Shown here: positions 1 through 64,000 of the stretch, one piece after another
How positions within the stretch are numbered: position 1 is the stretch's first letter
Layout: each line of letters begins with the position of its first letter
Assembly (NCBI GenBank): GCA_963762565.1
Contig: CAVXLD010000007.1
Location: forward strand, 32,001-96,000
Direction: 5' to 3'
DNA: 64,000 nt
Source: an uncultured Verrucomicrobiae bacterium
Lineage (GTDB): Bacteria; Verrucomicrobiota; Verrucomicrobiia; Chthoniobacterales; JAFAMB01
Made by a program: the position numbers and the translations under genes
The notes under the pieces: generated by a model
Told to the model about the DNA's origin: nothing
Databases searched by the model: none
What the model saw: only the letters and a program-made list of their open reading frames with translations

Positions 1-1550
1 CAACGTTGCGCCGCCGGCTCCAGCAGCAGATTGCTCGTTGGCAGGGCGGCAGCGAACCGCAAATCCTTGATAATACAACACTGGACCTTGCGGTTGCCAT
101 TGGAGCCGCAAGCTTTGGCGGGATTATCTATCGACGCGCCCAGCGCATCGAGGCCGGGGCAGCCCGCGCCATTTATCTCGAGGTGCGCAGACGGACCCGG
201 GAAGAAAACCCGCTTCTTGTCTGTCTTCTGCCCCGGAACGCGCCATCGGAAGAAGAATATCGAATTTCTCAACCTGGGCTAGAGCTTCGGGTAAATCGTC
301 TGGTTAGGTTCCACCCTTATTACTCGGCGCGAGGGGACCCAAGCCACAAAGCCGGCTCCCTGGTAACTTGGAATGACCGCGATTTCCAACCATTACCTCC
401 GCTCCAAACCACTGCTCGAATTACGGGTCCCGCTCCAAACGACAACCAGCTTCCAGTCACCCTGACTGCCCGAATGAACGAGCTCGGTTTGCTTCGGGTT
501 GCCTGCATCAGCGCAAATCCATCAATACAAAAATCATGGTTGCTTGAGTTCGATCTTCGCCCCCACCTGCTTGAGGACGGAGACTCGGAACAGATTGATA
601 CCGCGGCCGATCTGGGAACTGACCCGACCAAATTGGATGCTGCGCTCCACCGTATCACAACGCTCTTTTCACGGCCTTTGGACGGGCGCGACAAGCTCAC
701 TGCCAATCATCTTCTCAAAAGCCTCGAAAAGATTCTCGGAATGCCCAGAGCTGATTGGAATCTGCTGCTGATTCGGTCACTGTGGCCCGCTCTTAGCGAG
801 AGCTTTTCTTGCCGCGAAGAATCAAGCGAACACGAGGAAGCATGGTTGATCCTGGCCGGGTTTCTTCTTCGGCCCGGATTCGGAGGAGAAGGGGATACCG
901 CGCGGATCGACGACCTGTGGCGGCTTCACACGAGCAAACTCGCTTATCCCGGGAAACGCAGCCAAATTCAGCAGTATATCCTCTGGAGACGGGTTGCCGG
1001 CGGCCTGACCCAGGAGCGACAGGAGCTGATCCTGGCTCCGGAACTGCGAAGCCTGCGCCTAAAGAAAAATCTGCCTGCGGAGTTTGTTCGGCTTGTCGGC
1101 TCACTCGAAAGAATCGGCTCGAACCTGAAAACGGAGATGATCGATCTCTTTCTGGAGACCGCACCCGAACTGGCCATCACGAAACAATACACCGCACCTT
1201 ATCTGGTGGCGCTTGGGCTACTTCTGAATCGTACACCGTTTTACGCCGGTCCGGATTGCGTTGTTCCACCGGTGCAAGTGGAACGAGCATTCGAAGCGTT
1301 ATCGGATCTCGATTGGAGCGCACCCGAATTAGCGGAGGTACAGACCCTTTTTCTCCGCGCCGGACGGATCGTGGACGACCCAGCCATTGATCTGCCAAAA
1401 GGGCTCCGGGAAAAGATCGTTTCGAAACTGGCGAAATCCGGGGTTGCCGAGGTCAAGCTCGGAAGACTCCGCAAGTTTATACCAATCGCCGGATCGGAGC
1501 GCACCAGTCTCTTCGGTGAATCTCTTCCGCCCGGTCTGATGATTAGCTAA
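1..1550 (+). CDS. Hsp70/DnaK-like protein, C-terminal part with DUF3731-like domain (5' end outside window)
   Basis: Long ORF from the window edge; DLAVAIGAA resembles the Hsp70 ATPase-end motif; tail LAGFLLRPGFG/ILWRRVAGGL/FGESLPPGL typical of DUF3731. Confidence 0.8.
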   Translation, partial: TLRRRLQQQIARWQGGSEPQILDNTTLDLAVAIGAASFGGIIYRRAQRIEAGAARAIYLEVRRRTREENPLLVCLLPRNAPSEEEYRISQPGLELRVNRLVRFHPYYSARGDPSHKAGSLVTWNDRDFQPLPPLQTTARITGPAPNDNQLPVTLTARMNELGLLRVACISANPSIQKSWLLEFDLRPHLLEDGDSEQIDTAADLGTDPTKLDAALHRITTLFSRPLDGRDKLTANHLLKSLEKILGMPRADWNLLLIRSLWPALSESFSCREESSEHEEAWLILAGFLLRPGFGGEGDTARIDDLWRLHTSKLAYPGKRSQIQQYILWRRVAGGLTQERQELILAPELRSLRLKKNLPAEFVRLVGSLERIGSNLKTEMIDLFLETAPELAITKQYTAPYLVALGLLLNRTPFYAGPDCVVPPVQVERAFEALSDLDWSAPELAEVQTLFLRAGRIVDDPAIDLPKGLREKIVSKLAKSGVAEVKLGRLRKFIPIAGSERTSLFGESLPPGLMIS

Positions 1551-1710
1551 CGCGTACGCCTTGACCCGGAACCGAACCTCAGGCCGAAGCTTTCAAGCTC
1601 CACCTCGAGGATGTCGGCGAGTTGACCCCTGGAAGGAGGGATGCACACCGCGCGATCCGTATCTACCGCTGAACCCATGGGGATTAGGATCCCGATTCTG
1701 GTCTAAACCC

Positions 1711-2732
1711 CGGCACGAGAAGCTTCTGGATGACACCGAAGCTCTCCTCTATTGTGATCATCAATTTGATCGCCAATTTGTCATTTCTTTATCATAAATC
1801 CGACAAACACGCGGTGACTTGCTTGACTGATCCTGATCATCTCGTGGGGGGGGGGGTGGGTGGGGTGGGTGGGGGGTGGGGGGTTGTTGGGTGAGTGGGT
1901 TGTTAGTGTGTGGGGGGGTGGGGGGGTGAGAAATATGTGTGTTGAGAGTGGTTGTGGTTGGTTGTTGTTGGGAGAAGGTTAGTTTGAGGTAGAGGGTGAG
2001 TGATTTAGATGAAAAAAATAGGGGTAAAGGTAGAGATTTTTTTTGTTGAGTTTGGTGTTAGGAGAGAGAGTGTAGTGATAGTTTCTATGTGAAAGGATTT
2101 AATTGTTAGATTGTGAGGGATGATGTTTTGTTGGGTGCATGGCATAAAAAAGGGTGTGAAAAAGTGAATGAAGGAGGTGAGAAGAGAATGGTGTGAGATT
2201 TGGGGTGTTATGTGCTGGTGTGGCTAGTTATGGTATGATTGCGATGGATATCTCTGTGGTGGCGAGTAGGAAGAGCGTGTATGTGACTGTGGTTTGTGTT
2301 GGTTTGTGGTGGGTAGTGGTTGTGTTTTTTGAGGGTTTCTACTTGGTTTTCGACTGTATTTAGATAAGAGGGAGAGGAGAGATTTCTGGGTATGTTAGTG
2401 TTTGTGAAGTTTCTTGGTTATATGACTGCTGTGTTTCGCGACGTCTTTTTCGCTAAGTTCGATGATTGGTTTAAAGAGCGACACGGTACATTTAGAGGTA
2501 CTTTGGTAGACACTTTTTACAATGTGTTGCTAAGTTGTTATAGGTTAACAACGAAGAGGTGTCGCGAACAGCACGCGAGCTCTTTGCGTCAAATCTCGGC
2601 ACGAGTAAGCTTCTGGATGATACCGAAGCTCTCCTCTATTGTGATCATCAATTTGATCGCCAATTTGTCATTTCTTTATCATAAATCCGACAAACCCCGC
2701 GGTGACTCGCATTGACTGATCCTGATCATCTC
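1711..2732. repeat. About 133-bp direct repeat (1711-1843, 2597-2732) enclosing a C-poor G/T low-complexity tract; probable sequencing/assembly artefact
   Basis: cggcacgag...ttgactgatcctgatcatctc occurs twice; the intervening DNA begins with poly-G/GT runs and lacks genomic composition. Confidence 0.8.
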
Positions 2733-3496
2733 AAATCCGCTGCCGAGTATCTGCTTCAAGTCGCGCGCAGCTCTGAAGGCCGCCGCTACCGCAAGCAGCC
2801 CAAGATCGACGCATTGAGAGAGTATAAGGACGAGATCCTGGAGGCGCACCGCTGGGCCGCTAGCGCGGCTGTGAGAGGTGAGAAGTGATTAGTGAGAAGT
2901 GAGAGGGGGAGGGGATTGGTGAAACGTGAAAAGTGAAAGGCTGAGAAATGATTAGTGAACGGTGATTGATCAGCGTCCACCGGATCGCACAGATTTTCAG
3001 GGAACGTGGTGTTGATATCTCCGTGCCCCATTTGGTGCGTACCGTCCGGCGTTTTGTCGACGAAGAAGAGCGGGCCGGTAAGGGGGCACCCGCTCCACTC
3101 CATCTAGCGAGTCCTATGGCAAAGGAACGCCAACCGGAATCGTCTGCCGCTGAAGCAACGAAGCCAAAGGCCCCGGTCACGTACCAGGTTTCTGAGCAAC
3201 CCAGCAGCAAAGTCCAGGAGGAGGAATTTGCGAAGCAATTGCGGCTGGCGCGCTACCTCGCCGCGGGAGGCTCGCAGCCATCGCGGCCGCTAGAGGTGGC
3301 TCGCCAGCCAAGAACGCCTAAACGAGATCGACCCATTGCAAAGGCGGAGGCTAAAACCAAGGCGGAAAGGCTGGCTAAGAAAGCTCGGGAGGAAGAATTG
3401 GCGAAAGAAAGGCGGCGGGCGGGACGGGTGGGTCAGAAGTTGCCTTCATCTGGTTCGGGGCGAGGGGAGAAGGAGCGATCGCGGCCCAGTCGTTAG
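2712..3496 (+). other. Split TraK/StbA-like HTH gene, copy 1 (N-half 2712-2852, insert 2853-2965, C-half 2966-3496)
   Basis: LTDPDHLKSAAEYLL...KIDALREYKDEILEAHR, then hairpin plus heptamer array, then ISVHRIAQIFRERGVDISVPHLVRTVRRF; family by resemblance only. Confidence 0.6.
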
Positions 3497-3722
3497 ATTA
3501 ATTAAAAGCTGGTCCATAAATAACCGCGACTTCGACCGGGCTACAGAAGCCGGAAAGGGAAGTAGAAAGCTCGAAGGAGAAGGGAAGACCGACTCCCGCA
3601 AATGGCGAGCGACATCTAAAGCCCAATCCCTCGCGGGATCGGCTTCCGGATACGCAAAGGGACTCAATAGAGTCCCTTTTGTAGTGGCTCCTCGACAACG
3701 CCGCTAAAATCGTTCCGCAAGG

Positions 3723-3862
3723 TTTACGCCTTGAGAACCCGTGCACCGGCCGATACTACTTTCTCACGCTGCCTCTAATTGCGATTGTTGCAGCTGCAAC
3801 CGCCAAGAGCGCCGAGATGATCAGCGCGGCGCGCAGTCCGGACAAGTCCTGGGCCGCCCCAG
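3723..3862 (-). pseudogene. Possible C-terminal remnant of a membrane (MFS-like) transporter
   Basis: Minus strand reads AAQDLSGLRAALIISALLAVAAATIAIRG..., with no start. Confidence 0.35.
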
Positions 3863-3932
3863 CTTTTCCGTGGTTACCGGCGCCGCGAGGGCAGCTGGTG
3901 TTACCTAACAGCTTCTGTAACCAGGCCGGGGG

Positions 3933-4847
3933 TCAATGAATGTCCGGTGACAACAGAAGCGCGCGCTCCTCCGGGGCTCGTCCGGTCGCGACGAGCCAGC
4001 AACCCGTCAGCGCGCCGGCCTTCGGCTCGAGAATGGGGAGGCCTGTTTTTTTGGAAAGTAACGCGCGTAGAGGCGAGACGAGACCACCCGCCGCGAAAAG
4101 TGGCACATCCGGACCCGCGATGACGGCAATCAACGCCGCAAGATGCTCGACCGCGCGATCCCGTATGCGTCGAGCAGCCTCATCGCCCGCGACAGCCTGT
4201 TCGAGCACCAACGGCGCGAGTGCGGCCAGGCGGTCCGGGCCGAGGTCCCGCATCCATCCCGCGCGCAGCTTCTCGACGCCGCCGATCGCGCGAAGAGTCT
4301 CGCGGCTGAGCGCGTCTTTCGGCACAACGCCGTCGATTGCGGCGAAACAATGGCGCAACGCCTTCCGGCCAATCCAACTCCCCCCTCCCCGATCCCCGCC
4401 GATCCATCCCCATGCACCGCGCTGGATCGAAAGGCCATTGGCGTACAACCGATGTCCAGCGACGCCCGTGCCAATGATCAACAGACTGCAAGGCGCCCCG
4501 AAGTCCGCTCCGATGAGTGCCGCATACCCATCGCTCATCAAGCAAGACCGCACGAAGGGTGGACAAGCGGCCAAAAAGTCCTTGCCGACGTCGATGTAGG
4601 CTCCAGCTGCGCCAACCGCAAAGACGACCCCTTCAAACTGGTCCTTGGGTCGGTCGATAATAGAGCAGCAGTGCCTCCACAGATCGACGACGCTCGCAGC
4701 AGCACCCTCCAGATTCGTCGATGGATTGCATGGACCTCCCTTCGCCTCGGCGAACACTGTTCCCTCGATGTCCACGAACCGTGCTCGGCTGCGGGAGCCG
4801 CCGCCGTCCACGCAGAAGTATAATTCGCCTTTTCCAGCTTGGATCAT
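3933..4847 (-). CDS. BadF/BadG/BcrA/BcrD-type ATPase (amino-sugar kinase-like)
   Basis: VDGGGS, SDGYAALIGA, IIGTG and GAWGWIGGDRGGGSWIG motifs; divergent from murQ. Confidence 0.88.
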   Translation of the reverse strand: MIQAGKGELYFCVDGGGSRSRARFVDIEGTVFAEAKGGPCNPSTNLEGAAASVVDLWRHCCSIIDRPKDQFEGVVFAVGAAGAYIDVGKDFLAACPPFVRSCLMSDGYAALIGADFGAPCSLLIIGTGVAGHRLYANGLSIQRGAWGWIGGDRGGGSWIGRKALRHCFAAIDGVVPKDALSRETLRAIGGVEKLRAGWMRDLGPDRLAALAPLVLEQAVAGDEAARRIRDRAVEHLAALIAVIAGPDVPLFAAGGLVSPLRALLSKKTGLPILEPKAGALTGCWLVATGRAPEERALLLSPDIH

Positions 4848-4889
4848 GCGCAAAAATCAGCGTTTTCAAAAGCGCCGGACGGGCCACGG

Positions 4890-5000
4890 GTCTGGCGAAC
4901 CAGCTCGGGAATGTTGAGCAGGTTGAGAATGCCGCCACCACGGTCAGGATCAACGCGCCGATAATGGTGCCCGAATATCCACCGCGACCTTCCGCCGGCG
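4890..5000 (-). pseudogene. Sugar ABC permease C-terminal remnant (frameshifted)
   Basis: GRGGYSGTIIGALILTV continues in another frame as ILNLLNIPELVRQ. Confidence 0.6.
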
Positions 5001-5290
5001 TCCGCAACGCGCCTCATCGAAGGTCTAAAGACAGATGCTCCAATGTTCGACTGTAATCCCATGTGAGCCCTCATTAGAGAACCGTTGCAACGCGTGTCAA
5101 ATTTGAATGCCACGAAGCCGCCCTTCGATCCCGGAAGCAGGCTACCAACACCGGCAGGATAGCGGGCCTAGAAATTATTTTCAAGACTTGCCAACGATAT
5201 GAAAAAACTTGATGAGCCGCTTCCTGCTGCCTATGGTCCGCTCGTTCGCGTCATTTTGCGCGCGACATCAATCACCAGGGAGAAATTAAG

Positions 5291-5476
5291 ATGGCAGTGC
5301 GGCGAACCGGGGTTTCCGTGGTGTTAGCGGTTGGACTTTGCGGACTGAAGCTCGCGATTTCGGCACGCGTTCTCGCCCAGGGCAAGAAGGAGGCGCAAGG
5401 ACTCGAGGCTGGCTACGAGAAACCGGTCGGCCCTACTGCTCCGGGCAGCATCCTGCCAAAAAGGGAGTCCACCTGA
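5291..5476 (+). CDS. Short signal-peptide-like ORF, possibly a truncated secreted protein
   Basis: Basic/hydrophobic N-terminus ending VLA-Q; stop overlaps the murQ ATG. Confidence 0.35.
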
Positions 5477-6411
5477 TGGCCGTCTCGCCCGCAGAGTATC
5501 GGGCCCTCATGTCAGAGCTCGAGCATCTGATCTCCGAGGAGCGAAATCGGAATACTATGGAAATCGACCTGCTATCCACTGCAGAGCTTCTACGCGCCAT
5601 TAATCGCGAGGACAGATCGGTGCCGGATGCGGTCGGAAAAGTGATCGCGGAAATTACTCGCGCCGTTGACCGCATTGTTGATGCCTTAGGGAAGGGCGGG
5701 CGGCTCATCTATATGGGGGCGGGCACTAGCGGACGGTTGGGCGTTCTAGATGCTGCTGAATGTCCCCCGACCTTCAGCGTTCCCAGTGACATGGTAATAG
5801 GTTTGATTGCCGGCGGCGCGGATGCTCTTGCGAGAGCAACAGAAGGCGCCGAGGACGATTCCGAAGAGGGCGTGGCGGCGCTAAAGGGCGTCGGCCTAAC
5901 CCCAAAGGACGTTGTCGTCGGCATTGCCGTCAGCGGCCGAACACCGTATGTAGTGGGCGGGCTGACCTATGCCAAAGCCCTTGGCGCGACGACGGTCGCC
6001 CTGTCTTGCAATCAAGACTCCGCCATCGCGCACATCGCCGACATCGCTATCTTGCCTGTAGTCGGGCCCGAGGTTCTGGCTGGCTCGACCCGTTTGAAAT
6101 CCGGTACGGCGCAAAAGCTTGTGCTCAATATGCTTACGACTGCGAGCATGATTCGCCTGGGAAAGTGCTACCAGAACCTGATGGTTGACCTTAATCCGAC
6201 CAACATGAAGCTCATTGCCCGGGCGGCGCGCATCGTCATGCTGGCAACGGGTTGCGCAGCGGAGCAGGCCCAAGAGGCGCTCAAGCGGACAGACAACGAT
6301 GTCAAGCTCGCGATCCTGATGACGGTTACTGGTATGCCTATCGAAGAGGCTAAGTTGGCTCTACGTAGCGCAGCCGGCTTCCTTCGTAAGGCGATTGCTG
6401 ACTCGATCTAA
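5476..6411 (+). CDS. murQ: N-acetylmuramic acid 6-phosphate etherase
   Basis: [38 protein letters not shown] and NLMVD motifs; GGGAG RBS upstream of ATG 5476. Confidence 0.96.
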
Positions 6412-6805
6412 CAACAATGAGGATCAACGGACCATGGAAAGTCCAGGGGGCCAAGGGTCAGGTGCTAAGTTTCAAGTTTCAGAATTCCGCTCGCTCCTGC
6501 ATCCTCGAATCCCCATCTCCCATAGTATGGGATAGAAAGGTTTATATCATCGACGCGAAAAGCGGAAGCAAGGCTGAAAAAGCCTGCAGACCATGCCGAC
6601 GACTGAAGAAAGGAAGGTTGAGGGAAGGACTCCGGTTACCTACCAGTTCCTGACCAGCCTTCCAGTCGGGTCCGGGAGCAGAAGTTGGCGAAGGAATGGC
6701 GCCGCGGCCGGCAGGCGGTTCACGAATCTGACCTAACGTTCATCCGAAATTGACTCAGCGGACTACTCAGGCCCTCAGATTTTTTTTTGAAAAAATTAGC
6801 CTGAC

Positions 6806-7051
6806 TTACCCGGTCTGACTTTCTATTTCGCGAAAGGTTCTCAACTTCAGTTCCACGCCCGTGATCTGGTCCATCTGGTCCGGACCAACAACCTCGATTT
6901 GCCCAGGCGCCCTTTCGAAAACGAGTCGCATGGAGGGGGTGACCCAAACGTGCTCGCGAGTTCTCACGTAGATCGAGTCACCGCCAACTCGGTGTATGGT
7001 AAACGGCTGCCATTCTCTGGCTCTTAGAAGTTCCCGAATTCGTTCGATCAT
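6806..7051 (-). CDS. Small hypothetical protein (81 aa); 3' end repeated as a remnant at about 9615-9695
   Basis: IRELLRAREWQPFTIH pattern; the second copy encodes ITGVEEKPITFSEIESQTG*. Confidence 0.65.
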   Translation of the reverse strand: MIERIRELLRAREWQPFTIHRVGGDSIYVRTREHVWVTPSMRLVFERAPGQIEVVGPDQMDQITGVELKLRTFREIESQTG

Positions 7052-7618
7052 ACGATATCGCTACGCCCGGAAGGGAATTCCAACAAGGATGGCGGCTTCC
7101 GTGACCCGAAAACTCGCGCAGCAATCACGACGAGCTTTTGGTCGGTTTATACGAGCAGCAGGGGCATCTTCTTTATTTTGGATCGGTTGACGTGGATTCT
7201 GAGCAAAAGCGCGAGGGACCCCAAAGGACAAAGTGATTCGCATTGACTGATCTTGATCATCTCAGTCCGCTCGCCGATTTTTCCGATCCTGGCTTCCACA
7301 ATGGCCGTGACGGCTTTCTCCAAGCATCTCGTGCTCCTTGCCGGTCAGCTTCTCGTATCTTGACGACTCCGGGGATCTGCACACGGATGGGAGTCTCCAA
7401 GAAACGATCGATTGATTCCCGCAACTCTCCGAAGCGCTAGCCATTTTCGACTTGAAAAGCTCCGTACTTCTAGCTTGACAAAGTCTTTCCGTAACTCATT
7501 TCTCTTGCCGAACGCCAAACTGGGGTGACAACGATGCGGTGTAGGCTCTACGAGTTGACCAAGTCATGACCAGAGAATCTCCGTTCTGCAGCGAATCAAT
7601 AGAGGACTCCCGACCGGC

Positions 7619-8605
7619 ATGATCACCGAAGTGCAACCGAACGAAACCTTGGACGGTCGATTGCAAATCGAGGGCGTGATTAGCCGCAGCGGAATGGCAT
7701 CCATTTACAAGGCAAAGGATCTTATGACCGGCCGGGCTGTTGCGGTGAAGATTCCCTACCAACAGTTTGAATCAGATCCGGCTTCGTTCGCGCGTTTTCA
7801 GCGCGAGGCGGAGATTGGCAAAAAGCTCAACCACCCTAATATCCTTCGACTCCTGGATGTCGGTGAACATAGCCGCCCCTACATTGTGATGGAGTATTTA
7901 GAGGGTAAGACCCTGGACCGGGTGATGAACAAAATCCCCTCGCTGCCGATTTCGGGTGCCGCCCAAATCGCGAGCCAGGTCTGCGGCGCACTCGCCTACA
8001 TGCACGAGCATAAGATCGTGCATCGCGACCTTAAGCCCCAGAACATTATGATCTGCAACGACGGGTCGCTGCGGATCATGGACTTCGGCATTGCGAAGTC
8101 CACCGACATGCGGCGGATTACCTTTGCCGGCTTCAGCCCGGCCATGGGCACCCCTGATTATATGGCCCCGGAACAAGTCCAAGGAAAGCGGGGTGACGAA
8201 CGCACCGATATTTACAGCCTCGGCGCGGTGCTTTACGAAATGGCAACAGGCTCGGTCCCGTTCGAAGGCGAAAATCCATTCATCGTGATGAACTCGCGGA
8301 TTACGGGTGATCCAATCGCGCCGCGAAAGCTCAATCGCGAGATTCCGAAAGAAATCGAGGAAATCATCCTGCACGCCATGGAGCGTGAACCACATCGTCG
8401 CTACGCATCGGCTGCCGCCATGAAAGCGGAGCTGGATAACCCTGATGCAGTGAAGCTGACTGGTCGGCATCAACACTTGCAATCGGTCCAGGGTTGGAAA
8501 ACGCGTTGGCAGGGCTCCAAGCCCATTATTCTATCCGCGCTCGTCTCGGTGCTCGTGTTCTTGATAGGGTTTATTCTGGTTCGCTGCCACGGTGCTCCCC
8601 ATTAG
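7619..8605 (+). CDS. Hanks-type Ser/Thr protein kinase with C-terminal TM helix
   Basis: VAVK, HRDLKPQN, DFG, GTPDYMAPE, DIYSLG motifs; hydrophobic tail. Confidence 0.95.
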   Translation: MITEVQPNETLDGRLQIEGVISRSGMASIYKAKDLMTGRAVAVKIPYQQFESDPASFARFQREAEIGKKLNHPNILRLLDVGEHSRPYIVMEYLEGKTLDRVMNKIPSLPISGAAQIASQVCGALAYMHEHKIVHRDLKPQNIMICNDGSLRIMDFGIAKSTDMRRITFAGFSPAMGTPDYMAPEQVQGKRGDERTDIYSLGAVLYEMATGSVPFEGENPFIVMNSRITGDPIAPRKLNREIPKEIEEIILHAMEREPHRRYASAAAMKAELDNPDAVKLTGRHQHLQSVQGWKTRWQGSKPIILSALVSVLVFLIGFILVRCHGAPH

Positions 8606-8690
8606 TTGTGCTTCGTGGGCTGATGCTAGAGAAACTGACCGCTAACGGACGGGTCGATCTAAAGTCCAATCTCGGGCGAAAGGAGGTGGG

Positions 8691-9410
8691 TTAGCGGAGG
8701 GCGAACAAGCCCCAGTTTGTCGCTGATTGGGCTTCAATCGGATGAACGTCGGGGATGAATTGCTTCATGAAGCTCGTAGGATCGGTGGACGGCTTGTTCT
8801 GAGCTCTATCCGTTCGCTGCATCTCGGCAATTTCGATGCCAAGCCTTTCTAGTAAAGCGCATCTTAAGAGGTTGTCTCTCTCAGCGCGAGTCAGGTTTGG
8901 GTATCGCTTTGCCATCTTCACACCGGCTTCTTTTTGGCTGATCTTTCGCTCGAACATTAGATTTGCGATTGGACCAGCGGCGAGTCGCTTGTCGTAATCC
9001 TGTCTGTCCAGGGCTCGGAAAGTCTCGGAAGCCAAATCGGCGTAGATCTCTTCGTCTGGCTTTTGAAACTGCGGAATCTTCATACGCTCCAGCGCCCAAT
9101 TCACCATGATCGCGCCTCTGGCGATTTCTTGGGTGACTCTGTTCAGGAGGGTTCGGTAACTGCTGTTTTCACCGATCCTATACGGAAACAGATTTTGGGC
9201 ATCGGCTCTCAAGATCTCGGCTAGGGCCATGGCTGCCTGGTGCGTGTTTTGTGCTTCGGGAACATACACCGTATAGATTAAATCGCGCTCTAGCCACAGG
9301 AACAGGTCGGTATTGATGGATTTGTCCGCGTTTGTGACACGGATAGAGAGCTTCTCGGAATCGAAGGGTTCGATTTGGAAACTCGTTTTCTCAAATTGAA
9401 AGGTTTCCAT
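8691..9410 (-). CDS. Hypothetical protein (239 aa)
   Basis: Long ORF with globular-protein composition; no motif recognised. Confidence 0.7.
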   Translation of the reverse strand: METFQFEKTSFQIEPFDSEKLSIRVTNADKSINTDLFLWLERDLIYTVYVPEAQNTHQAAMALAEILRADAQNLFPYRIGENSSYRTLLNRVTQEIARGAIMVNWALERMKIPQFQKPDEEIYADLASETFRALDRQDYDKRLAAGPIANLMFERKISQKEAGVKMAKRYPNLTRAERDNLLRCALLERLGIEIAEMQRTDRAQNKPSTDPTSFMKQFIPDVHPIEAQSATNWGLFALR

Positions 9411-9699
9411 TTTCTTTGCGGCGTACTGCGAGGCTGTTTCCAGCTTTCGTGCTTTATAGCTGAATGGGCCAGCATCTGTGGTCAGGCTGATTTTGCAATC
9501 AACATCTGTTTTGACTATAGCCTTGTTGCCCCGGTGCGAGAATTTCCTCCGACGCGTCCCGTTGTGCGAAACCGGATTGCGCCCTGCGTTAGAGGAGCAG
9601 AGTTTCCTTTGGAAAAAAGAACTAACCTAATTTACCCAGTCTGACTCTCAATCTCGCTGAAGGTTATCGGCTTCTCTTCGACGCCCGTGATCGCTGCGA

Positions 9700-10015
9700 T
9701 CATTTTCCTGGGTTGAGAAGCGGTCTACCAGGCTCCCAATCTCCGCTTTTGATCGCAGCTCCAAGTGCAAGGGCAGCCCTGCCGTTCGACAGGATCACAA
9801 AGCGGTACAAAAGGTTTTCGTGAATGTACCGGCGAACAAAAGCATCCATTTGGTGGCGGCCTGAGGCGATTGCAGTGATCTCCTCATGCGATAGGCTCGG
9901 GAGGACAAATCGATCAGCCACGTAAACGCAGAACTGATCGCCGCTGCGGCGACCACTGGCATGGCTTTTCAGACGCGTATAATGCCCAGCGGTTTGTCTC
10001 GATAAACTGTGTCGG
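9700..10015 (-). pseudogene. 5'-truncated conserved hypothetical, possibly GIY-YIG-like
   Basis: YTRLKSHASGRRSGDQFCVYVADRFVLP...RPLLNP; ends where the repeat family begins at about 10025. Confidence 0.5.
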
Positions 10016-10028
10016 GTGGTGAGAATGC

Positions 10029-10431
10029 AAGGAGGAGATCCTGGAAGCGCACTGCTGGGCCGCTGACGCGGCCGTGATTGGTGAGATGAGCAAGCGAAGC
10101 GAGTCGAATGGGTGAAAGGTGGACTCGTGATTGGTAATCCGATCGAAGCGACATGACCAAAGCGGCGAACTCTCCGGACCGCCCAGTAGCCGACAGGCTT
10201 GGCTGATCGTCAGAGGGATCTCACAACTGATTTTCAAGACGTTGCGTCATATTTCCAACCCATTTTGCTTTTTGTGAGCGAGGAACGAGCGAGCAATAAT
10301 CGAAAGCAAAATACAGCTACCCTTCTGCGCGGAGCGGAGGCGAACTCAAGCTTAAAACGGAATAAATGGGGGTAGCCCGTAGGGGGCAACGTTTATGCCG
10401 GATTTGAGCTTGAACTCGCTGGAGCGGAGCG
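10029..10431 (+). repeat. Repeat family member: EAH tail, hairpin/heptamers and about 305-bp structured non-coding module
   Basis: Aligns by eye with 17138-17533; contains a long imperfect palindrome at 10340-10419. Confidence 0.85.
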
Positions 10432-10680
10432 GTACCGAGAGCTGGAAACGCCTGATGATACAGAGTTAGCAGCGACTAACGTGTTAACGCGACAATGCAT
10501 TTCCCAGGCCCGCCGACGCAACTGCCGCGAAGTCTCCAGCTCCGCCCTGAGCGCTCGGACGGTTTCACTTTCGGCTGGGATCATCAGTTAAGTGTTCACA
10601 AAACATACAGCATGATAAAGCGTTTTTCCACGCTATTTGAGGTGAAATTCCCAGAATATTTAATCTACCGGCCGAATGGC

Positions 10681-10803
10681 TCACGTAACAGGCTGTGGCG
10701 GTTCCTTAGCAACGGATGTCACATCGGTTCGAACAGTGTCGCTCGCACAGCCCGAAAGTATGCTTATTAGAGTGCCGACCAATACCGCGCGTATGCGGGA
10801 CAT
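10681..10803 (-). pseudogene. Short or truncated lipoprotein
   Basis: MSRIRAVLVGTLISILSGC lipobox, stop after 40 aa. Confidence 0.45.
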
Positions 10804-11278
10804 CGAATTGGCTTTAAAGCGCGGCTCGCGTAAGACCTGGCTGAAAAGTGGTTCGACGGCACCAATGCGTGGAGGGAAGCATCCCTTCACTGTAGACTTT
10901 TCGTTGTCTGCTTTTCCATTTTTTCCTTTCTTACTCACTACTGCCTTTCCCAGGCAATACCAAAAGCATCTCTTTTCTCGACCTCTTTCAGTTTAGGAAA
11001 CCCCAAGGCCGGCAACCTCCGGTCTGTCAGATCAAGAAGCGCTTCAAAGGCAAAAAACCGGGTCGTAGAGATTTGGTTCGCGGCGCCGCAGGGAGGCAAA
11101 AGAAAAAGCTGGCTCGATCAGCGGGGGAACAGGTTCTGGGGGCCAATCGAGCTAGCAAAGTCATCGTATAAAAATCCGATTTCTAATCAACAGCTTTTTT
11201 GCAGCCCAGATGGTGTTCACGACTTTTCCGTCGAGGCCGCCTTTTGCACCAGGTCCGAACAGAACGCGGCGACTCGCA

Positions 11279-12043
11279 TTGACTGATCCTAATCATCTCA
11301 AATCCGCTGCCGAGTATCTTCTTCAAGTCGCGCGCAGCACTGAAGGCCGCCGTTATCGAAAGCAGCCCAAGATCGACGCATTAAGACAGTATAAGGAAGA
11401 GATCTTGGAAGCCCACCGCTGAGCCGCTAGCGCGGCTGTGAGAAGTGAGAAGTGATTGGTGAGAAGTGAGAGGGTGGCGGATTGGTGAAAGCTGAAAAGT
11501 GAAAGGTGAGAAATGATTAGTGAACGGTGATTGATCAGCATCCACCGGATCGCGCAGATTTTCAGGGAACGCGGTGTTGACATTTCCGTGCCCCATTTGG
11601 TGCGCACCGTCCGGCGTTTTGTCGACGAAGAAGAGAGGGTAGGTGGCCGGTGCCCCACTCCGCGCCGTCTAGCGAGTTCCATGGCAAAGGAACGCCATCC
11701 GGAATCCACTCCCGAAGCAACGAAGCCAAAGGCCCCAGTCACGTACCAGGTTTCTGAACAGCCCAGCAGCCGAGTTCAGGAGGAGGAATTTGCGAAGCAA
11801 TTGCGGCTTGCGCGCTACCTAGCCGCGGCAAGTCTGCCGCCGTCGCGGCCACTGGAGGCGCCACCTGAGGCAAAAACACCCAGGCGAGTGGGAGCTGTTG
11901 TAAAGACGAAGTCTAAAGCGACCGGCAAAAAAGCTGAGGAAGAATTGGCGAAAGAGAGGCGGCGGGCGGGAAGGACGGGTCTGAAGGTGCTGTCAGCTGG
12001 TTCTAGGCGAGGGGAGAAGCAGCGGCGCGGGCCTGGTCGTTGA
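11279..12043 (+). other. Split TraK/StbA-like HTH gene, copy 2 (N-half 11279-11419, insert 11420-11530, C-half 11531-12043)
   Basis: Colinear with 2712-3496, including the insert position. Confidence 0.6.
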
Positions 12044-12661
12044 TAAACCAAAGCGGGAACCGCAACTAAGCGTTGGAAATGTCCTCTTGTTGAAACCGGG
12101 TTTGCTCGACGACTAGGTTCCGGAGCGGTTTTGAGGTGACCAAAATCGCGGAGAAACAGCCCTCGGCGGATCTGGGGCGCCGACTGCGCTAACTTCGAAA
12201 CGCGTCACCTCCACCTTCGGTTCCTTGCTCGAACGCGAGACCGAGCGGCCGTACGGCAACAGGCTGGCGCGTTATCTTGGCGGGGCGAGTCTAGGGCGGC
12301 CGCGGGAAGTGAAAAGTGAGTCAGAGAGAGCGAGGCGTCACCAAGCCCAAAAGGTTTTCCTCCACGATCCGCAAAACGTCTTGCGCGCGAACTGTGACGT
12401 TGGGCATTCTGCCGGGTTGAGTCACTCGGGTTTGAAACGATCGAAAGAAATTTGACCTATATTCACTATGAACATTCTAGTAACGCCAGAGGGCCAGCCG
12501 GTGTTTTGGGATGGCAAAGGGAATTTCAGCTTGGAGAAGAATGATGACTTTGATATGGCGGCACACTTTCAAAAAGTGCTTCCAGATGATGATCCAGAAG
12601 CATTCAGGCAAAAGGCAGCAGAACAGCTCGGGTTGGACGTTCAATACAGGAGTACTAATTT

Positions 12662-12967
12662 GTGGCCGGTCTGTTTTACACCGTGGACCTTACCCGAGAC
12701 GAGCGAATGGCGCGTAATCCGCGACTCGTCGAGAAGTTTCTGGTCGAGCTTTGCCAAGAGCATTGTCCCGACAATTGGCAGGAAGTCGACCGTGAGGCTT
12801 TAGCGATGGCCACAGCGCTAAAAGCTCTCGAGCATCGTTATTCTCCCGCAGTGCTGGGCGGAACGATTGGGCATAAGGAAGCCAGCCGGTATAGAGGCAT
12901 TCTTCCGACTAACCTCGGGCCGGCGAGTTATGATCTAGGCTGTGGGTGCCGGGCTTGGAAGATTTAG
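12662..12967 (+). CDS. Hypothetical protein (101 aa), CxxHC and CGC motifs
   Basis: Frame and length conserved in paralog 56821-57126. Confidence 0.7.
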   Translation: MAGLFYTVDLTRDERMARNPRLVEKFLVELCQEHCPDNWQEVDREALAMATALKALEHRYSPAVLGGTIGHKEASRYRGILPTNLGPASYDLGCGCRAWKI

Positions 12968-13094
12968 GCTTGGGTAGACAAATGCTTACTCGGCGTCGGG
13001 AAACGGCTAACTTTTCGCTCGATCAGAAAATATTAACTCTGGCGGGTATCTGGTTAACATATCGAGCGCCGGTAGGAGTTCACTCTTTGCCACA

Positions 13095-13355
13095 ATGATA
13101 CCTCTCCCAGCCAAAGTCATTAAGATTCAGTTGGACTTCAGTAACAGATTCTCGGCACGAGCCGAGGTCGTCGTACCGGAGAAGATAGTCTACGTCGAGC
13201 TGTTCGACCTCCCAGGTGGAGTCCATGCAACCAACTTGTCGGATGTAGCGCCCGGGAAACACGAACTCTTACTCCACGGTGACGGAAAACCGCCATTCAA
13301 AGTAGGTGATACTCTTTCCGCGAGAGGGTTCTCGCAAGACGAACTGCCTGATTGA
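13095..13355 (+). CDS. Hypothetical protein (86 aa), beta-rich
   Basis: Conserved in the paralog ending at 57515. Confidence 0.65.
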   Translation: MIPLPAKVIKIQLDFSNRFSARAEVVVPEKIVYVELFDLPGGVHATNLSDVAPGKHELLLHGDGKPPFKVGDTLSARGFSQDELPD

Positions 13356-13815
13356 TTTCAGCCAGACGCGCGCAGGAAGATGGACTGCCAGGCGTACACA
13401 GTGCAGAGCGAGAACGCGTTTCAGATCGAGTAGGAGCACAAAGACGATTTAGTCACGGCTCGACGCTCCGCAATCTTACTTGAAAGCGTGTCAACTTCCG
13501 AAGAAAAAGACGCGTATTGAAGAGATGGCACCCGCCAGTTCAATGGGCAGCACACAGAGCAGGGCTTCCACGACTGCCACCAAAAACACAATCTGCCAAA
13601 ACATCGAACCAGGTAACGAAAGGCGCTCGTGTTTCCTGTTGGTTACTGCAAACAACTTCATACCAGTTGTACGCTCTCGGACACTTCGCTTGCATGATCA
13701 TTGCAGAAAAGGCGGATTTATGGCCAAACGAAAGATCGCAGGTGACGAATTTCCTATCGTTGTGACAAAAGGTGACCAGCTCGCATTGTCTGATCAACGA
13801 TCTTGCGCCGGAATT

Positions 13816-14457
13816 TTAATCTTCTGCTGTCTCTTGGAGTGGAAGTGGGCGATTCGGCTTGCGCGCCTTTTCGTTTGTTGACGCGTTGCCGTTCAATACG
13901 CTGTGGTATTTAGCAATTCCGCTCTGATACTCGTCTTGGCCCCTTTTGTAATCCGCGCTGGAGATGAGATGGCTTTGATACATGGCTTCCAATCGCTCCC
14001 GTTTACGTTCGGCTTTTTGGCGCTCCCGCTCAGCAGCCTTGCGGTCCGCTGCAGACAATCTTGCTGACTGCGATCCAGTTTCATTCACGATGACGGTCGG
14101 TTGCGGAGCTGGAGTAGGGCTTGGTACCGGTGCCAGGTGAACCGATTGGGTCGAATTCTCTGCCACGACGATTCCGACCGTTCCAGTATACACTGCATTC
14201 GGGGCTGCTGGCATCGAACCCGGTCGAGTCGCTAATCTAGGAGTCGGCGTAGGCTCCGAAACGATCTGGAGATCTCCCAAATTCTTCCAACGTTTGTTGC
14301 TTGGTGCGATCAGATGAAGGGCCGGGATCGCGACGGCTGCAGAGAAGGCCAGCAGAACGCTCGAAACAACAACCCGGATCAGAATCTTTCCTGGAGTCCA
14401 GCGTGGAGATGAGCCACTCGGTCGCGTATTTAATAGCTGATCGCGACGTTTAGTCAT
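13816..14457 (-). CDS. Hypothetical single-TM protein with Pro-rich linker and coiled-coil tail
   Basis: TM ILIRVVVSSVLLAFSAAVAIPAL; PTPTP linkers. Confidence 0.7.
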   Translation of the reverse strand: MTKRRDQLLNTRPSGSSPRWTPGKILIRVVVSSVLLAFSAAVAIPALHLIAPSNKRWKNLGDLQIVSEPTPTPRLATRPGSMPAAPNAVYTGTVGIVVAENSTQSVHLAPVPSPTPAPQPTVIVNETGSQSARLSAADRKAAERERQKAERKRERLEAMYQSHLISSADYKRGQDEYQSGIAKYHSVLNGNASTNEKARKPNRPLPLQETAED

Positions 14458-14765
14458 CGGCTATCACTGAGTGCTCATGGATTCGTTCGGATCCGGCTTT
14501 TATCAGATAGGATGTGATAGTTGCAAGATCGATCTTCCAAAAACTAGGTGTGCAACGATTCGCCGGTCTTCATCGGCGGACAGCATGTGGCCAGAGTAGC
14601 GATCCCGGTAACAGCGCATAGCTTGAGCGCGTTCGAGAGCATGCGAGCATGAACATCCAACCGAGGCAGCGGCCGCGTGTGCAGCCGTGAGAGGTGATTG
14701 GTGAGAAGTGATTAGTAATCCGATCGAAGGGACATAAGTAGAAAACAGCAGGAAAAAGCGTCAAT

Positions 14766-14960
14766 TCAGGGGAACTCGCCCCACGAGATACGCAGTTGTG
14801 CAGCTTCAACGTCATCGCGCTTGAAGAGCGTTAATCGTTTGCCCCGTCTAACGGGTGCAAGCCAACCGGCCCGTTCGCACCGTTCCAGGATGCTGCGACC
14901 GCCCAGCATGACGCGGGCGTCATTGCAGCGCACAAACGGCGATTGAACTGGCTTCGCCAT
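14766..14960 (-). CDS. Small excisionase/MerR-like HTH protein
   Basis: DARVMLGG...ERAGWLAPVRRGKRLTLFKRDDVE fits the Xis-like pattern; 3' remnant repeated at about 16972-17006. Confidence 0.55.
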   Translation of the reverse strand: MAKPVQSPFVRCNDARVMLGGRSILERCERAGWLAPVRRGKRLTLFKRDDVEAAQLRISWGEFP

Positions 14961-15158
14961 CGGCTGGGATCGCTCCTCTGCTTCCCACCGCAGCAGATTT
15001 GCGGCGTGAGAATTCCGCCTCAGAAGAACGTACCACTTTTTGGGTCATCCTCGCGCTGAATCGGAACGTTCTTGGTCCTTCGCCCAGAAACAATCGCAGT
15101 GGAGGCTCCCAGGTTTTTATCTTAAGATCACGGCAAATGCGAGGGTTCCTCGCTTCCC

Positions 15159-15743
15159 ATGCTTCCTAAACGCCGACCGAAATCAACGAAGGTTGCTCGC
15201 AGAGCTTCTTCGCAGCGACAGCAGAAGCTTAAAAAGCTCTTTCAAAAACCCGCTGAAATGGCGGGTCGGATCAATCGGGTGATAGCAGAGTCGCTTCCCA
15301 GCGCCGGGATGGGTCAGGAGGTCCTCCCACCGGCAGACCAAATCTCAGAAATAATCGCTGTGCCAGGGATCCGAGTGAGTACGAATTTCCGGCGCCGGGC
15401 GATCTCCATACCCTGTGTTCTACCTGTCAAGGAGCCCGCGGAGTCCGCTGCTAAAGAGTTGCGACGCCAAATCCAAGAATACCAAACAACCCTTCCACCG
15501 GGAAAGGAAGTTGTTCTGGAACTCTCTCCATCGATGCAGATCAGAATCGAGAAAATCCAACCCGAGGACCCCCAGATGCTGATCTTAATTGGAACGTTGA
15601 TTGGCAGCGATCCTCCTGAACAAGTCCGAGTCGTTCAGCACGTGTCACAACTCAATATTCGTCTTAGGTCGATCCCGGTCCGAGGGAAGAGGAATGCCCG
15701 AAAAATTACGGGCTTCGGAGTGGATTCCGATCCAGTTTCCTAA
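15159..15743 (+). CDS. DUF6173-like protein
   Basis: C-terminal PQMLILIG...VVQHVSQLNIRL...RKITGF motif. Confidence 0.7.
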   Translation: MLPKRRPKSTKVARRASSQRQQKLKKLFQKPAEMAGRINRVIAESLPSAGMGQEVLPPADQISEIIAVPGIRVSTNFRRRAISIPCVLPVKEPAESAAKELRRQIQEYQTTLPPGKEVVLELSPSMQIRIEKIQPEDPQMLILIGTLIGSDPPEQVRVVQHVSQLNIRLRSIPVRGKRNARKITGFGVDSDPVS

Positions 15744-16044
15744 CGATGGTTCACGCATCCTTACGCGCCGTGATACGTTAGCAGGTCCAAGCTACGCACT
15801 CTTTCGGCATTGAGCCTCTAGGGGTTTTACGCGCCCTCCTGGCACTGCCTTCGCTGGAGATTTTGACTATCAAAAGTCAATTACGTGAATAGCGACGCAC
15901 CCGAGTGTCCAAGCCACAAAAGCAAAGTCATTGCACACGAGAGGTATGGTAGGAACGCATTTATTTGGCGCGAGGTTCCTCCAATAGGCGCTGCTGATAG
16001 GAAGTGAACGGTTTACTGTTAGGCATGTCAGAAAAGGCTAAAGA

Positions 16045-16809
16045 ATGAGAGTTGCCAGTTGGAATGTGAACTCAATTCGAGCTCGAACCGAGCAGGTCCG
16101 GAAATGGCTGGAGAGAACGAATGTCGATGTGCTGCTGTTACAGGAACTAAAGGGCTCAGAATTTCCGGCTGCGGTCTTTGAGGAGTTGGGTTACCAGAGT
16201 GCGGCGGTGACGCAGAAGACGTATAACGGTGTTGCGATTCTTTCTCGCACACCAATGGAGATAATCAGTAAGAGACTGTTAGGAGATGAACTAGATAGCC
16301 ACGCACGTTTCCTGGAAGTGATGATTGAAGGCATGCGCCTCGTGAACATTTACCTCCCAAACGGCAACCCGATCGGAAGCGATAAATTTGCGTACAAGCT
16401 GGCATGGATGGATCGCCTGGCCTTGCAGATGAGGACATGGCTGTTGAGCGGAGTTCCAACGATTGTTGGCGGCGACTTTAACGTGATTCCAGAGGACATT
16501 GACTGCCACAAACCAGCCTCGTGGATTCACGATGCACTATTTCAACCTGAGCCGCGGGCCCGCTACCGCGAAATGCTCGGCCTGGGATATACTGACGCAT
16601 TCCGTTCGCTCCATCCGGGCGAAGGAGGCCAATATACTTTCTGGGACTACTTTCGGAGAGCTTTTGAATACAATCGCGGGATTCGTATCGATCACTTTCT
16701 GCTCTCGCCGGATGCTGCCCAACGGCTGCAAAAATGTGACATCGATAGGGTGCCGCGAGCAGAAGAAAAACCATCCGATCACACGCCCATCGTTGTAGAG
16801 ATTGCGTGA
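16045..16809 (+). CDS. xth: Exodeoxyribonuclease III
   Basis: SWNVNSIRAR, LQELK, YLPNGNP, GDFNV, GIRIDH, SDHTP motifs. Confidence 0.96.
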   Translation: MRVASWNVNSIRARTEQVRKWLERTNVDVLLLQELKGSEFPAAVFEELGYQSAAVTQKTYNGVAILSRTPMEIISKRLLGDELDSHARFLEVMIEGMRLVNIYLPNGNPIGSDKFAYKLAWMDRLALQMRTWLLSGVPTIVGGDFNVIPEDIDCHKPASWIHDALFQPEPRARYREMLGLGYTDAFRSLHPGEGGQYTFWDYFRRAFEYNRGIRIDHFLLSPDAAQRLQKCDIDRVPRAEEKPSDHTPIVVEIA

Positions 16810-17006
16810 ATCGTAACCACTTCGTACGGCGAGGGGAGAGGTTGCCTGAGCATCTCGACAGGCTCGATGCAGGCAAGCGAAGCGCGGCGACGAGTGATTG
16901 GTCAGAAGTGATCTGTGATCGGTAATCCGATCGAAGCGATATAACTAGAAAACTGCAGGAAAAGCGCCAATTCAGGGAAGCTCGCCCCACGAGACACGTA
17001 GTTGTG

Positions 17007-17533
17007 TACCGCAAGTCGGCCAAGATCGATGCACAGAAAGCGCCTTCGATGCGTGCCGCTTATCTGGTCGAACTTGCGCGCAGCTCCAAGGGCGGCCGGT
17101 ATCGTAAATCGGCCAAGATCGACGCATTGAGACAGTATAAGGAAGAGATTTGGAGGCGTATCGCTAGGCCGCTGTCGCGGCTGTGAGAAGTGATTGGTGA
17201 GAAGTGATTAGTGATTCGTGATTGGCAATCCAATCGAAGCAACATAACCAAAGCGGCGAATTCTCCGGACCGTCCAATAGCCACTGGGCTCGGCCGATGG
17301 CCAGAGAGAGAGCACAACTGAGTTTAAAGATGTTGTTGATCGTTTACAACCCATTTTGGTTTTCGATTTTTGTGAGCGAGGAACGAGCGAGCGAAATAAT
17401 CAAAAGGAAAATACAGTCACTCTTCTCAGCGCGGAGCGGAGGCGAGCTCAAGCTTAAAACAGAATAAATGGGGGCAGCCCGTAGGGGGCAACGTTTATGC
17501 CGAATTTGAGCTTGAACTCGCTGAAGCGGAGCG
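17007..17533 (+). repeat. Repeat family member: N-half of HTH gene, hairpin/heptamers and structured non-coding module
   Basis: AYLVELARSSKGGRYRKSAKIDALRQYKEEI, then ggccgctgtcgcggct, GTGA heptamers, and a module matching 10127-10431. Confidence 0.85.
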
Positions 17534-17600
17534 CCCTTGAAGCAATCTGAGGGCACGCTCCCCTACAAGGCCGTCTCGATCCGGCAAATTTCTTGATTAA

Positions 17601-18602
17601 TCAGACGCGGCGTGATCCTCGCCCGACCGCTTTTGGAGAGGTCTTCAAACCCAGAAACGCATGTTTAGCCGGTCGACCGGACGCCAGCCAAAGCTTGATG
17701 ATCTCGAAAAAGATGGCCGTAGTATAAGTAACGGCGATCCAGACGCAGACCGCCTCGATCGGCAGCTGGTACCAGGCTCCAATTCGGATTCCCAGCATCT
17801 GGTTATCCTGATAGCCCCACCATCGATAGGGGACTGCTAGCGTGGCTTCCCAGAGCATGCTCAGAAGCAATACGAAGAAAAGAGTGAAGCTTAAGGCTCG
17901 CCAGTTGACAAAGGGTTCCGCAGTCCGGAAGAAGCTTGCCGAAGGGACAAATCCAACCAAGACCAGGAAAATGAAATATTCCGGAAAGCCTTCCGGGTTT
18001 GGCGAGAATAGCTTCTTGTAAATAATGCCAGCCACGATCAAGCCGGCGCCGAGCACAGCGGAAAGCGGATGGAACTGCACCAAGCGAGGGATATTCTTTG
18101 ATTCCGCGCGGTAATCCGGTTCGGCGTACTTCGCTAACCAATATTCGTCTAACCAGAGATAGATAAGTAGTACGACGATAAAGCCGGTGAGGTAGAAGAT
18201 ATACTCTTCAACCGGAACCGGCCTATTTAAAGCTGGGGCGCTAATCCCTAGGGTGGCGCCCGGATTCTCGAAAACGAAGAAGCGACTCGCGAAGAAAAAA
18301 TCGGTGGCACATCCAATGGGCACTAAGATGCCAAGGGTCCACCAGAACGCCTGCCGCGGGATCTTTATCTCTGCACGTGGGAGGTAGACGAAAGCAATAA
18401 CCAGAATTGGCACGATAAACAGAAGTAGACTCCAGCTGTAGCCGTGCGGTGTCGGATTAGATCCTTCGATTTTTAGCTCACCTGGCGTATGAACGGTATT
18501 CAACGCGATGGCAGCAGGCAGTACGATCATGGCCAGCATGCTAACCACGATCCAAACGCTGGTGTGCGGATCAGGAGCGCGACGGGATACAGATTTTTGC
18601 AT
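17601..18602 (-). CDS. Multi-pass membrane protein with two lycopene-cyclase-like domains
   Basis: About 8 TM segments; repeated PVEEYIFY / LPIEAVCVW motifs. Confidence 0.7.
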   Translation of the reverse strand: MQKSVSRRAPDPHTSVWIVVSMLAMIVLPAAIALNTVHTPGELKIEGSNPTPHGYSWSLLLFIVPILVIAFVYLPRAEIKIPRQAFWWTLGILVPIGCATDFFFASRFFVFENPGATLGISAPALNRPVPVEEYIFYLTGFIVVLLIYLWLDEYWLAKYAEPDYRAESKNIPRLVQFHPLSAVLGAGLIVAGIIYKKLFSPNPEGFPEYFIFLVLVGFVPSASFFRTAEPFVNWRALSFTLFFVLLLSMLWEATLAVPYRWWGYQDNQMLGIRIGAWYQLPIEAVCVWIAVTYTTAIFFEIIKLWLASGRPAKHAFLGLKTSPKAVGRGSRRV

Positions 18603-18717
18603 CGGAACGTGGACCGTTCCAAAGTTTACCCGGGGTCAAGTTCTGGGGCAAATACTTGCCTTGGTTCGGGTGGCAATTCTTGCGCCGGCCGGACTCGAGG
18701 GTCGATCAGCCAAGACG

Positions 18718-19070
18718 CTACGTTTCGTTGGCTTTGGGAGTTAACTTCGTAAACAGGGCGTTCAGCAATCCATTCAGAGCACCACCTGCTCTGCCGCGCC
18801 GCCACATGACCAAAATCTTCCAAGTAACCTCTGCGTCCGCCAGGTGTAAAATGATGACGCCGGGCGGAGAATCATGGATGGCGTAGGCCGGCAAGAGAAA
18901 AACAGCATTTTCGTTGGAGACCAATTCCAAACCGTGGGCAAGGCCTTGCGCCGGGCCGTGAAATTTCGGGCGAAACTTCCCGTACCTTTTGCAGTATGCC
19001 TCGAGTCGCTGCTCCGGAAGAGCAATGTAACCTCATTAAACAGGACCCAGATAGTACAGACGGTATTCGG
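18718..19070 (-). pseudogene. LysR-family substrate-binding domain remnant
   Basis: CKRYGKFRPKFHGPAQGLAHGLELVSNENAVFLLPAY...VMWRRG; no HTH. Confidence 0.7.
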
Positions 19071-19094
19071 GGCGCTAACCTGATCCGCTAGGGT

Positions 19095-19625
19095 TTGGTC
19101 TATTTGCATCGGATCGCGCAGATTTTCCGGGAACGCGGTGTTGACATCTCGGTTCCCCATTTGGTGCGGACCGTCCGGCGTTTTGTCGACGAAGAAGAGC
19201 GGGTGGCTGGCCGGTCCCCCGCTCCGCGCAGCCCAGCGAGTCCCATGGCACAGGAACGCCATCCGGAATCGGCTGCCGCTGAAGCAACGAAGCCAAAGGC
19301 CCCGGTCACGTACCAACTTTCTGAACAACCCAGCGCCAGAGTCCAGGAGGAGGAATTTGCGAAGCAATTGCGGCTTGCGCGCTACCTGGCCGGGAGAGGC
19401 TCGCCGCCATCGCGGGCGCTGGAGCCGGCTCGCCCGCCAAGAACGCCGAAGCAAGAGCGACCCGTTGCAAAGACGGGGGCTAAAACCAAGGCGGGAACCG
19501 GCAGCAAGAAGGCTCGGGAGGAAGAATTGGCGAAAGAAAGGCGGCGGGTGGGACGGGTGGGTCAGAAGTTGCCATCGGCCGGTGCGGGGCGAGGGGAGAA
19601 GCAGCGGTCGGGCCCGGGGCGTTAG
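19095..19625 (+). other. C-half of TraK/StbA-like gene, copy 3 (no N-half, no heptamer array)
   Basis: 176-aa ORF colinear with 2966-3496. Confidence 0.6.
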
Positions 19626-19911
19626 ATGCGCGGCATTCGAGATGGCTTAACGGCCAAACTGTTTTCGGTATCACGAGTCTGACCTCACATCGGCCCACAA
19701 TGGATTGTCTATTGGAACAGCAGATAGGCTTGATTTCGTTCGACGCTCTGCTAGCGAACGGAGCTCACCAATCTAGATAGGGGAGTGGAGACGTGTGGCA
19801 CGCGCTTGTAGACAAAACCCTTTCTGATGTCGTCCTCGGTCTTGTAGTTGGGGTTCGGCAAATCTATTTGGACGTCATTTACGAACTGAACAAAGAACAA
19901 AAAGAATAAAT

Positions 19912-20313
19912 ATGAGCGAATACCACGTCAAAATGCAGAAGAATCTGGACAAGATTCTTTTCGATGACGTCGGGGAAACGCCTGCTGAAGTGCGGCAGAG
20001 ACTGGAAAGAGAAGGAGTCGATGTCAAAGCGCTGGTCGCACGTGTAAAGATGGCGGCGGGGACGGCGTACCGTGAATTGTTGACTGAGGAGGCAAAGCAA
20101 GAACAGTCGCGGACTGCGAAATCGAAAGGGCAGATTTTCGGGAATCTTGTTGGACTTGGGCGCGACAAGCTTCTCGAGTTGATTGATGCGGCTGCTAGAG
20201 GCCAATTCGGTGCAGAGGTGATGGCGCGCTGTCGGAATCAAGACGCTGAAAAGCTTTCAGAGGACGATCTAAGGACGCTTTTGGAGGACATCGAGTCCAC
20301 GATTCGAGAATAG
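19912..20313 (+). CDS. Hypothetical helical protein, likely partner of the downstream peptidase
   Basis: 133-aa ORF ending 15 nt before the IrrE-like gene; acidic tail LSEDDLRTLLED. Confidence 0.8.
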   Translation: MSEYHVKMQKNLDKILFDDVGETPAEVRQRLEREGVDVKALVARVKMAAGTAYRELLTEEAKQEQSRTAKSKGQIFGNLVGLGRDKLLELIDAAARGQFGAEVMARCRNQDAEKLSEDDLRTLLEDIESTIRE

Positions 20314-20328
20314 TCCTTTAACAAAGCA

Positions 20329-21132
20329 ATGACACCGGCGCTTTGGGAAGCTCGGAAGGAGGCATGTCGTCAAAATGCCAGGCAATTGCTAGCTGAAACC
20401 TTTGTCTCGGCGCCTGATGACATTGACGTCACTGCTCTTGCGTTCAAAGCGGGCCGGCTGACGATCGAAGAAGGTGGTTTGCAAGCTGCCGATGGACGGA
20501 TCGTCGCTGATGGGAAGAACGGCGGTAAAATCCGGGTTAAGTCTGGTCTCGGGCTGGAACGTCTTCGTTTCACAGTCGCCCACGAAATCGGCCACTGCCG
20601 GCTGCATGCTGGTGGCTTCATTGACCGGACGGACTCGGGGAAGACTTTTGGGATTTGGAACGATGCCAGTGAAGAAGCGGAGGCCAACACTTTCGCCGGT
20701 GAATTATTGCTTCCCAAGGATTTATTCCTGCCCCGAATTCGCGGGAAAGCGCCGTCCATCAGACTGCTCGAAACAGTCGCTGCGGAATTTAAGACAAGCC
20801 GTCTCGCGACCGCTGTACAGTACATCCATTACACCAGTGAAGTCGTCGCACTCGTTGTCTGTCAAGGCTGGGAAATCGAGTGGTCGCGAAAGGCGAAGGA
20901 CTTTTGGCCAAGAATAAAGACGGGCCGTGTAAGCCGAGATTCCGCAGCGGGAGAACAGCTCGCTGGGATTAGTGCGGATAGCGGCCAGATGGTTCTTACA
21001 CCGGCATACGCGTGGTTAGAAGGATTTGGAGATGATACGAGCAAAGACATCAAAGAGGACAGCATCTACCTGGATTATTACGATCGCTCGATCACCCTGC
21101 TCTGGTGGGATGACAACGGCGAAGAAGAATAG
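20329..21132 (+). CDS. ImmA/IrrE-family Zn metallopeptidase with C-terminal GAF-like region
   Basis: RFTVAHEIGH (HExxH), EAEANTFAGELLLP, FKTSRLATA motifs. Confidence 0.92.
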   Translation: MTPALWEARKEACRQNARQLLAETFVSAPDDIDVTALAFKAGRLTIEEGGLQAADGRIVADGKNGGKIRVKSGLGLERLRFTVAHEIGHCRLHAGGFIDRTDSGKTFGIWNDASEEAEANTFAGELLLPKDLFLPRIRGKAPSIRLLETVAAEFKTSRLATAVQYIHYTSEVVALVVCQGWEIEWSRKAKDFWPRIKTGRVSRDSAAGEQLAGISADSGQMVLTPAYAWLEGFGDDTSKDIKEDSIYLDYYDRSITLLWWDDNGEEE

Positions 21133-21336
21133 AATAAGGTGTCTCAATTTGGGTGACGAACGAAACGGCGGCCAAGCCAAACTACATCGAGTGGTAGTTG
21201 TCCGCCCATTGTCTACCTCAATTATCGTGGAAATTTAGGCCTCAGACCAAATTGGAAATCTACTGTCGTTTTCATCTGAAATCGACGCTCAGTAAACGAG
21301 GTGGGGGCAGGCGCAACCTGGACTGAGCCCGCCTGT

Positions 21337-21888
21337 TTACGGGTCAACCCACTGCGGCGTCGTTGCGCCAGCAGGAATCATCCAAACCCAGGTCGCACCT
21401 GGAGTCCAATATTCGTCCCAGAGGCTCGGGTGCTGAGGCAACTGGCCGGTGTTTTGTAGCTGACCCTGGTAGTGGATCCAAACACGACCTTCGTGCGGGA
21501 TCTCCTGAGATACCCAGCGACCACGATTGCTAGGATTCGCATACCACTCCGGGCTGAAAAGCGTCGTCGGCCCTGCCGCTTCGGCCCGCGGCCAGACCAC
21601 AGACTGAGCGCGTGGCACCGCAGGCGCGCTCTCGTTAACTGTCACCAAACGCTCAGAGGGACTGACTGGGTTCGGCTCTGCCAGCGGTGCGGGTTTGTTA
21701 CCGTTTGCTACGATGAAGGCCGCAGCAACGAGACCGGTAGCAATGATGATTGGACCCCAAGGTGCGGATTGCCTTGGGCTAGCCCTGGCGGCTAACCGTG
21801 GCGGGGGTCTTACGGTTCGCCACTCGACCGCCTGAGTTGGAGGCGGTTCCTGCCGGAAACAGAGTCCGGCTGGCGGTGTTTGTTTCAT
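21337..21888 (-). CDS. Hypothetical membrane-anchored Pro/Trp-rich protein
   Basis: Single TM; divergent from the WYL gene. Confidence 0.65.
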   Translation of the reverse strand: MKQTPPAGLCFRQEPPPTQAVEWRTVRPPPRLAARASPRQSAPWGPIIIATGLVAAAFIVANGNKPAPLAEPNPVSPSERLVTVNESAPAVPRAQSVVWPRAEAAGPTTLFSPEWYANPSNRGRWVSQEIPHEGRVWIHYQGQLQNTGQLPQHPSLWDEYWTPGATWVWMIPAGATTPQWVDP

Positions 21889-21987
21889 AGGTTGACGGAG
21901 GTTTTTTTTGGCTCCTCGGTGCCCTTTGCTAACAAAGGGCGCGGGTTACGCAAGAGAGGTAGACATTGGGCAAAGATACGCCAGGGC

Positions 21988-22008
21988 TAGGGACATCTGC
22001 TGTCCCTA
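21988..22008. promoter_or_regulatory. Perfect inverted repeat TAGGGACA-N5-TGTCCCTA, putative WYL operator
   Basis: Read directly from sequence, in the intergenic region upstream of the WYL gene. Confidence 0.7.
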
Positions 22009-22050
22009 CTTCGCATGGTCTTCAAAATATTGTGTGCCGGTTCCGCCTCA

Positions 22051-22083
22051 GGGACCACAAATGTCCCAGGTAGCCCTTATATT
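22051..22083 (+). promoter_or_regulatory. Second operator GGGAC-N7-GTCCC followed after 10 nt by a -10 box TATATT
   Basis: gggaccacaaatgtccc-aggtagccct-tatatt. Confidence 0.65.
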
Positions 22084-22205
22084 GCAGCGTGGTTCATGAA
22101 AAACGGTTCAAATCGAGAATGCGGATTCCGAATATTGAACCGCTGCCGGCCGTAAAATCCAGAAAGTGGTCGTTCTACCGCTCCGCGGATGTTACAACGA
22201 GATTC

Positions 22206-23249
22206 ATGCCCCGTCTCGTTAAGAAGAATCGCGCAACCCGAATCCCGTCTGCGGCGAAAGTACGCACATTGCATTCCCGCCCGCCGCTCTACCGGTTTCA
22301 GGAGATTTTCCACGCCATCAAGACCGGCCGCTATCCCAACCGCACCAAACTGGCGAATACGATCGAGGTCACCACCAAAACGATCCAGCGCGACATCGAT
22401 TACATGCGTTACCAGATGAGTGTGCCGATCGAGTTCGATTTTGCCCGGGGCGGCTATTATTTCACGAAGCCAATGACGGACTTGCCGCTCTTCCAACTGA
22501 CGGAAGCGGAACTCGTCTCGGTCTTCGTGGCGCAGAAGGCGTTGGAAGCCTACAAAGGCACTGCGTTCGAACAACCGCTCCGAACGGCATTTCAGAAACT
22601 GCAGGCGGCTACCGGGAGCGCCAATATCAGTGTCAGCTGGGAGGATTTGGATTCGGCGATTTCATTCCGGCAGTTTGGCGCCTATTTACCGGATGCGACG
22701 ATTTTCTCGGAATTAGCCAAAGCAATACAGAATAAAGAGGTCGTGGAATTCGGGTATAAGAAGCTGGACGCGAAGGTTTTCGAAAAGCGGACAGTCGAGC
22801 CCTGGCACTTAGCTTGTGTCTCGGGTCAGTGGTATCTGCTTGGCTACGACCGGAACCGCAAAGCCCGCCGGATCTTCGTCCTCGCCCGGATGCAGAAGGT
22901 CTCGCGAACCGCCCACAAATTTTCCAACCCAAGGCCAGGGGAGGGGGACATTCAACGCCTCTTCCGGGACAGCTTTCAAATCTGGCAAACCGAAGACGCT
23001 GAGCTCGAGCAAATCGTTTTGCGATTTTCCGGCCAGGCCGCGCAGCTGGTTCGGGAGCGGAACTGGCATGCGAGCCAGCAGGTCCAGGAGTTAGCCGGCG
23101 GGAACCTTGAACTCGCTTTAACCCTGAATTCTTTGGAGGAGATAGTCCCTTGGATCCTATCCTGGGGGAAAAATTGTGAAGTGGAGAGACCCGCGAAACT
23201 CCGGAAAAAGGTCAAAAATTTTGCCTTATTCGCGCACAAAATTGAGTAA
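22206..23249 (+). CDS. wHTH-WYL-WCX transcriptional regulator
   Basis: EVTTKTIQRDIDYMR HTH; RTVEPWHL...QWYLLGYD...RIFVLARM; WILSWG; start codon uncertain. Confidence 0.95.
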   Translation: MPRLVKKNRATRIPSAAKVRTLHSRPPLYRFQEIFHAIKTGRYPNRTKLANTIEVTTKTIQRDIDYMRYQMSVPIEFDFARGGYYFTKPMTDLPLFQLTEAELVSVFVAQKALEAYKGTAFEQPLRTAFQKLQAATGSANISVSWEDLDSAISFRQFGAYLPDATIFSELAKAIQNKEVVEFGYKKLDAKVFEKRTVEPWHLACVSGQWYLLGYDRNRKARRIFVLARMQKVSRTAHKFSNPRPGEGDIQRLFRDSFQIWQTEDAELEQIVLRFSGQAAQLVRERNWHASQQVQELAGGNLELALTLNSLEEIVPWILSWGKNCEVERPAKLRKKVKNFALFAHKIE

Positions 23250-23409
23250 GAAAATGAATACTCGATTCCGTCGGGGATCCGGTTCCTTAATTTCGCTCTA
23301 ATCGGTTTTTCCGAGCTCTTTTGCGGTGGGCGCTTCACGCAAATCTGCCAATTGGGCAAAGGAAGGCGGTGCGCGAAATGAAATAAGATCAGTCGCCTAT
23401 CACTTACCG

Positions 23410-23444
23410 TGTCCCTGCCAATGTCCCAACCCCTATGTAAAAGT
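23410..23444 (+). promoter_or_regulatory. Two TGTCCC half-sites, the second followed by N10-TAAAAG, upstream of the vWA gene
   Basis: tgtccctgccaatgtccc-aacccctatg-taaaagt. Confidence 0.5.
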
Positions 23445-23510
23445 AGGAAACACCAGTTTTTCTCTCTAACTAATGAACCCACTCCAAGGCCAACTTGAAC
23501 GTCCCCGCCA

Positions 23511-24921
23511 ATGAAGATTGAACTCCAACTCGACTATAAAACCATTTTACGGAATTCCTCTCGACCCGTACATCTCGTCACGAAACTAACCGCTCCGGCG
23601 CAACCGCTCACCCAGCGAGTGCGGCCAACCGCTTTCACGGTCGTGCTGGATCGCTCCGGTTCAATGAGCGGCGCGCCCATCGAACACGCAAAACGAGCCT
23701 GTCGCGAGGTCATCAAGAATCTGCGGCCGGAGGACTATTTCAGTCTGGTTGTCTTCGACGATTCAGCCCAGGTCGTTATCCCTTTGGAGCGACCGACTAA
23801 CCGGTTTAGTTGGTACCAAACCGTCGATCAGATCCAGGCAGGAGCTTCGACCAATCTCATGGCCGGTTGGTTATTGGGACGCGATTCTCATGAAGGCCCA
23901 GAAAACCGCTGGCGGGATCGCTCCGATCCGCAAGATCCTTTTGCTCACGGATGGGTACCTCAACGCCGGGATTACCGAGCCGGACCGTGTCGAAGCGTTG
24001 ACAAGGGCCGGCCTGGAGAAGGACGAGATCCGGACCAGTTGCCTCGGGTTCGGATACGGTTACAACGAGAATATTCTCGCCGCGATGAGCAAGGTCGGGC
24101 AGGGGCAGTTACACGATGCCGATTCGCCCGAGAAATTCCCGGTTATCCTGGCGGATGAACTCGACGGATTGCAGAAAATTACGGTGCAAAATTTGCGGCT
24201 CCGGATCCAACCAAAGCTTTTCTGCAACGCCTGGAAACAATACGGTGATTACCCCCTGATTCAATTACCCGACCAGCGGACCGAGGTGGCATTGGGTGAC
24301 TTGGTGAGCGGCGAGGAGCGCTACGTCGTTTTGATGCTCGAGGTATTACCATTGCCGTTGTTACCGGACGGCAGTTTGCCAGCCTTGCTCGAAGGGGAAG
24401 AACTGGTCGCCCTCGAATTCGCATTCACCTCGATCACGGAAGAAGGAACCGATCTGAGGCTCGAGAGCCGGACCGGTTCCCATCTGGTCCGAATCCAGGG
24501 AACACAAAATCCAGCCGACGTCGTCCAGAACGTTGAGCTGATCGCCGTGATTGCCAACCAGCAGGCGGCAGACGCCGTGCGCAAAGCCGCTGAAGCTCTG
24601 GCCGGCGGCGCGGATGCTGAGACTGCCCTACGGCATTTTACAGATGCGAAACTTTACTTCCGCTGTTGCGCTGAACCGCTGGTATCCGAGGCGGCCGCAC
24701 TGCTCGATGAGCATGAGCAAAAGATCCGGTCCAACAACATCGACTCGCGCGCGCGGAAGAACATGCGGTACGAAGCGCGCTACTATGGCCAGACCAGCAG
24801 CGCCAGGCTCTACACCGGATCCGGCAAGAAACCAGGGTTCACTAACAAACCGACGGTCGACGAGCAACTGAACGAGAAACCAGACAGCGGAAGATCAGAA
24901 TCGTCTGGTGGGCAGCATTGA
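23511..24921 (+). CDS. vWA-domain protein with one frameshift near 23885 (pseudogene or read error)
   Basis: DRSGSM MIDAS and STNLMAGWLLGRD in the first frame; LLLTDG and GFGYGYNE in the next frame. Confidence 0.88.
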
Positions 24922-24947
24922 GACAGTGATATCCGTCTAAGCATCCC

Positions 24948-25619
24948 ATGAACCCGGTCGAAGTAGTTAACCATCGGCTCCGTCATCCGGACATTAACTA
25001 CGAGTTCCGGCCGAGCTCTTATTGGGAACCTGCTAGCGATGTGCTCCATACGGTATTGCGCAATGTGAAAGGGACGCGGCGGCGAGAAATGATCACGGAC
25101 TTCTTTCGACAAGGCCGCTTGGATGAGCTTGCCCAAGAACTTAGCTCGGACGAGCTGAGCGAGGACGCAAGGGAAAGGCTGGGAAGAATTCATCCAACGT
25201 TTATGGGCGGCGAGTATCTACCAGGCTATCGAGCGAGCGAGGTCGAGATCGTGCGGATTGAACTAGAGTCGACGACCGCCGATGTGATCAGCGTCCGGGC
25301 ACGGTTAGTCGGACGCAAAACAGCGAGGATCGAGTACAAGGTAGTGGACGAATACCAGTCCGAGTTCGTTTTCAAGCCGCGCGGTAGCACCAAGCCTCTA
25401 ACCCTGGGTCAGTTGATCGATTCTCTCGATCGTTTACAACAGAGCCGAGGTGAATTGGACATTCATGCAGTCTGGTTACGGCTCGGTTGGGTTCTCGTCG
25501 CCAAGGACGCCACCATGATTCGCGATGCTGACGGACAGCCCTTAAATTACTTCCGGCTCGACATTGACTGCGAAAATACGGTAGGAACTTTCGCGCGTCC
25601 TCGCAATGTCCGAGAGTAA
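24948..25619 (+). CDS. Conserved hypothetical protein in the vWA operon
   Basis: Starts 26 nt after the vWA stop; motif-like GRIHPTFMGGEYLP...STTADVISVRAR. Confidence 0.75.
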   Translation: MNPVEVVNHRLRHPDINYEFRPSSYWEPASDVLHTVLRNVKGTRRREMITDFFRQGRLDELAQELSSDELSEDARERLGRIHPTFMGGEYLPGYRASEVEIVRIELESTTADVISVRARLVGRKTARIEYKVVDEYQSEFVFKPRGSTKPLTLGQLIDSLDRLQQSRGELDIHAVWLRLGWVLVAKDATMIRDADGQPLNYFRLDIDCENTVGTFARPRNVRE

Positions 25620-25687
25620 GTTATGGACATCAGCGATTTTAGAATTTCCTGCGAAGAGCTGGGGCAGTTGATGCCCGTGTTAGAAAA

Positions 25688-26131
25688 ATGCGACCCGTCT
25701 GGTCCCAATTTCTTCAGCGGCAGATTGCTCTCGGTAGGCACTATCCTAAAGAGGCCGGTTGTGTCCGAGAAGCTGACGATCGAACCCAGATGGATATGTT
25801 CTTTCTGCTGGGAACGACAATAACGAGGCAGGACAGGGTTGAGGGTATGTCTAACCGTGAATTCCTACCGGATTATCATGCTAAGGGCGTGACTTTTTAC
25901 GAAAGCGTTCTAGATCAGGTTCACGAAGCTATCTGCGGCAAGAATGGTATCTATCGAAAAGAACGCCAGAAGATAGAATCGACTCCGGAGGCGTTTATAA
26001 CTACCTTGGTGCCCGTTGTGTTATCGACGTTACAATTACCGGCAGCGATAGGTGGCGCCGCGATAGTAATTGTGCTTTTGATCTCGAAAATCGGTATCCA
26101 CGCCTTCTGTGAATCAACAGCAACTGCTTAG
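25688..26131 (+). CDS. Hypothetical protein with hydrophobic C-terminal hairpin
   Basis: 147-aa ORF; EAICG...LLISKIGIHAFCE; the 5' end may extend via frameshift to 25623. Confidence 0.6.
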   Translation: MRPVWSQFLQRQIALGRHYPKEAGCVREADDRTQMDMFFLLGTTITRQDRVEGMSNREFLPDYHAKGVTFYESVLDQVHEAICGKNGIYRKERQKIESTPEAFITTLVPVVLSTLQLPAAIGGAAIVIVLLISKIGIHAFCESTATA

Positions 26132-26324
26132 CTAAAAGAGATCTGCCTGATATTACTGAGTCCACGGCCAAGGAGCCAATCGGAGTTTGCTGTTGGGTAC
26201 CGGGAACATCGGGCCGATGCAGTGGCGTAAGATCCGACCGGATGGTCAGATTGAGGTTTCAGAAGTTGAGGAACTTTGGTTAACTTGTTTTCTCACAGTA
26301 TGCCTCATCAATTAGTTAGTTTGG

Positions 26325-27482
26325 TTAGCAGGCCGATAGACCTTGGACAGTTACCGTAGCAATCGGCCGCTCCCAGGTAGAAGACTCGCACCGCGTAATT
26401 TTATTGCCGCAAGGAATTGAATGGTCCAACCAATAGGAAACGGTGACTAACCAAATGCAGGATATTGTCGCGGTAGTGGAGCTTGGGGGCGGATCGACAA
26501 AACGATTCACGCTTTGCCTATATCGACGTAAAACCCGCGTGTGCCCACGCCCTATTCGTATATCCGAGCGACGCGGCATGCTGTGATGCCCTCCCATTCG
26601 GCTCAGGCTATAAGCCATTGCTAAAATCGCCTCCTCACAGCCTTCGGCCAACGACTTCTGCCGGATAAGCGACAAGCCGATCCAGGTTTCTAGACACTCG
26701 GTCGCTCCACAACGGTCGATCACAGATTCGACTGGCACAACTTTCGTTTCGATTTTTTGCCGGTCCGAGTACGTAACTTCGCGGCTGTTATTGATTAGTA
26801 CAACGTTTTGACAACCAAGCCGATGAAGCTCCTGTATCGCATCTGGAACTGTCTTGGTGCTTGTTATCGCCATTGCTTCCTCGATCGACTCAGATACGAC
26901 GAGCAATATTTTGTTGTCGGGCAAGCAATTGATGCGATTCAGCGGCGAAATATCTAGAACAAACGGAATCGAATGCTGTTCGCAAAGTTTCATCACTGCC
27001 CAAACGGTACGGCTGGGAATTTCGAGTTCGGAAATGACTAGATCGGCCGAAAGAACAAGATCTCGCGCGGAGTGGACCATTTTAGGCGTAACACGGTCAT
27101 TCGCCGACTCGGCGCAAATCAGGAAATGTTTTCCTGTACCAGCTTCTATCAAACTCAAGGACGTCCCGGTTTTGACGTGCGGTAATTCAAAGAAGTAATC
27201 AAGGTCAATAGACTCACCCGCCAACTGACTAAGCGCCATTCCACCAAACCAGTCTCGACCATATGCCCCAACAAATGCGACAGCACAACCGGCTCGCGCT
27301 GCCGCGACTGCACAATTGGCTCCGCGGCCTCCAGCGTAAATCTGCATCGGACCGCCAACTAGGCTTTTTCCAGCAACAAGCGGCGTTTTGCATCGAATCA
27401 AGAGGTCGGCATTGTACCCGCCGGCAACGACCACTCGAGGCTTGGAACGACCGTTTGTCTTCAGGTTATCTCGAGGCGACAT
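26325..27482 (-). CDS. PfkB/ribokinase-family protein with degenerate catalytic motif
   Basis: GGYNAD, GGRGANCAVAAARAG, GRDWFG, SANDR; DRCGATE in place of DTTGAGD. Confidence 0.85.
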   Translation of the reverse strand: MSPRDNLKTNGRSKPRVVVAGGYNADLLIRCKTPLVAGKSLVGGPMQIYAGGRGANCAVAAARAGCAVAFVGAYGRDWFGGMALSQLAGESIDLDYFFELPHVKTGTSLSLIEAGTGKHFLICAESANDRVTPKMVHSARDLVLSADLVISELEIPSRTVWAVMKLCEQHSIPFVLDISPLNRINCLPDNKILLVVSESIEEAMAITSTKTVPDAIQELHRLGCQNVVLINNSREVTYSDRQKIETKVVPVESVIDRCGATECLETWIGLSLIRQKSLAEGCEEAILAMAYSLSRMGGHHSMPRRSDIRIGRGHTRVLRRYRQSVNRFVDPPPSSTTATISCIWLVTVSYWLDHSIPCGNKITRCESSTWERPIATVTVQGLSAC

Positions 27483-27584
27483 AATTTCACTTCGATGAAA
27501 AGCGATCGCTGGCATTGACCTTGCCGGCCCCTGGTCCGCTCGCGCCTTTCTTTTCTACAATACTTTGATTTAGCAACTTAGTCT

Positions 27585-28181
27585 TTATCGACCCAGCGAC
27601 AAAAGGGCAGCCTCGAGCGTGTTTGTGTCCGTGAGCTCAAGTATCGCTGACTCATACTCTTCGGTCAGAGGAGTCGAAATTCCTGCGCTCTTTGCCGCCA
27701 GCAAATACGAAATCCCGTCCTTCCCCTTTCCCACTTCAGGATTTTGAGCGCTGGCGATTGCTAAACAGGCCAGCTTCCGTCCGGTCAACGGGGAGGGGAT
27801 ATTGGCCTGGATAGATGGGTACAGAACCAAAACGATGCCCCCGAAATTCAGTATGGTCTTAATGAGTACCGAGTTTGGTCCGGGCCGCGCGGGCGGACTA
27901 TATGAACCTTGCGCCCGACGAGTCTCGCGACGCCAGAGCATGTCCTTGGCTTCCTTTTCCGACGTGGCGTCAGATAACACAAAGAGAACGGCGCTAACCT
28001 GGAAACCGCCTCCATCGACCGGGACCAGCGTAGGCGCTCCTCCGCGCGTTCGCGAGGAACGTGCGTACTCGACCTTGAACGGCGTTAGAATCGGCCCGAG
28101 CCGATTCACAATGCAGTTCTCGAGTTCTTCTCCGGGCTCAGAGATCAGAGAACCGTAAGCTAATATTGCAATCTTCTTCAC
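27585..28181 (-). CDS. Gamma-glutamylcyclotransferase/ChaC-like protein
   Basis: ILAYGSL N-terminal motif, APTLVP, LWRRE, GISYL. Confidence 0.7.
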   Translation of the reverse strand: MKKIAILAYGSLISEPGEELENCIVNRLGPILTPFKVEYARSSRTRGGAPTLVPVDGGGFQVSAVLFVLSDATSEKEAKDMLWRRETRRAQGSYSPPARPGPNSVLIKTILNFGGIVLVLYPSIQANIPSPLTGRKLACLAIASAQNPEVGKGKDGISYLLAAKSAGISTPLTEEYESAILELTDTNTLEAALLSLGR

Positions 28182-28279
28182 GGCCCGAGCTGCTCTCAGA
28201 CATTCAATATTAAGCAGGATCGGCTCAATGAAAAGAGCCACGGTGGGCCCCCCGAGCCATCGCCTCTCCGCAGTACCAG

Positions 28280-29944
28280 CTAGATGCTCATTGGGCCAAC
28301 TTCCATTGCAACGAGGCACGCATCATCGCTAAAGTGTCTGCCCGCCGAGAATCTCTGCACCTCTTCGATGACCTCATGACACAGTTGAAAAGCGGGCAAT
28401 TCACGGTGCCTACTCACAGCTTCTAAAAGGCGCCGATAGTCATAGATGTCTCCGCTAGGACCCTCCACTTCATATAATCCATCGGTTAAGAGAAGCAGCG
28501 TATCATGCGGCGAGAGTTCACAATGGCAGCTGGGATAAACCGCGTCATCGAAAAGCCCGAGCGCCGGCCCATGCTTGCTGCCGTTCAGAGGAGACATCTC
28601 AGTGCGATCTCTCGCCCGATGAACGCGCAAAGGATTGGGATGTCCGGCATTTGCATAACGCATTTCGCCTTTCTCCAAATCCGCGAGCAAGTAAAAGGCC
28701 GAAGCAAAGAGCGGGACCTCACTATAATATTCCAGTCTTGAGCGCAGTGCCCGATTGAGCCGGCAAAGGAACTCACCCGGATCTCCTAAGTAATCTCGCA
28801 GTTGGCCCACCAAAGCACTAACGGTGGAGGCCACAAGAGCGGCACGGACACCATGGCCCATCACGTCGCAGATAAAGATCCCAGCACTGGTATCAGAGAG
28901 TTTTAAGACTTCGAAAAAGTCGCCGCTCACGCTCATTGAGGGCTGGTAAAAGTGGTAGAAGCGTACTGCGAGCTCTTCGTTCGAAGCATGATGAGGGAAG
29001 TGAGGATGGCGGTGCGGCAGCATTGCCTGCTGAAGTTCTCGGGCCATTTCCAGATCCTGCTCAAGGGCTTCATTCTTTTCGCGCAATTCTCTTGCCAGTG
29101 CCGCGAGTTTTTCTTCAGCGCGCTTCTTCTCCGTGATGTCGCGCGAGAGCCCAAAGGTGCCGATGATGTTTCCGTTGGGATCTCGCAGCGGCAACTTTGA
29201 AGTGGAGACCCACGTCTCGTGCCCATCGGGCCAGGTCTCCTTTTCCTCCATGTTCACCAGAGGCTGTCCCATACGCAGAATCTCCTGTTCATCGCGGAGC
29301 GCAGCCTGGGCATGCTCGCGATCGAATAAATCGGCGTCTGTCTTGCCGAGCACGTCCGCTGGATCTTCGAAGCAGAACGAGGCTGCCGTGGCGCGATTTA
29401 CTGCAATAAAGCGGCTCTCCCTGTCCTTGAAATAGATGTGATCCGGCAGATTATCCATTAGCGTTTTTAGGAGAAAACGCTCTCGTGCGAGGGCATTCTC
29501 CATCTGGGAGCGCTCACTCACATCCCAGGAAACGCCGGTCACCCGCACTGGCTTCCCCTGATTGTCACAAACCACTTTTGATCTCGCCCTGAGAGCGTGA
29601 ACACTGCCGTCTGTTGGCCAAACCACGTGAAACTCTCCGTCATACTCCGCACGCCTTTCGAGTGCCTGCGCAAATTCTCCGGCTGCTTGCTGCCGGTTCT
29701 CAGCATGAATCATCTCCAGGAACTGCTCGTAGCGTCCGCTGAAGGTTGAGGGTGCCAGACCAAAGAGTGCGTGCATCCGCTCGTCCCAATGCATGGAGTG
29801 ATCGAGCAGATACCAATCCCAGGTACCCATGCGGGCCGAGCTAAGTGCAAGATAAAGCTGATCCTTATTCCTGCGCAAAAGTTCCTCATTCCCAATCCCC
29901 GAGTGTTCACTCGTTGAAATGGCCGGCTGCTGCGGCTCGTTCAT
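28280..29944 (-). CDS. PAS-PAS-SpoIIE (RsbU-like PP2C) phosphatase
   Basis: Two PAS/PAC domains; SGDFF, DVMGHG, NAGHP, TDGL and DDACL motifs. Confidence 0.95.
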   Translation of the reverse strand: MNEPQQPAISTSEHSGIGNEELLRRNKDQLYLALSSARMGTWDWYLLDHSMHWDERMHALFGLAPSTFSGRYEQFLEMIHAENRQQAAGEFAQALERRAEYDGEFHVVWPTDGSVHALRARSKVVCDNQGKPVRVTGVSWDVSERSQMENALARERFLLKTLMDNLPDHIYFKDRESRFIAVNRATAASFCFEDPADVLGKTDADLFDREHAQAALRDEQEILRMGQPLVNMEEKETWPDGHETWVSTSKLPLRDPNGNIIGTFGLSRDITEKKRAEEKLAALARELREKNEALEQDLEMARELQQAMLPHRHPHFPHHASNEELAVRFYHFYQPSMSVSGDFFEVLKLSDTSAGIFICDVMGHGVRAALVASTVSALVGQLRDYLGDPGEFLCRLNRALRSRLEYYSEVPLFASAFYLLADLEKGEMRYANAGHPNPLRVHRARDRTEMSPLNGSKHGPALGLFDDAVYPSCHCELSPHDTLLLLTDGLYEVEGPSGDIYDYRRLLEAVSRHRELPAFQLCHEVIEEVQRFSAGRHFSDDACLVAMEVGPMSI

Positions 29945-30214
29945 CGTTAAGGGATTCTATCCAGCAATGAATGAATTGCCAATCACCAACGGGAGACGTA
30001 AAAGGATGAGTTGTAAGCAGGCTTAAAGAGTTCCTTGAGTGAACCGTTTACCGGTTTCTCATTCAACACCAACCCGAGCTGGAAGGTGATACCGCACTAT
30101 CGGCGTTGCTGCGCGGTAAAGTCGCGAAACCAATCAGCCATCAGATTTCAGTACGACGCCGATTCACGGAGGTCCGAGGTGGAAGTTCCTTTTGTTCTGA
30201 GCCGCCTCCGACCC

Positions 30215-30345
30215 GCGTTCGCAGGGGAACGTGCATCGTGACCGTCGTGCCCAGCCCTACCGCACTGCACACCTCGAGCCGAAACGAGCGACCGTACAAT
30301 GCTTGGAGCCGTCGACGCAGCAGCCTTAAGGCGTGCGCTCGGGGG
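30215..30345 (-). pseudogene. LytS-type histidine kinase C-terminal remnant
   Basis: LRLLRRRLQALYGRSFRLEVCSAVGLGTTVTMHVP. Confidence 0.6.
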
Positions 30346-30537
30346 CGCTACCCAAAAAAAAAGGAAATACTGTACGCTAGTGCGCCGCGCTTACCTCGGC
30401 TCTTTAGTTGCTTGGAAACGAATTCTTCGGGGATTTACCGGAACGAGACATACGAGTCTTTCACCTGTATACGATTGCGACTAGGGTAGAATCGCTCTTT
30501 TGATTCGTGGAGCTCAATCTGTTTAACGATAGGATCT

Positions 30538-30840
30538 ATGAACCGCTTCTTGACCTCGATTGTGCTTTTGCTGGTTTGCCTCAGTTTCACTTCGCTTGAG
30601 GCCAACGGCCAGGAGGAAAGGTATTGGGGCACGATTATCCGTAACCCACCCGCCAACTATGTGCTTCGAATGGATGACGGGAAGATACTGAATGCCGAGT
30701 GGGAAAGCGGTTATGATCAATGGTCGATTGGCGAAAGGATCATCCTCACCACCGAAAATGGCAGCGGCATCATGTTCTTTGAAAAGCAGCGGACGCAGGT
30801 CGCTGTTTTCCCGTATAATCCTTCGCAAATTGGAGAGTAG
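30538..30840 (+). CDS. Hypothetical secreted protein (100 aa)
   Basis: Clear signal peptide. Confidence 0.75.
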   Translation: MNRFLTSIVLLLVCLSFTSLEANGQEERYWGTIIRNPPANYVLRMDDGKILNAEWESGYDQWSIGERIILTTENGSGIMFFEKQRTQVAVFPYNPSQIGE

Positions 30841-30930
30841 GGAAGTAGAATGACACCTCCTGATCCTGCCCACTAGCTCAACCTTCGAAGTGTCAGGCTG
30901 ATTTCAACAGCACGTTGATCTTCACTGGCC

Positions 30931-31341
30931 TCATCTTCGAGAAGGCCAAGCCGGGCTTGCGTAGAGAGGAAGAGCCTCGCTTCGGGGATTTTTCCCGGCG
31001 TTCATGTTGATCACCTTTACGGTCTTTGGCTCGGGTCCCGGAATAAGCGCATAGTTGTTCAGCAACAGAACAGATTCGATGATCTGCACGAGCTCACTGC
31101 GAGGCACCGGTTTCGGCACAGAGATCGATATGGGCAAGGCATTCGCCACAAGGCTGCTATCCTTGATCAGGGCATTACCTGTCAGCTGTTGGTATTCCTG
31201 AAGGATCGTGTCAATGCTCGCATTGACTGCTTGAAATGAACTCATGGCATCTTCGTTCTGCGATACCCCAGCCGCTTTTTCCTGAGCGAGCAGCGGGGAC
31301 CCAGCAAGTAGACAAAACATTAGTAAGCAGCGGAAATACAT
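30931..31341 (-). pseudogene. gspD: Type II secretion secretin N0-domain fragment
   Basis: Signal peptide plus NASIDTILQEYQQLTG...IESVLLLNNYALIP; ends after about 130 aa; partly duplicated at 53974-54108. Confidence 0.65.
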
Positions 31342-31449
31342 CGTCGTTAATTCTGAATCGGGTCAGCTGGAGGTAACGGAAACTTATGTACATTAACGGC
31401 TCCTGGCAAACGGAGGGGTTTTCCGAAATAGCTCGTTCAGGGTCCAACA

Positions 31450-31481
31450 GCGAAAGCCATGTTATTTACGGGACAGGACAC
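31450..31481 (+). mobile_element. Isolated right TIR of the 62605-62895 MITE family
   Basis: gcgaaagccatgttatttacgggacaggacac followed by TA. Confidence 0.8.
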
Positions 31482-31482
31482 T

Positions 31483-31949
31483 AAACCCGATCCCAACACC
31501 TACCGGGTTGTACCCGGTAAGCTGTTGGCCGGCGAATATCCGGGCGCCCGCGATCCGGAAGAGGCGCGCAGCCGCCCGAGAAGTTTCTTGCTGCTGGAGT
31601 CCGTCATTTCATCGACCTGATCGAGGCCGGCGAACTTGAGCCCTACGCCGAATTACTCAGAGAAGAAGGGAGCTCTAGAACCACTTACCAGCGTTTTCCA
31701 ATTCGCGATGTTAGTGTGCCGGACGAACCGAAAACCATGGCAGAGATTGTTGCGGCTATTGATCGTGCAGTGGCAGAAGGTGGGATCACCTACGTCCATT
31801 ATTGGCTGCCGAAAGATTGGCCACCGGCGCCGATTATGCCGAATGTAATCTGTGTCGATTATAGCGCGGGTAAGAGTGGACCTTTAGTGCCTTATAGCTT
31901 CGATCCGGAGAGAGCGGGGGAGGGGAAGTTTACCACCGCCGGATTCTAA
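31483..31949 (+). pseudogene. Chimeric remnant: protein-tyrosine-phosphatase N-part joined to a metallophosphoesterase-like tail
   Basis: Matches 46692-47015 up to GGITYVH, then HYWL...PNVICVDYSAGKSGPLV. Confidence 0.65.
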
Positions 31950-32440
31950 CGATTCACATACAGGCATCCCGGCTCCTCAAATTCTGCGTTCTTTTTCAGG
32001 TCATTCACTGCCCAGCCCCGGGCGGCGCGCCGTAGAGGCAAAACTATCCATCCGTCTCCGTCCCCAACAGCAACGAAGTCGTCCGCAGCAACGCAAAGCG
32101 CGGTGAAAGCGCATACTAGCGCCGCTCGGTCGTCGTGGTTAACCACACTCGTTAGATCGAATCCATGGTCCTGTCCGGCAATAGGTAAGTTATCAGTCCC
32201 TGAAGCTTGCCAGAGCTGCAAAGAATTCCGAAAGAAAACATCAGACCGATCACCGCGTCTGGCTTGCAGATGCAAAGGATCGGTCAGCAACACACCGAGA
32301 AAAGCGCTCGGGAACGCCTCGACAATCGCGAATTGGTTGATCTCGGTCGCATGCGCCGCACCCCGCAAGTCGGCACTGCGAACGGACAATCTTGGCGCAC
32401 ATATTGGCCGCTTCATTACCTGTTTCCGCCGATCCGTTCG
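31946..32440 (-). pseudogene. DUF429-like protein, 5'-truncated
   Basis: IVEAFPSAFLG...NHDDRAALVCAFTA...GDGWIVLP. Confidence 0.55.
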
Positions 32441-32541
32441 GAACGCTTTAAAAGGGAGGTGGGAGAGAGTTTTGATGAGTACAAGAAGCTCGCGATAGGC
32501 AACATTAAGGCGATTGAAAAGCAACTGCAGTAAGAGAGACT

Positions 32542-33387
32542 ATGAAAATTGGCGCGAGTACGTTTATCTGGGTTTCACCATTCTCAAATAAAACGTTGGA
32601 TCTGGCCGAGAAGGCGCGTGAGATGGGATTCGATATTCTGGAAATCTGTGTTGAAGATCCGAGAACCATCGATGCAAAATCGATCCTTGGCCGACTAGAA
32701 AAGAATCGGTTGGAAACCACTATATGCGGAGCGTTTGGTCCGGATCGCGATGCGAGTTCGGAAGACGCTTCAATCCGGGACCAGGCAGTCAGGTATATCA
32801 ACACGTGTGTGGATATAGCGCAGCAGCTTAATTCGCGGGTCGTGGCTGGTCCGATGTATTCTGCAGTGGGCAAAACGCGGCTCTTGTCTCCGAGTGAAAA
32901 AGAACAGCAATGGCAATGGGCTGTCGATAGCCTTCGAAAAGCGGGGGACTATGCAGGTGAACGGAATGTAAAGCTCGCTTTGGAGCCCTTAAATCGATTT
33001 GAAACGGATTTTATCAACACGGCGGAGCAGGGACTGGAGTTGGTAGACCGCATCGCAAATTCGAATGTCGGATTGTTGTTGGATACTTTTCACATGAACG
33101 TCGAAGAGAAGGACTCCGCCGAAGCGATAAGAAAAGCGGGCGCACACATTTTTCACTTTCATACTTGTGAGAACGATCGAGGAACGCCGGGCACGGGCCA
33201 GGTTAATTGGAATGCCGTAAAACGAGCTTTGCGTGATGTACGCTACGAGGGTCCCGCTGTTATCGAGGCGTTTAACAGTGGTATTAAAGAAATCGCCAAA
33301 GCTGTCGCTCTGTGGCGTCCCCTGGCTTCAAGTCCAGATTCATTGGCAAGCGAAGGGCTTCGCTTCCTAAGGGAGCTATTCGCCTGA
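32542..33387 (+). CDS. D-psicose/D-tagatose 3-epimerase family sugar isomerase
   Basis: EPLNRFE, LDTFHMN, HTCENDRGTPG, IEAF motifs. Confidence 0.92.
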   Translation: MKIGASTFIWVSPFSNKTLDLAEKAREMGFDILEICVEDPRTIDAKSILGRLEKNRLETTICGAFGPDRDASSEDASIRDQAVRYINTCVDIAQQLNSRVVAGPMYSAVGKTRLLSPSEKEQQWQWAVDSLRKAGDYAGERNVKLALEPLNRFETDFINTAEQGLELVDRIANSNVGLLLDTFHMNVEEKDSAEAIRKAGAHIFHFHTCENDRGTPGTGQVNWNAVKRALRDVRYEGPAVIEAFNSGIKEIAKAVALWRPLASSPDSLASEGLRFLRELFA

Positions 33388-33576
33388 TTTGGTGGTCCAG
33401 TAGGGACCGTTTTTTCTAAGATGCCGTTTGCCTCCGAATTTTCTCTGGCGACTGCCTCTCGACTTTCGTAGGAGCTGCTGGGCAGCATGCGCGCTCTTTT
33501 GGCGCGGGCTCCGGTTGGCTGAGAGCATGCCTATTTACGGTTAGTCAGCCTCCGCTAGTTAATATTTTGGTGTCTC

Positions 33577-34548
33577 TCACCGGCCTTCCGCTTGAAACCG
33601 TAGAGAGCTGACGGCCACTGCGAAGATGATCAGAAGGCCGATCACGACATCCTGAATGTACGGGTCTACCCGCATCATATTGAGCGCATTCCCGATCACG
33701 CCCCAGAGCAGCACACCGCAAAACGTTCCGAGCGCGTTTCCTTTGCCGCCAGACATCGGTGTGCCCCCGATCACTACCGAGCCGATTGCTTGCAGTTCGA
33801 TTCCAGTACCAGTGCTGGGCTGAGCCGCTCCTACGCGCGACAGCAGAAGCATCGAGGCAACGCCGACAAAAAGCCCGTTTAGAGAAAAGAAGATCAATTT
33901 TCGCCGATTTACGTTGATTCCGGATAGGTACGCAGCTCTGGGGTTGTTACCAATTGCGTAGATACTCCGTCCCAATTGCGTGTGCGAAAGAATGAAGTGG
34001 ATGACGCCATAGCCAGCCAGTGCAATGACGAAAAGGATGGGAATAAGGTTGAAGATTTTGACCCCGCCAAGAGTCTCGAACTGCCCGTAGATGGTCTGGA
34101 TGGTGCCTTGGGTGATGAAAAGGGCGATCCCCTGAAAAACACCGATCGCTGCCAGGGAAATGATGAACGAAGGTGCTTGAAAGATAATCGACGCCGCTCC
34201 GATTGCAGTCGCGCACACGATGGAGATGAATACGCCGATTGTGGCCGCCAAGGGTGGGAAGAGACCATTGCGCATTAGGATCGCCATGACAACGGTGGAG
34301 AGTCCGATGTTCGCTCCGACCGATATATCAAAGTTACCGGAAATGATCAGGATTGTTGCCCCGCAAGAGGCAAGGCTCAGGACGGAGATCTGTCCCAGCA
34401 GATTCGTGATATTTCCCAGCCACCAATAACGAGGATTTACGGTGCCGGCGATCAGAGAGAGAATTGCGACAACGATTAAGAGAAAGGACCATTGATTGCT
34501 GAGTAGGGTCTGTTTCAGCCTGGTTCCGAATTTGCGCACATCATCCAT
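33577..34548 (-). CDS. Sugar ABC transporter permease (RbsC-like)
   Basis: GNFDISVG, AIGNNPRAAYLSGI, VVIGGTPMSGGKG. Confidence 0.95.
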   Translation of the reverse strand: MDDVRKFGTRLKQTLLSNQWSFLLIVVAILSLIAGTVNPRYWWLGNITNLLGQISVLSLASCGATILIISGNFDISVGANIGLSTVVMAILMRNGLFPPLAATIGVFISIVCATAIGAASIIFQAPSFIISLAAIGVFQGIALFITQGTIQTIYGQFETLGGVKIFNLIPILFVIALAGYGVIHFILSHTQLGRSIYAIGNNPRAAYLSGINVNRRKLIFFSLNGLFVGVASMLLLSRVGAAQPSTGTGIELQAIGSVVIGGTPMSGGKGNALGTFCGVLLWGVIGNALNMMRVDPYIQDVVIGLLIIFAVAVSSLRFQAEGR

Positions 34549-36052
34549 CTGAGACCTCTTCAATTCCCAAATAGTGACCTAATAGCTCGTGTTCGGAAGT
34601 TTCCCGTGCATTGACCTCTGCGACCAGTTTTCCATCGCGCATCACGGCAATCCGGTCGCTCATCGAAATGAGTTCCGGCATGTCCGACGACACCATGAGA
34701 ATGCTCTTTCCTTCCTTGACGAGTTCAATCATCCGGTTGTAGATTTCCTCTTTGGCCCCGATATCGACTCCCTTCGTTGGTTCGTCGAATATGTAAACTA
34801 ACGCCTTGCTCAGTAACCAGCGTGCCAGGATCGCTTTTTGTTGATTGCCGCCGCTTAAAGAGCTAATGCGCTGCTGCAGGCCGGCCGATATAATGTGCAG
34901 ACGCCCCACGAGCCTATCTGCATCGGCGATTTCCGCGGAGTGATTCAATATCGGCGGATGCAATTCGTTACGGACAATTGCGATATTTTCCAGGAGCGAC
35001 CGCGTATCGAAAAGACCGAGGGTTTTTCTATCTTCTGGGATCATCGCAATTCCCTGTGCGATGGCTTCGGCCGGGTTTGAATACTCGATTTCGCGGCCTT
35101 GAAAATAAACCTGGCCGGCTGTCCTTTTCTGCCCTCCGAAGAGGACGTTCATGACGGCCGATCTACCGCAACCGACGACCCCTCCGAAGCCCAGGATCTC
35201 GCCGCGATGAAGGTCGAAAGAGACATCGAAAAAATGCTCGCGTAGTGTGAGATGACGGACCTGCAGTACCATTTCTCCGGTGGTCACATGATCTCGCACG
35301 TGAAACAATGAACGGTCTCTTCCGATCATCGACCGGGTAACTTCGTCGATGGTTGTTTTCTCGATATTGAAGGTCCCGGATACTCTTCCGTCCTTGAGAA
35401 CCGTTACTCGATCGCCGATCATGAATATTTCGCGCAGGAAATGCGAGATATAGATGATCGCTTTATTTTGCGCGGTCAGATTTTTGATAAGCTTCAGCAG
35501 CGTTTTGATTTCTTCGACGCCAAGCGAAGCGGTCGGTTCATCCATGATTAGGATTCTGGCGTTTAGATAAAGCGCTTTAACAATTTGGAGCATCTGCTGC
35601 TCTGCTGGGGAAAGAGACTCGACCAAGCTCAGAGGATTGAGATCAACATTCATCGACCGCATCAACTCAGCGCTCTTGCGATTTTGAGCGTTTGCATCGA
35701 TGAAGCGCCACGGATTGCGAATCTCTCGCCCAAGAAAGATGTTATCAGCGGCCGTCAGCGAAGTGATCAGTTCCACGTCCTGATAGATTGTCGCGATGCC
35801 CGCTTCAAAGGACTGCTGTGGTGAAAGCCGGGCGTATGCTTGGCCAAAGGCAGTGATCGTTCCGCTATCTGGTCTCTCGGCGCCGGCCAATATCTTGATG
35901 AGCGTGGACTTGCCTGCGCCGTTTTCACCGACCAGGCAATGAACCTCGCCGGCTCGCAAGTCAAAATCGACTTTATCGAGCGCGACGGTGTCGCCGAATT
36001 TCTTGCTCAGGTTGTGGATCGCCAGAATGTCGCGGCCGCCGCACTGCTCCAT
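34541..36052 (-). CDS. Sugar ABC transporter ATP-binding protein (RbsA-like, two ABC domains)
   Basis: GENGAGKS, MDEPT, LSGGNQQK. Confidence 0.96.
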   Translation of the reverse strand: MEQCGGRDILAIHNLSKKFGDTVALDKVDFDLRAGEVHCLVGENGAGKSTLIKILAGAERPDSGTITAFGQAYARLSPQQSFEAGIATIYQDVELITSLTAADNIFLGREIRNPWRFIDANAQNRKSAELMRSMNVDLNPLSLVESLSPAEQQMLQIVKALYLNARILIMDEPTASLGVEEIKTLLKLIKNLTAQNKAIIYISHFLREIFMIGDRVTVLKDGRVSGTFNIEKTTIDEVTRSMIGRDRSLFHVRDHVTTGEMVLQVRHLTLREHFFDVSFDLHRGEILGFGGVVGCGRSAVMNVLFGGQKRTAGQVYFQGREIEYSNPAEAIAQGIAMIPEDRKTLGLFDTRSLLENIAIVRNELHPPILNHSAEIADADRLVGRLHIISAGLQQRISSLSGGNQQKAILARWLLSKALVYIFDEPTKGVDIGAKEEIYNRMIELVKEGKSILMVSSDMPELISMSDRIAVMRDGKLVAEVNARETSEHELLGHYLGIEEVSDG

Positions 36053-36064
36053 CGGGTGGTTATT

Positions 36065-37090
36065 TTATGGAGCTTTGTCCGAAAGACGAGCGCCCAGTTC
36101 CGGGAAGTATTGCTTCGTCAACTGAATCCAAACCGGATCGTACTCCCATGGGACAACTTTGGTTTTGTCCAGGATTGTATCTTTGGTCACAGGGATGACC
36201 GGAAGCATAATCTGCTGATTCAGTTTCTTGGATTCGCCGGATACATATTGGTTCAAGGCTAGTAAAGCAACGACCCCTTCCCATCCGGGCGAACTGCTGA
36301 TCGTGTAATTCAGCTCACCGGATTGAACCAGTGGAATTCCCACGGGAGAGCCGTTCTGGGCGATAACGACATATTGGTCGAGCATTCCCTGAGTTTTAAG
36401 GTAACGAATGACGGCGGCAGCCATGTCTTCGTTCATGATCCAGAGGATGTCGAACTTCGTGCCGGATTGAACAAGATCCTGAGCCTGAGTCACAGCAACG
36501 GCGGGGTTGTACTTTCCGTCTCGGACTGCGACGATCTCGTTTTTGCCGAGTTCCTTCATGCGATCCTTCATTGCCCCGGTAATCATTTGAACCGGCAGAT
36601 GTTCAAGAAGCCCCGTGATCAGGGCGACCTTCTTACCGGGGAAATGTTCCGCGATATAGTCGGCATAATTTTTGCCCATCGCTTTCCAGTCAAAATCCAC
36701 TGCTGCGACAATATCGTTGCCGCTTGCCAAGGCCTGTCCGCAGTTGTCGACGGTCACCAGAGGGATCCCGGCCACTTTGCACTTCTTGGCAGCGGTAATA
36801 GCTCCCTGCTGGTTAAACGAAAAGATCGCCATTCCGTCGACTCCTTGTGTGATTAGAGAATCGATGTTCGAAACCTCTTTCTGCACGTCGTAATCGGAAT
36901 TCAGGACGACCGTTTTAATACCTAACATTTTGGCGGCCAGCACAAAGCCGTCGACATCCCGCTTGTACCAAGTATCGGGACCAGGAGTGATGTATCCGAA
37001 CGTTAGTTCTTTGTTGGCGGCATAGTTCGCCGGTGGAAACCAGAGAACCATCGTTAAAATAAGAAGGAGGAGCGAAATGAACTTTTTCAT
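36065..37090 (-). CDS. Sugar ABC transporter substrate-binding protein
   Basis: Signal peptide, periplasmic binding-protein pattern, first gene of the operon. Confidence 0.92.
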   Translation of the reverse strand: MKKFISLLLLILTMVLWFPPANYAANKELTFGYITPGPDTWYKRDVDGFVLAAKMLGIKTVVLNSDYDVQKEVSNIDSLITQGVDGMAIFSFNQQGAITAAKKCKVAGIPLVTVDNCGQALASGNDIVAAVDFDWKAMGKNYADYIAEHFPGKKVALITGLLEHLPVQMITGAMKDRMKELGKNEIVAVRDGKYNPAVAVTQAQDLVQSGTKFDILWIMNEDMAAAVIRYLKTQGMLDQYVVIAQNGSPVGIPLVQSGELNYTISSSPGWEGVVALLALNQYVSGESKKLNQQIMLPVIPVTKDTILDKTKVVPWEYDPVWIQLTKQYFPELGARLSDKAP

Positions 37091-37559
37091 TGTGCAAGCT
37101 GTCCAGGCGGTTTGAGGGGAGAATCAGATAGTTGCTCTTGAACTGACCGACGGTTCTCGCGAAGCCGGTCCAAAGGGGAAAAGCTAGATTTCTCATAGCG
37201 GACCAGTCGGCCGATTGTCAAACGATTTCAGCTGCGCCGGGATCGCAAAGCAACGCAGACAAAAGCGTGATCCTAAGGGAATCGATACGCTGTCGAGCGC
37301 CTCCGCGACTTGGTTCGATTTGATGACAGGACGGCAACAGAGATCGAGGTGGGAGACACAGCGGTTTATTCTTGGCTTGCCGGTGAACGAGACCAGCGAA
37401 ACCGGAACGCATCATCCCTAGCTAGAGAGGTAGCCATCAACCCTTTGTTGCCGACTGATAAGACAATCGCAAAGCGGGGACTCCGCTTTCCGAAATGGAG
37501 GTCACTTCTGACGGTGGTCTGGAGCCAGAGCCTCCAAAGCTCACCGATTGTTAATTGCC

Positions 37560-38070
37560 GATTGCTGATTAACATCCACTGCCTATGTCCCGTTCGCACT
37601 TCCTATTCCCGCGGCGGTTTCAATTTCGCTCTTTCTGATCGCTCCCCTGGTTCGAGGATTTTGGGAAATCCCGTTGTCGTTGTTTGCGGCAGGTTGGATT
37701 TGCCAAGTGCTTGGACACCTCATCGAAGGTAAGCCATCGGAATTCCTCAAAGACTGGCGGTTTCTGTTGGTCGAACTACCCCGAGCCGGTTTCTGTGATC
37801 CGCCTCTCGATCTTCCAGAGCCGGATCGATTTGGCGTCATCTATTTTGGTTCATCGCTCCGGCTTTGCTTCTTCGAGCGGGTGCTACGAGATCGCAGAAA
37901 CGGCCGGTTAGGCGATCTTCCGATGCCTTTCGCCGAGTTCGAACAATTGACTTGTGCGGAAATAACGACCGCCCGGCAACTGAACCTCGTCGATCTCCGC
38001 AGTGACTGTCTGGTTAAATAGGCGCCCCGACCGACGCCATTCGAGCATTGAATCACTGCTTGGGACAGTA
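37560..38070 (+). pseudogene. Fused remnants: DUF962-like membrane protein (to about 37772) and RES-domain protein
   Basis: GWICQVLGHLIEGKPSEFLKDWRFLLV, then DRFGVIYFGSSLRLCFFERVLRD...LNLVDLR; another DUF962 piece at about 48640-48700. Confidence 0.6.
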
Positions 38071-38247
38071 CTCAGTGCCTGTCATGAGAATTCTCACTGC
38101 CAGCGCACAAATCAAACGCGAACGGTAGCGTCTGGATCGATATCTGATCTTAGGTCTGCGCGCGACTAGACGTTAGTTTACACTGGCTAACAGAAGCTGC
38201 CATGTTTCACTCTTGCCCGCCACAACGGCGCATGATATTTTTATCAT

Positions 38248-38499
38248 GTGAAAGCGACGATTACTGAGCGAGGTCAAGTCTCTATTCCTGCGCAAATCCG
38301 GCGCGAAATGCACCTCCAGCCCGGCCAGATTGTGATCTTTGAGAAAATCTCTGAAAAAGAGTGCCGCCTGATTATTGAGCCCCGGCCGGTCAGAAAACCG
38401 AACCCGATGGCGGCGCTCGGTTTCGCGCAGCGCCACGGGCTGCCGGCAAAGACCACTGCGGAATGGATGCGCCTCTTGCGCGAAGGAGAAAGGGACTGA
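38248..38499 (+). CDS. vapB: AbrB/MazE-family antitoxin
   Basis: ITERGQVSIPAQIRR; TGATG overlap with the PIN gene. Confidence 0.9.
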   Translation: MKATITERGQVSIPAQIRREMHLQPGQIVIFEKISEKECRLIIEPRPVRKPNPMAALGFAQRHGLPAKTTAEWMRLLREGERD

Positions 38500-38897
38500 T
38501 GGCCTGGGTGGTCGACACCTCAGTTCTCTTAGATATCCATATGCAGGATCCAACCTTTGGCCGGCGTTCCGCGCAGTGCCTTGCCCGTTATCTGCGGAAT
38601 GGGTTGGTGGCTTGCCCAATCAGTTACATTGAGATTGCTCCGGCATTTTCCAGTCAAGTGGGGCTTCAGATAGAATTTCTTCAGCAAGTTGGCGTGCAAT
38701 GGCGGGAGCCTTGGACTTGGTCAGATACCGAAGCTGCCCACAGGCTTTGGGGACAATACGTGGAGAAAAAGCGTGCCGGTAAGACTGGACGCCGGCCCGT
38801 CGCGGATGTGTTGATCGAGGCGTTCGCCCAGCGCTTCGATGGCTTGATCACGCGAAATCCCAAGGACTTTGCATCGGTAAGATGCATTGCTCCATGA
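38499..38897 (+). CDS. vapC: PIN-domain toxin
   Basis: VDTSVL, YIE, ADVLI, ITRNPKDF. Confidence 0.92.
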   Translation: MAWVVDTSVLLDIHMQDPTFGRRSAQCLARYLRNGLVACPISYIEIAPAFSSQVGLQIEFLQQVGVQWREPWTWSDTEAAHRLWGQYVEKKRAGKTGRRPVADVLIEAFAQRFDGLITRNPKDFASVRCIAP

Positions 38898-39222
38898 GCT
38901 TCAGATGATAAGCCTGATCGAATCCTTCTTTAAGCGCATTGCCCTTCTTGAAACAGCCGGCGCCTTCTCCGGGTCGTCACTAGCCCCAGGCCGCTCAGGG
39001 ATTCGCAACGAGTCCAAATCGAGCTGGCGTGGTTCAGAACCGGAGCCAAGGTGGTTTCGGTTGTATCGGTCCCTGATCTGCTCGGGATGGGGTTTGCGGC
39101 GAGCCCGTTCAGCCCAAATTTCGATTTTCGGAGTTTGCCCTTCCGCGCCGCCCGGAGCTAGAGCGAAGAGAATCTATTTTAGGTTCGCATTCGCAGCACT
39201 CAGGATGCTATGAATTGGTTGC

Positions 39223-39558
39223 ATGCTCTCACGGACAGAGCGAATTGACGAATTTCACCTCAAGCTCACCCGCACCGAAAAGGAACGGTATGAGGAGTTC
39301 CTGAAAACCGAGGAGGCAGAGCTCCTGCTGGAGATGCATCAATATTTCGCTGAGGCGAAAGGTCAGGCCGGCGGGATCAGGTTCGACAATGCTAGTCTCT
39401 GGTCGAAGATCGAAAACCGAGTGAGTGTCTGGTTCGCGGAGGTTTGTGCAGACAGGAATCAAAACCAAAACCTGATTCGGCGGTCAAAGGAAGCGATCTT
39501 GCACCGAATGAGAATTCTGTTGGCCAAGACAATCAGGGAGTCGCTTCGCAGGAAGTAG
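39223..39558 (+). CDS. Hypothetical helical protein (111 aa)
   Basis: ORF with protein-like composition only. Confidence 0.55.
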   Translation: MLSRTERIDEFHLKLTRTEKERYEEFLKTEEAELLLEMHQYFAEAKGQAGGIRFDNASLWSKIENRVSVWFAEVCADRNQNQNLIRRSKEAILHRMRILLAKTIRESLRRK

Positions 39559-39899
39559 CTTCGATATGGAGTACCAATGGCGGCGGTGTCGGAAGCGATT
39601 GTGGTAGTGAATCTGCCGGCCCAGAGCAGAACGCCAAGGGTATGGCACTGCGCTCGGGGAAAGCGTGGCAGGGAAGTAAATCGGTGGGTAAACGATTAGT
39701 GGGGTACGCGGTCTTCACGGCTCAATAGAAAGGCATTCTCGCTATGAATGCCGTGCGGGAAGGGAAAGTCAGGGGCAGTCAATCTAATCGCGACCGTTTT
39801 TGGTACACTGATCGACGATATTCTTTCGATCCCAGGAGCGTGAGCGGTCGTCATTTTTGGATCAATTCTTGATCGATCAAGCACTGCGCGACCCGAGGA

Positions 39900-40075
39900 C
39901 GGAATGGGCTGGGGGTCACCTGCTCAGTCGAGTCGTCGCCGGTAAGAAACCGCGGTGGTTGCTTGTTAAAATAAGAGACGAAAAAGCCGACTCGCGCCAA
40001 ATTTTATCAAAAAACGAAAGCAAATCGGCACTAAGCGGGCGGACGATGCGACAAATCAGAGAGGAAGAAAGATAG
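39900..40075 (+). pseudogene. LigD phosphoesterase-module C-terminal remnant
   Basis: WLLVKIRDEKAD...SALSGRTMRQI. Confidence 0.55.
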
Positions 40076-40213
40076 TCAGCAAAAAGCTGCACAGAATCTC
40101 CGGCGAAGGGTGCTTGAGAATGCCGTCCGATTACCCGGCACTTAGCGACGTGCGGCATCCTTCGATTTAGGAATGTGCTCGCCCGAGGCCGCGTGCGATG
40201 GTTTGATGCGCTT

Positions 40214-40423
40214 ATGAGTGACCACATCTACAAAAAGATTGAGCTGGTCGGTTCTTCTCCAAACGGCATCGAAGACGCAGTGAACAACGCGATCACGCGA
40301 GCTGGCAAGACGATCCGAAATATGAAGTGGTTTGAGGTCGCTGAGGTGCGCGGCCACCTCGAAAATAACAAGGTTGCGGACTGGCAGGTGACAGTGAAGG
40401 TCGGCTTCACTCTGGATACCTGA
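40214..40423 (+). CDS. Dodecin (flavin-binding protein)
   Basis: [10 protein letters not shown]...WFEVAEVRG...WQVTVKVGF. Confidence 0.95.
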
Positions 40424-41190
40424 TAAGAGTGGGACCGCTGCCGGCAGGCTGCGAGCACGGCAAATGCCGATCGGCCCAGGAAACGGAAATTTAGGACGCT
40501 CAGGCGTAATCTAAATAATCGATTATGCCCTGCGTACGCCGGAAGGGAATCGCGAAGCGTTGCAACGGAACAAATTCTACTTGCCGCAGCAATTGCAACC
40601 AAAACGTGGCTTTTCTGCGATCTAAGAGAAGGTCCGTTTTAACGGCCGAAGGATATGAGAGCTCTTTGGAAAGAAAGCATTGGCTTCGGCCTGGTTAACA
40701 TCCTTGTCATGCAAACACGTCGTGACGGTTGCTATTGACGGACCGACCAGTGCTTTTTTCTCCAAGACCACGCTCGCACGACTCAATTCGAACCCTGCTC
40801 AGTTCGGAGAGTCCGCCGCTTCCTCGTCCGATCCAGCGGGCCTTTCCGAATGATGACAACTAGAGAGAACCTGACACGGCCGGCGAGGGCTCTACGCTCT
40901 CGCTGGCCTTTGGTCCAGACTTAACAGAATGATTGTCCGCAGAATTCGAGCCGTTGAACCGCCAAAAAATCGCACAGGACACGAAGAAAACAGGGCAGGA
41001 GTTGAACGTTCGAAGCACTGCGACCCCGATGCTGACAGCACTGAAATCGAGACCGTACGCAACGGGGATCAAAACGATCAAGAGTGTGGGCTAAATCGGC
41101 TTAGGCGAATCTTCCCGCGTTCTCCACGGCCCTGAGAAAGAGCGTGATATTCCAAGCCAGCCGCCTTTACTCGAGATCAATGACAGCAAG

Positions 41191-41224
41191 CGGGACCAGT
41201 GAGGTTTTCACCCCACTGGTCCGG
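41191..41224. terminator. Stem-loop, possible terminator
   Basis: ggaccagtg ... cactggtcc inverted repeat. Confidence 0.4.
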
Positions 41225-41601
41225 TTACTTAGCATCACACATCAGAAAAGCCGCTTATGACCTTGGGAGCAGGCTTGTCTGACATAATAGGTTCGATGGC
41301 CGCCTATCTACTAGTCGTTTTACCGTCGGAGTTTAGAGCGTCTTGTAAATGGAGGAGCCCGGCAAAACGATTACGCCTCACCGGGCCCGGTTTTCCTCAA
41401 GGAGCGAATTGGAAAGCCGGGACTGCCAGCGGAGCAGTGACGGCTTCCCTATCCATAGTTCGATGGACAAGCGCAAGATGGTTTGGCGAAACGGTGGTTA
41501 TATGCTTCAGGAATCGAACAGTAAGCGGTCTAGCTCGCGCTTGATGCGGGAACGGGACCAGGTTTGACCATAAATAAACCCAGTATCAGGCTACAGGTAC
41601 A

Positions 41602-41898
41602 ATGGCTGAATCCATTTATCTTGTAACGGTCGGCGTGAATGAAGAACTGGCGCAAATCCGGTCTAATCGCTTTTTAGTTGAATTGCGATGTGATGAGCAC
41701 GCCAGATTGGACGTTGGCGACCGGGAGGCGATAGCCTGTGAAATCGCAAGGGAAGCCGCAAAGCAGCTTTACCCCATCGCTGGACCTATCGGCTACACGG
41801 AGGCGAACCGGCTGACCGAAAGTCTCCGCGCAGACCCCGGCAAAGAGGATTACACCGCGTCGTGCGGTGCGTGCAGAGTTTGGCTTGTACTGCCGTGA
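41602..41898 (+). CDS. Hypothetical protein (98 aa)
   Basis: ORF with plausible RBS; C-terminal CxxC. Confidence 0.55.
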   Translation: MAESIYLVTVGVNEELAQIRSNRFLVELRCDEHARLDVGDREAIACEIAREAAKQLYPIAGPIGYTEANRLTESLRADPGKEDYTASCGACRVWLVLP

Positions 41899-42037
41899 CG
41901 GTTAGGAACTAACCTCGCGCGCGGTCTAAACGCGTTTGACGATAATATGAAAGTAACCAAGCTTCTGTCTCAAGTGGCAGATCTTTTCTATCGGGCAACA
42001 GTGGGAGCCGACGAGTCACTGACTTGGTCCACTAGGC

Positions 42038-42162
42038 CTTAAGGTGCTGAAGGAAGACAAACGCGCGATTTTCAGCGCGCCGCGCACGCGCAACGCGCCG
42101 CCGATTTTCTCAACAGTCTCCAGCCGCAGCAGCACGCAGAGGAGGAGAGCGCAGCGGCTTGA
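42038..42162 (+). pseudogene. ardC: ArdC-like antirestriction protein C-terminal remnant
   Basis: LKVLKEDKRAIFSA / AHAQRAADFLNSLQP (one frameshift). Confidence 0.75.
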
Positions 42163-42178
42163 CCAGGTCCGGAAACAG

Positions 42179-42208
42179 AGCGGCCCGGCATCGAGCCGGG
42201 TCGCTTTT
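42179..42208 (+). terminator. Rho-independent terminator after the ardC remnant
   Basis: gcggcccggc-atcga-gccgggtcgc-tttt. Confidence 0.65.
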
Positions 42209-42224
42209 CCCTATCCAAATTTTC

Positions 42225-42762
42225 GGTACTGGTTCAGTTTGAGTGAGAGAAGCGGCTTGAGGAGCCGAGGCCAGCCGGTCCGGAAGGCCGCGCGCCACAC
42301 TTATGTAAGTGGGACGAAGTCGTATTCGCCGAATTGCAGAATTAAGAAAGTCGCCGCGGTCTCGCCACCGTTGGTAACAAGGTGCGGGCGCTGGGGCCGG
42401 ACTGAATAGGTTTCGCCCGGCGCGAGGCGCATCTCCTCCTTGGGGTCGCGCAAGAAAAGCCGTATTTGTCCCTCCAGAACGTAAAAGGTGTCTTGGACGT
42501 TTGAGTGACAGTGCCAAGGCACCTTTTGCGTCGGGTTGATCGTCCCCTCAAAGATCCGGAACCCTGGACGCGCTAGGTGATGCGCTTGTTTCTCAAGGTC
42601 GAGGAGATGGCTCGGGTCTTTTATGCCTTTCATACTATCGCTCCACGATATCACAGCGTGGCGGCTTCGCCATCACGTCGCGCAAAGCATACCTTCTTTT
42701 GGGAGGGATCATGGCAACTACCTAGCCCCTCGGCACTGATTCAGTCAAACTGAACCAGTACC
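42225..42762. mobile_element. Non-autonomous IS-like element with passenger gene
   Basis: 22-bp TIR (21/22 match) GGTACTGGTTCAGTTTGAGTGA; 8-bp direct repeat AAATTTTC at 42217-42224 and 42763-42770. Confidence 0.9.
42301..42633 (-). CDS. Cupin-domain protein
   Basis: PWHCHSNVQDTFYVLEG...LAPGETYSV...PHLVTN. Confidence 0.9.
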   Translation of the reverse strand: MKGIKDPSHLLDLEKQAHHLARPGFRIFEGTINPTQKVPWHCHSNVQDTFYVLEGQIRLFLRDPKEEMRLAPGETYSVRPQRPHLVTNGGETAATFLILQFGEYDFVPLT

Positions 42763-42797
42763 AAATTTTCCGGGGCTCTGCCCCGGCCAGGGGTTAA

Positions 42798-43142
42798 TCA
42801 ACCCCTGACAACCCCGCGCTTACTTCCCTTCCGCGTTTCAGCTTCGTCGGCGAGGCACTGTGGGAGTGTCACTTTCGCCTGTCCGCCGTCGCCGCCAGGC
42901 GTTGCTGGCTTCGCTTTCGCCTCTGTTTTCCCGGCCGCCGTTGCCGGCTTCTTGTGATGGGTCCGTTTCGGCTTCGCGGAATTCGCGCGGTAGCCGAGTT
43001 TCGCAAGCTTCTCATCGAAACTCTTGATCGCAGCTTCGCGCTTGCGCAGCAGATCGTCGATGACGGCCTGCTTGCGCTCCTCTACCGATTTCAGGTCCGA
43101 AAGGACTTTCTCAACATCGTCATTTGGTTTTTCTTCTGGCAT
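42798..43142 (-). CDS. Small coiled-coil/basic protein, possibly nucleoid-associated
   Basis: N-terminal coiled coil ending KLAKLGY, Lys/Ala-rich tail. Confidence 0.6.
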   Translation of the reverse strand: MPEEKPNDDVEKVLSDLKSVEERKQAVIDDLLRKREAAIKSFDEKLAKLGYRANSAKPKRTHHKKPATAAGKTEAKAKPATPGGDGGQAKVTLPQCLADEAETRKGSKRGVVRG

Positions 43143-43154
43143 AGCGCCCCAAAT

Positions 43155-43545
43155 CTATCGGCCCGGCACCGGCGCGTCGGGATCATGGCCGGCGAACCGC
43201 TCGAAGCCGCCGACTATGTACTTCACTATCCCCAGCGACCATTGCACCGCTTCGCCCGCGATCAGCGCGATTGCCTTCACCATCAAGGCAAGCTCCAACG
43301 CGTCGGCAAGCCCGGCCTTGTGTCCCAGCGACCCAATCGGAAGCCCGCCGTAATATACAAAGCAGGCCATCCCGCCTAAAAAAATCGTTCTTTCAACAAG
43401 CCGCGCCGCACGGCCCAGCTCCAGCACCTTCGGCAACAGAAAGAAATTCCCGAGGCCAGGCCAGCCCTTCCGCAGAACCTTGTTAAACGTGAACGAATTA
43501 TTCGGGTCTTCGCGCAGCCACGCCAGAGCCCTCGAAAGCATCATA
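43155..43545 (-). CDS. Hypothetical membrane protein
   Basis: ORF directly upstream of and co-oriented with 42798-43142; two hydrophobic stretches; start uncertain. Confidence 0.5.
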
Positions 43546-44083
43546 ATTCGCCTTCCCTCTCCAGACGGATCGCGAAGCCTCATCTTACTTCAAGTTTGCA
43601 GAAATCGGTGAGCGCCGCGCGCGCGTTCCTCGCCCATTGACAGCCCCGCCCAGCCGCCGAAAGAAGCTAGGAAAACCAGTAATCAAAAATTAGCCTCCCC
43701 TAACACTACCCTACCTAACCCCTTTTATGTATGGTTGGGAACTTCCGACTTCGGTCTGTTACCAGAGCTCCCACGCCTATTTGATGTGCTTGGAGGCGAT
43801 TGCTGGACGGTTTAGCGGTTTCTCAATCAGCGTCGCCCAATTTGGAGGGTTGACACCGCGCTATCGAGACTGAAAACGCGGTAAGATCAGCCAGGTCGTG
43901 GCTGCGGCCGAGAACGGAGCCGGCGCCGTCTCCTGATCGTGACTTGCCAGTCACCGCCCAACGCTAGCACAAATTGTCGCAAATCATCTAGGCGCCACCG
44001 TCCTTTCCTTGAAAGCGCGGTTAAAAACCTGCTAAAACGGTAAGTCCGGCCAACAAATAACAAACTCTGTCCATCAATCCCGC

Positions 44084-46420
44084 ATGTCGCCACGACCTGC
44101 GATCTTCATCTCGGCTGTCAGCTGCGAGCTGAGAAGCGCGCGGCAGTTGGTGGCCAACACGCTGACCTTCCTGGGTTACGAGCCGGAGTGGCAGGACATC
44201 TTTGGTACCGAAGAGGGCGATCTGCGTGCGATACTGCGCCGTCGGATCGACTCCTGTAAAGGGGTGGTGCAATTGGTAGGAAAATGCTACGGAGCCGAGC
44301 CGCCGAGCATCGACGAACAATTCGGCGGCGTCAGTTACACGCAATACGAGGCGCTCTACGCCAGCAGCAAAGGAAAGAAGGTCTGGTTCCTGTTTCTAGA
44401 TGAAAGTTTTCCTAGCGACCCGCATGAAGAAGAAGGCGAGGAAAAAGAGAAGCTACAGAGCGCGTACCGCGCCCGGCTGAAGGCTGACGTTCATCTTTAC
44501 CATCCACTCGGCAGCAGGGAAGGCCTTGAAGCCAGCGTGCTCAAACTGCGCGATGACCTCACCCGGCTCCGGCGCGGGGTAAGGCGATGGGCCGCTCTGG
44601 TTGCTGTGCTGCTTGTCCTGATCTTCGCTCTGAGCATCTGGCTCCTGCGAGGCCAGCAGGCTCTCCAGGAAAAATTCGACAAGCTGCAGCAGGGCGTCAA
44701 TTCGTTTGCGGAAGTACAAAACAAAGTCCGCCGGGACCAGGCCGGCCAGAAGCCTGAGGAAATCGAGCAGCGCACCTACGAGGTGTTGGGTAAGCAGCTC
44801 GGGATCGACGCTGCCACGCTCAAGGAACAACTGCCGCGTTTCGCCGCAGAACTGAAGAAATCACCTAACGCCACTACTTATGAGCGAGCGAACGCCGCTT
44901 ACGTGGCAAAGGATTACAATGAGGCCGAACGGTTGGCGCTCGCTGCCGCGGCCGAAGCTCAGCGCTCCAGCCCCGCGAAGAACGCGGAAGCGGTCGAAGC
45001 CTTTGAGCTGGCGGGATGGGCAGCCGAGAAGCGGATCGAATACGCCGATGCACTAAAGCGGTTGCACGACGCCGAGGCGCTCACCGACGTCACCCGCGAT
45101 CCTCTGGAGTGGGCCCGTGTGCAGTTCGCAATTGCCTGGGTGCTGATCGGTAAAGGTCAGTACAATGACGCCGAGAGCATCTTACTTAAAGTGCTGAAGG
45201 AGCGCGAACCCGCTCTGGGCCCCGAGCATCCTGACACGCTAAACACGCGCAACGCTCTGGCAAAGGAACTCTATTTCAAAGGTAAGTATGCTGAGGCTGA
45301 GGCGGAGTGTCGCGCCGTGCTGAAGGTTCAGGAAAAGGTGCTCGGCCCCGAGCATCCTGACACGCTAAGCACGCGTACCAATCTGGCGCTCGCCCTTGAT
45401 GGTCAATGCAAGTATGCCGAGGCTGAAGCGGAGGACCGCGTGGTGATCAAGCTCAAAGAGAAAGTGCTCGGCCCCGAGCATCCTGAAACGCTAGGAACGC
45501 GGATCATTCTGGTACTCGCGCTTGATAACGAAGGCAAGTATGCCGAGGCTGAAGCGCAGGGCCGCGCGGTGCTCAAGCTCGAAGAAAAGGTGCTCGGCCC
45601 CGAGCATCCTAACACGCTCGAGCTGCGCAACTTTCTGGCAGACGCGCTCGGTGGCGAAGGCAAGTATACCGAAGCTGAAGCGGAATCTCGCACGGTGATC
45701 AAGCTCGAAGAAAAAGTACTTGGCCTCGAGAATCCTATCACGCTAGGGATGCACAGCAGTCTGGCGGACGCGCTTAATGGCCAAGGGAAGTACGCCGATG
45801 CCGAAGCGGAGTATCGCTCCGTGATCAAGCTTGAAGAAAAAGTGCTTGGCCCCGAGCATGCTTCGACGTTAAACACGCGCGCCAGTCTGCCGGACGCGCT
45901 TGAACACGAAGGCAAATATGCTGAGGCTGAAGCGGAGTGTCGCGCCGTGATTAAGCTCGAAGAAAAGGTGCTCGGCCCTGAGGATCGTCTCACGCTAGAC
46001 ACGCGCACCAGCCTGGCAGACGCGCTTGATCACCAATGCAAGGATGCCGAGGCTGAAGCGGAGTGTCGTGCCGTGCTCAAGCTCGAAGAAAAAGCGCTCG
46101 GCCCCGAGCATCCTGACACGCTAACTACGCGCCACTATCTGGCAAACGCGCTTGAACACGAAGGCAAGTATGCCGAGGCGGAAGCGGAGTATCGCGCCGT
46201 GCTGAAGCTCAGAGAAAAGGTGCTCGGTCCCGAACATCCGGGCACGCTAAGCACTTGCTTTCGTCTGGCTCGTTGTTTGCGCGATGAGGATTCTAACGGC
46301 CAAGCCAGGGAACTTGCACAGCGGGCAGCGGACGGAGCGAGCAAGGTTTTGGGACCAGAACACCCGGATACGAAGAAATACGAGCAGCTCCTGAAAGAAC
46401 TGGTGGCAAAAGAGGACTAG
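44084..46420 (+). CDS. DUF4062 - TM - coiled coil - TPR (42-aa repeats) protein, paralog 1
   Basis: IFISAVS..ELRSAR, VGKCYG, SYTQYEA; TM WAALVAVLLVLIFALSIWLL; 8 core LGPEHP repeats plus a terminal repeat. Confidence 0.9.
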   Translation: MSPRPAIFISAVSCELRSARQLVANTLTFLGYEPEWQDIFGTEEGDLRAILRRRIDSCKGVVQLVGKCYGAEPPSIDEQFGGVSYTQYEALYASSKGKKVWFLFLDESFPSDPHEEEGEEKEKLQSAYRARLKADVHLYHPLGSREGLEASVLKLRDDLTRLRRGVRRWAALVAVLLVLIFALSIWLLRGQQALQEKFDKLQQGVNSFAEVQNKVRRDQAGQKPEEIEQRTYEVLGKQLGIDAATLKEQLPRFAAELKKSPNATTYERANAAYVAKDYNEAERLALAAAAEAQRSSPAKNAEAVEAFELAGWAAEKRIEYADALKRLHDAEALTDVTRDPLEWARVQFAIAWVLIGKGQYNDAESILLKVLKEREPALGPEHPDTLNTRNALAKELYFKGKYAEAEAECRAVLKVQEKVLGPEHPDTLSTRTNLALALDGQCKYAEAEAEDRVVIKLKEKVLGPEHPETLGTRIILVLALDNEGKYAEAEAQGRAVLKLEEKVLGPEHPNTLELRNFLADALGGEGKYTEAEAESRTVIKLEEKVLGLENPITLGMHSSLADALNGQGKYADAEAEYRSVIKLEEKVLGPEHASTLNTRASLPDALEHEGKYAEAEAECRAVIKLEEKVLGPEDRLTLDTRTSLADALDHQCKDAEAEAECRAVLKLEEKALGPEHPDTLTTRHYLANALEHEGKYAEAEAEYRAVLKLREKVLGPEHPGTLSTCFRLARCLRDEDSNGQARELAQRAADGASKVLGPEHPDTKKYEQLLKELVAKED

Positions 46421-46564
46421 TTAGATCAGATCCCCCGGCGCTCATTGATTCTATCAATGTGTCTTTACGATAAAGCGCTATCGAAAATGTGGGTCAGCAA
46501 TCACAAGACCATTTCCATAATATAGAGCAGAGCTGGCTGCTCTAACCCGCGAGTTTGAACCGAC

Positions 46565-46690
46565 GTTGGCTGTTTTTTGCGTTGCTCACTCCTCAAGGAT
46601 CAATTCAGATATGCCGTTCGCGCCTTGAAAAACAGCCAACTGATCCGGCCGCTGCCGGGCGAAAGCTATGTTATTTATTGGACAGGACAC
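46565..46690 (+). mobile_element. Right half of the 62605-62895 MITE family
   Basis: gttggctgttttt...aaaaacagccaac arm plus TIR ...ggacaggacac followed by TAG. Confidence 0.85.
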
Positions 46691-46691
46691 T

Positions 46692-47228
46692 AGACCCGAT
46701 CCCAACACCTACTGGGTTGTCCCCGGTAAGCTGTTAGCCCGCGAATATCCGGGTGCCCGCGATCTGGAAGAGGCGCGCAGCCGCCTGAGAAGGTTTCTTG
46801 CGGCCGGAGTCCGTCATTTCATCGACCTGACCGAGGTCGGCGAGCTCACTCCCTACGCCGAATTACTGACGGAAGAAGCGGGCTCTAGAACCACTTACGA
46901 GCGCTTTCCCATTCGCGATGTGAGGTGCCGGAAGAACCGAAAACCATGGCAGACATTATTGGGGCCATCGATCGCGCAATGGCAGAAGGTGGGGATCACC
47001 TACGTCCATTGTTGGGGCGGAGTCGGCCGTACCGGACTCGCCGTCGCATGTTGGTTGCAGGATCGCGGACAGACACCCGATGAGGCATTAACAGACCTCG
47101 CCGATAAATGGCGCTCGTGCGCAAAATCTAAGCGGATGCCGAGCTCACCTGAAACCGCCGAGCAAGTGAGGTGGGTCAAGGAATGGCCTCTTCATCGGTC
47201 GAAGCTGCATCTCCAAAATGACCCGTGA
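46692..47228 (+). pseudogene. Dual-specificity/tyrosine phosphatase, 5' end abutting a MITE, with two compensating indels
   Basis: VHCWGGVGRTG (CX5R), PETAEQ; the 31483 copy gives the expected frame RDVSVPDEPKTM. Confidence 0.85.
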
Positions 47229-47290
47229 AAGATACCGTGGCGCCCTACTCGGATTAGCAGCAGGCGATGCTTTAGGCACCAGCTTAGAGC
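47218..47290 (+). pseudogene. ADP-ribosylglycohydrolase N-terminal remnant
   Basis: MTRERYRGALLGLAAGDALGTSLE, overlapping the phosphatase stop. Confidence 0.8.
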
Positions 47291-47432
47291 AGTTTGCTAA
47301 GCGTCAAGACGTGCCACTTCTGCTCCCGTTTGTTGCTTTAACCGAGAGTCACGCTTAATTTCATAAGCGGAATCCGATGCGATTTCATGTCCGTCACCGG
47401 ATGTAGAAGTAGACTTTTTCCGGAGGTGAGCC

Positions 47433-47765
47433 ATGCCGAAGTATTTGATCGAGGCTTCCTACAGCGCGGAGGGTGCAAAGGGTATCATGAAGAGGGGTGG
47501 AACAGCGCGACGCGCTGAAGTGCAGAAAATGGTGGAGAGCCTGGGTGGACGCCTTGATGCGTTCTATTTCGTGTTCGGAGAGAATGACGTTCATGTCATC
47601 CTTGACCTGCCTGAGAACTTGACTGCGGCCGCGATCTCGCTGGCCGTGATGTCAACAGGGGCGGCCCGCACGAAGACGACCGTGCTTCTCACACCCGAAG
47701 AGATAGATCAGGCCGTGAAAAGGCCGGTCGATTACGAGCCGCCAGCGATAGCAGCCGGGGACTAG
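47433..47765 (+). CDS. GYD-domain protein
   Basis: MPKYLIEASYSAEG...LGGRLDAFYFVFGENDV...TTVLLTPEE; GGAGG RBS. Confidence 0.9.
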   Translation: MPKYLIEASYSAEGAKGIMKRGGTARRAEVQKMVESLGGRLDAFYFVFGENDVHVILDLPENLTAAAISLAVMSTGAARTKTTVLLTPEEIDQAVKRPVDYEPPAIAAGD

Positions 47766-47947
47766 GGCACTTCGCCGCCAGGCCTCGAAATGGGTCTTCG
47801 GCACAGGGGACGCGCCTATACAAAACACATTGATCGATTGTAATGATCGAGTCGCGATGCGAGACTTGGCTTTCATGGCCGTCCGCTCGACTCGCGCATT
47901 GTCTCTGCACGCTGCGACTCAGTAGGGTCCCCAGATCCAATCAAAGC

Positions 47948-48112
47948 TCAGCTCTTTCGAGAAGTCTTGGCGTAAAACGACCGAAATTGCGGCACGACTT
48001 TCTTGCCCTTGCACTTCGGACATTTGACATTTTTCTTTTCGTGCTCGGCGATTGTCATTGTGACCGTGAAATTCTCGTCGCAGTTCTTACAGAAATATTC
48101 GTAGAGGGGCAT
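47948..48112 (-). CDS. FmdB-family zinc-ribbon protein
   Basis: MPLYEYFCKNC...CPKC. Confidence 0.9.
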   Translation of the reverse strand: MPLYEYFCKNCDENFTVTMTIAEHEKKNVKCPKCKGKKVVPQFRSFYAKTSRKS

Positions 48113-48261
48113 ACAAGGGGGTTCTTTCCGTACGGCCAATAAATATAGGAGATCGGAGAACCGGGTCCACTTGCTTCCACACGCTGAAGGCCGATGTTTC
48201 TGCGAGTCCCTGAGTGCGGCGCAGCCCGCAATCACAAAGCGATTCGAGAATCGAGGTGCAC

Positions 48262-48609
48262 ATGCGTTTCGAAGCATTTTCATTTGGCTCGATCTGTATT
48301 GACGGAACGACTTACGCGTATGACGTCGTGATCGACCGTGGCCGCATCCGCAAGCGCAAGAAAAAACCGTCCAAAAGGTTCCGTGACAGGTTTGGGCATA
48401 CGCCGCTCTCGATAGAGGAGGAGATACCCTGGAAGTGCCGACGGCTTGTGATCGGCACCGGAACCGGAGCGATGCCGGTGATGGAAGAGGTGAACCGCGA
48501 GGCTCACCGCCGGAAAATAAAGCTCCAGATATTGCCAACGGCCGAAGCTATCAAGACCCTGGAGAAGCGCCCTGAGAGGACGAACGCGATTCTGCATCTG
48601 ACATGTTAG
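48262..48609 (+). CDS. Mth938-like domain protein
   Basis: FGSICIDG...LVIGTG...PTAEA...AILHLTC. Confidence 0.88.
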   Translation: MRFEAFSFGSICIDGTTYAYDVVIDRGRIRKRKKKPSKRFRDRFGHTPLSIEEEIPWKCRRLVIGTGTGAMPVMEEVNREAHRRKIKLQILPTAEAIKTLEKRPERTNAILHLTC

Positions 48610-48800
48610 AGCGTGAACCTGTGGGACTGCTAGGCACGTAAGCCACCCGAATTCCTCAAAGACTGGCGGTTTCTCTTGGTCGGACTTCGTTGGTGGCTCC
48701 AGGGTGCTACGCGACTATGACAAATAGTTCGCTAATCGGTAATCACTGATCGCGTATAGCCGTTTGATTCGGAGTAGGGTTGAGCAGACTCTAGTCACTA

Positions 48801-48996
48801 GTGCACCAAGTCCGTGACTGAGGAGCAACTCAGCCGCCGCCCCATTTTCATCGAAACCCTCCGGGCTGCGCGTCTTTTGGCCGGTTGCTTTGTCGCTCAT
48901 CGGTCAAAGACCACAGCGGGTATTCTACCTCTTCGCTTCGCGCATCCAGCCAAAATTCGCAGCAGCGCCGCTATACCAGTCACGGACTTGGCGCAC
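48801..48996. mobile_element. MITE with 20-bp TIR, flanked by TA (IS630-like ends)
   Basis: gtgcaccaagtccgtgactg / cagtcacggacttggcgcac (19/20); TA at 48799-48800 and 48997-48998. Confidence 0.85.
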
Positions 48997-48999
48997 TAG

Positions 49000-49170
49000 A
49001 GCCCTTGGTCTTAACCTTTGCGTCTTGGCGTCTTTGCGTGAGATGTTGCGCATTTGTCATTGGCTATTGGCTAATGGCTATTCGCGAAGCGCCCCTTGCG
49101 TGAGATTCTCCCCGTCTGTCATTTGTCACGTCATGCGCTTCGCTTCGTATCTGCTACCTGCGAAGCGCCG
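49000..49170. repeat. Short tandem 7-8-mer repeats
   Basis: ctttgcgt-cttggcgt-ctttgcgt; gctattg-gctaatg-gctattc; gtcattt repeats. Confidence 0.65.
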
Positions 49171-49953
49171 TCATTTGTCCTGCACTTCCCTCGTCATCGG
49201 GACGAACGCGACCGGCAACACGGCTTGTTGTTCGATCTTCGCCCCATGCTTTCGGAGCAGGTAAAGCTGCTGATCGCCCAGAGTACCGACCGGGATGATC
49301 ATTCGGCCATCGTCTTTCAACTGATCGATAAGCGGCTGGGGGATCTGGTTTGGCGCACAAGTCACGATAATGGAGTCGAACGGCGCGTGCTCCGGCCAGC
49401 CTTTATAACCATCGCCGGCGAGCACTTTTACGTTAAGATATCCTAGCCGTTTGAGATCAGCCTCGGCATGTTTGGCGAGAGGTTCAATAATCTCGATCGT
49501 ATAGACTTCAGCGACAAGCCGTGAAAGAACAGCGGCCTGGTACCCGGATCCGGTACCAATCTCAAGGACACGATCAGTCGGTTTAGGGTCAAGTTGCTCG
49601 GTCATGAATGCTACAATGTAAGGCTGAGAAATGCTCTGATGGTAACCGATCGGCAGCGGCTCATCCGAGTACGCAAACTTGCGCAACGATTCCGGCACGA
49701 ACTCGTCACGCGGCACCGAGGCCATTGCGTCCAGCACGAGGCGGTTCTTAATATCCCGACCTGGAGCGGAGAGTTGCTCGACCATTCGTTGGCGAGCTGC
49801 GGCAAAATCCGAGAGCGCCGTCTGCTGCGCATTACCGACGGCCAGAAGCACCGCTTGGAGGAAGCACAGCAGAAGGAACGCTCCTCCCCTTGTAGCTGGC
49901 GGCGACGTATTCGTGGAACCCGTGCAGCGTCTCTTGGGATCTAGATCGCTCAT
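49171..49953 (-). CDS. pcm: Protein-L-isoaspartate O-methyltransferase with hydrophobic N-terminal extension
   Basis: SISQPYIV, VLEIGTGSGYQAA, GDGYKGWPEHAPFD, FVPMT; start uncertain. Confidence 0.95.
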   Translation of the reverse strand: MSDLDPKRRCTGSTNTSPPATRGGAFLLLCFLQAVLLAVGNAQQTALSDFAAARQRMVEQLSAPGRDIKNRLVLDAMASVPRDEFVPESLRKFAYSDEPLPIGYHQSISQPYIVAFMTEQLDPKPTDRVLEIGTGSGYQAAVLSRLVAEVYTIEIIEPLAKHAEADLKRLGYLNVKVLAGDGYKGWPEHAPFDSIIVTCAPNQIPQPLIDQLKDDGRMIIPVGTLGDQQLYLLRKHGAKIEQQAVLPVAFVPMTREVQDK

Positions 49954-50149
49954 GAGCGGCTGAGATGGCGCCTCAGTTTCCCATGAACCATAAGGCTGCT
50001 TGCGGCGAAGCCGCAACCGAAGAGGCAGCGCTCGGCCGCTCCGCAGTTGGGCGGACGCCTTTAAATCGATCCTGCGCGCTGAGCTCAACCTCTCCGCCTC
50101 TCAAGGCTTGCGGACAAAAACCCTTAGCGTCTAACTTGGCGCATCCCCT

Positions 50150-50299
50150 ATGGCTGTAATTCTCATCGCAGTCGTCTTGGCCGTGATAACCGGCCTGAAC
50201 TATTTCGGAAAACCAATATCGCGAACGATGTGGCTGGTTCTCTTCATCCTATCGTCGGTCGCGCTGATCCTGATACTGTTGACCTATTTACATTTCTGA
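50150..50299 (+). CDS. Small two-TM membrane protein (49 aa, not in ORF track)
   Basis: MAVILIAVVLAVITGLNYFGKPISRTMWLVLFILSSVALILILLTYLHF. Confidence 0.55.
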   Translation: MAVILIAVVLAVITGLNYFGKPISRTMWLVLFILSSVALILILLTYLHF

Positions 50300-50416
50300 C
50301 GCTTAGCAACTTCCGCGTTTCTTTTGGGATCCGCAAAGAGTATGCGACGCGCTCCGGGCCTAACGCCAAGAGATAGCGAAGTTGTCCGCGTGAAATTTTC
50401 TCATCAAGTGAAGCGC

Positions 50417-50803
50417 TTATTGCACCGAGATCTTGCGAGGCTTCACGGTTTCTGCTTTTGGCAGCGTAACGGTCAAGATGCCATCGTCGATTTTCGCGCC
50501 GACTTTCGTCACATCGATCGATGGATCAAGTTCGTAGACACGCCGGAAATCGTGCGGCTGGATCTCCCGATGGATCAATTCAGCAGTGAATTCGGTTGGT
50601 TTCCGACGACCAAGAATAGTCATCTCACCGTTGTCGACGGTGATTTCGAGGCCACCCTTCTCGACACCGGGCATTTCCGCTCGGATAACATAGCCGTCAT
50701 CTGTGGTTTCTACATCCACCAGCGGTGTCACGAAGGCCCCTGGGCGATTGTCCTCATTGGGAGCCATTGCTTGTTCCTTTGAAGGTAGGGATGGAATATT
50801 CAT
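50417..50803 (-). CDS. Hsp20/alpha-crystallin protein
   Basis: PLVDVET...AEMPGV...DGILTVTLPK. Confidence 0.95.
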   Translation of the reverse strand: MNIPSLPSKEQAMAPNEDNRPGAFVTPLVDVETTDDGYVIRAEMPGVEKGGLEITVDNGEMTILGRRKPTEFTAELIHREIQPHDFRRVYELDPSIDVTKVGAKIDDGILTVTLPKAETVKPRKISVQ

Positions 50804-50860
50804 TGTTTTCTCCAGGTTCCGGCACCTGACGTGCTGAGCGCCCGTCGGCACCACGTATTT

Positions 50861-51325
50861 TCATTTGAGGGCGACTTCGATCTGTTTTGGCTTTGCTTCC
50901 TCCGCTTTCGGTAGCACGACCTGCAAAAGGCCGTCTCTATAGCTGGCTTTCACTTTGCCGGGATCAACGGGAGTTGGTAGTGTCAAGCTGCGCTGGTATT
51001 TGCCGTAGAACCTTTCGGTAAAGAATCCTTGCTCGCTAGCTCCTTCGTGTTTGCGTTCGCCCGAGATGGTGAGCGTGGCGTCGTGCAGCAAGATCTCGAT
51101 TTCTTCCTTCTTGAGACCAGGAAGCTCCGCGACGACGACGAATTGATCTTTGTCTTGATAGACATCAACTGCAGGATTCCAACGGCTCAACGAAGCTGGG
51201 GATCGAAAGGATGAGCCAAGGGTTGAGTTATACACCCGATCCATTTCCGCCTGCATACTTGTGATTCGATCCAGAACAGCCGCTAGATCCGTTTGAGGAT
51301 AACGTTGGTAACGAACGATGTTCAT
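50861..51325 (-). CDS. Hsp20/alpha-crystallin protein
   Basis: PAVDVY...AELPGL...ERFYGKYQRS...DGLLQVVLPK; GGAG RBS. Confidence 0.95.
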   Translation of the reverse strand: MNIVRYQRYPQTDLAAVLDRITSMQAEMDRVYNSTLGSSFRSPASLSRWNPAVDVYQDKDQFVVVAELPGLKKEEIEILLHDATLTISGERKHEGASEQGFFTERFYGKYQRSLTLPTPVDPGKVKASYRDGLLQVVLPKAEEAKPKQIEVALK

Positions 51326-52084
51326 AGGTTTTAACTCCTTTTGGAGTTTAGCCCCTGTCGATCGGCTTCTCCCATACTCGTTTCCACGGCTTACAGTTGG
51401 CTCTCGGTATGACGATGATTGACACGAAGAACGAAACGAGACATGGAAATGGAGCCATCGAGACGGATCCATCGTTGGAGTGTAGCTCGACGGGCTAAGC
51501 TTAGATGAATCCTCAAAATGGCGCTTGGTTTTCCAAGAAGAGTGTAAGCTCATCGACATTAGGGGTCCGAACGTTTAGAACCTACCGCTCACTCCCATCC
51601 CACGCCCTGACCGCCTCCTGATGCCCCTCGCTTTTCGCGCTGGTCGCTCCGCATTTGCTGAGCGGGTTTCACGACTTTTAGCGGCACACTGGTTCAGATG
51701 GTTTAATTCCGTTGCCCCTGAGGCGGCCGCTTCGCCTCGGCATCCAGAAGTGATCGGAGCTTCGCCAATCACTGGGCCTTCGGCTGCCGGCTATCGCTTA
51801 GCACATCGGCTAGCGCGAGACGTGATATACCAATCCGGGCAGCGAGCTTCCCTCAAAGCGCGCCCTAGTTTTGCCTCGCGTGTCAAAACGCCTTACATTG
51901 AGTCGTTCGGCGGAAGGGGAAATAAAGCAAGCTTATCGATTAGTTTCCCTGCGGACTGAGGCCGCAGGCGTGAGCAGCCTTGGCTGAATTAGTGCAACTT
52001 TAGAAGTCACGGGTCGAGAACAGCCCGGTGTCACGAAACGCGCTCCTAATCGAGTTTCCGTCCGCATGAAACGAAAGAGAATCT

Positions 52085-52321
52085 ATGGCCGACATTGCGA
52101 ATAAATACGCGGAAAACGTGTCCGGAAAGTTTTACGTCGATGACCAGTGCATTGACTGCGACCTGTGCCGGGAAACCGCACCCGCTAATTTCACGCGCAG
52201 CGACGACGGCGGCTACTCCTATGTGTTTAAGCAACCGACCACCCCGGAGGAGGAGGCGCTTTGCAAGGAAGCCATGGGAGGATGTCCGGTCGAAGCCATC
52301 GGCAACAATGGCGAAGGCTGA
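52085..52321 (+). CDS. Single-cluster [4Fe-4S] ferredoxin
   Basis: CIDCDLC...CPVEAI. Confidence 0.93.
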   Translation: MADIANKYAENVSGKFYVDDQCIDCDLCRETAPANFTRSDDGGYSYVFKQPTTPEEEALCKEAMGGCPVEAIGNNGEG

Positions 52322-52511
52322 GTGTGATCGAACCAAATGACAATGAACTGCCTGCCAAACCAACGCAGCGAACGGGCGAACCAGAAGCACCCGCGCGATG
52401 CGCCTGCCAACTGAGCTTGCGACGCGTATCACCATGAGTATCGAATCGGTCAAAAACACAACGCAAGAGGAAGTAGAGAACCATCAGCCAATTAACTCTT
52501 CGCCTTACACG

Positions 52512-53774
52512 CTATTTGAGGTGAGACTTTCCACGATATCTGATGTACTCGCTCCGCCCCGACAGCGCCTCGGCCACCACATTAGCCAATGCCACCGATT
52601 TAACCTCGATATCGGGAGCCGCATAGAAATGGTCGATCCCAGGTTCAATTACGGCGATACCATTGGGTAACAGCTCATCGGCTAACAAAGTTAACCCATC
52701 ATTGGGACCACCTTTCCGTAGCCGGATGTACCGGCTTCTAACACTTCCATAAATATCGCCCGAAAGCGGTACAGCGATATATTCGATAATCATGATTCTG
52801 GTCGGTATCCGGATTCCTTCCAGTCTCGCCTGACTCGCGGCTGTCGTCAGGCCAGGGATGCCTTGGAAACCAGTTCGCGAATACAAAAACATTAATCTAA
52901 CAATCCATGACTGCGGCCAGGTCGTGGCATAATCCGCTAACGGTGTGCCTCGGATCAGTCCGCCGACACTGATCCAGGCCTTTACACGGGTCGTTTCATC
53001 CGGGGCAAGAATTTTGCCAAGTGCTAAAGCGACTTCCGGGCCGGCTTTACTCGTGCTAACTAGAATAACGTTGGCATCGCGCAGAGCCCGAATATTTGCG
53101 GCTATGAGCGCCGCATTTTCCTCCACTGTGCCGTCCTCTTCAGTCCTGATCAGCTGAACTCTTACTCCCAGCTCGTGAAAGAATCGCCGTTGACTAGCAA
53201 AGTCCGCACCGGACGATCGATCGGTCAGATAATGAAAACCGGGGGCAAACAGAACTTCATATCTTCTGATTGCCGGTCGAGAGATCTCTGACCATTCATT
53301 GCGCTCAAGATCCGATTTGATTCGCTTCGTCTCCGCCAAATAATTTGTCTGAAACTTCAGATTTCTAGGGTTCGATAAAAGTTGTTTGATCAGGAATAGA
53401 GCAGCGAAATCTGGCGAGGCAGTGTGCGAAATCGCCTTCAACGTTTGCCGGTCCAAAGGAGCTGCGCCATAACGTTCGTCAATTCGGGCGATCTGATGGT
53501 CGAGCCGTCGATTTTTCCCGCCAGCATGCAAAGAGTTATCCAAGTAGTATTTCGCCAGATTGGAGTCCACCGTCGTGATCATCGGTTTGCCTGCTAGGTC
53601 GGCAGCGACCGGAATCTTTGGGTAAGCGGCACAATAAACGCTAGACAAGGCCGTCACCCACAGGATGGCCGAGCAAATTCGCGCGGATCCAGAGAAAGCA
53701 TGCACCGTAGAAATCAACGAGCGCACAACCAAGAAGCAAGCCAAGAGTCTACCGGGAAACGAGCGAGGACGCAT
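52512..53774 (-). CDS. Exported alpha/beta-hydrolase-like protein
   Basis: LFAPGF, nucleophile elbow STSKAG, GTPLAD, NDGL, DH; hydrophobic N-terminus. Confidence 0.65.
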   Translation of the reverse strand: MRPRSFPGRLLACFLVVRSLISTVHAFSGSARICSAILWVTALSSVYCAAYPKIPVAADLAGKPMITTVDSNLAKYYLDNSLHAGGKNRRLDHQIARIDERYGAAPLDRQTLKAISHTASPDFAALFLIKQLLSNPRNLKFQTNYLAETKRIKSDLERNEWSEISRPAIRRYEVLFAPGFHYLTDRSSGADFASQRRFFHELGVRVQLIRTEEDGTVEENAALIAANIRALRDANVILVSTSKAGPEVALALGKILAPDETTRVKAWISVGGLIRGTPLADYATTWPQSWIVRLMFLYSRTGFQGIPGLTTAASQARLEGIRIPTRIMIIEYIAVPLSGDIYGSVRSRYIRLRKGGPNDGLTLLADELLPNGIAVIEPGIDHFYAAPDIEVKSVALANVVAEALSGRSEYIRYRGKSHLK

Positions 53775-53973
53775 TGGACACCGTGAGCGCCGAGGCAGGC
53801 AGGCTCGAGCTCTAACAAGTTGATAAACCTGATTTCGGAAGCGTGAGGCCGGCTAAGCCACGCGCCATTCCGCCAAGGCCGCGTACGCTAGACCCTTACC
53901 CAAGTCTGGGTCGATGGCTAACTCCAGAGCTAAGACATGACTCAAATCTACTCGGTAATCCTCTATCTCTTCT

Positions 53974-54108
53974 GCCTCATCTTCGAGAAGGCCAAGCCGG
54001 GCTTGCGTAGAGAGGAAGAGCCTCGCTTCGGGGATTTTTCCCGGCGTTCATGTTGATCACCTTTACGGTCTTTGGCTCGGGTCGCGGAATGAGCGCATAA
54101 TTGTTCAG
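53974..54108 (-). repeat. Second fragment of the secretin remnant (matches 30928-31062)
   Basis: Near-identical 135 bp. Confidence 0.9.
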
Positions 54109-54272
54109 TAAAGGCTCAATCTTTAAGGGCTCAGTCTGTGAGCGCTAGCGAAGCGAAATCAGAAGAGCCGATGGATTTCAGGTCGTTCCTCTCGGCCCCT
54201 TTTTCCCGTCGATAAGTCGGTCAACAGGTCCACTGGAGCTCGGAGATTCGAAATCGGAATGGAGGATAAGAT

Positions 54273-54554
54273 ATGAAAGTCCTTGAGGCCAAAGTTGTTG
54301 ATAGTCGTCAGGAAGATCCAGCCTCCGAACCGGATCGTCGGAACGATACGTGGATAATCGAGGCGAAACTGAAGGAACACGTTCTGGGCTGGGAAGATGT
54401 GCGCATCGATCTACTGGCGGCCGCGGTGGGAGCTGAGATTATTGAGACCAGTATGGCAGACGCCAGGGAATTCACGGTTCGTACTCGCGGTAAACCGTGG
54501 GTGGCGAAGGGCGACGTTGTTCATGTTACGGTGCGCGAGGCGCAACGTGCATGA
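54273..54554 (+). CDS. Hypothetical protein (93 aa)
   Basis: GGAGG RBS, compact ORF. Confidence 0.7.
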   Translation: MKVLEAKVVDSRQEDPASEPDRRNDTWIIEAKLKEHVLGWEDVRIDLLAAAVGAEIIETSMADAREFTVRTRGKPWVAKGDVVHVTVREAQRA

Positions 54555-54788
54555 GAAATCAACCGCCCGAGGCGGTCCAGTAGAGACAGAATTCTTAAAC
54601 AGGAGGGAAGGGAGGCAACAGAGTCCTTGGCAGCGGAGGCGAGGCACGCTTAAGCAGAAAGCGAACGGTCTTGGCGGAGGCGGCGGGCCTTCGGCCGTTT
54701 CACACCCGTCTCAAAACCCGAAAAGTAGCGGAGAGAATATGGCTAACGAAGAGCAGGTTTTTATCGAGGAGAAGGGCCGACGAAAAGT

Positions 54789-55796
54789 ATGAGTGAACGA
54801 AATTCCATCAGCCGACGGAAAGCGATGCGCGGACTCGGAGCTGGCCTGATTGCAGCCGCCGCTTCGCGAGGTTTCGCAGCCGAACCAACGGCCGCGGAGG
54901 ATTCATCGCTGCAGGCGAAACTCCAAGACCCGGTCGGCAAGTATCCGAAACCACCCTTTAAGAGCCAGTCACAGCCGTGGCCTGGTCTGGCAAGTAAGAT
55001 GGATCCACGGCCCGACCATGGCGAGGAAAGTTACAAGGGTTCAGGTCGTTTAAGGGGCCGTAAGGCGCTAATCACAGGAGGGGACTCGGGGATGGGACGT
55101 GCGGCGGCGATCGCATTTGCGCGTGAAGGAGCTGACGTGGCGATCAATTATTATCCGACCGAAGAGCCAGATGCGCAGGAAGTCATTGCCTTGATTCAAT
55201 CGGCGGGTCAAAAGGGGATTCCTCTACCAGGAGATTTAAGAGAAGAATCCTTCTGCCAAAAGCTGGTGCTTGACGCGTCCAATGCTTTAGGCGGCTTGGA
55301 TATTTTGGTCAGTAATGCCGCGCGGCAGCAATCGCACGAGTCGTTGTTAGATATCTCGACCGAGCAGTTCGACTGGACGATAAAGACGAATATCTATGCG
55401 CCCTTTTGGATTATTAAGGCTGCGCTGCCGCACATGCCGCCTGGGTCGGTAATCATTGGGACGACCTCCGTGCAGGCCTACAATCCATCGCCGGATCTTT
55501 ATGACTATGCGCAAACGAAGGCAGCCACGATGAACTATGTTAAATCGCTGGCAAAGCAGCTTGCGCCGAAAGGCATTCGGGTAAACGGCGTTGCCCCCGG
55601 TCCAATCTGGACTCCCTTGCAGGTGAGTGGCGGTGATAGTCAGGAGAAACTTCAAAACTTCGGGAGCCAAACGCCATTGGGCCGGCCCGGTCAGCCGGCA
55701 GAATTGGCATCTATGTATGTGCAGCTCGCTGCCAATGATGCCAGTTATGCTACCGGGCAGATATATGGGTCAGCAGGTGGATCCGGCCAACCTTGA
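54789..55796 (+). CDS. SDR oxidoreductase (YghA-like) with twin-arginine-like leader
   Basis: TGGDSGMGRA, YAQTK, VNGVAPGPIWT; SRRKAM leader. Confidence 0.93.
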   Translation: MSERNSISRRKAMRGLGAGLIAAAASRGFAAEPTAAEDSSLQAKLQDPVGKYPKPPFKSQSQPWPGLASKMDPRPDHGEESYKGSGRLRGRKALITGGDSGMGRAAAIAFAREGADVAINYYPTEEPDAQEVIALIQSAGQKGIPLPGDLREESFCQKLVLDASNALGGLDILVSNAARQQSHESLLDISTEQFDWTIKTNIYAPFWIIKAALPHMPPGSVIIGTTSVQAYNPSPDLYDYAQTKAATMNYVKSLAKQLAPKGIRVNGVAPGPIWTPLQVSGGDSQEKLQNFGSQTPLGRPGQPAELASMYVQLAANDASYATGQIYGSAGGSGQP

Positions 55797-55808
55797 GCAT
55801 TGCCATTT

Positions 55809-55967
55809 ATGACAACGCCGAAGCAACGGGCTACAGCCAAGAAGAACGTTAAGAACGCAGCTAATACTGCCAAACGTAAGAAAACTATTGCTCATTTGCC
55901 TAAAGCCGTAAGAACCGCTTTGGGAAAAAAGGGAGCAGAGGCAGCTCGTAAGAAAAAAAGGGCGTAA
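55809..55967 (+). CDS. Small Lys/Ala-rich basic protein (52 aa, not in ORF track)
   Basis: MTTPKQRATAKKNVKNAANTAKRKKTIAHLPKAVRTALGKKGAEAARKKKRA, 12 nt after the SDR gene. Confidence 0.7.
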   Translation: MTTPKQRATAKKNVKNAANTAKRKKTIAHLPKAVRTALGKKGAEAARKKKRA

Positions 55968-56109
55968 CGAGCGAAAAAAGCGCCATAACATCCAAACGCC
56001 CTGAGCGATCGCACAGATAAAAGGTGGCCAATGCCCGGTTGAAAGACCGGCCGTCGGGTCAAAAACAAAACGAATTATAATCTCAGAACGTCATGAACAA
56101 TAACGCCGG

Positions 56110-56370
56110 CAATCCCAATCCCGGCAATTGCGCAGAGTGCAACTTAGTCGAAGCGTTAAGGGTCTCTGAGATCCAACTCTCGCTACCAGCGGTATATCCA
56201 CAAGGGTGCTCGTAATCGAAGCGAGAACGGCGCCAGTCGCCGCCGTTTGAATTGCAACTTCACGATGTGCGGCGGCCGTTTCCGCCGCAGCCATTGCCGA
56301 AGCGCTTGAAAGAAGGCCGCCGGCAATGCTCACTGCGTAGAATCCAAAGGTGCCGAGATACCTCTGAGCC
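56110..56370 (-). pseudogene. DUF4010/MgtC-like membrane protein remnant
   Basis: AQRYLGTFGFYAVSIAGGLLSSASA...AATGAVLASITS. Confidence 0.6.
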
Positions 56371-56625
56371 TCGGAGATAGGCGAGCGCCGGTTACTAGAA
56401 GTTGCTGACGCTTGACTAAAAGGAAGTTTTTTAAAGTTCGGCCATTTTTCTGCAACCCCTAAGGGTCGCGGACGACGAACCCTTTATTGCAGCCGGTTTG
56501 GCTTAGCTAAGTAACTCATGTTGTTGGGCTGAACTGGTCTGCATATTTCGTGCCGATAGGTGAGTTCTAGTCTCAAAGCGCAAACACAGCAGAGGAGTTG
56601 CAAAGTATCCAGAGAGATCAGAGTG

Positions 56626-57543
56626 ATGAAAATCTTGATAACGCCAGAGGGTCAGCCGGTGTTTTGGGATGGGAAAGGGAATTTCAGCTTAGAGAAGAAT
56701 GATGACTTTGATATGGCGGCACACTTTCAAAAAGTGCTTCCTGGTGATGATCCAGAAGCATTCAGGCAAAAGGCAGCAGAACAGCTCGGGTTGGACGTTC
56801 AATACGAGGAGTACTAATTTATGGCTGGTCTGTTTTACGTCGTTGACCTGACCCGAGATGAGCGAATGGCGCGTAATCCGCGACTCGTCGAGAAGTTTCT
56901 GGTCGAGCTTTGCCAAGAGCATTGTCCCGACAATTGGCAGGAAGTTGACCGTGAAGCTTTAGCAATGGCCACGGCGCTAACAGCTCTCGAGCATCGTTAT
57001 TCTCCCGAAGTGTTGGGCGGAACGATTGGGCATCGGGAAGCTAGCAGGTATAAAGGCATCAATCCGACTAACCTTGGGCCAGCGAGTTTTGACCTGGACT
57101 GTGGGTGTCGAGCTTGGAAGATTTAGGCTTGTTTCGACAAATGCTTACTCGGCATGGCGGAACGGCTAACTTTTCAGCTCGATCAGAAAATGTTAACTCT
57201 TGCGGGTATCTGGTTAACATATCGAGCGCAGGTAAGATTCACTCCTTTGCCACAATGATACCTCTCCCCGCCAAAGTAACTAAGATTCAGTTGGACTTCA
57301 GTAACAGATTCTCGGCTCGAGCCGAGGGCGTCGTACCGGAGAAGATAGTCTACATCGAGCTGTTCGACCTCCCCGGTGGAGTCCATGCAACCAACTTGTC
57401 GGATGTAGCGCCGGGGAAACACGAGTTCTTACTCCACGGTGACGGAAAACCGCCATTCAAAGTAGGTGATACTCTTTCCGCGAGAGGGTTCTCGCAAGAC
57501 GAACTGCCTGATTGATTTCAGCAGACGCGCGCGGGAAGATGGA
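56626..57543 (+). repeat. Three-ORF module, copy 2 (ORF A 56626-56817, B 56821-57126, C ending 57515)
   Basis: Direct repeat of 12468-13384; all three ORFs intact. Confidence 0.92.
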
Positions 57544-57834
57544 GGATATCGCCTTTTTGAGTCGATGGTTGAGGACTCTTCCTTGGCAAGCCCGATGGCA
57601 TCGAGCAGTTTCTGCTAGTTTCCAGAGGAACCTCCGAGAATGCCCGTAACAATCCCTAAGGATCCGGTATCGTCCGTTTCGATCTTAGTAACAACCGTCA
57701 GCCGCATACATTCAGACCGCCAGGCGAGACTGTGCCGAGCGAATCGGCGGCGCGGCTAGGTTGGCGCGTCCGGGTTGGGTGCAGCGCTGAGCTTGCGATT
57801 TGTCAAGCTGCTTATTACCGCCAGTTTGGTTACC

Positions 57835-58166
57835 GATCGTTCGCCGATATCCCCCGGAATCAGGACCGCTTTACGGCCGGCCTCGGTAACCAGGCGTTCC
57901 GTTTCTTTGGCATCCTGATGTTCCGAAAGGTAAGAGATAGCAACATCCGCTCCCTTTCTAGCGAAAGCGATGGCGACCGCCCGGCCGATCCCGCTATCAG
58001 CTCCGGTGACCAGCGCAGGGAGGCCTTGAAGCTGGCCACTGCCCTGGTAGCTCGACTCTCCATGATCGACTGTTGGGTTCATTTCCTCCTCCTGTCCTGG
58101 AGGAGATTGCTGGTGGTCGGAATACGGCGGCCGTTGATAAACTTTGCGAGGATCCTGCGTTTTCAT
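57835..58166 (-). pseudogene. 3'-truncated SDR oxidoreductase (YghA/YdaD-like)
   Basis: DHGESSYQGSG, TGADSGIGRA; similarity lost after PGDIGE; no YxxxK. Confidence 0.85.
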
Positions 58167-58314
58167 TGATATCCTTTTCACTGATGGTGTCCTTTGCGTT
58201 CGTCCGTAGAGCTGCGGGGGGCTGCGTGTGGTTACGTCGAGCTGCAGTCTGGTGCCATCCTTAACCGATCGGTAGCTAGCAGACCAAGACACCTGCGAGT
58301 AGCGAAATACTGTT

Positions 58315-58497
58315 ATGAACAAACTACAATTCAAGGGCTCCTGGAATGAAGTTAAAGGCAAGCTCAAACAAAAGTATGCTCAGTTGACCGACGATGACCT
58401 TAAATATGCCGAGGGCAAGGAAGACGAACTCGTCGGAAGACTACAGAAGAAGCTCGGGAAAAGTGCCGAGGAAGTCCGCCAGATGCTGGAAGGTTAG
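58315..58497 (+). CDS. CsbD-family stress protein
   Basis: KGSWNEVKGKLKQKYAQLTDDDL...LVGRLQ. Confidence 0.93.
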   Translation: MNKLQFKGSWNEVKGKLKQKYAQLTDDDLKYAEGKEDELVGRLQKKLGKSAEEVRQMLEG

Positions 58498-58697
58498 CCT
58501 AGTCATTGTTCAAGTGTATAATACCGAAGAGCATCGCATCTCCGGGGTCCAACAACACCACAGCAGCAACGGTAGAAAGATCACGTTTACGAGCCAAAAG
58601 GGTGAAGTCGATTTGGCGAGTTTGAAACCGGCCTGATGAATCGCTCATTCATTGCGAGCGGGCAATCCAGCGATCGAACGAACCTTAGCGAGTTCAG

Positions 58698-60824
58698 CTA
58701 CCCACCTTTGGCGACCAGCTCTTGCTGAAGCTTCTCATATTTCTTAGTATCCGGGTGATCAGGCCCTAACATTTTGCGTGCTCCTTCTAGAGCCCGTTGC
58801 ACCAGCGTCGTTGCCTCCTGCAATTGACCTTCAGCACGCAAGCATAGCGCTAGACCAAAACAGGTCTTGAGCGTATCCAGATTCTCGGTGCCCAACACTT
58901 TTTCCCGGAGCTTGAGCACCTCGCGAAACTCCGTTTCGGCTTCGGTGTACTTATTCTGATGATAGAACGTTTCTGCTAGATCATCGCGTGTTAGGAGCGT
59001 GTCCGGATGCTCCGGACCCACCACTTTTTCCTGGAGCTTCAACACCGAAAGATATTCTCTCTCTGCTTCGGCATAATTCCCTTCATGGTCAAGGGCTTCT
59101 CCCAGAGCGGTACGGGTTTCCAGCGTAAAAAAATGTTCTGGTCCCAGGGCCTGCTCATCCAAATCGATCACGGCCCGATACTCGGTTTCAGCTTCAGTGT
59201 ACTTGCCCTCATGCACGAGCACGTTTCCTAGATCTGTGCGGGTGTTAAGCGTTTCAGGATTCCGTTCTCCCAGCGCTTTCTCTTCGAGCTTAATCACATC
59301 CCGATTCTCGGCTTCGGCTTCGGTATATTTCCCTTGGCTATCTAGCGCGTTGGCCAGATTGGTCCGGACTGCCAGCGTCTGCTGAGAGTCGGGTCCGGTA
59401 ATTTTCTCTTCAATCTTGACTAACCTGCGCTCCTCGGCTTCGGCCTCCGTATATTTTCCTTCATCATCCAGAACAGCGGCTAGATTGATCCGCGTTTCTA
59501 CGGCGTTCTTACTCTCGGCACCGGAAACTTTTTCATCCCGGGCAGCGAGCGTTTGAAAGGCCGCTTCCGCCTCCGCATCCTTCCCTTGCCGATAAAGTAC
59601 GGTTGCCAGGTAGTTGAGTGCAAACAATGTAGACTGGTGTTCGGAGCCAAGGGCGCCCTCCCGCTCTTTTAATGCTTCACGCAAGATCGGCTCGGCTTCC
59701 CGGTATTGGCCTTGGTTGAACAGAGCGTAGCCAATTTGGAATTGAACATCTGCCCATTCCAATCCATCACGTTTCCGGTCCGTCAACGCCTCGGCCGCTC
59801 GGAAATGTTTCAACTCGTCGGCATATTCAACTCGACTGTCAGCGGCCAATCCCGCTAGCGTCAACGCTTTAACTGCTCGAACATTGTCTGGAGGATTGGC
59901 GCTCCGAGCTTCATCGGCCGCTACTAACGCCAGGCGTTCAGCTTCATTGTAATCCTTATCTACGTAGGCGGCATTGGCCCGTTCATAGGTCGTTGCGTTT
60001 GGTGCTTTCTTTAACTGGGCGGCTAAGCGCGGAAGTTCTTCTTTTAGCACAGCCGGGTCTAACCCAAGCGTTTTTGCTAACTTGTCGTAGGTCAGCTGCT
60101 CAAGTTGCTTCGGGTTTTGACCCGGTTGTTCTTGCCTCAAATTATCTTGTACTTCGGCAAACGAACTAACCCCGCGTTGAAGTTTTTCAAACTTCGTTTC
60201 CAGAGCCTGCAAATGCTCATTGGTTTGCTTCTGTTGCTCGTTCGCATGCTGCTGGCTTTGCAATAGCCAAATACTCAACCCAACCGTTAGCACCAGTAAG
60301 GCGGCCACCGCCGTAGCCCAACGTCTGACTCCGCGCCGGAGTCGAGTAAGATCGTCGCGCAGCTTGAGGACGCTTGCTTCCAGGCCTTCCTTGCTCGTGA
60401 GGGGATGATAAAGATGGCTTTCCGATTGAAGCCGCGCCCGATAATCGCGCTGCAGCTTCTCCTGTTCTTCCGTCTCTTTTTCGTGCGCATCAACGGGGAA
60501 CTGGTCGTCCAGAAACAGATACCAAACTTTCTTTCCCTTGGTGATGGCGTAGAGCGCTTCGTATTGGGTGTAACTGACCCGGCCGAATTGCTCATCTGGG
60601 GTCGGCGGTTCGGCTCCATAACATTCACCGACCAATTGCAGCACTCCTTTGGAAGTGTCGACTCGCCGGCGGAGCATCGCTCGCAGATCGCCCTGTTCAG
60701 TGCCGAAGATATCCTGCCACTCCGGTTCGTAGCCGAGAAAAGTCAGTGTGTTTGCCACCAGCTGTCGAGCGCTTCTCAATTCCTTGCTGACAGCTGATAT
60801 GAAGATTACAGGGCGCGGCGACAT
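58698..60824 (-). CDS. DUF4062 - TM - coiled coil - TPR protein, paralog 2
   Basis: N-terminal domain highly similar to 44084-46420; 6 core 42-aa repeats plus a terminal repeat. Confidence 0.9.
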   Translation of the reverse strand: MSPRPVIFISAVSKELRSARQLVANTLTFLGYEPEWQDIFGTEQGDLRAMLRRRVDTSKGVLQLVGECYGAEPPTPDEQFGRVSYTQYEALYAITKGKKVWYLFLDDQFPVDAHEKETEEQEKLQRDYRARLQSESHLYHPLTSKEGLEASVLKLRDDLTRLRRGVRRWATAVAALLVLTVGLSIWLLQSQQHANEQQKQTNEHLQALETKFEKLQRGVSSFAEVQDNLRQEQPGQNPKQLEQLTYDKLAKTLGLDPAVLKEELPRLAAQLKKAPNATTYERANAAYVDKDYNEAERLALVAADEARSANPPDNVRAVKALTLAGLAADSRVEYADELKHFRAAEALTDRKRDGLEWADVQFQIGYALFNQGQYREAEPILREALKEREGALGSEHQSTLFALNYLATVLYRQGKDAEAEAAFQTLAARDEKVSGAESKNAVETRINLAAVLDDEGKYTEAEAEERRLVKIEEKITGPDSQQTLAVRTNLANALDSQGKYTEAEAENRDVIKLEEKALGERNPETLNTRTDLGNVLVHEGKYTEAETEYRAVIDLDEQALGPEHFFTLETRTALGEALDHEGNYAEAEREYLSVLKLQEKVVGPEHPDTLLTRDDLAETFYHQNKYTEAETEFREVLKLREKVLGTENLDTLKTCFGLALCLRAEGQLQEATTLVQRALEGARKMLGPDHPDTKKYEKLQQELVAKGG

Positions 60825-61065
60825 CCAAGTTCTACTTCCAGGCTTTTCCAGATTCCCGCGACCATTTGTTTACAAACTCAACGCGATGTTGTGGTATATC
60901 ACGCGGTTTGCCTGACTCAATTGCAAGCTTTTTTGGATAGAAGCGCCTCTCGGTTTTCTCAAAGACTTCGCTCTTTCAACCGTTCTGGCTTTCTTTGCGT
61001 TCGTTGTTCAAACGCCCGCAACGCTTTGCGTAGCGGTGAGGGCACGGTCTTTTGCGGCTGCGGGT

Positions 61066-61842
61066 TCACGAGATCGGTTTGAACCCGGTGACGTCGGCCG
61101 ACGCGACGTAGTCGTCGAGTTTGCCTTCGCCGGTGTCAGCCTGAATAAACTCGCGGCTTCGCTGGCGAACTCGGATCTGAATATTTGCGAACCCGGCCTC
61201 GGTTAACCAGCTCTCCAGTTGGCTCACCAATTCCGCGCCGGCAATGCATCCGGTGTAAGCGGCGAGATCGTTCTTGAGGTGCTCGGGCAGAGGTTGCAAG
61301 GCGACCATGTCTGCTACCGCTAGCCGGCCACCGGGTTTCAAAACTCGATGCGCTTCTTTGTAAACTTGGAGTTTGCTCGGCGAAAGATTGATCACGCAGT
61401 TAGAGATCACTGCGTCGACCGTGTTGTCACCGGCCGGCAAGTGCTCTATCTCACCCAGACGGAATTCCACGTTCTGGTAATTTCCAGATACCGCATTCTT
61501 CCTGGCTTTGGAGATCATCTCCGGTGTCATATCGACACCGATCACCTTTCCAGGCGGCCCGACGATTTTCGATGCCAGAAAACAATCAACTCCTCCGCCG
61601 CTGCCTAAATCCAGCACCACTTCTCCCGTCTTGAGTCCGGCGAACGATATCGGGTTGCCGCACCCCAGGCCCATTTCCGCTTCGGCCGGCAACGATGCTA
61701 GATCTTCTTTTGAGTAGCCGATCTGTTCGGAGACATTGCAGCCGCATGAGTTGGTGCTTTCACAGCAGTCGGTCTCCTGCTGAGCGACTTTCGTGTAATG
61801 GTCTCGTACGGAATCTCTAATGTCGGTGTTCGGCTCACTCAT
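61066..61842 (-). CDS. arsM: Arsenite S-adenosylmethyltransferase
   Basis: GLGCGNP, LDLGSGGG, ISNCVINL, GCIAGA. Confidence 0.93.
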   Translation of the reverse strand: MSEPNTDIRDSVRDHYTKVAQQETDCCESTNSCGCNVSEQIGYSKEDLASLPAEAEMGLGCGNPISFAGLKTGEVVLDLGSGGGVDCFLASKIVGPPGKVIGVDMTPEMISKARKNAVSGNYQNVEFRLGEIEHLPAGDNTVDAVISNCVINLSPSKLQVYKEAHRVLKPGGRLAVADMVALQPLPEHLKNDLAAYTGCIAGAELVSQLESWLTEAGFANIQIRVRQRSREFIQADTGEGKLDDYVASADVTGFKPIS

Positions 61843-61901
61843 ATTTGATCCTTTTAATAAGGAAGACCGGTGGACGAACGGTTGGTTGCAGACAATTTAC
61901 T

Positions 61902-62014
61902 GGGAGCGCGTCCCCGCGCGCCGCGAGGACGTGCCTTAACCCAAAGGCGTATGTTTGTCCGCGATTACAACACGCCCTCGGCTTCGGGTACCACGGATGC
62001 GGGGACGCGATCCC
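61902..62014. repeat. REP-like inverted pair between arsC and arsM
   Basis: gggagcgcgtccccgc ... gcggggacgcgatccc. Confidence 0.55.
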
Positions 62015-62055
62015 TCCCGGGCGCTGGGCCTGCACACACCCTCGGCTAAAATCTG

Positions 62056-62493
62056 TCACGGCTTTGCGGTAAACCGCATGCCGGCTGCGTACGCTTCGAA
62101 TACGCGAGAAATCTCGTCGCGCGTCTGACGGAAAATCTGCAAGATTTCCTGATCGGTCCCTTGCGCTTTAGCAGGATCTTCAAAACCCCAATGGTATCGG
62201 GCGAGTAGTCCGGGGAAGATAGGACAGGCCTCGTCGGCATTGCCGCAGACGGTGATCACCGTGTGCACCTTCCGATCCAGGAATTCATTCAGATGTTTTG
62301 TGGAATTCTGCGAGATGTCGATCCCGATTTCGCTCATCACTTGAATCGCAATTGGGTGAACGAATTCAGCCGGATTAGAGCCTGCGCTTTCGACCTCAAC
62401 AATATCGCCGGCGACTCGGGTCAGAATGCCTTCCGCCATCTGGCTACGGCAAGAGTTGCCGGTGCACAGGATGAGAATCAGGGGTTTTGGCAT
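62056..62493 (-). CDS. arsC: Thioredoxin-type arsenate reductase (LMW-PTP fold)
   Basis: CTGNSCRSQMAE, TVCGNADEACP, HWGFEDP. Confidence 0.93.
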   Translation of the reverse strand: MPKPLILILCTGNSCRSQMAEGILTRVAGDIVEVESAGSNPAEFVHPIAIQVMSEIGIDISQNSTKHLNEFLDRKVHTVITVCGNADEACPIFPGLLARYHWGFEDPAKAQGTDQEILQIFRQTRDEISRVFEAYAAGMRFTAKP

Positions 62494-62604
62494 GCAGAGG
62501 TATAGGTAACACTTCAAGCACAACGGGTATACCGGGTAGCCGATCGCCGAACGGATTTTTCTTTTGCAACCTTTCGCTGCCAGCAGAGTCTTCTTAATTA
62601 GCTA

Positions 62605-62895
62605 GTGTCCTGTCCCATAAATAACGTGGCTTTCGTTGCGATGAAAATGGGCCGCCGGCAAGCCGGTCCGAGCCGGACTGGCGGTAGGAGGGCGCATATC
62701 TAGATTGATACGTAACCGACGAGCAACGCAGCCGCCGGCCCATTTTCATCGCAACCCTCCGGGCCGTGGCCAGTTGGCTGTTTTTCCGCGTTGCTCGCTC
62801 GACCCGTATGAACCAGATATGGGCGCTTCGCTCGCGCCTTGAAAAACAGCCAACTGACCGACGGCGAAAGCCATGTTACTTATGGGACAGGACAC
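62605..62895. mobile_element. Full-length MITE (291 bp) with about 31-bp TIR and two internal hairpin arms
   Basis: gtgtcctgtcccataaataacgtggctttcg / cgaaagccatgttacttatgggacaggacac; internal perfect 20-bp and 16-bp inverted repeats. Confidence 0.9.
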
Positions 62896-62901
62896 TGAAA
62901 G

Positions 62902-63486
62902 ATGATTCAGTCACAGATCGGCCTTGAAGAAACCGCGGCGCAACTGCGTCGGGAGATATTTGCTTATATTCGCGGTAAGGTTGGCGACTCGTCGACGGCA
63001 GACGACTTGACCCAAGAGACTTTCCTCAGGGTGGAGAAAGCGCTTGCCAGAGGAACTGAACCCGAACATTTTCGTGGCTGGATTTTTCAGATCGCAAGAA
63101 ATTCGGTTGTGGATTGGGTCAACGCAAGGCGGCGCTTTGTCGCTTTAGAGGGGGAAGAGCGAACAGTTGAGAGCCTAGGCCGGGACACGGTCGATCGGAC
63201 CGATACCGAGTTTCGCCAAGGACTCTTTGCTTACGCTACAAAAGTTATCGAAGAGATGCCTCCTGAAGATCGCGAGGCGTTGACCCTAACAGAACTGGAA
63301 GGACTTAGCCGCGAAGAGTTGGCGGACCAGCTTGGGATTTCGATTTCGGCCGCAAAATCCAGAGTGGTTCGGGCGCGGGCCAAGCTGAGGAAAGCGGTCG
63401 AGGATTGCTGCCGCCTGACTATTGATCCTTATGGCAAGGTGATCGGTTGGCAAAGGAGGGCGGAGTGCTGTCGAGGAAGGAGCTAG
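62902..63486 (+). CDS. ECF sigma factor, SigZ-like, with Cys pairs in the C-terminus
   Basis: ADDLTQETF, WIFQIARN, KSRVVRAR, CCRLTIDPYG. Confidence 0.9.
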   Translation: MIQSQIGLEETAAQLRREIFAYIRGKVGDSSTADDLTQETFLRVEKALARGTEPEHFRGWIFQIARNSVVDWVNARRRFVALEGEERTVESLGRDTVDRTDTEFRQGLFAYATKVIEEMPPEDREALTLTELEGLSREELADQLGISISAAKSRVVRARAKLRKAVEDCCRLTIDPYGKVIGWQRRAECCRGRS

Positions 63487-63511
63487 GAGCTAGAATCTAG
63501 GAGCTAGGAGC
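63478..63511 (+). repeat. Heptamer tandem repeat (AGGAGCT)n
   Basis: aggagct aggagct agaatct aggagct aggagc. Confidence 0.8.
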
Positions 63512-63537
63512 GGGGATGCCGAGGGGTCGCCACCCGT

Positions 63538-63718
63538 GGAGCGCTGCCTCGCTTGCGAGGCCGTGGTGAGCAAGGGCGAAGGTCGGGCAAATGTATTGTC
63601 TGTCAGCGCTCTTAGGTACGGCGAGGCGGGCGCAACGACATAGAGCATCGGCGGGCACGGTTAATATGCGTCGCGATTCTCCTTGCTCACCACGGCCTCG
63701 CAAGCGAGGCAGCGCTCC
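63538..63718. repeat. REPIN-like element: perfect 38-bp inverted repeat, each arm with its own hairpin
   Basis: 63538-63575 is the reverse complement of 63681-63718; inner gcctcgcttgcgaggc. Confidence 0.85.
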
Positions 63719-63769
63719 CGGGTGGCCCCGTTCACGGCGTTGTCGGCGTTCGCGGCGTTGCCGGCGTTA

Positions 63770-64000
63770 CTAATTATGCAGGGGAGTGAGGATGGGTTCG
63801 CTGATGCTGAGAAGGCTGAACTCGGCTTCGAAACCTTGGCGTTCGGGCGAACAACACATGAGACCAACTTGCGTGTGAGCGGACTCTGGGAAGTAGGCGA
63901 GCCGGAGCATCTGGAATGCACTTCCATCGGTGGAATATTGAATCCGAATCGCGGCGCCGAGCTTGGTTAACCGAAACCATACCGGTCCGGCTGAGGACGC
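63770..64000 (-). CDS. DUF1349-like protein, 3' end (start outside window, not in ORF track)
   Basis: PVWFRLTKLGAAIRIQYSTDGSAFQMLRLAYFP...VGLMCCSPERQGF. Confidence 0.8.
   Translation of the reverse strand, partial: ASSAGPVWFRLTKLGAAIRIQYSTDGSAFQMLRLAYFPESAHTQVGLMCCSPERQGFEAEFSLLSISEPILTPLHN

Follow-up and report, generated by a model that had tools for sequence, protein, structure and literature searches.

Three 2026 preprints describe the DUF4062 domain ("NIR") as a TIR-like NADase. According to their text, experiments have demonstrated Glu-dependent NADase activity in KpSwz, PsAvs2, Vulcan, Vesta and TEP1, and the catalytic Glu lies in the acidic-SYT region of the domain (E97 in KpSwz, E87 in Eva01). 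Full-length human NWD1, NWD2 and NPHP3 are reported there to be without NADase activity in vitro, and thus a conserved Glu is no guarantee of activity. In Vulcan, HEAT repeats follow NIR/DUF4062 in a direct fusion (Le Mouellic et al., bioRxiv 10.64898/2026.09.04.749371). In the Swarozyc protein KpSwz, DUF4062 is joined to a helical stalk and an HTH/winged AUX domain (Osinski et al., bioRxiv 10.64898/2026.05.01.722283; PDB 10wc, 11cq, 11cv), and the strand and helical stalk that follow the head are proposed by the authors to transmit the sensor signal. The three preprints use the term TPR in their text solely as an abbreviation where Avs and NLR-like proteins are concerned, and PMC4452313 concerns a DUF4062/NACHT/TPR protein. 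A layout in which DUF4062 is followed by a transmembrane (TM) helix and TPRs is not described in the text of the three preprints, whose figures and supplements could still show such a clade, and is mentioned in none of the listed titles and abstract openings of papers that mention DUF4062. Toll-like receptors (TLR) combine extracytoplasmic solenoid repeats, one TM helix and a cytoplasmic TIR-fold domain (PMC11350192).

Two genes of the window (the whole stretch of DNA that was analysed, 64,000 nt of a soil Verrucomicrobia genome) were found to have this DUF4062-TM-TPR layout:

44084 to 46420, + strand: gene 1 (P0001, 778 aa), NIR/DUF4062 head, TM helix, linker and TPR array (ORF and translation, Pfam, AlphaFold2)
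58698 to 60824, - strand: gene 2 (P0002, 708 aa), paralog of the same architecture with two TPR units fewer (ORF, Pfam, pairwise alignment)

Both ORFs were confirmed, and their products were 61% identical (422/693) with the motif SYTQYEA at residues 84-90 of each, as expected from the original prediction of two paralogs with a conserved N-terminal domain. Both begin with a DUF4062 head, which one strong TM helix, a long helix and a helical linker connect to 42-aa KLC-type TPRs; the full-length AlphaFold2 (AF2) model of gene 1 had a mean pLDDT of 86.7. Pfam searches gave strong TPR_10/TPR_12 matches and bore out the claim that an NTPase domain is missing, with no NTPase family (STAND NACHT and NB-ARC included) matched in either protein; none was present among the families listed for 118 relatives (25 of 70 families being listed for group A2). 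Residues 136-377 of gene 1, where a STAND NTPase might sit, were modelled by AF2 as helices, TM segment and TPR-like linker. We have about even confidence that genes 1 and 2 belong to a family of Chthoniobacterales (Verrucomicrobiota) whose members, at least several hundred, are single-pass membrane sensors of one component.

The C-terminal half of each protein is a repeat array:

45215 to 46348, + strand: nine 42-aa (126-nt) TPR units of gene 1, eight homogeneous and one divergent (Tandem Repeats Finder, anchors, dN/dS, structural matches)
46349 to 46420, + strand: C-terminal capping helix and stop codon of gene 1 (translation, AF2)
58701 to 59651, - strand: TPR array of gene 2 with its cap, residues 392-708 (translation, unit alignment)

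Tandem Repeats Finder detected a period of 126 nt at 45218-46254, with 8.2 copies and 77% matches. Ten 'LG.E' anchors, the first at residue 378, were spaced exactly 42 aa apart in gene 1, and the units matched the TPRs of KLC1/2 structurally. The array of gene 1 therefore counts eight homogeneous units, one divergent unit and the cap, and that of gene 2 two units fewer, in line with the 42-aa TPRs and the eight versus six core repeats originally described. The predicted 126-nt period likewise held; the homogeneity claimed at the DNA level proved only moderate, the core units of gene 1 being 71-83% identical in pairwise comparison. A higher-order repeat of three units (378 nt) was considered and rejected, as identity at lag 3 (75.4%) was no higher than at lag 1 (78.0%) and the 378-nt period is thus a mere multiple of 126.

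The variable pentapeptides listed in the original prediction were real and occupied columns 10-14 of the gene 1 unit. Family-wide, the columns of highest entropy were 10, 17, 21, 20 and 13, equivalent to canonical TPR positions 2, 9, 13, 12 and 5, and positions 2, 5, 6, 9, 12 and 13 are the ligand positions of the concave face (PMC1261162). The variable positions thus mapped to the TPR groove as anticipated, by a mapping that combines the Pfam register with published TPR positions and is not measured geometry. At the six concave columns of gene 1, pN was 0.553 (CI 0.49-0.61) and pS 0.341 (CI 0.26-0.43), and this pN was reached by 0/20000 random column sets. The per-site dN/dS proposed as a check on the original prediction was about 2.2-2.5 at the concave columns of gene 1 compared to 0.30 at its other columns, values that rest on 6 codon columns and on unit pairs that are not independent, and gene conversion of the scaffold could inflate this contrast. 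The concave-face TPR positions are hypervariable and, in the recently amplified array of gene 1, under positive selection. For the arrays of the other four paralogs dN/dS was not estimated, since synonymous sites were saturated (pS 0.66-0.97). Compared to homologs of the same length, identity was 90% in the head, 83-85% in the TM and linker, 71% at TPR scaffold columns and 11-15% at hypervariable columns. Contigs with gene 1 were present in four soil DNA runs of one study, one of them, from what may be the source sample (X1), spanning 45023-46600 with zero differences; no repeat-number variants of gene 1 were seen in these contigs, and no RNA runs were among the listed sequencing runs that contain the gene 1 stretch.

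A census of the order, also suggested with the original prediction, found matches in 28/201 genomes (one unpublished genome, G173, included) at 1-7 per genome. The maximum was reached by the genome analysed here, in which four intact copies (genes 1 and 2 among them) and two frameshifted copies were identified. PADLOC-DB 2.0 (2023, which predates the DUF4062 papers) matched zero families to P0001 and only a generic TPR model to P0002, and the closest defence-like genes were over 18 kb distant. In 11 related loci, just 2 of 112 flanking ORFs had PADLOC matches, both generic (GlgB-like, subtilase), so that no defence-gene context for an immune role was found by this approach. A tblastn search of 78 related loci with 22 window neighbours, including the DSP-PTPase gene that adjoins gene 1, detected no conserved partner gene (0 loci for 20 queries, 3 for an SDR and 1 for ArsM). 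De novo clustering of 912 flanking ORFs gave recurrent neighbours only in subsets of at most 33 loci; conserved synteny in 15-33/78 loci involved ordinary genes (PKD protein, glyoxalase, DPP-IV peptidase), and the recurrent neighbours have the appearance of synteny within a single ortholog group. The window neighbours include stress genes (Hsp20 twice, PCMT, ArsM/ArsC).

The TM-linker-TPR module was also found beneath a different head. A kinase paralog of the same genome (C3:942509-945646) and 10 metagenomic proteins carry a Zn-ribbon and Ser/Thr kinase head on this module, with linkers 49-57% (genome's own paralog) and 74-82% (metagenomic kinases) identical to those of the NIR proteins. In a linker tree, 10/11 kinase rows fell inside a clade of 96% support together with 22 NIR rows. 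A gene with a Sigma70_r2 match shares a 4-nt overlap with the kinase paralog. In PVC bacteria, ECF sigma factors are known to be paired with membrane-bound Ser/Thr kinases.

These surroundings bear on an alternative in which the proteins are physiological sensors of the envelope or environment and not immune receptors. The head would then be a regulated NAD(P)+ hydrolase that responds to periplasmic cues by adjusting metabolism or dormancy or by producing a signalling nucleotide, and the same module would feed a Ser/Thr kinase whose gene is co-transcribed with a sigma-70-like one. The lack of defence context, the synteny with ordinary genes, the stress-gene neighbours and the overlap of the kinase paralog with the Sigma70_r2 gene all favour such a sensor. 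By contrast, the groove is near-randomised between close homologs with dN/dS above 1, the distribution is patchy, copy number varies and 2/6 copies are frameshifted, which would be unusual if the sensed ligand were a conserved self molecule; furthermore, all bacterial DUF4062 proteins tested so far are, as far as the preprint texts report, anti-phage. We consider such a physiological sensor unlikely.

The output expected of the proteins depends on the N-terminal head:

44093 to 44488, + strand: NIR (DUF4062) TIR-like domain of gene 1, residues 4-135 (PF13271, AF2, VIA-align, Foldseek)
60420 to 60824, - strand: NIR domain of gene 2, residues 1-135 (PF13271, 36.4 bits)
44348 to 44350, + strand: codon of Glu89 in SYTQYE of gene 1, putative catalytic residue (alignment to KpSwz chain 10wc_A)
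60558 to 60560, - strand: codon of Glu89 of gene 2 (motif position)

PF13271 matched residues 7-93 of both proteins, with 37.6 bits for gene 1 and the 36.4 bits listed above for gene 2 against a gathering cut-off of 24.7 bits, and exceeded this cut-off in 113/118 family representatives. The AF2 model of the gene 1 N-domain (pLDDT 87.2) had a beta-alpha pattern. The best VIA-align rows for the head were the SfSTING TIR (Z 11.7, rmsd 3.0, 119 aligned), TIRAP (11.4), TIR-1 (10.9) and MilB (10.8) among about 26 rows at Z 11.7-9.1 that were mostly TIR or NDT-like, and Foldseek ranked the SARM1 TIR domain first (E 3e-4). Chains of KpSwz and TEP1, which may be newer than the fold library, were not among these matches. 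As modelled, the head fold is TIR/NDT-like and of flavodoxin type. Both the fold search and the preprint texts agree with the original description of DUF4062 as TIR/NDT-like, and the latter also with the statement that it usually heads STAND NTPases.

KpSwz was the sole significant PDB sequence match of the head (E 0.017, query residues 4-126), and E89 aligned with the position of E97A, the catalytic Glu, in chain 10wc_A, the KpSwz numbering being checked via R18/D71 in the paper text. The Glu highlighted in the original prediction was invariant in 81/81 sequences and at least 90% conserved in two further alignments, and the S[..]T..E motif was found in 142/150 representatives. E89, F8, S10, R20, G66, G70 and S84 were invariant or near-invariant across sequences only 50% identical overall. 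The head 'IFISA' aligned with 'VFVSS' of KpSwz, and F8 within it may be equivalent to the aromatic motif residue F11 of Eva01 as that paper describes it. The DUF4062 'Q/W/E' motif of the Evangelion paper was absent: KpSwz Q-W-E aligned with L47-R48-A49 of the head (EEQWEF in KpSwz versus GDLRAI here), where the family has a conserved motif of its own, GDLR..LRR. In their text, the three preprints do not state Q/W/E as defining the whole Pfam family. Judged from sequence, the head is probably an NAD+-hydrolysing enzyme (NADase).

The loss of Q/W/E and the inactivity of purified NWD1, NWD2 and NPHP3 would also suit a catalytically silent scaffold or adaptor, in which the NIR head serves protein-protein assembly only and organises a membrane complex, as animal adaptor TIRs do. 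NPHP3 likewise has KLC-type TPRs, and sub-threshold TPR_NPHP3 matches were obtained in the Pfam search of P0001/P0002. Such a silent head is nevertheless improbable in view of the invariant or near-invariant residues, E89 included, and of the conserved GDLR..LRR motif at the Q/W/E site.

Between head and array the following segments were delimited:

44492 to 44587, + strand: HLYHPL strand (residues 137-142) and predicted cytoplasmic stalk helix (145-168) ending in RLRRGVRR, gene 1 (AF2)
44588 to 44647, + strand: single TM helix of gene 1, residues 169-188 (hydropathy, flank charges, family pattern)
60261 to 60320, - strand: TM helix of gene 2, residues 169-188 (Kyte-Doolittle 19-residue mean 2.29)
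44648 to 45214, + strand: long helix/coiled coil past the TM (189-218), followed up to residue 377 by the helical linker domain and one degenerate TPR, gene 1 (AF2)

In the AF2 model of gene 1 a strand (139-142) is followed by a single helix (145-218), and H137-L142 were near-invariant in the family. The Kyte-Doolittle 19-residue mean of the TM segment was 2.97 in gene 1, compared to 2.29 in gene 2 and at most 1.01 in the best other window. In gene 1 the segment is a run of 20 consecutive apolar residues bounded by W and an Arg cluster, and in both proteins RRGVRR immediately precedes the sole hydrophobic segment, so that the one TM preceded by RRGVRR of the original prediction was recovered by the hydropathy scan. 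Lys and Arg on the N and C sides of the segment numbered 7 versus 3 in gene 1 and 7 versus 1 in gene 2. The segment was TM-like family-wide, lying about 82 residues past the Glu in 113/124 representatives at 50% identity and in 115/115 close homologs; the N-flank excess of Lys and Arg was present in 109/113 representatives and 115/115 close homologs and was reversed in none.

As the hydrophobic segment is single, the two ends of the protein would lie on opposite sides if it spans the membrane. The charge bias points to a type II orientation, with the head in the cytoplasm and the linker and TPRs in the periplasm, and the repeat sensor is thus most likely outside the cytoplasm. This orientation is further supported by the replacement of NIR by a Ser/Thr kinase head on the same TM-linker-TPR chassis, as a kinase head must be cytoplasmic to have the ATP it requires. 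In other family members the TM is followed by pentapeptide, Sel1, DUF4384 or WD40 domains. Within the same head subfamily, P0188, P0199 and P0240 are three representatives with TPRs of this TPR_10/12 type and without a TM, which indicates that this sensor class also works in the cytoplasm. That the whole protein faces the cytoplasm, its hydrophobic helix being a peripheral anchor or oligomerisation helix of a membrane-tethered, Vulcan-like intracellular sensor, is very improbable: such soluble NIR-TPR relatives and the typical occurrence of TPR_10/12 arrays in cytoplasmic STAND proteins speak for it, but the apolar run with its W and Arg flanks, the family-wide charge bias and the recurrence of the design in kinase-headed and in DUF4384-, Sel1- and pentapeptide-tailed versions speak against it. 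A complex prediction with two chains of residues 1-215, covering head, stalk, TM and coiled coil, gave no answer and a score of 0.00 in both runs, which speaks neither for nor against dimerisation.

Taken together, we see an even chance that genes 1 and 2 encode one-component, membrane-spanning NADase sensors that are a variant of the single-protein NIR (Vulcan-like) systems. In such a sensor, a peptide or protein ligand would bind the TPR groove outside the cytoplasm and cluster or re-align the stalk and TM helices, and the heads would leave an autoinhibited arrangement for an active one, in the manner proposed for Swarozyc stalks. Active heads would hydrolyse NAD+, giving ADP-ribose plus nicotinamide, with growth arrest or cell death as the outcome. 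Variable non-self ligands, such as proteins of phages or competitors that get into the periplasm, would suit the diversifying groove, the variation in copy number and the patchy distribution, and the proteins are putative immune receptors on this reading; sensing of the envelope state is also possible.

More tentatively, the proteins may be transmembrane pattern-recognition receptors, in which a periplasmic groove senses non-self proteins, the TM and stalk activate the NADase and the chassis recombines between NADase and kinase heads, a combination that we regard as possible and somewhat doubtful. The ligands of such receptors would be phage ejection or tail proteins or competitor toxins, met before or during envelope crossing, and the receptors would be functional analogues of Toll-like receptors with an enzymatic death output. 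Recombination would swap heads on the sensor chassis and so direct a 'kill' (NADase) or a 'signal' (Ser/Thr kinase) response to the same class of ligand.

To our knowledge, all NADase immune sensors that have been characterised in bacteria, the 2026 DUF4062/NIR systems among them, detect infection inside the cytoplasm. Here a membrane helix and a diversifying repeat array, predicted to be extracytoplasmic, stand in for the NTPase switch or soluble sensor. If confirmed, this would mean that a stimulus outside the cytoplasm can set off an NAD+-depletion response, and it would offer a simple model of how TIR-fold enzymes are activated across a membrane. NADase and kinase heads are interchanged on one chassis, a natural experiment that shows the TM-linker-TPR module to be a portable input device. 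If the envelope state is sensed instead, NAD+ hydrolysis would be tied to ordinary stress physiology in an abundant, hard-to-culture soil phylum.

Compared to known systems, genes 1 and 2 share with Vulcan a single-protein design that has an N-terminal NIR head with a Glu at the catalytic position and a C-terminal alpha-solenoid and is without a STAND NTPase. They differ from Vulcan, a soluble phage-defence protein, in that the repeats are 42-aa KLC-type TPRs instead of HEAT, a TM and conserved linker separate head and sensor, which places the sensor outside the cytoplasm by prediction, and defence-island context is missing, their defence role being putative. The likeness to KpSwz lies in the alignment of its catalytic E97 with E89 and in the strand and helical stalk, which resemble AF2 strand 139-142 and helix 145-218; KpSwz differs in its intracellular, portal-binding AUX sensor, in being without a TM and in having Q/W/E. 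The NIR head is common to the NIR-STAND-TPR 'NLR-like' proteins (PsAvs2 and human NPHP3, NWD1/2 and TEP1), among which PsAvs2 and NPHP3 have TPR sensors, but these proteins have a STAND NTPase where genes 1 and 2 have a TM helix. With Toll-like receptors the logic of the layout is alike, as an analogy and not as whole-protein homology. Unlike a TLR, genes 1 and 2 have the chain order head-TM-repeats (type II) without a signal peptide, TPR instead of LRR repeats, and a head that is DUF4062 by Pfam with a probable enzymatic output, whereas the TLR head is a canonical TIR (PF01582/PF13676) with an adaptor role. The membrane Hanks-type Ser/Thr kinases with C-terminal TPRs (C3:942509-945646, P0274-P0286) have a homologous TM-linker-TPR module and differ in output, which is a kinase in these proteins and NIR in genes 1 and 2.

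The two genes originally predicted to be paralogs were both found as open reading frames, and their products were 61% identical (422 of 693 aligned residues):

44084-46420, + strand: gene 1, encoding P0001 (778 aa)
58698-60824, - strand: gene 2, encoding P0002 (708 aa)

By Pfam analysis, DUF4062 (PF13271) was detected above the cut-off at residues 7-93 of both proteins, TPR_10/TPR_12 matched strongly and TPR_NPHP3 below threshold; no NTPase domain was detected in either protein, as had been claimed. Residues 169-188 formed the sole hydrophobic segment of each protein, with a 19-residue Kyte-Doolittle mean of 2.97 in P0001 and 2.29 in P0002 compared to at most 1.01 for the best window elsewhere, and RLRRGVRR abutted its N-terminal side. 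The repeat period proposed for gene 1 was confirmed by Tandem Repeats Finder (126-nt period, 8.2 copies, 77% matches, 45218-46254) and by ten 'LG.E' anchors that recur at every 42nd residue of P0001, starting at residue 378. P0002 was found to have two TPR units fewer and a 14-aa insertion within the post-TM helix.

In the AlphaFold2 model of full-length P0001 (pLDDT 86.7), the N-terminal head is followed by a short strand (residues 139-142, inside a nearly invariant HLYHPL) and by an unbroken helix (145-218) that comprises a stalk, predicted to be cytoplasmic, then the TM segment and then a helical stretch beyond the membrane. Beyond this helix, a helical linker leads into regular helix-A/helix-B TPR pairs that extend to the C-terminus. 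The strand-plus-stalk resembles the arrangement beneath the head of KpSwz, a Swarozyc DUF4062 protein, whose stalk is proposed in the preprint text of Osinski et al. (10.64898/2026.05.01.722283) to transmit the sensor signal. We put forward, at about an even chance, a transmembrane sensor made of a single component. In this reading, a ligand would bind the periplasmic TPR groove, binding would re-align or cluster the stalk/TM helices, this change would switch on a cytoplasmic NADase in the head, and the active enzyme would deplete NAD+. The computations below show the domain identities, the conserved and aligned Glu, the TM segment and charge bias across the family, the head exchange, and variable concave positions with dN/dS above 1; from these we infer that the TPRs are translocated, that the head is an active enzyme switched on by oligomerisation, and what kind of ligand is bound.

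The variability of the putative binding groove was analyzed by pooling 593 repeat units from 120 homologs, and the columns of highest entropy in the 42-aa unit were 10, 17, 21, 20, 32 and 13. Alignment to Pfam TPR_2 and TPR_8 placed each column at the canonical TPR position plus 8 (e.g., residues 684-710 match profile positions 5-31); therefore, these columns correspond to canonical positions 2, 9, 13, 12, 24 and 5. According to the text of Magliery and Regan (PMC1261162), variability is highest at positions 2, 5, 9, 12, 13, 33 and 34, all of them on the concave face, and the ligand contacts of HOP are at positions 2, 5, 6, 9, 12 and 13. Thus, five of the six variable columns of the family (canonical 2, 9, 13, 12 and 5) map to concave positions, and in the AlphaFold2 model the concave columns are all in helix A at a spacing of i, i+3/4, i+7. 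The P0001 array is unusual among the paralogs in that synonymous divergence of its eight core units is unsaturated (pS 0.34), compared to 0.66-0.97 for the saturated arrays of the other four genes. At concave columns 10, 13, 14, 17, 20 and 21 of P0001, pN was 0.553 (bootstrap 0.49-0.61), a value reached by 0 of 20000 random six-column sets, and pS over all columns was 0.341 (bootstrap 0.26-0.43). The dN/dS of the concave columns was 2.5 against their own dS and 2.2 against the all-column dS, compared to 0.30 for all other columns, with these ratios based on few codons and non-independent unit pairs and with a contrast that gene conversion homogenising the scaffold would sharpen. Several concave codons vary at bases 1 and 2 with base 3 fixed. 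When P0001 was compared to the same-length homologs P0005 and P0008, for which orthology is not assured, identity was 90% in the head, 83-85% in the TM and linker, 71% at TPR scaffold columns and 11-15% at the six family-defined hypervariable columns. Among TPRs of known structure, those closest to the array include the peptide-binding ones of kinesin light chains (26-29% identity, TM-score ≤0.78), APPBP2 and OGT.

The source genome was found to hold eight matches to residues 1-339. Four copies are intact, namely genes 1 and 2 of the window and two copies arranged in tandem, and the remaining matches are disrupted or carry another head:

C1:10172 and C1:12766: intact tandem pair
C1:1354732-1356882, + strand: copy split inside the TPR array (561-aa ORF; the next 165-aa ORF holds the remaining TPRs)
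C1:1160996-1162719, - strand: copy frameshifted in the head near residue 60 (two of the eight matches)
C3:942509-945646, - strand: kinase-headed paralog of 1035 aa, in which Zn-ribbon and Pkinase domains replace DUF4062

The two disrupted copies are either true pseudogenes or assembly indels; an IS200-like Y1 transposase ORF adjoins the frameshifted one. In the kinase paralog, the head is followed by a TM segment, a P0001-type linker (49% identity over residues 161-339) and TPRs. A 255-aa upstream gene with a Sigma70_r2 match overlaps this kinase gene by 4 nt (L017:8510-12381), and the two probably form a sigma-kinase sensor pair. A search of 5.8 billion proteins with the linker only (residues 196-345) returned 351 matches; among the best 120 were ten kinase-headed proteins, complete or partial, with linkers 74-82% identical to that of P0001. 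Apparent headless linker proteins among the same 120 were N-terminally truncated fragments. In a quick maximum-likelihood linker tree (92 segments, 150 columns), 10 of 11 kinase rows nested with 22 DUF4062 rows in one clade (96% SH-aLRT), and well-supported branches required at least three head-type changes. This head exchange on a common linker marks the TM-linker-TPR module as a portable input unit whose cytoplasmic output has been swapped repeatedly, a finding in favour of the receptor reading.

When one genome of each species was scanned by pattern, 258 stretches were confirmed. The best 78 were all in records titled Verrucomicrobiota/Verrucomicrobia, Verrucomicrobiae, Chthoniobacterales or Spartobacteria, except for one Limisphaerales and one 'Lentisphaerae' record, and several genomes had multiple copies. 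Within the order of the window, matches at E ≤1e-30 were detected in 28 of 201 sampled genomes (27 of 200 without the unpublished genome G173), in 22 of 160 high-quality genomes and in 18 of 72 genera. Genomes of this sample usually carried 1-2 matches; the source genome had the most (7), followed by two with 4 each.

PADLOC returned zero matches for P0001; P0002 matched a generic TPR model and nothing else, and 112 flanking ORFs of 11 related loci gave two matches, both generic. The window neighbours (DSP-PTPase, GYD, PCMT, two Hsp20, SDR, ArsM, ArsC and ECF sigma) did not recur across 78 related loci. Subsets of these loci shared a PKD protein (33 loci), TPR-S-cyclase (18), DPP-IV (17), glyoxalase (15) or a sigma-like gene (13), which look like synteny of ortholog groups. 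The surroundings of P0001 and P0002 do not point to defence; the protein is therefore read as a stand-alone unit, which may serve either immunity or physiological sensing. A physiological envelope sensor is possible at about half the likelihood of the reading put forward above. Other features of the window were as follows:

7619-8605, + strand: Ser/Thr kinase (328 aa) matched strongly by the PADLOC models PD-T4-6 and mad6, which may reflect just the generic kinase fold
20329-21132, + strand: capP-like peptidase (PADLOC E 1.5e-46)
22089-23249, + strand: WYL-domain protein (PADLOC E 6e-40)
25688-26131, + strand: PDC-M35B-like ORF (PADLOC)
38463-38897: PIN-domain ORF
41602-41898: 33%-identity relative of the first ORF of the 56821-57515 cassette, 2.2 kb upstream of gene 1
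42301-42654: cupin
46668-47228, + strand: 186-aa DSP-PTPase, 248 nt 3' of gene 1 and co-oriented with it (Pfam PTP-SAK, Tc-R-P; PTP-NADK sub-threshold)
56821-57515, + strand: two-ORF cassette (101 aa and 136 aa) without Pfam family, duplicated at ~12662-13352 (91% protein identity)
57756-58367, - strand: truncated short-chain dehydrogenase fragment directly downstream of gene 2, likely a gene remnant (49% identical, across 123 aa, to the complete SDR encoded at 54789-55796)

The capP-like, WYL and PDC-M35B-like ORFs lie ~18-24 kb upstream of gene 1 and may represent a regulator pair of a defence locus. The PTP-SAK, Tc-R-P and PTP-NADK families are linked to NAD/ADP-ribose conflict systems. The DSP-PTPase had zero homologs in the 78 related loci, 10 of which encode a separate PAP2+DSPc protein ~5 kb upstream. 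The 37000-44000 region has just short ORFs, mostly without family; over the window as a whole, 70% of the sequence lies in ORFs of 100 aa or longer.

DUF4062 was described as a TIR-like NADase, shown with KpSwz (catalytic E97) and human TEP1 (E1008), in the text of Osinski et al., where purified NWD1, NWD2 and NPHP3 were inactive. The domain was renamed NIR in the text of Le Mouellic et al. (10.64898/2026.09.04.749371), which reports Glu-dependent NAD+ depletion by PsAvs2, Vulcan (NIR joined directly to HEAT repeats) and Vesta. Three Evangelion motifs are given in the text of Ibarra-Chavez et al. (10.64898/2026.06.25.731849): one aromatic (F11), one 'acidic-SYT' region that contains E87, and Q/W/E. 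By phmmer of residues 1-170 against PDB sequences, KpSwz (10wc_A) was the sole relative (E 0.017), and 'SYTQYEALYA' of P0001 aligned with 'SFTEKAFDYA' of the KpSwz E97A construct. With R18 and D71 from Osinski et al. as numbering anchors, the mutated Ala was residue 97, opposite E89 of the head. The possibly catalytic Glu of the original prediction proved to be conserved: E89 did not vary among 81 aligned representatives and was at least 90% conserved in two more alignments (37 and 63 rows), and S-x-T-x-x-E was present in 142 of 150 representatives. The Q/W/E motif was not kept, as the KpSwz residues fall opposite L-R-A, and GDLR..LRR is the family's own conserved motif at this site. A model of residues 1-168 (pLDDT 87.2, AlphaFold2) agreed with the predicted fold, its best matches being the TIR and nucleoside-deoxyribosyltransferase-like chains of SfSTING TIR (Z 11.7), TIRAP (11.4), TIR-1 (10.9), MilB (10.8) and SARM1 TIR (10.2), the last ranked first by Foldseek (E 3e-4). 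A silent scaffold, for which the inactive purified relatives and the unkept Q/W/E motif speak and against which the invariant E89 speaks, is improbable.

A search with residues 1-168 against 1.84 billion 50%-identity representatives returned 1637 matches at E ≤1e-3, 854 at ≤1e-10 and 302 at ≤1e-30. Among 124 motif-bearing, long-enough sequences of the best 150, a TM segment was found ~82 residues past the Glu in 113, and K+R was higher in the N-flank than the C-flank in 109 of these, equal in four and reversed in none. All 115 of 115 close homologs had the TM segment with N-flank excess, consistent with the positive-inside claim. Since there is a single spanning helix, the head is without signal peptide and the substrate is cytoplasmic, the C-terminal 520-590 residues would lie outside the cytoplasm. 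Pfam families of 118 representatives (at least 330 aa) were DUF4062 (113), TPR_12 (61), pentapeptide repeats (5), DUF4384 (3), TIR_2 (3), Sel1 (2) and WD40 (1), with no NTPase among the families listed, which for the second set of these representatives were 25 of 70. TM segments were lacking in 11 of the 124, and three of seven TM-less proteins scanned (homologs P0188, P0199 and P0240) were soluble NIR proteins with TPR_10/12. Thus, this sensor type also works inside the cell, which tempers the extracytoplasmic-TPR claim and ties the family to Vulcan-type proteins. An all-cytoplasmic tethered sensor, for which these soluble members speak and against which the unreversed charge bias speaks, is the least probable alternative and very unlikely.

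The NIR-TM-TPR architecture is absent from the text of the Osinski, Le Mouellic and Ibarra-Chavez preprints. The Toll-like-receptor-style layout of the original prediction stood as to its head, one TM segment and repeats, but the resemblance to Toll-like receptors is analogy only. Vulcan is likewise an NTPase-less NIR-repeat protein, to which P0001 and P0002 add a TM segment and a putative TPR ectodomain.
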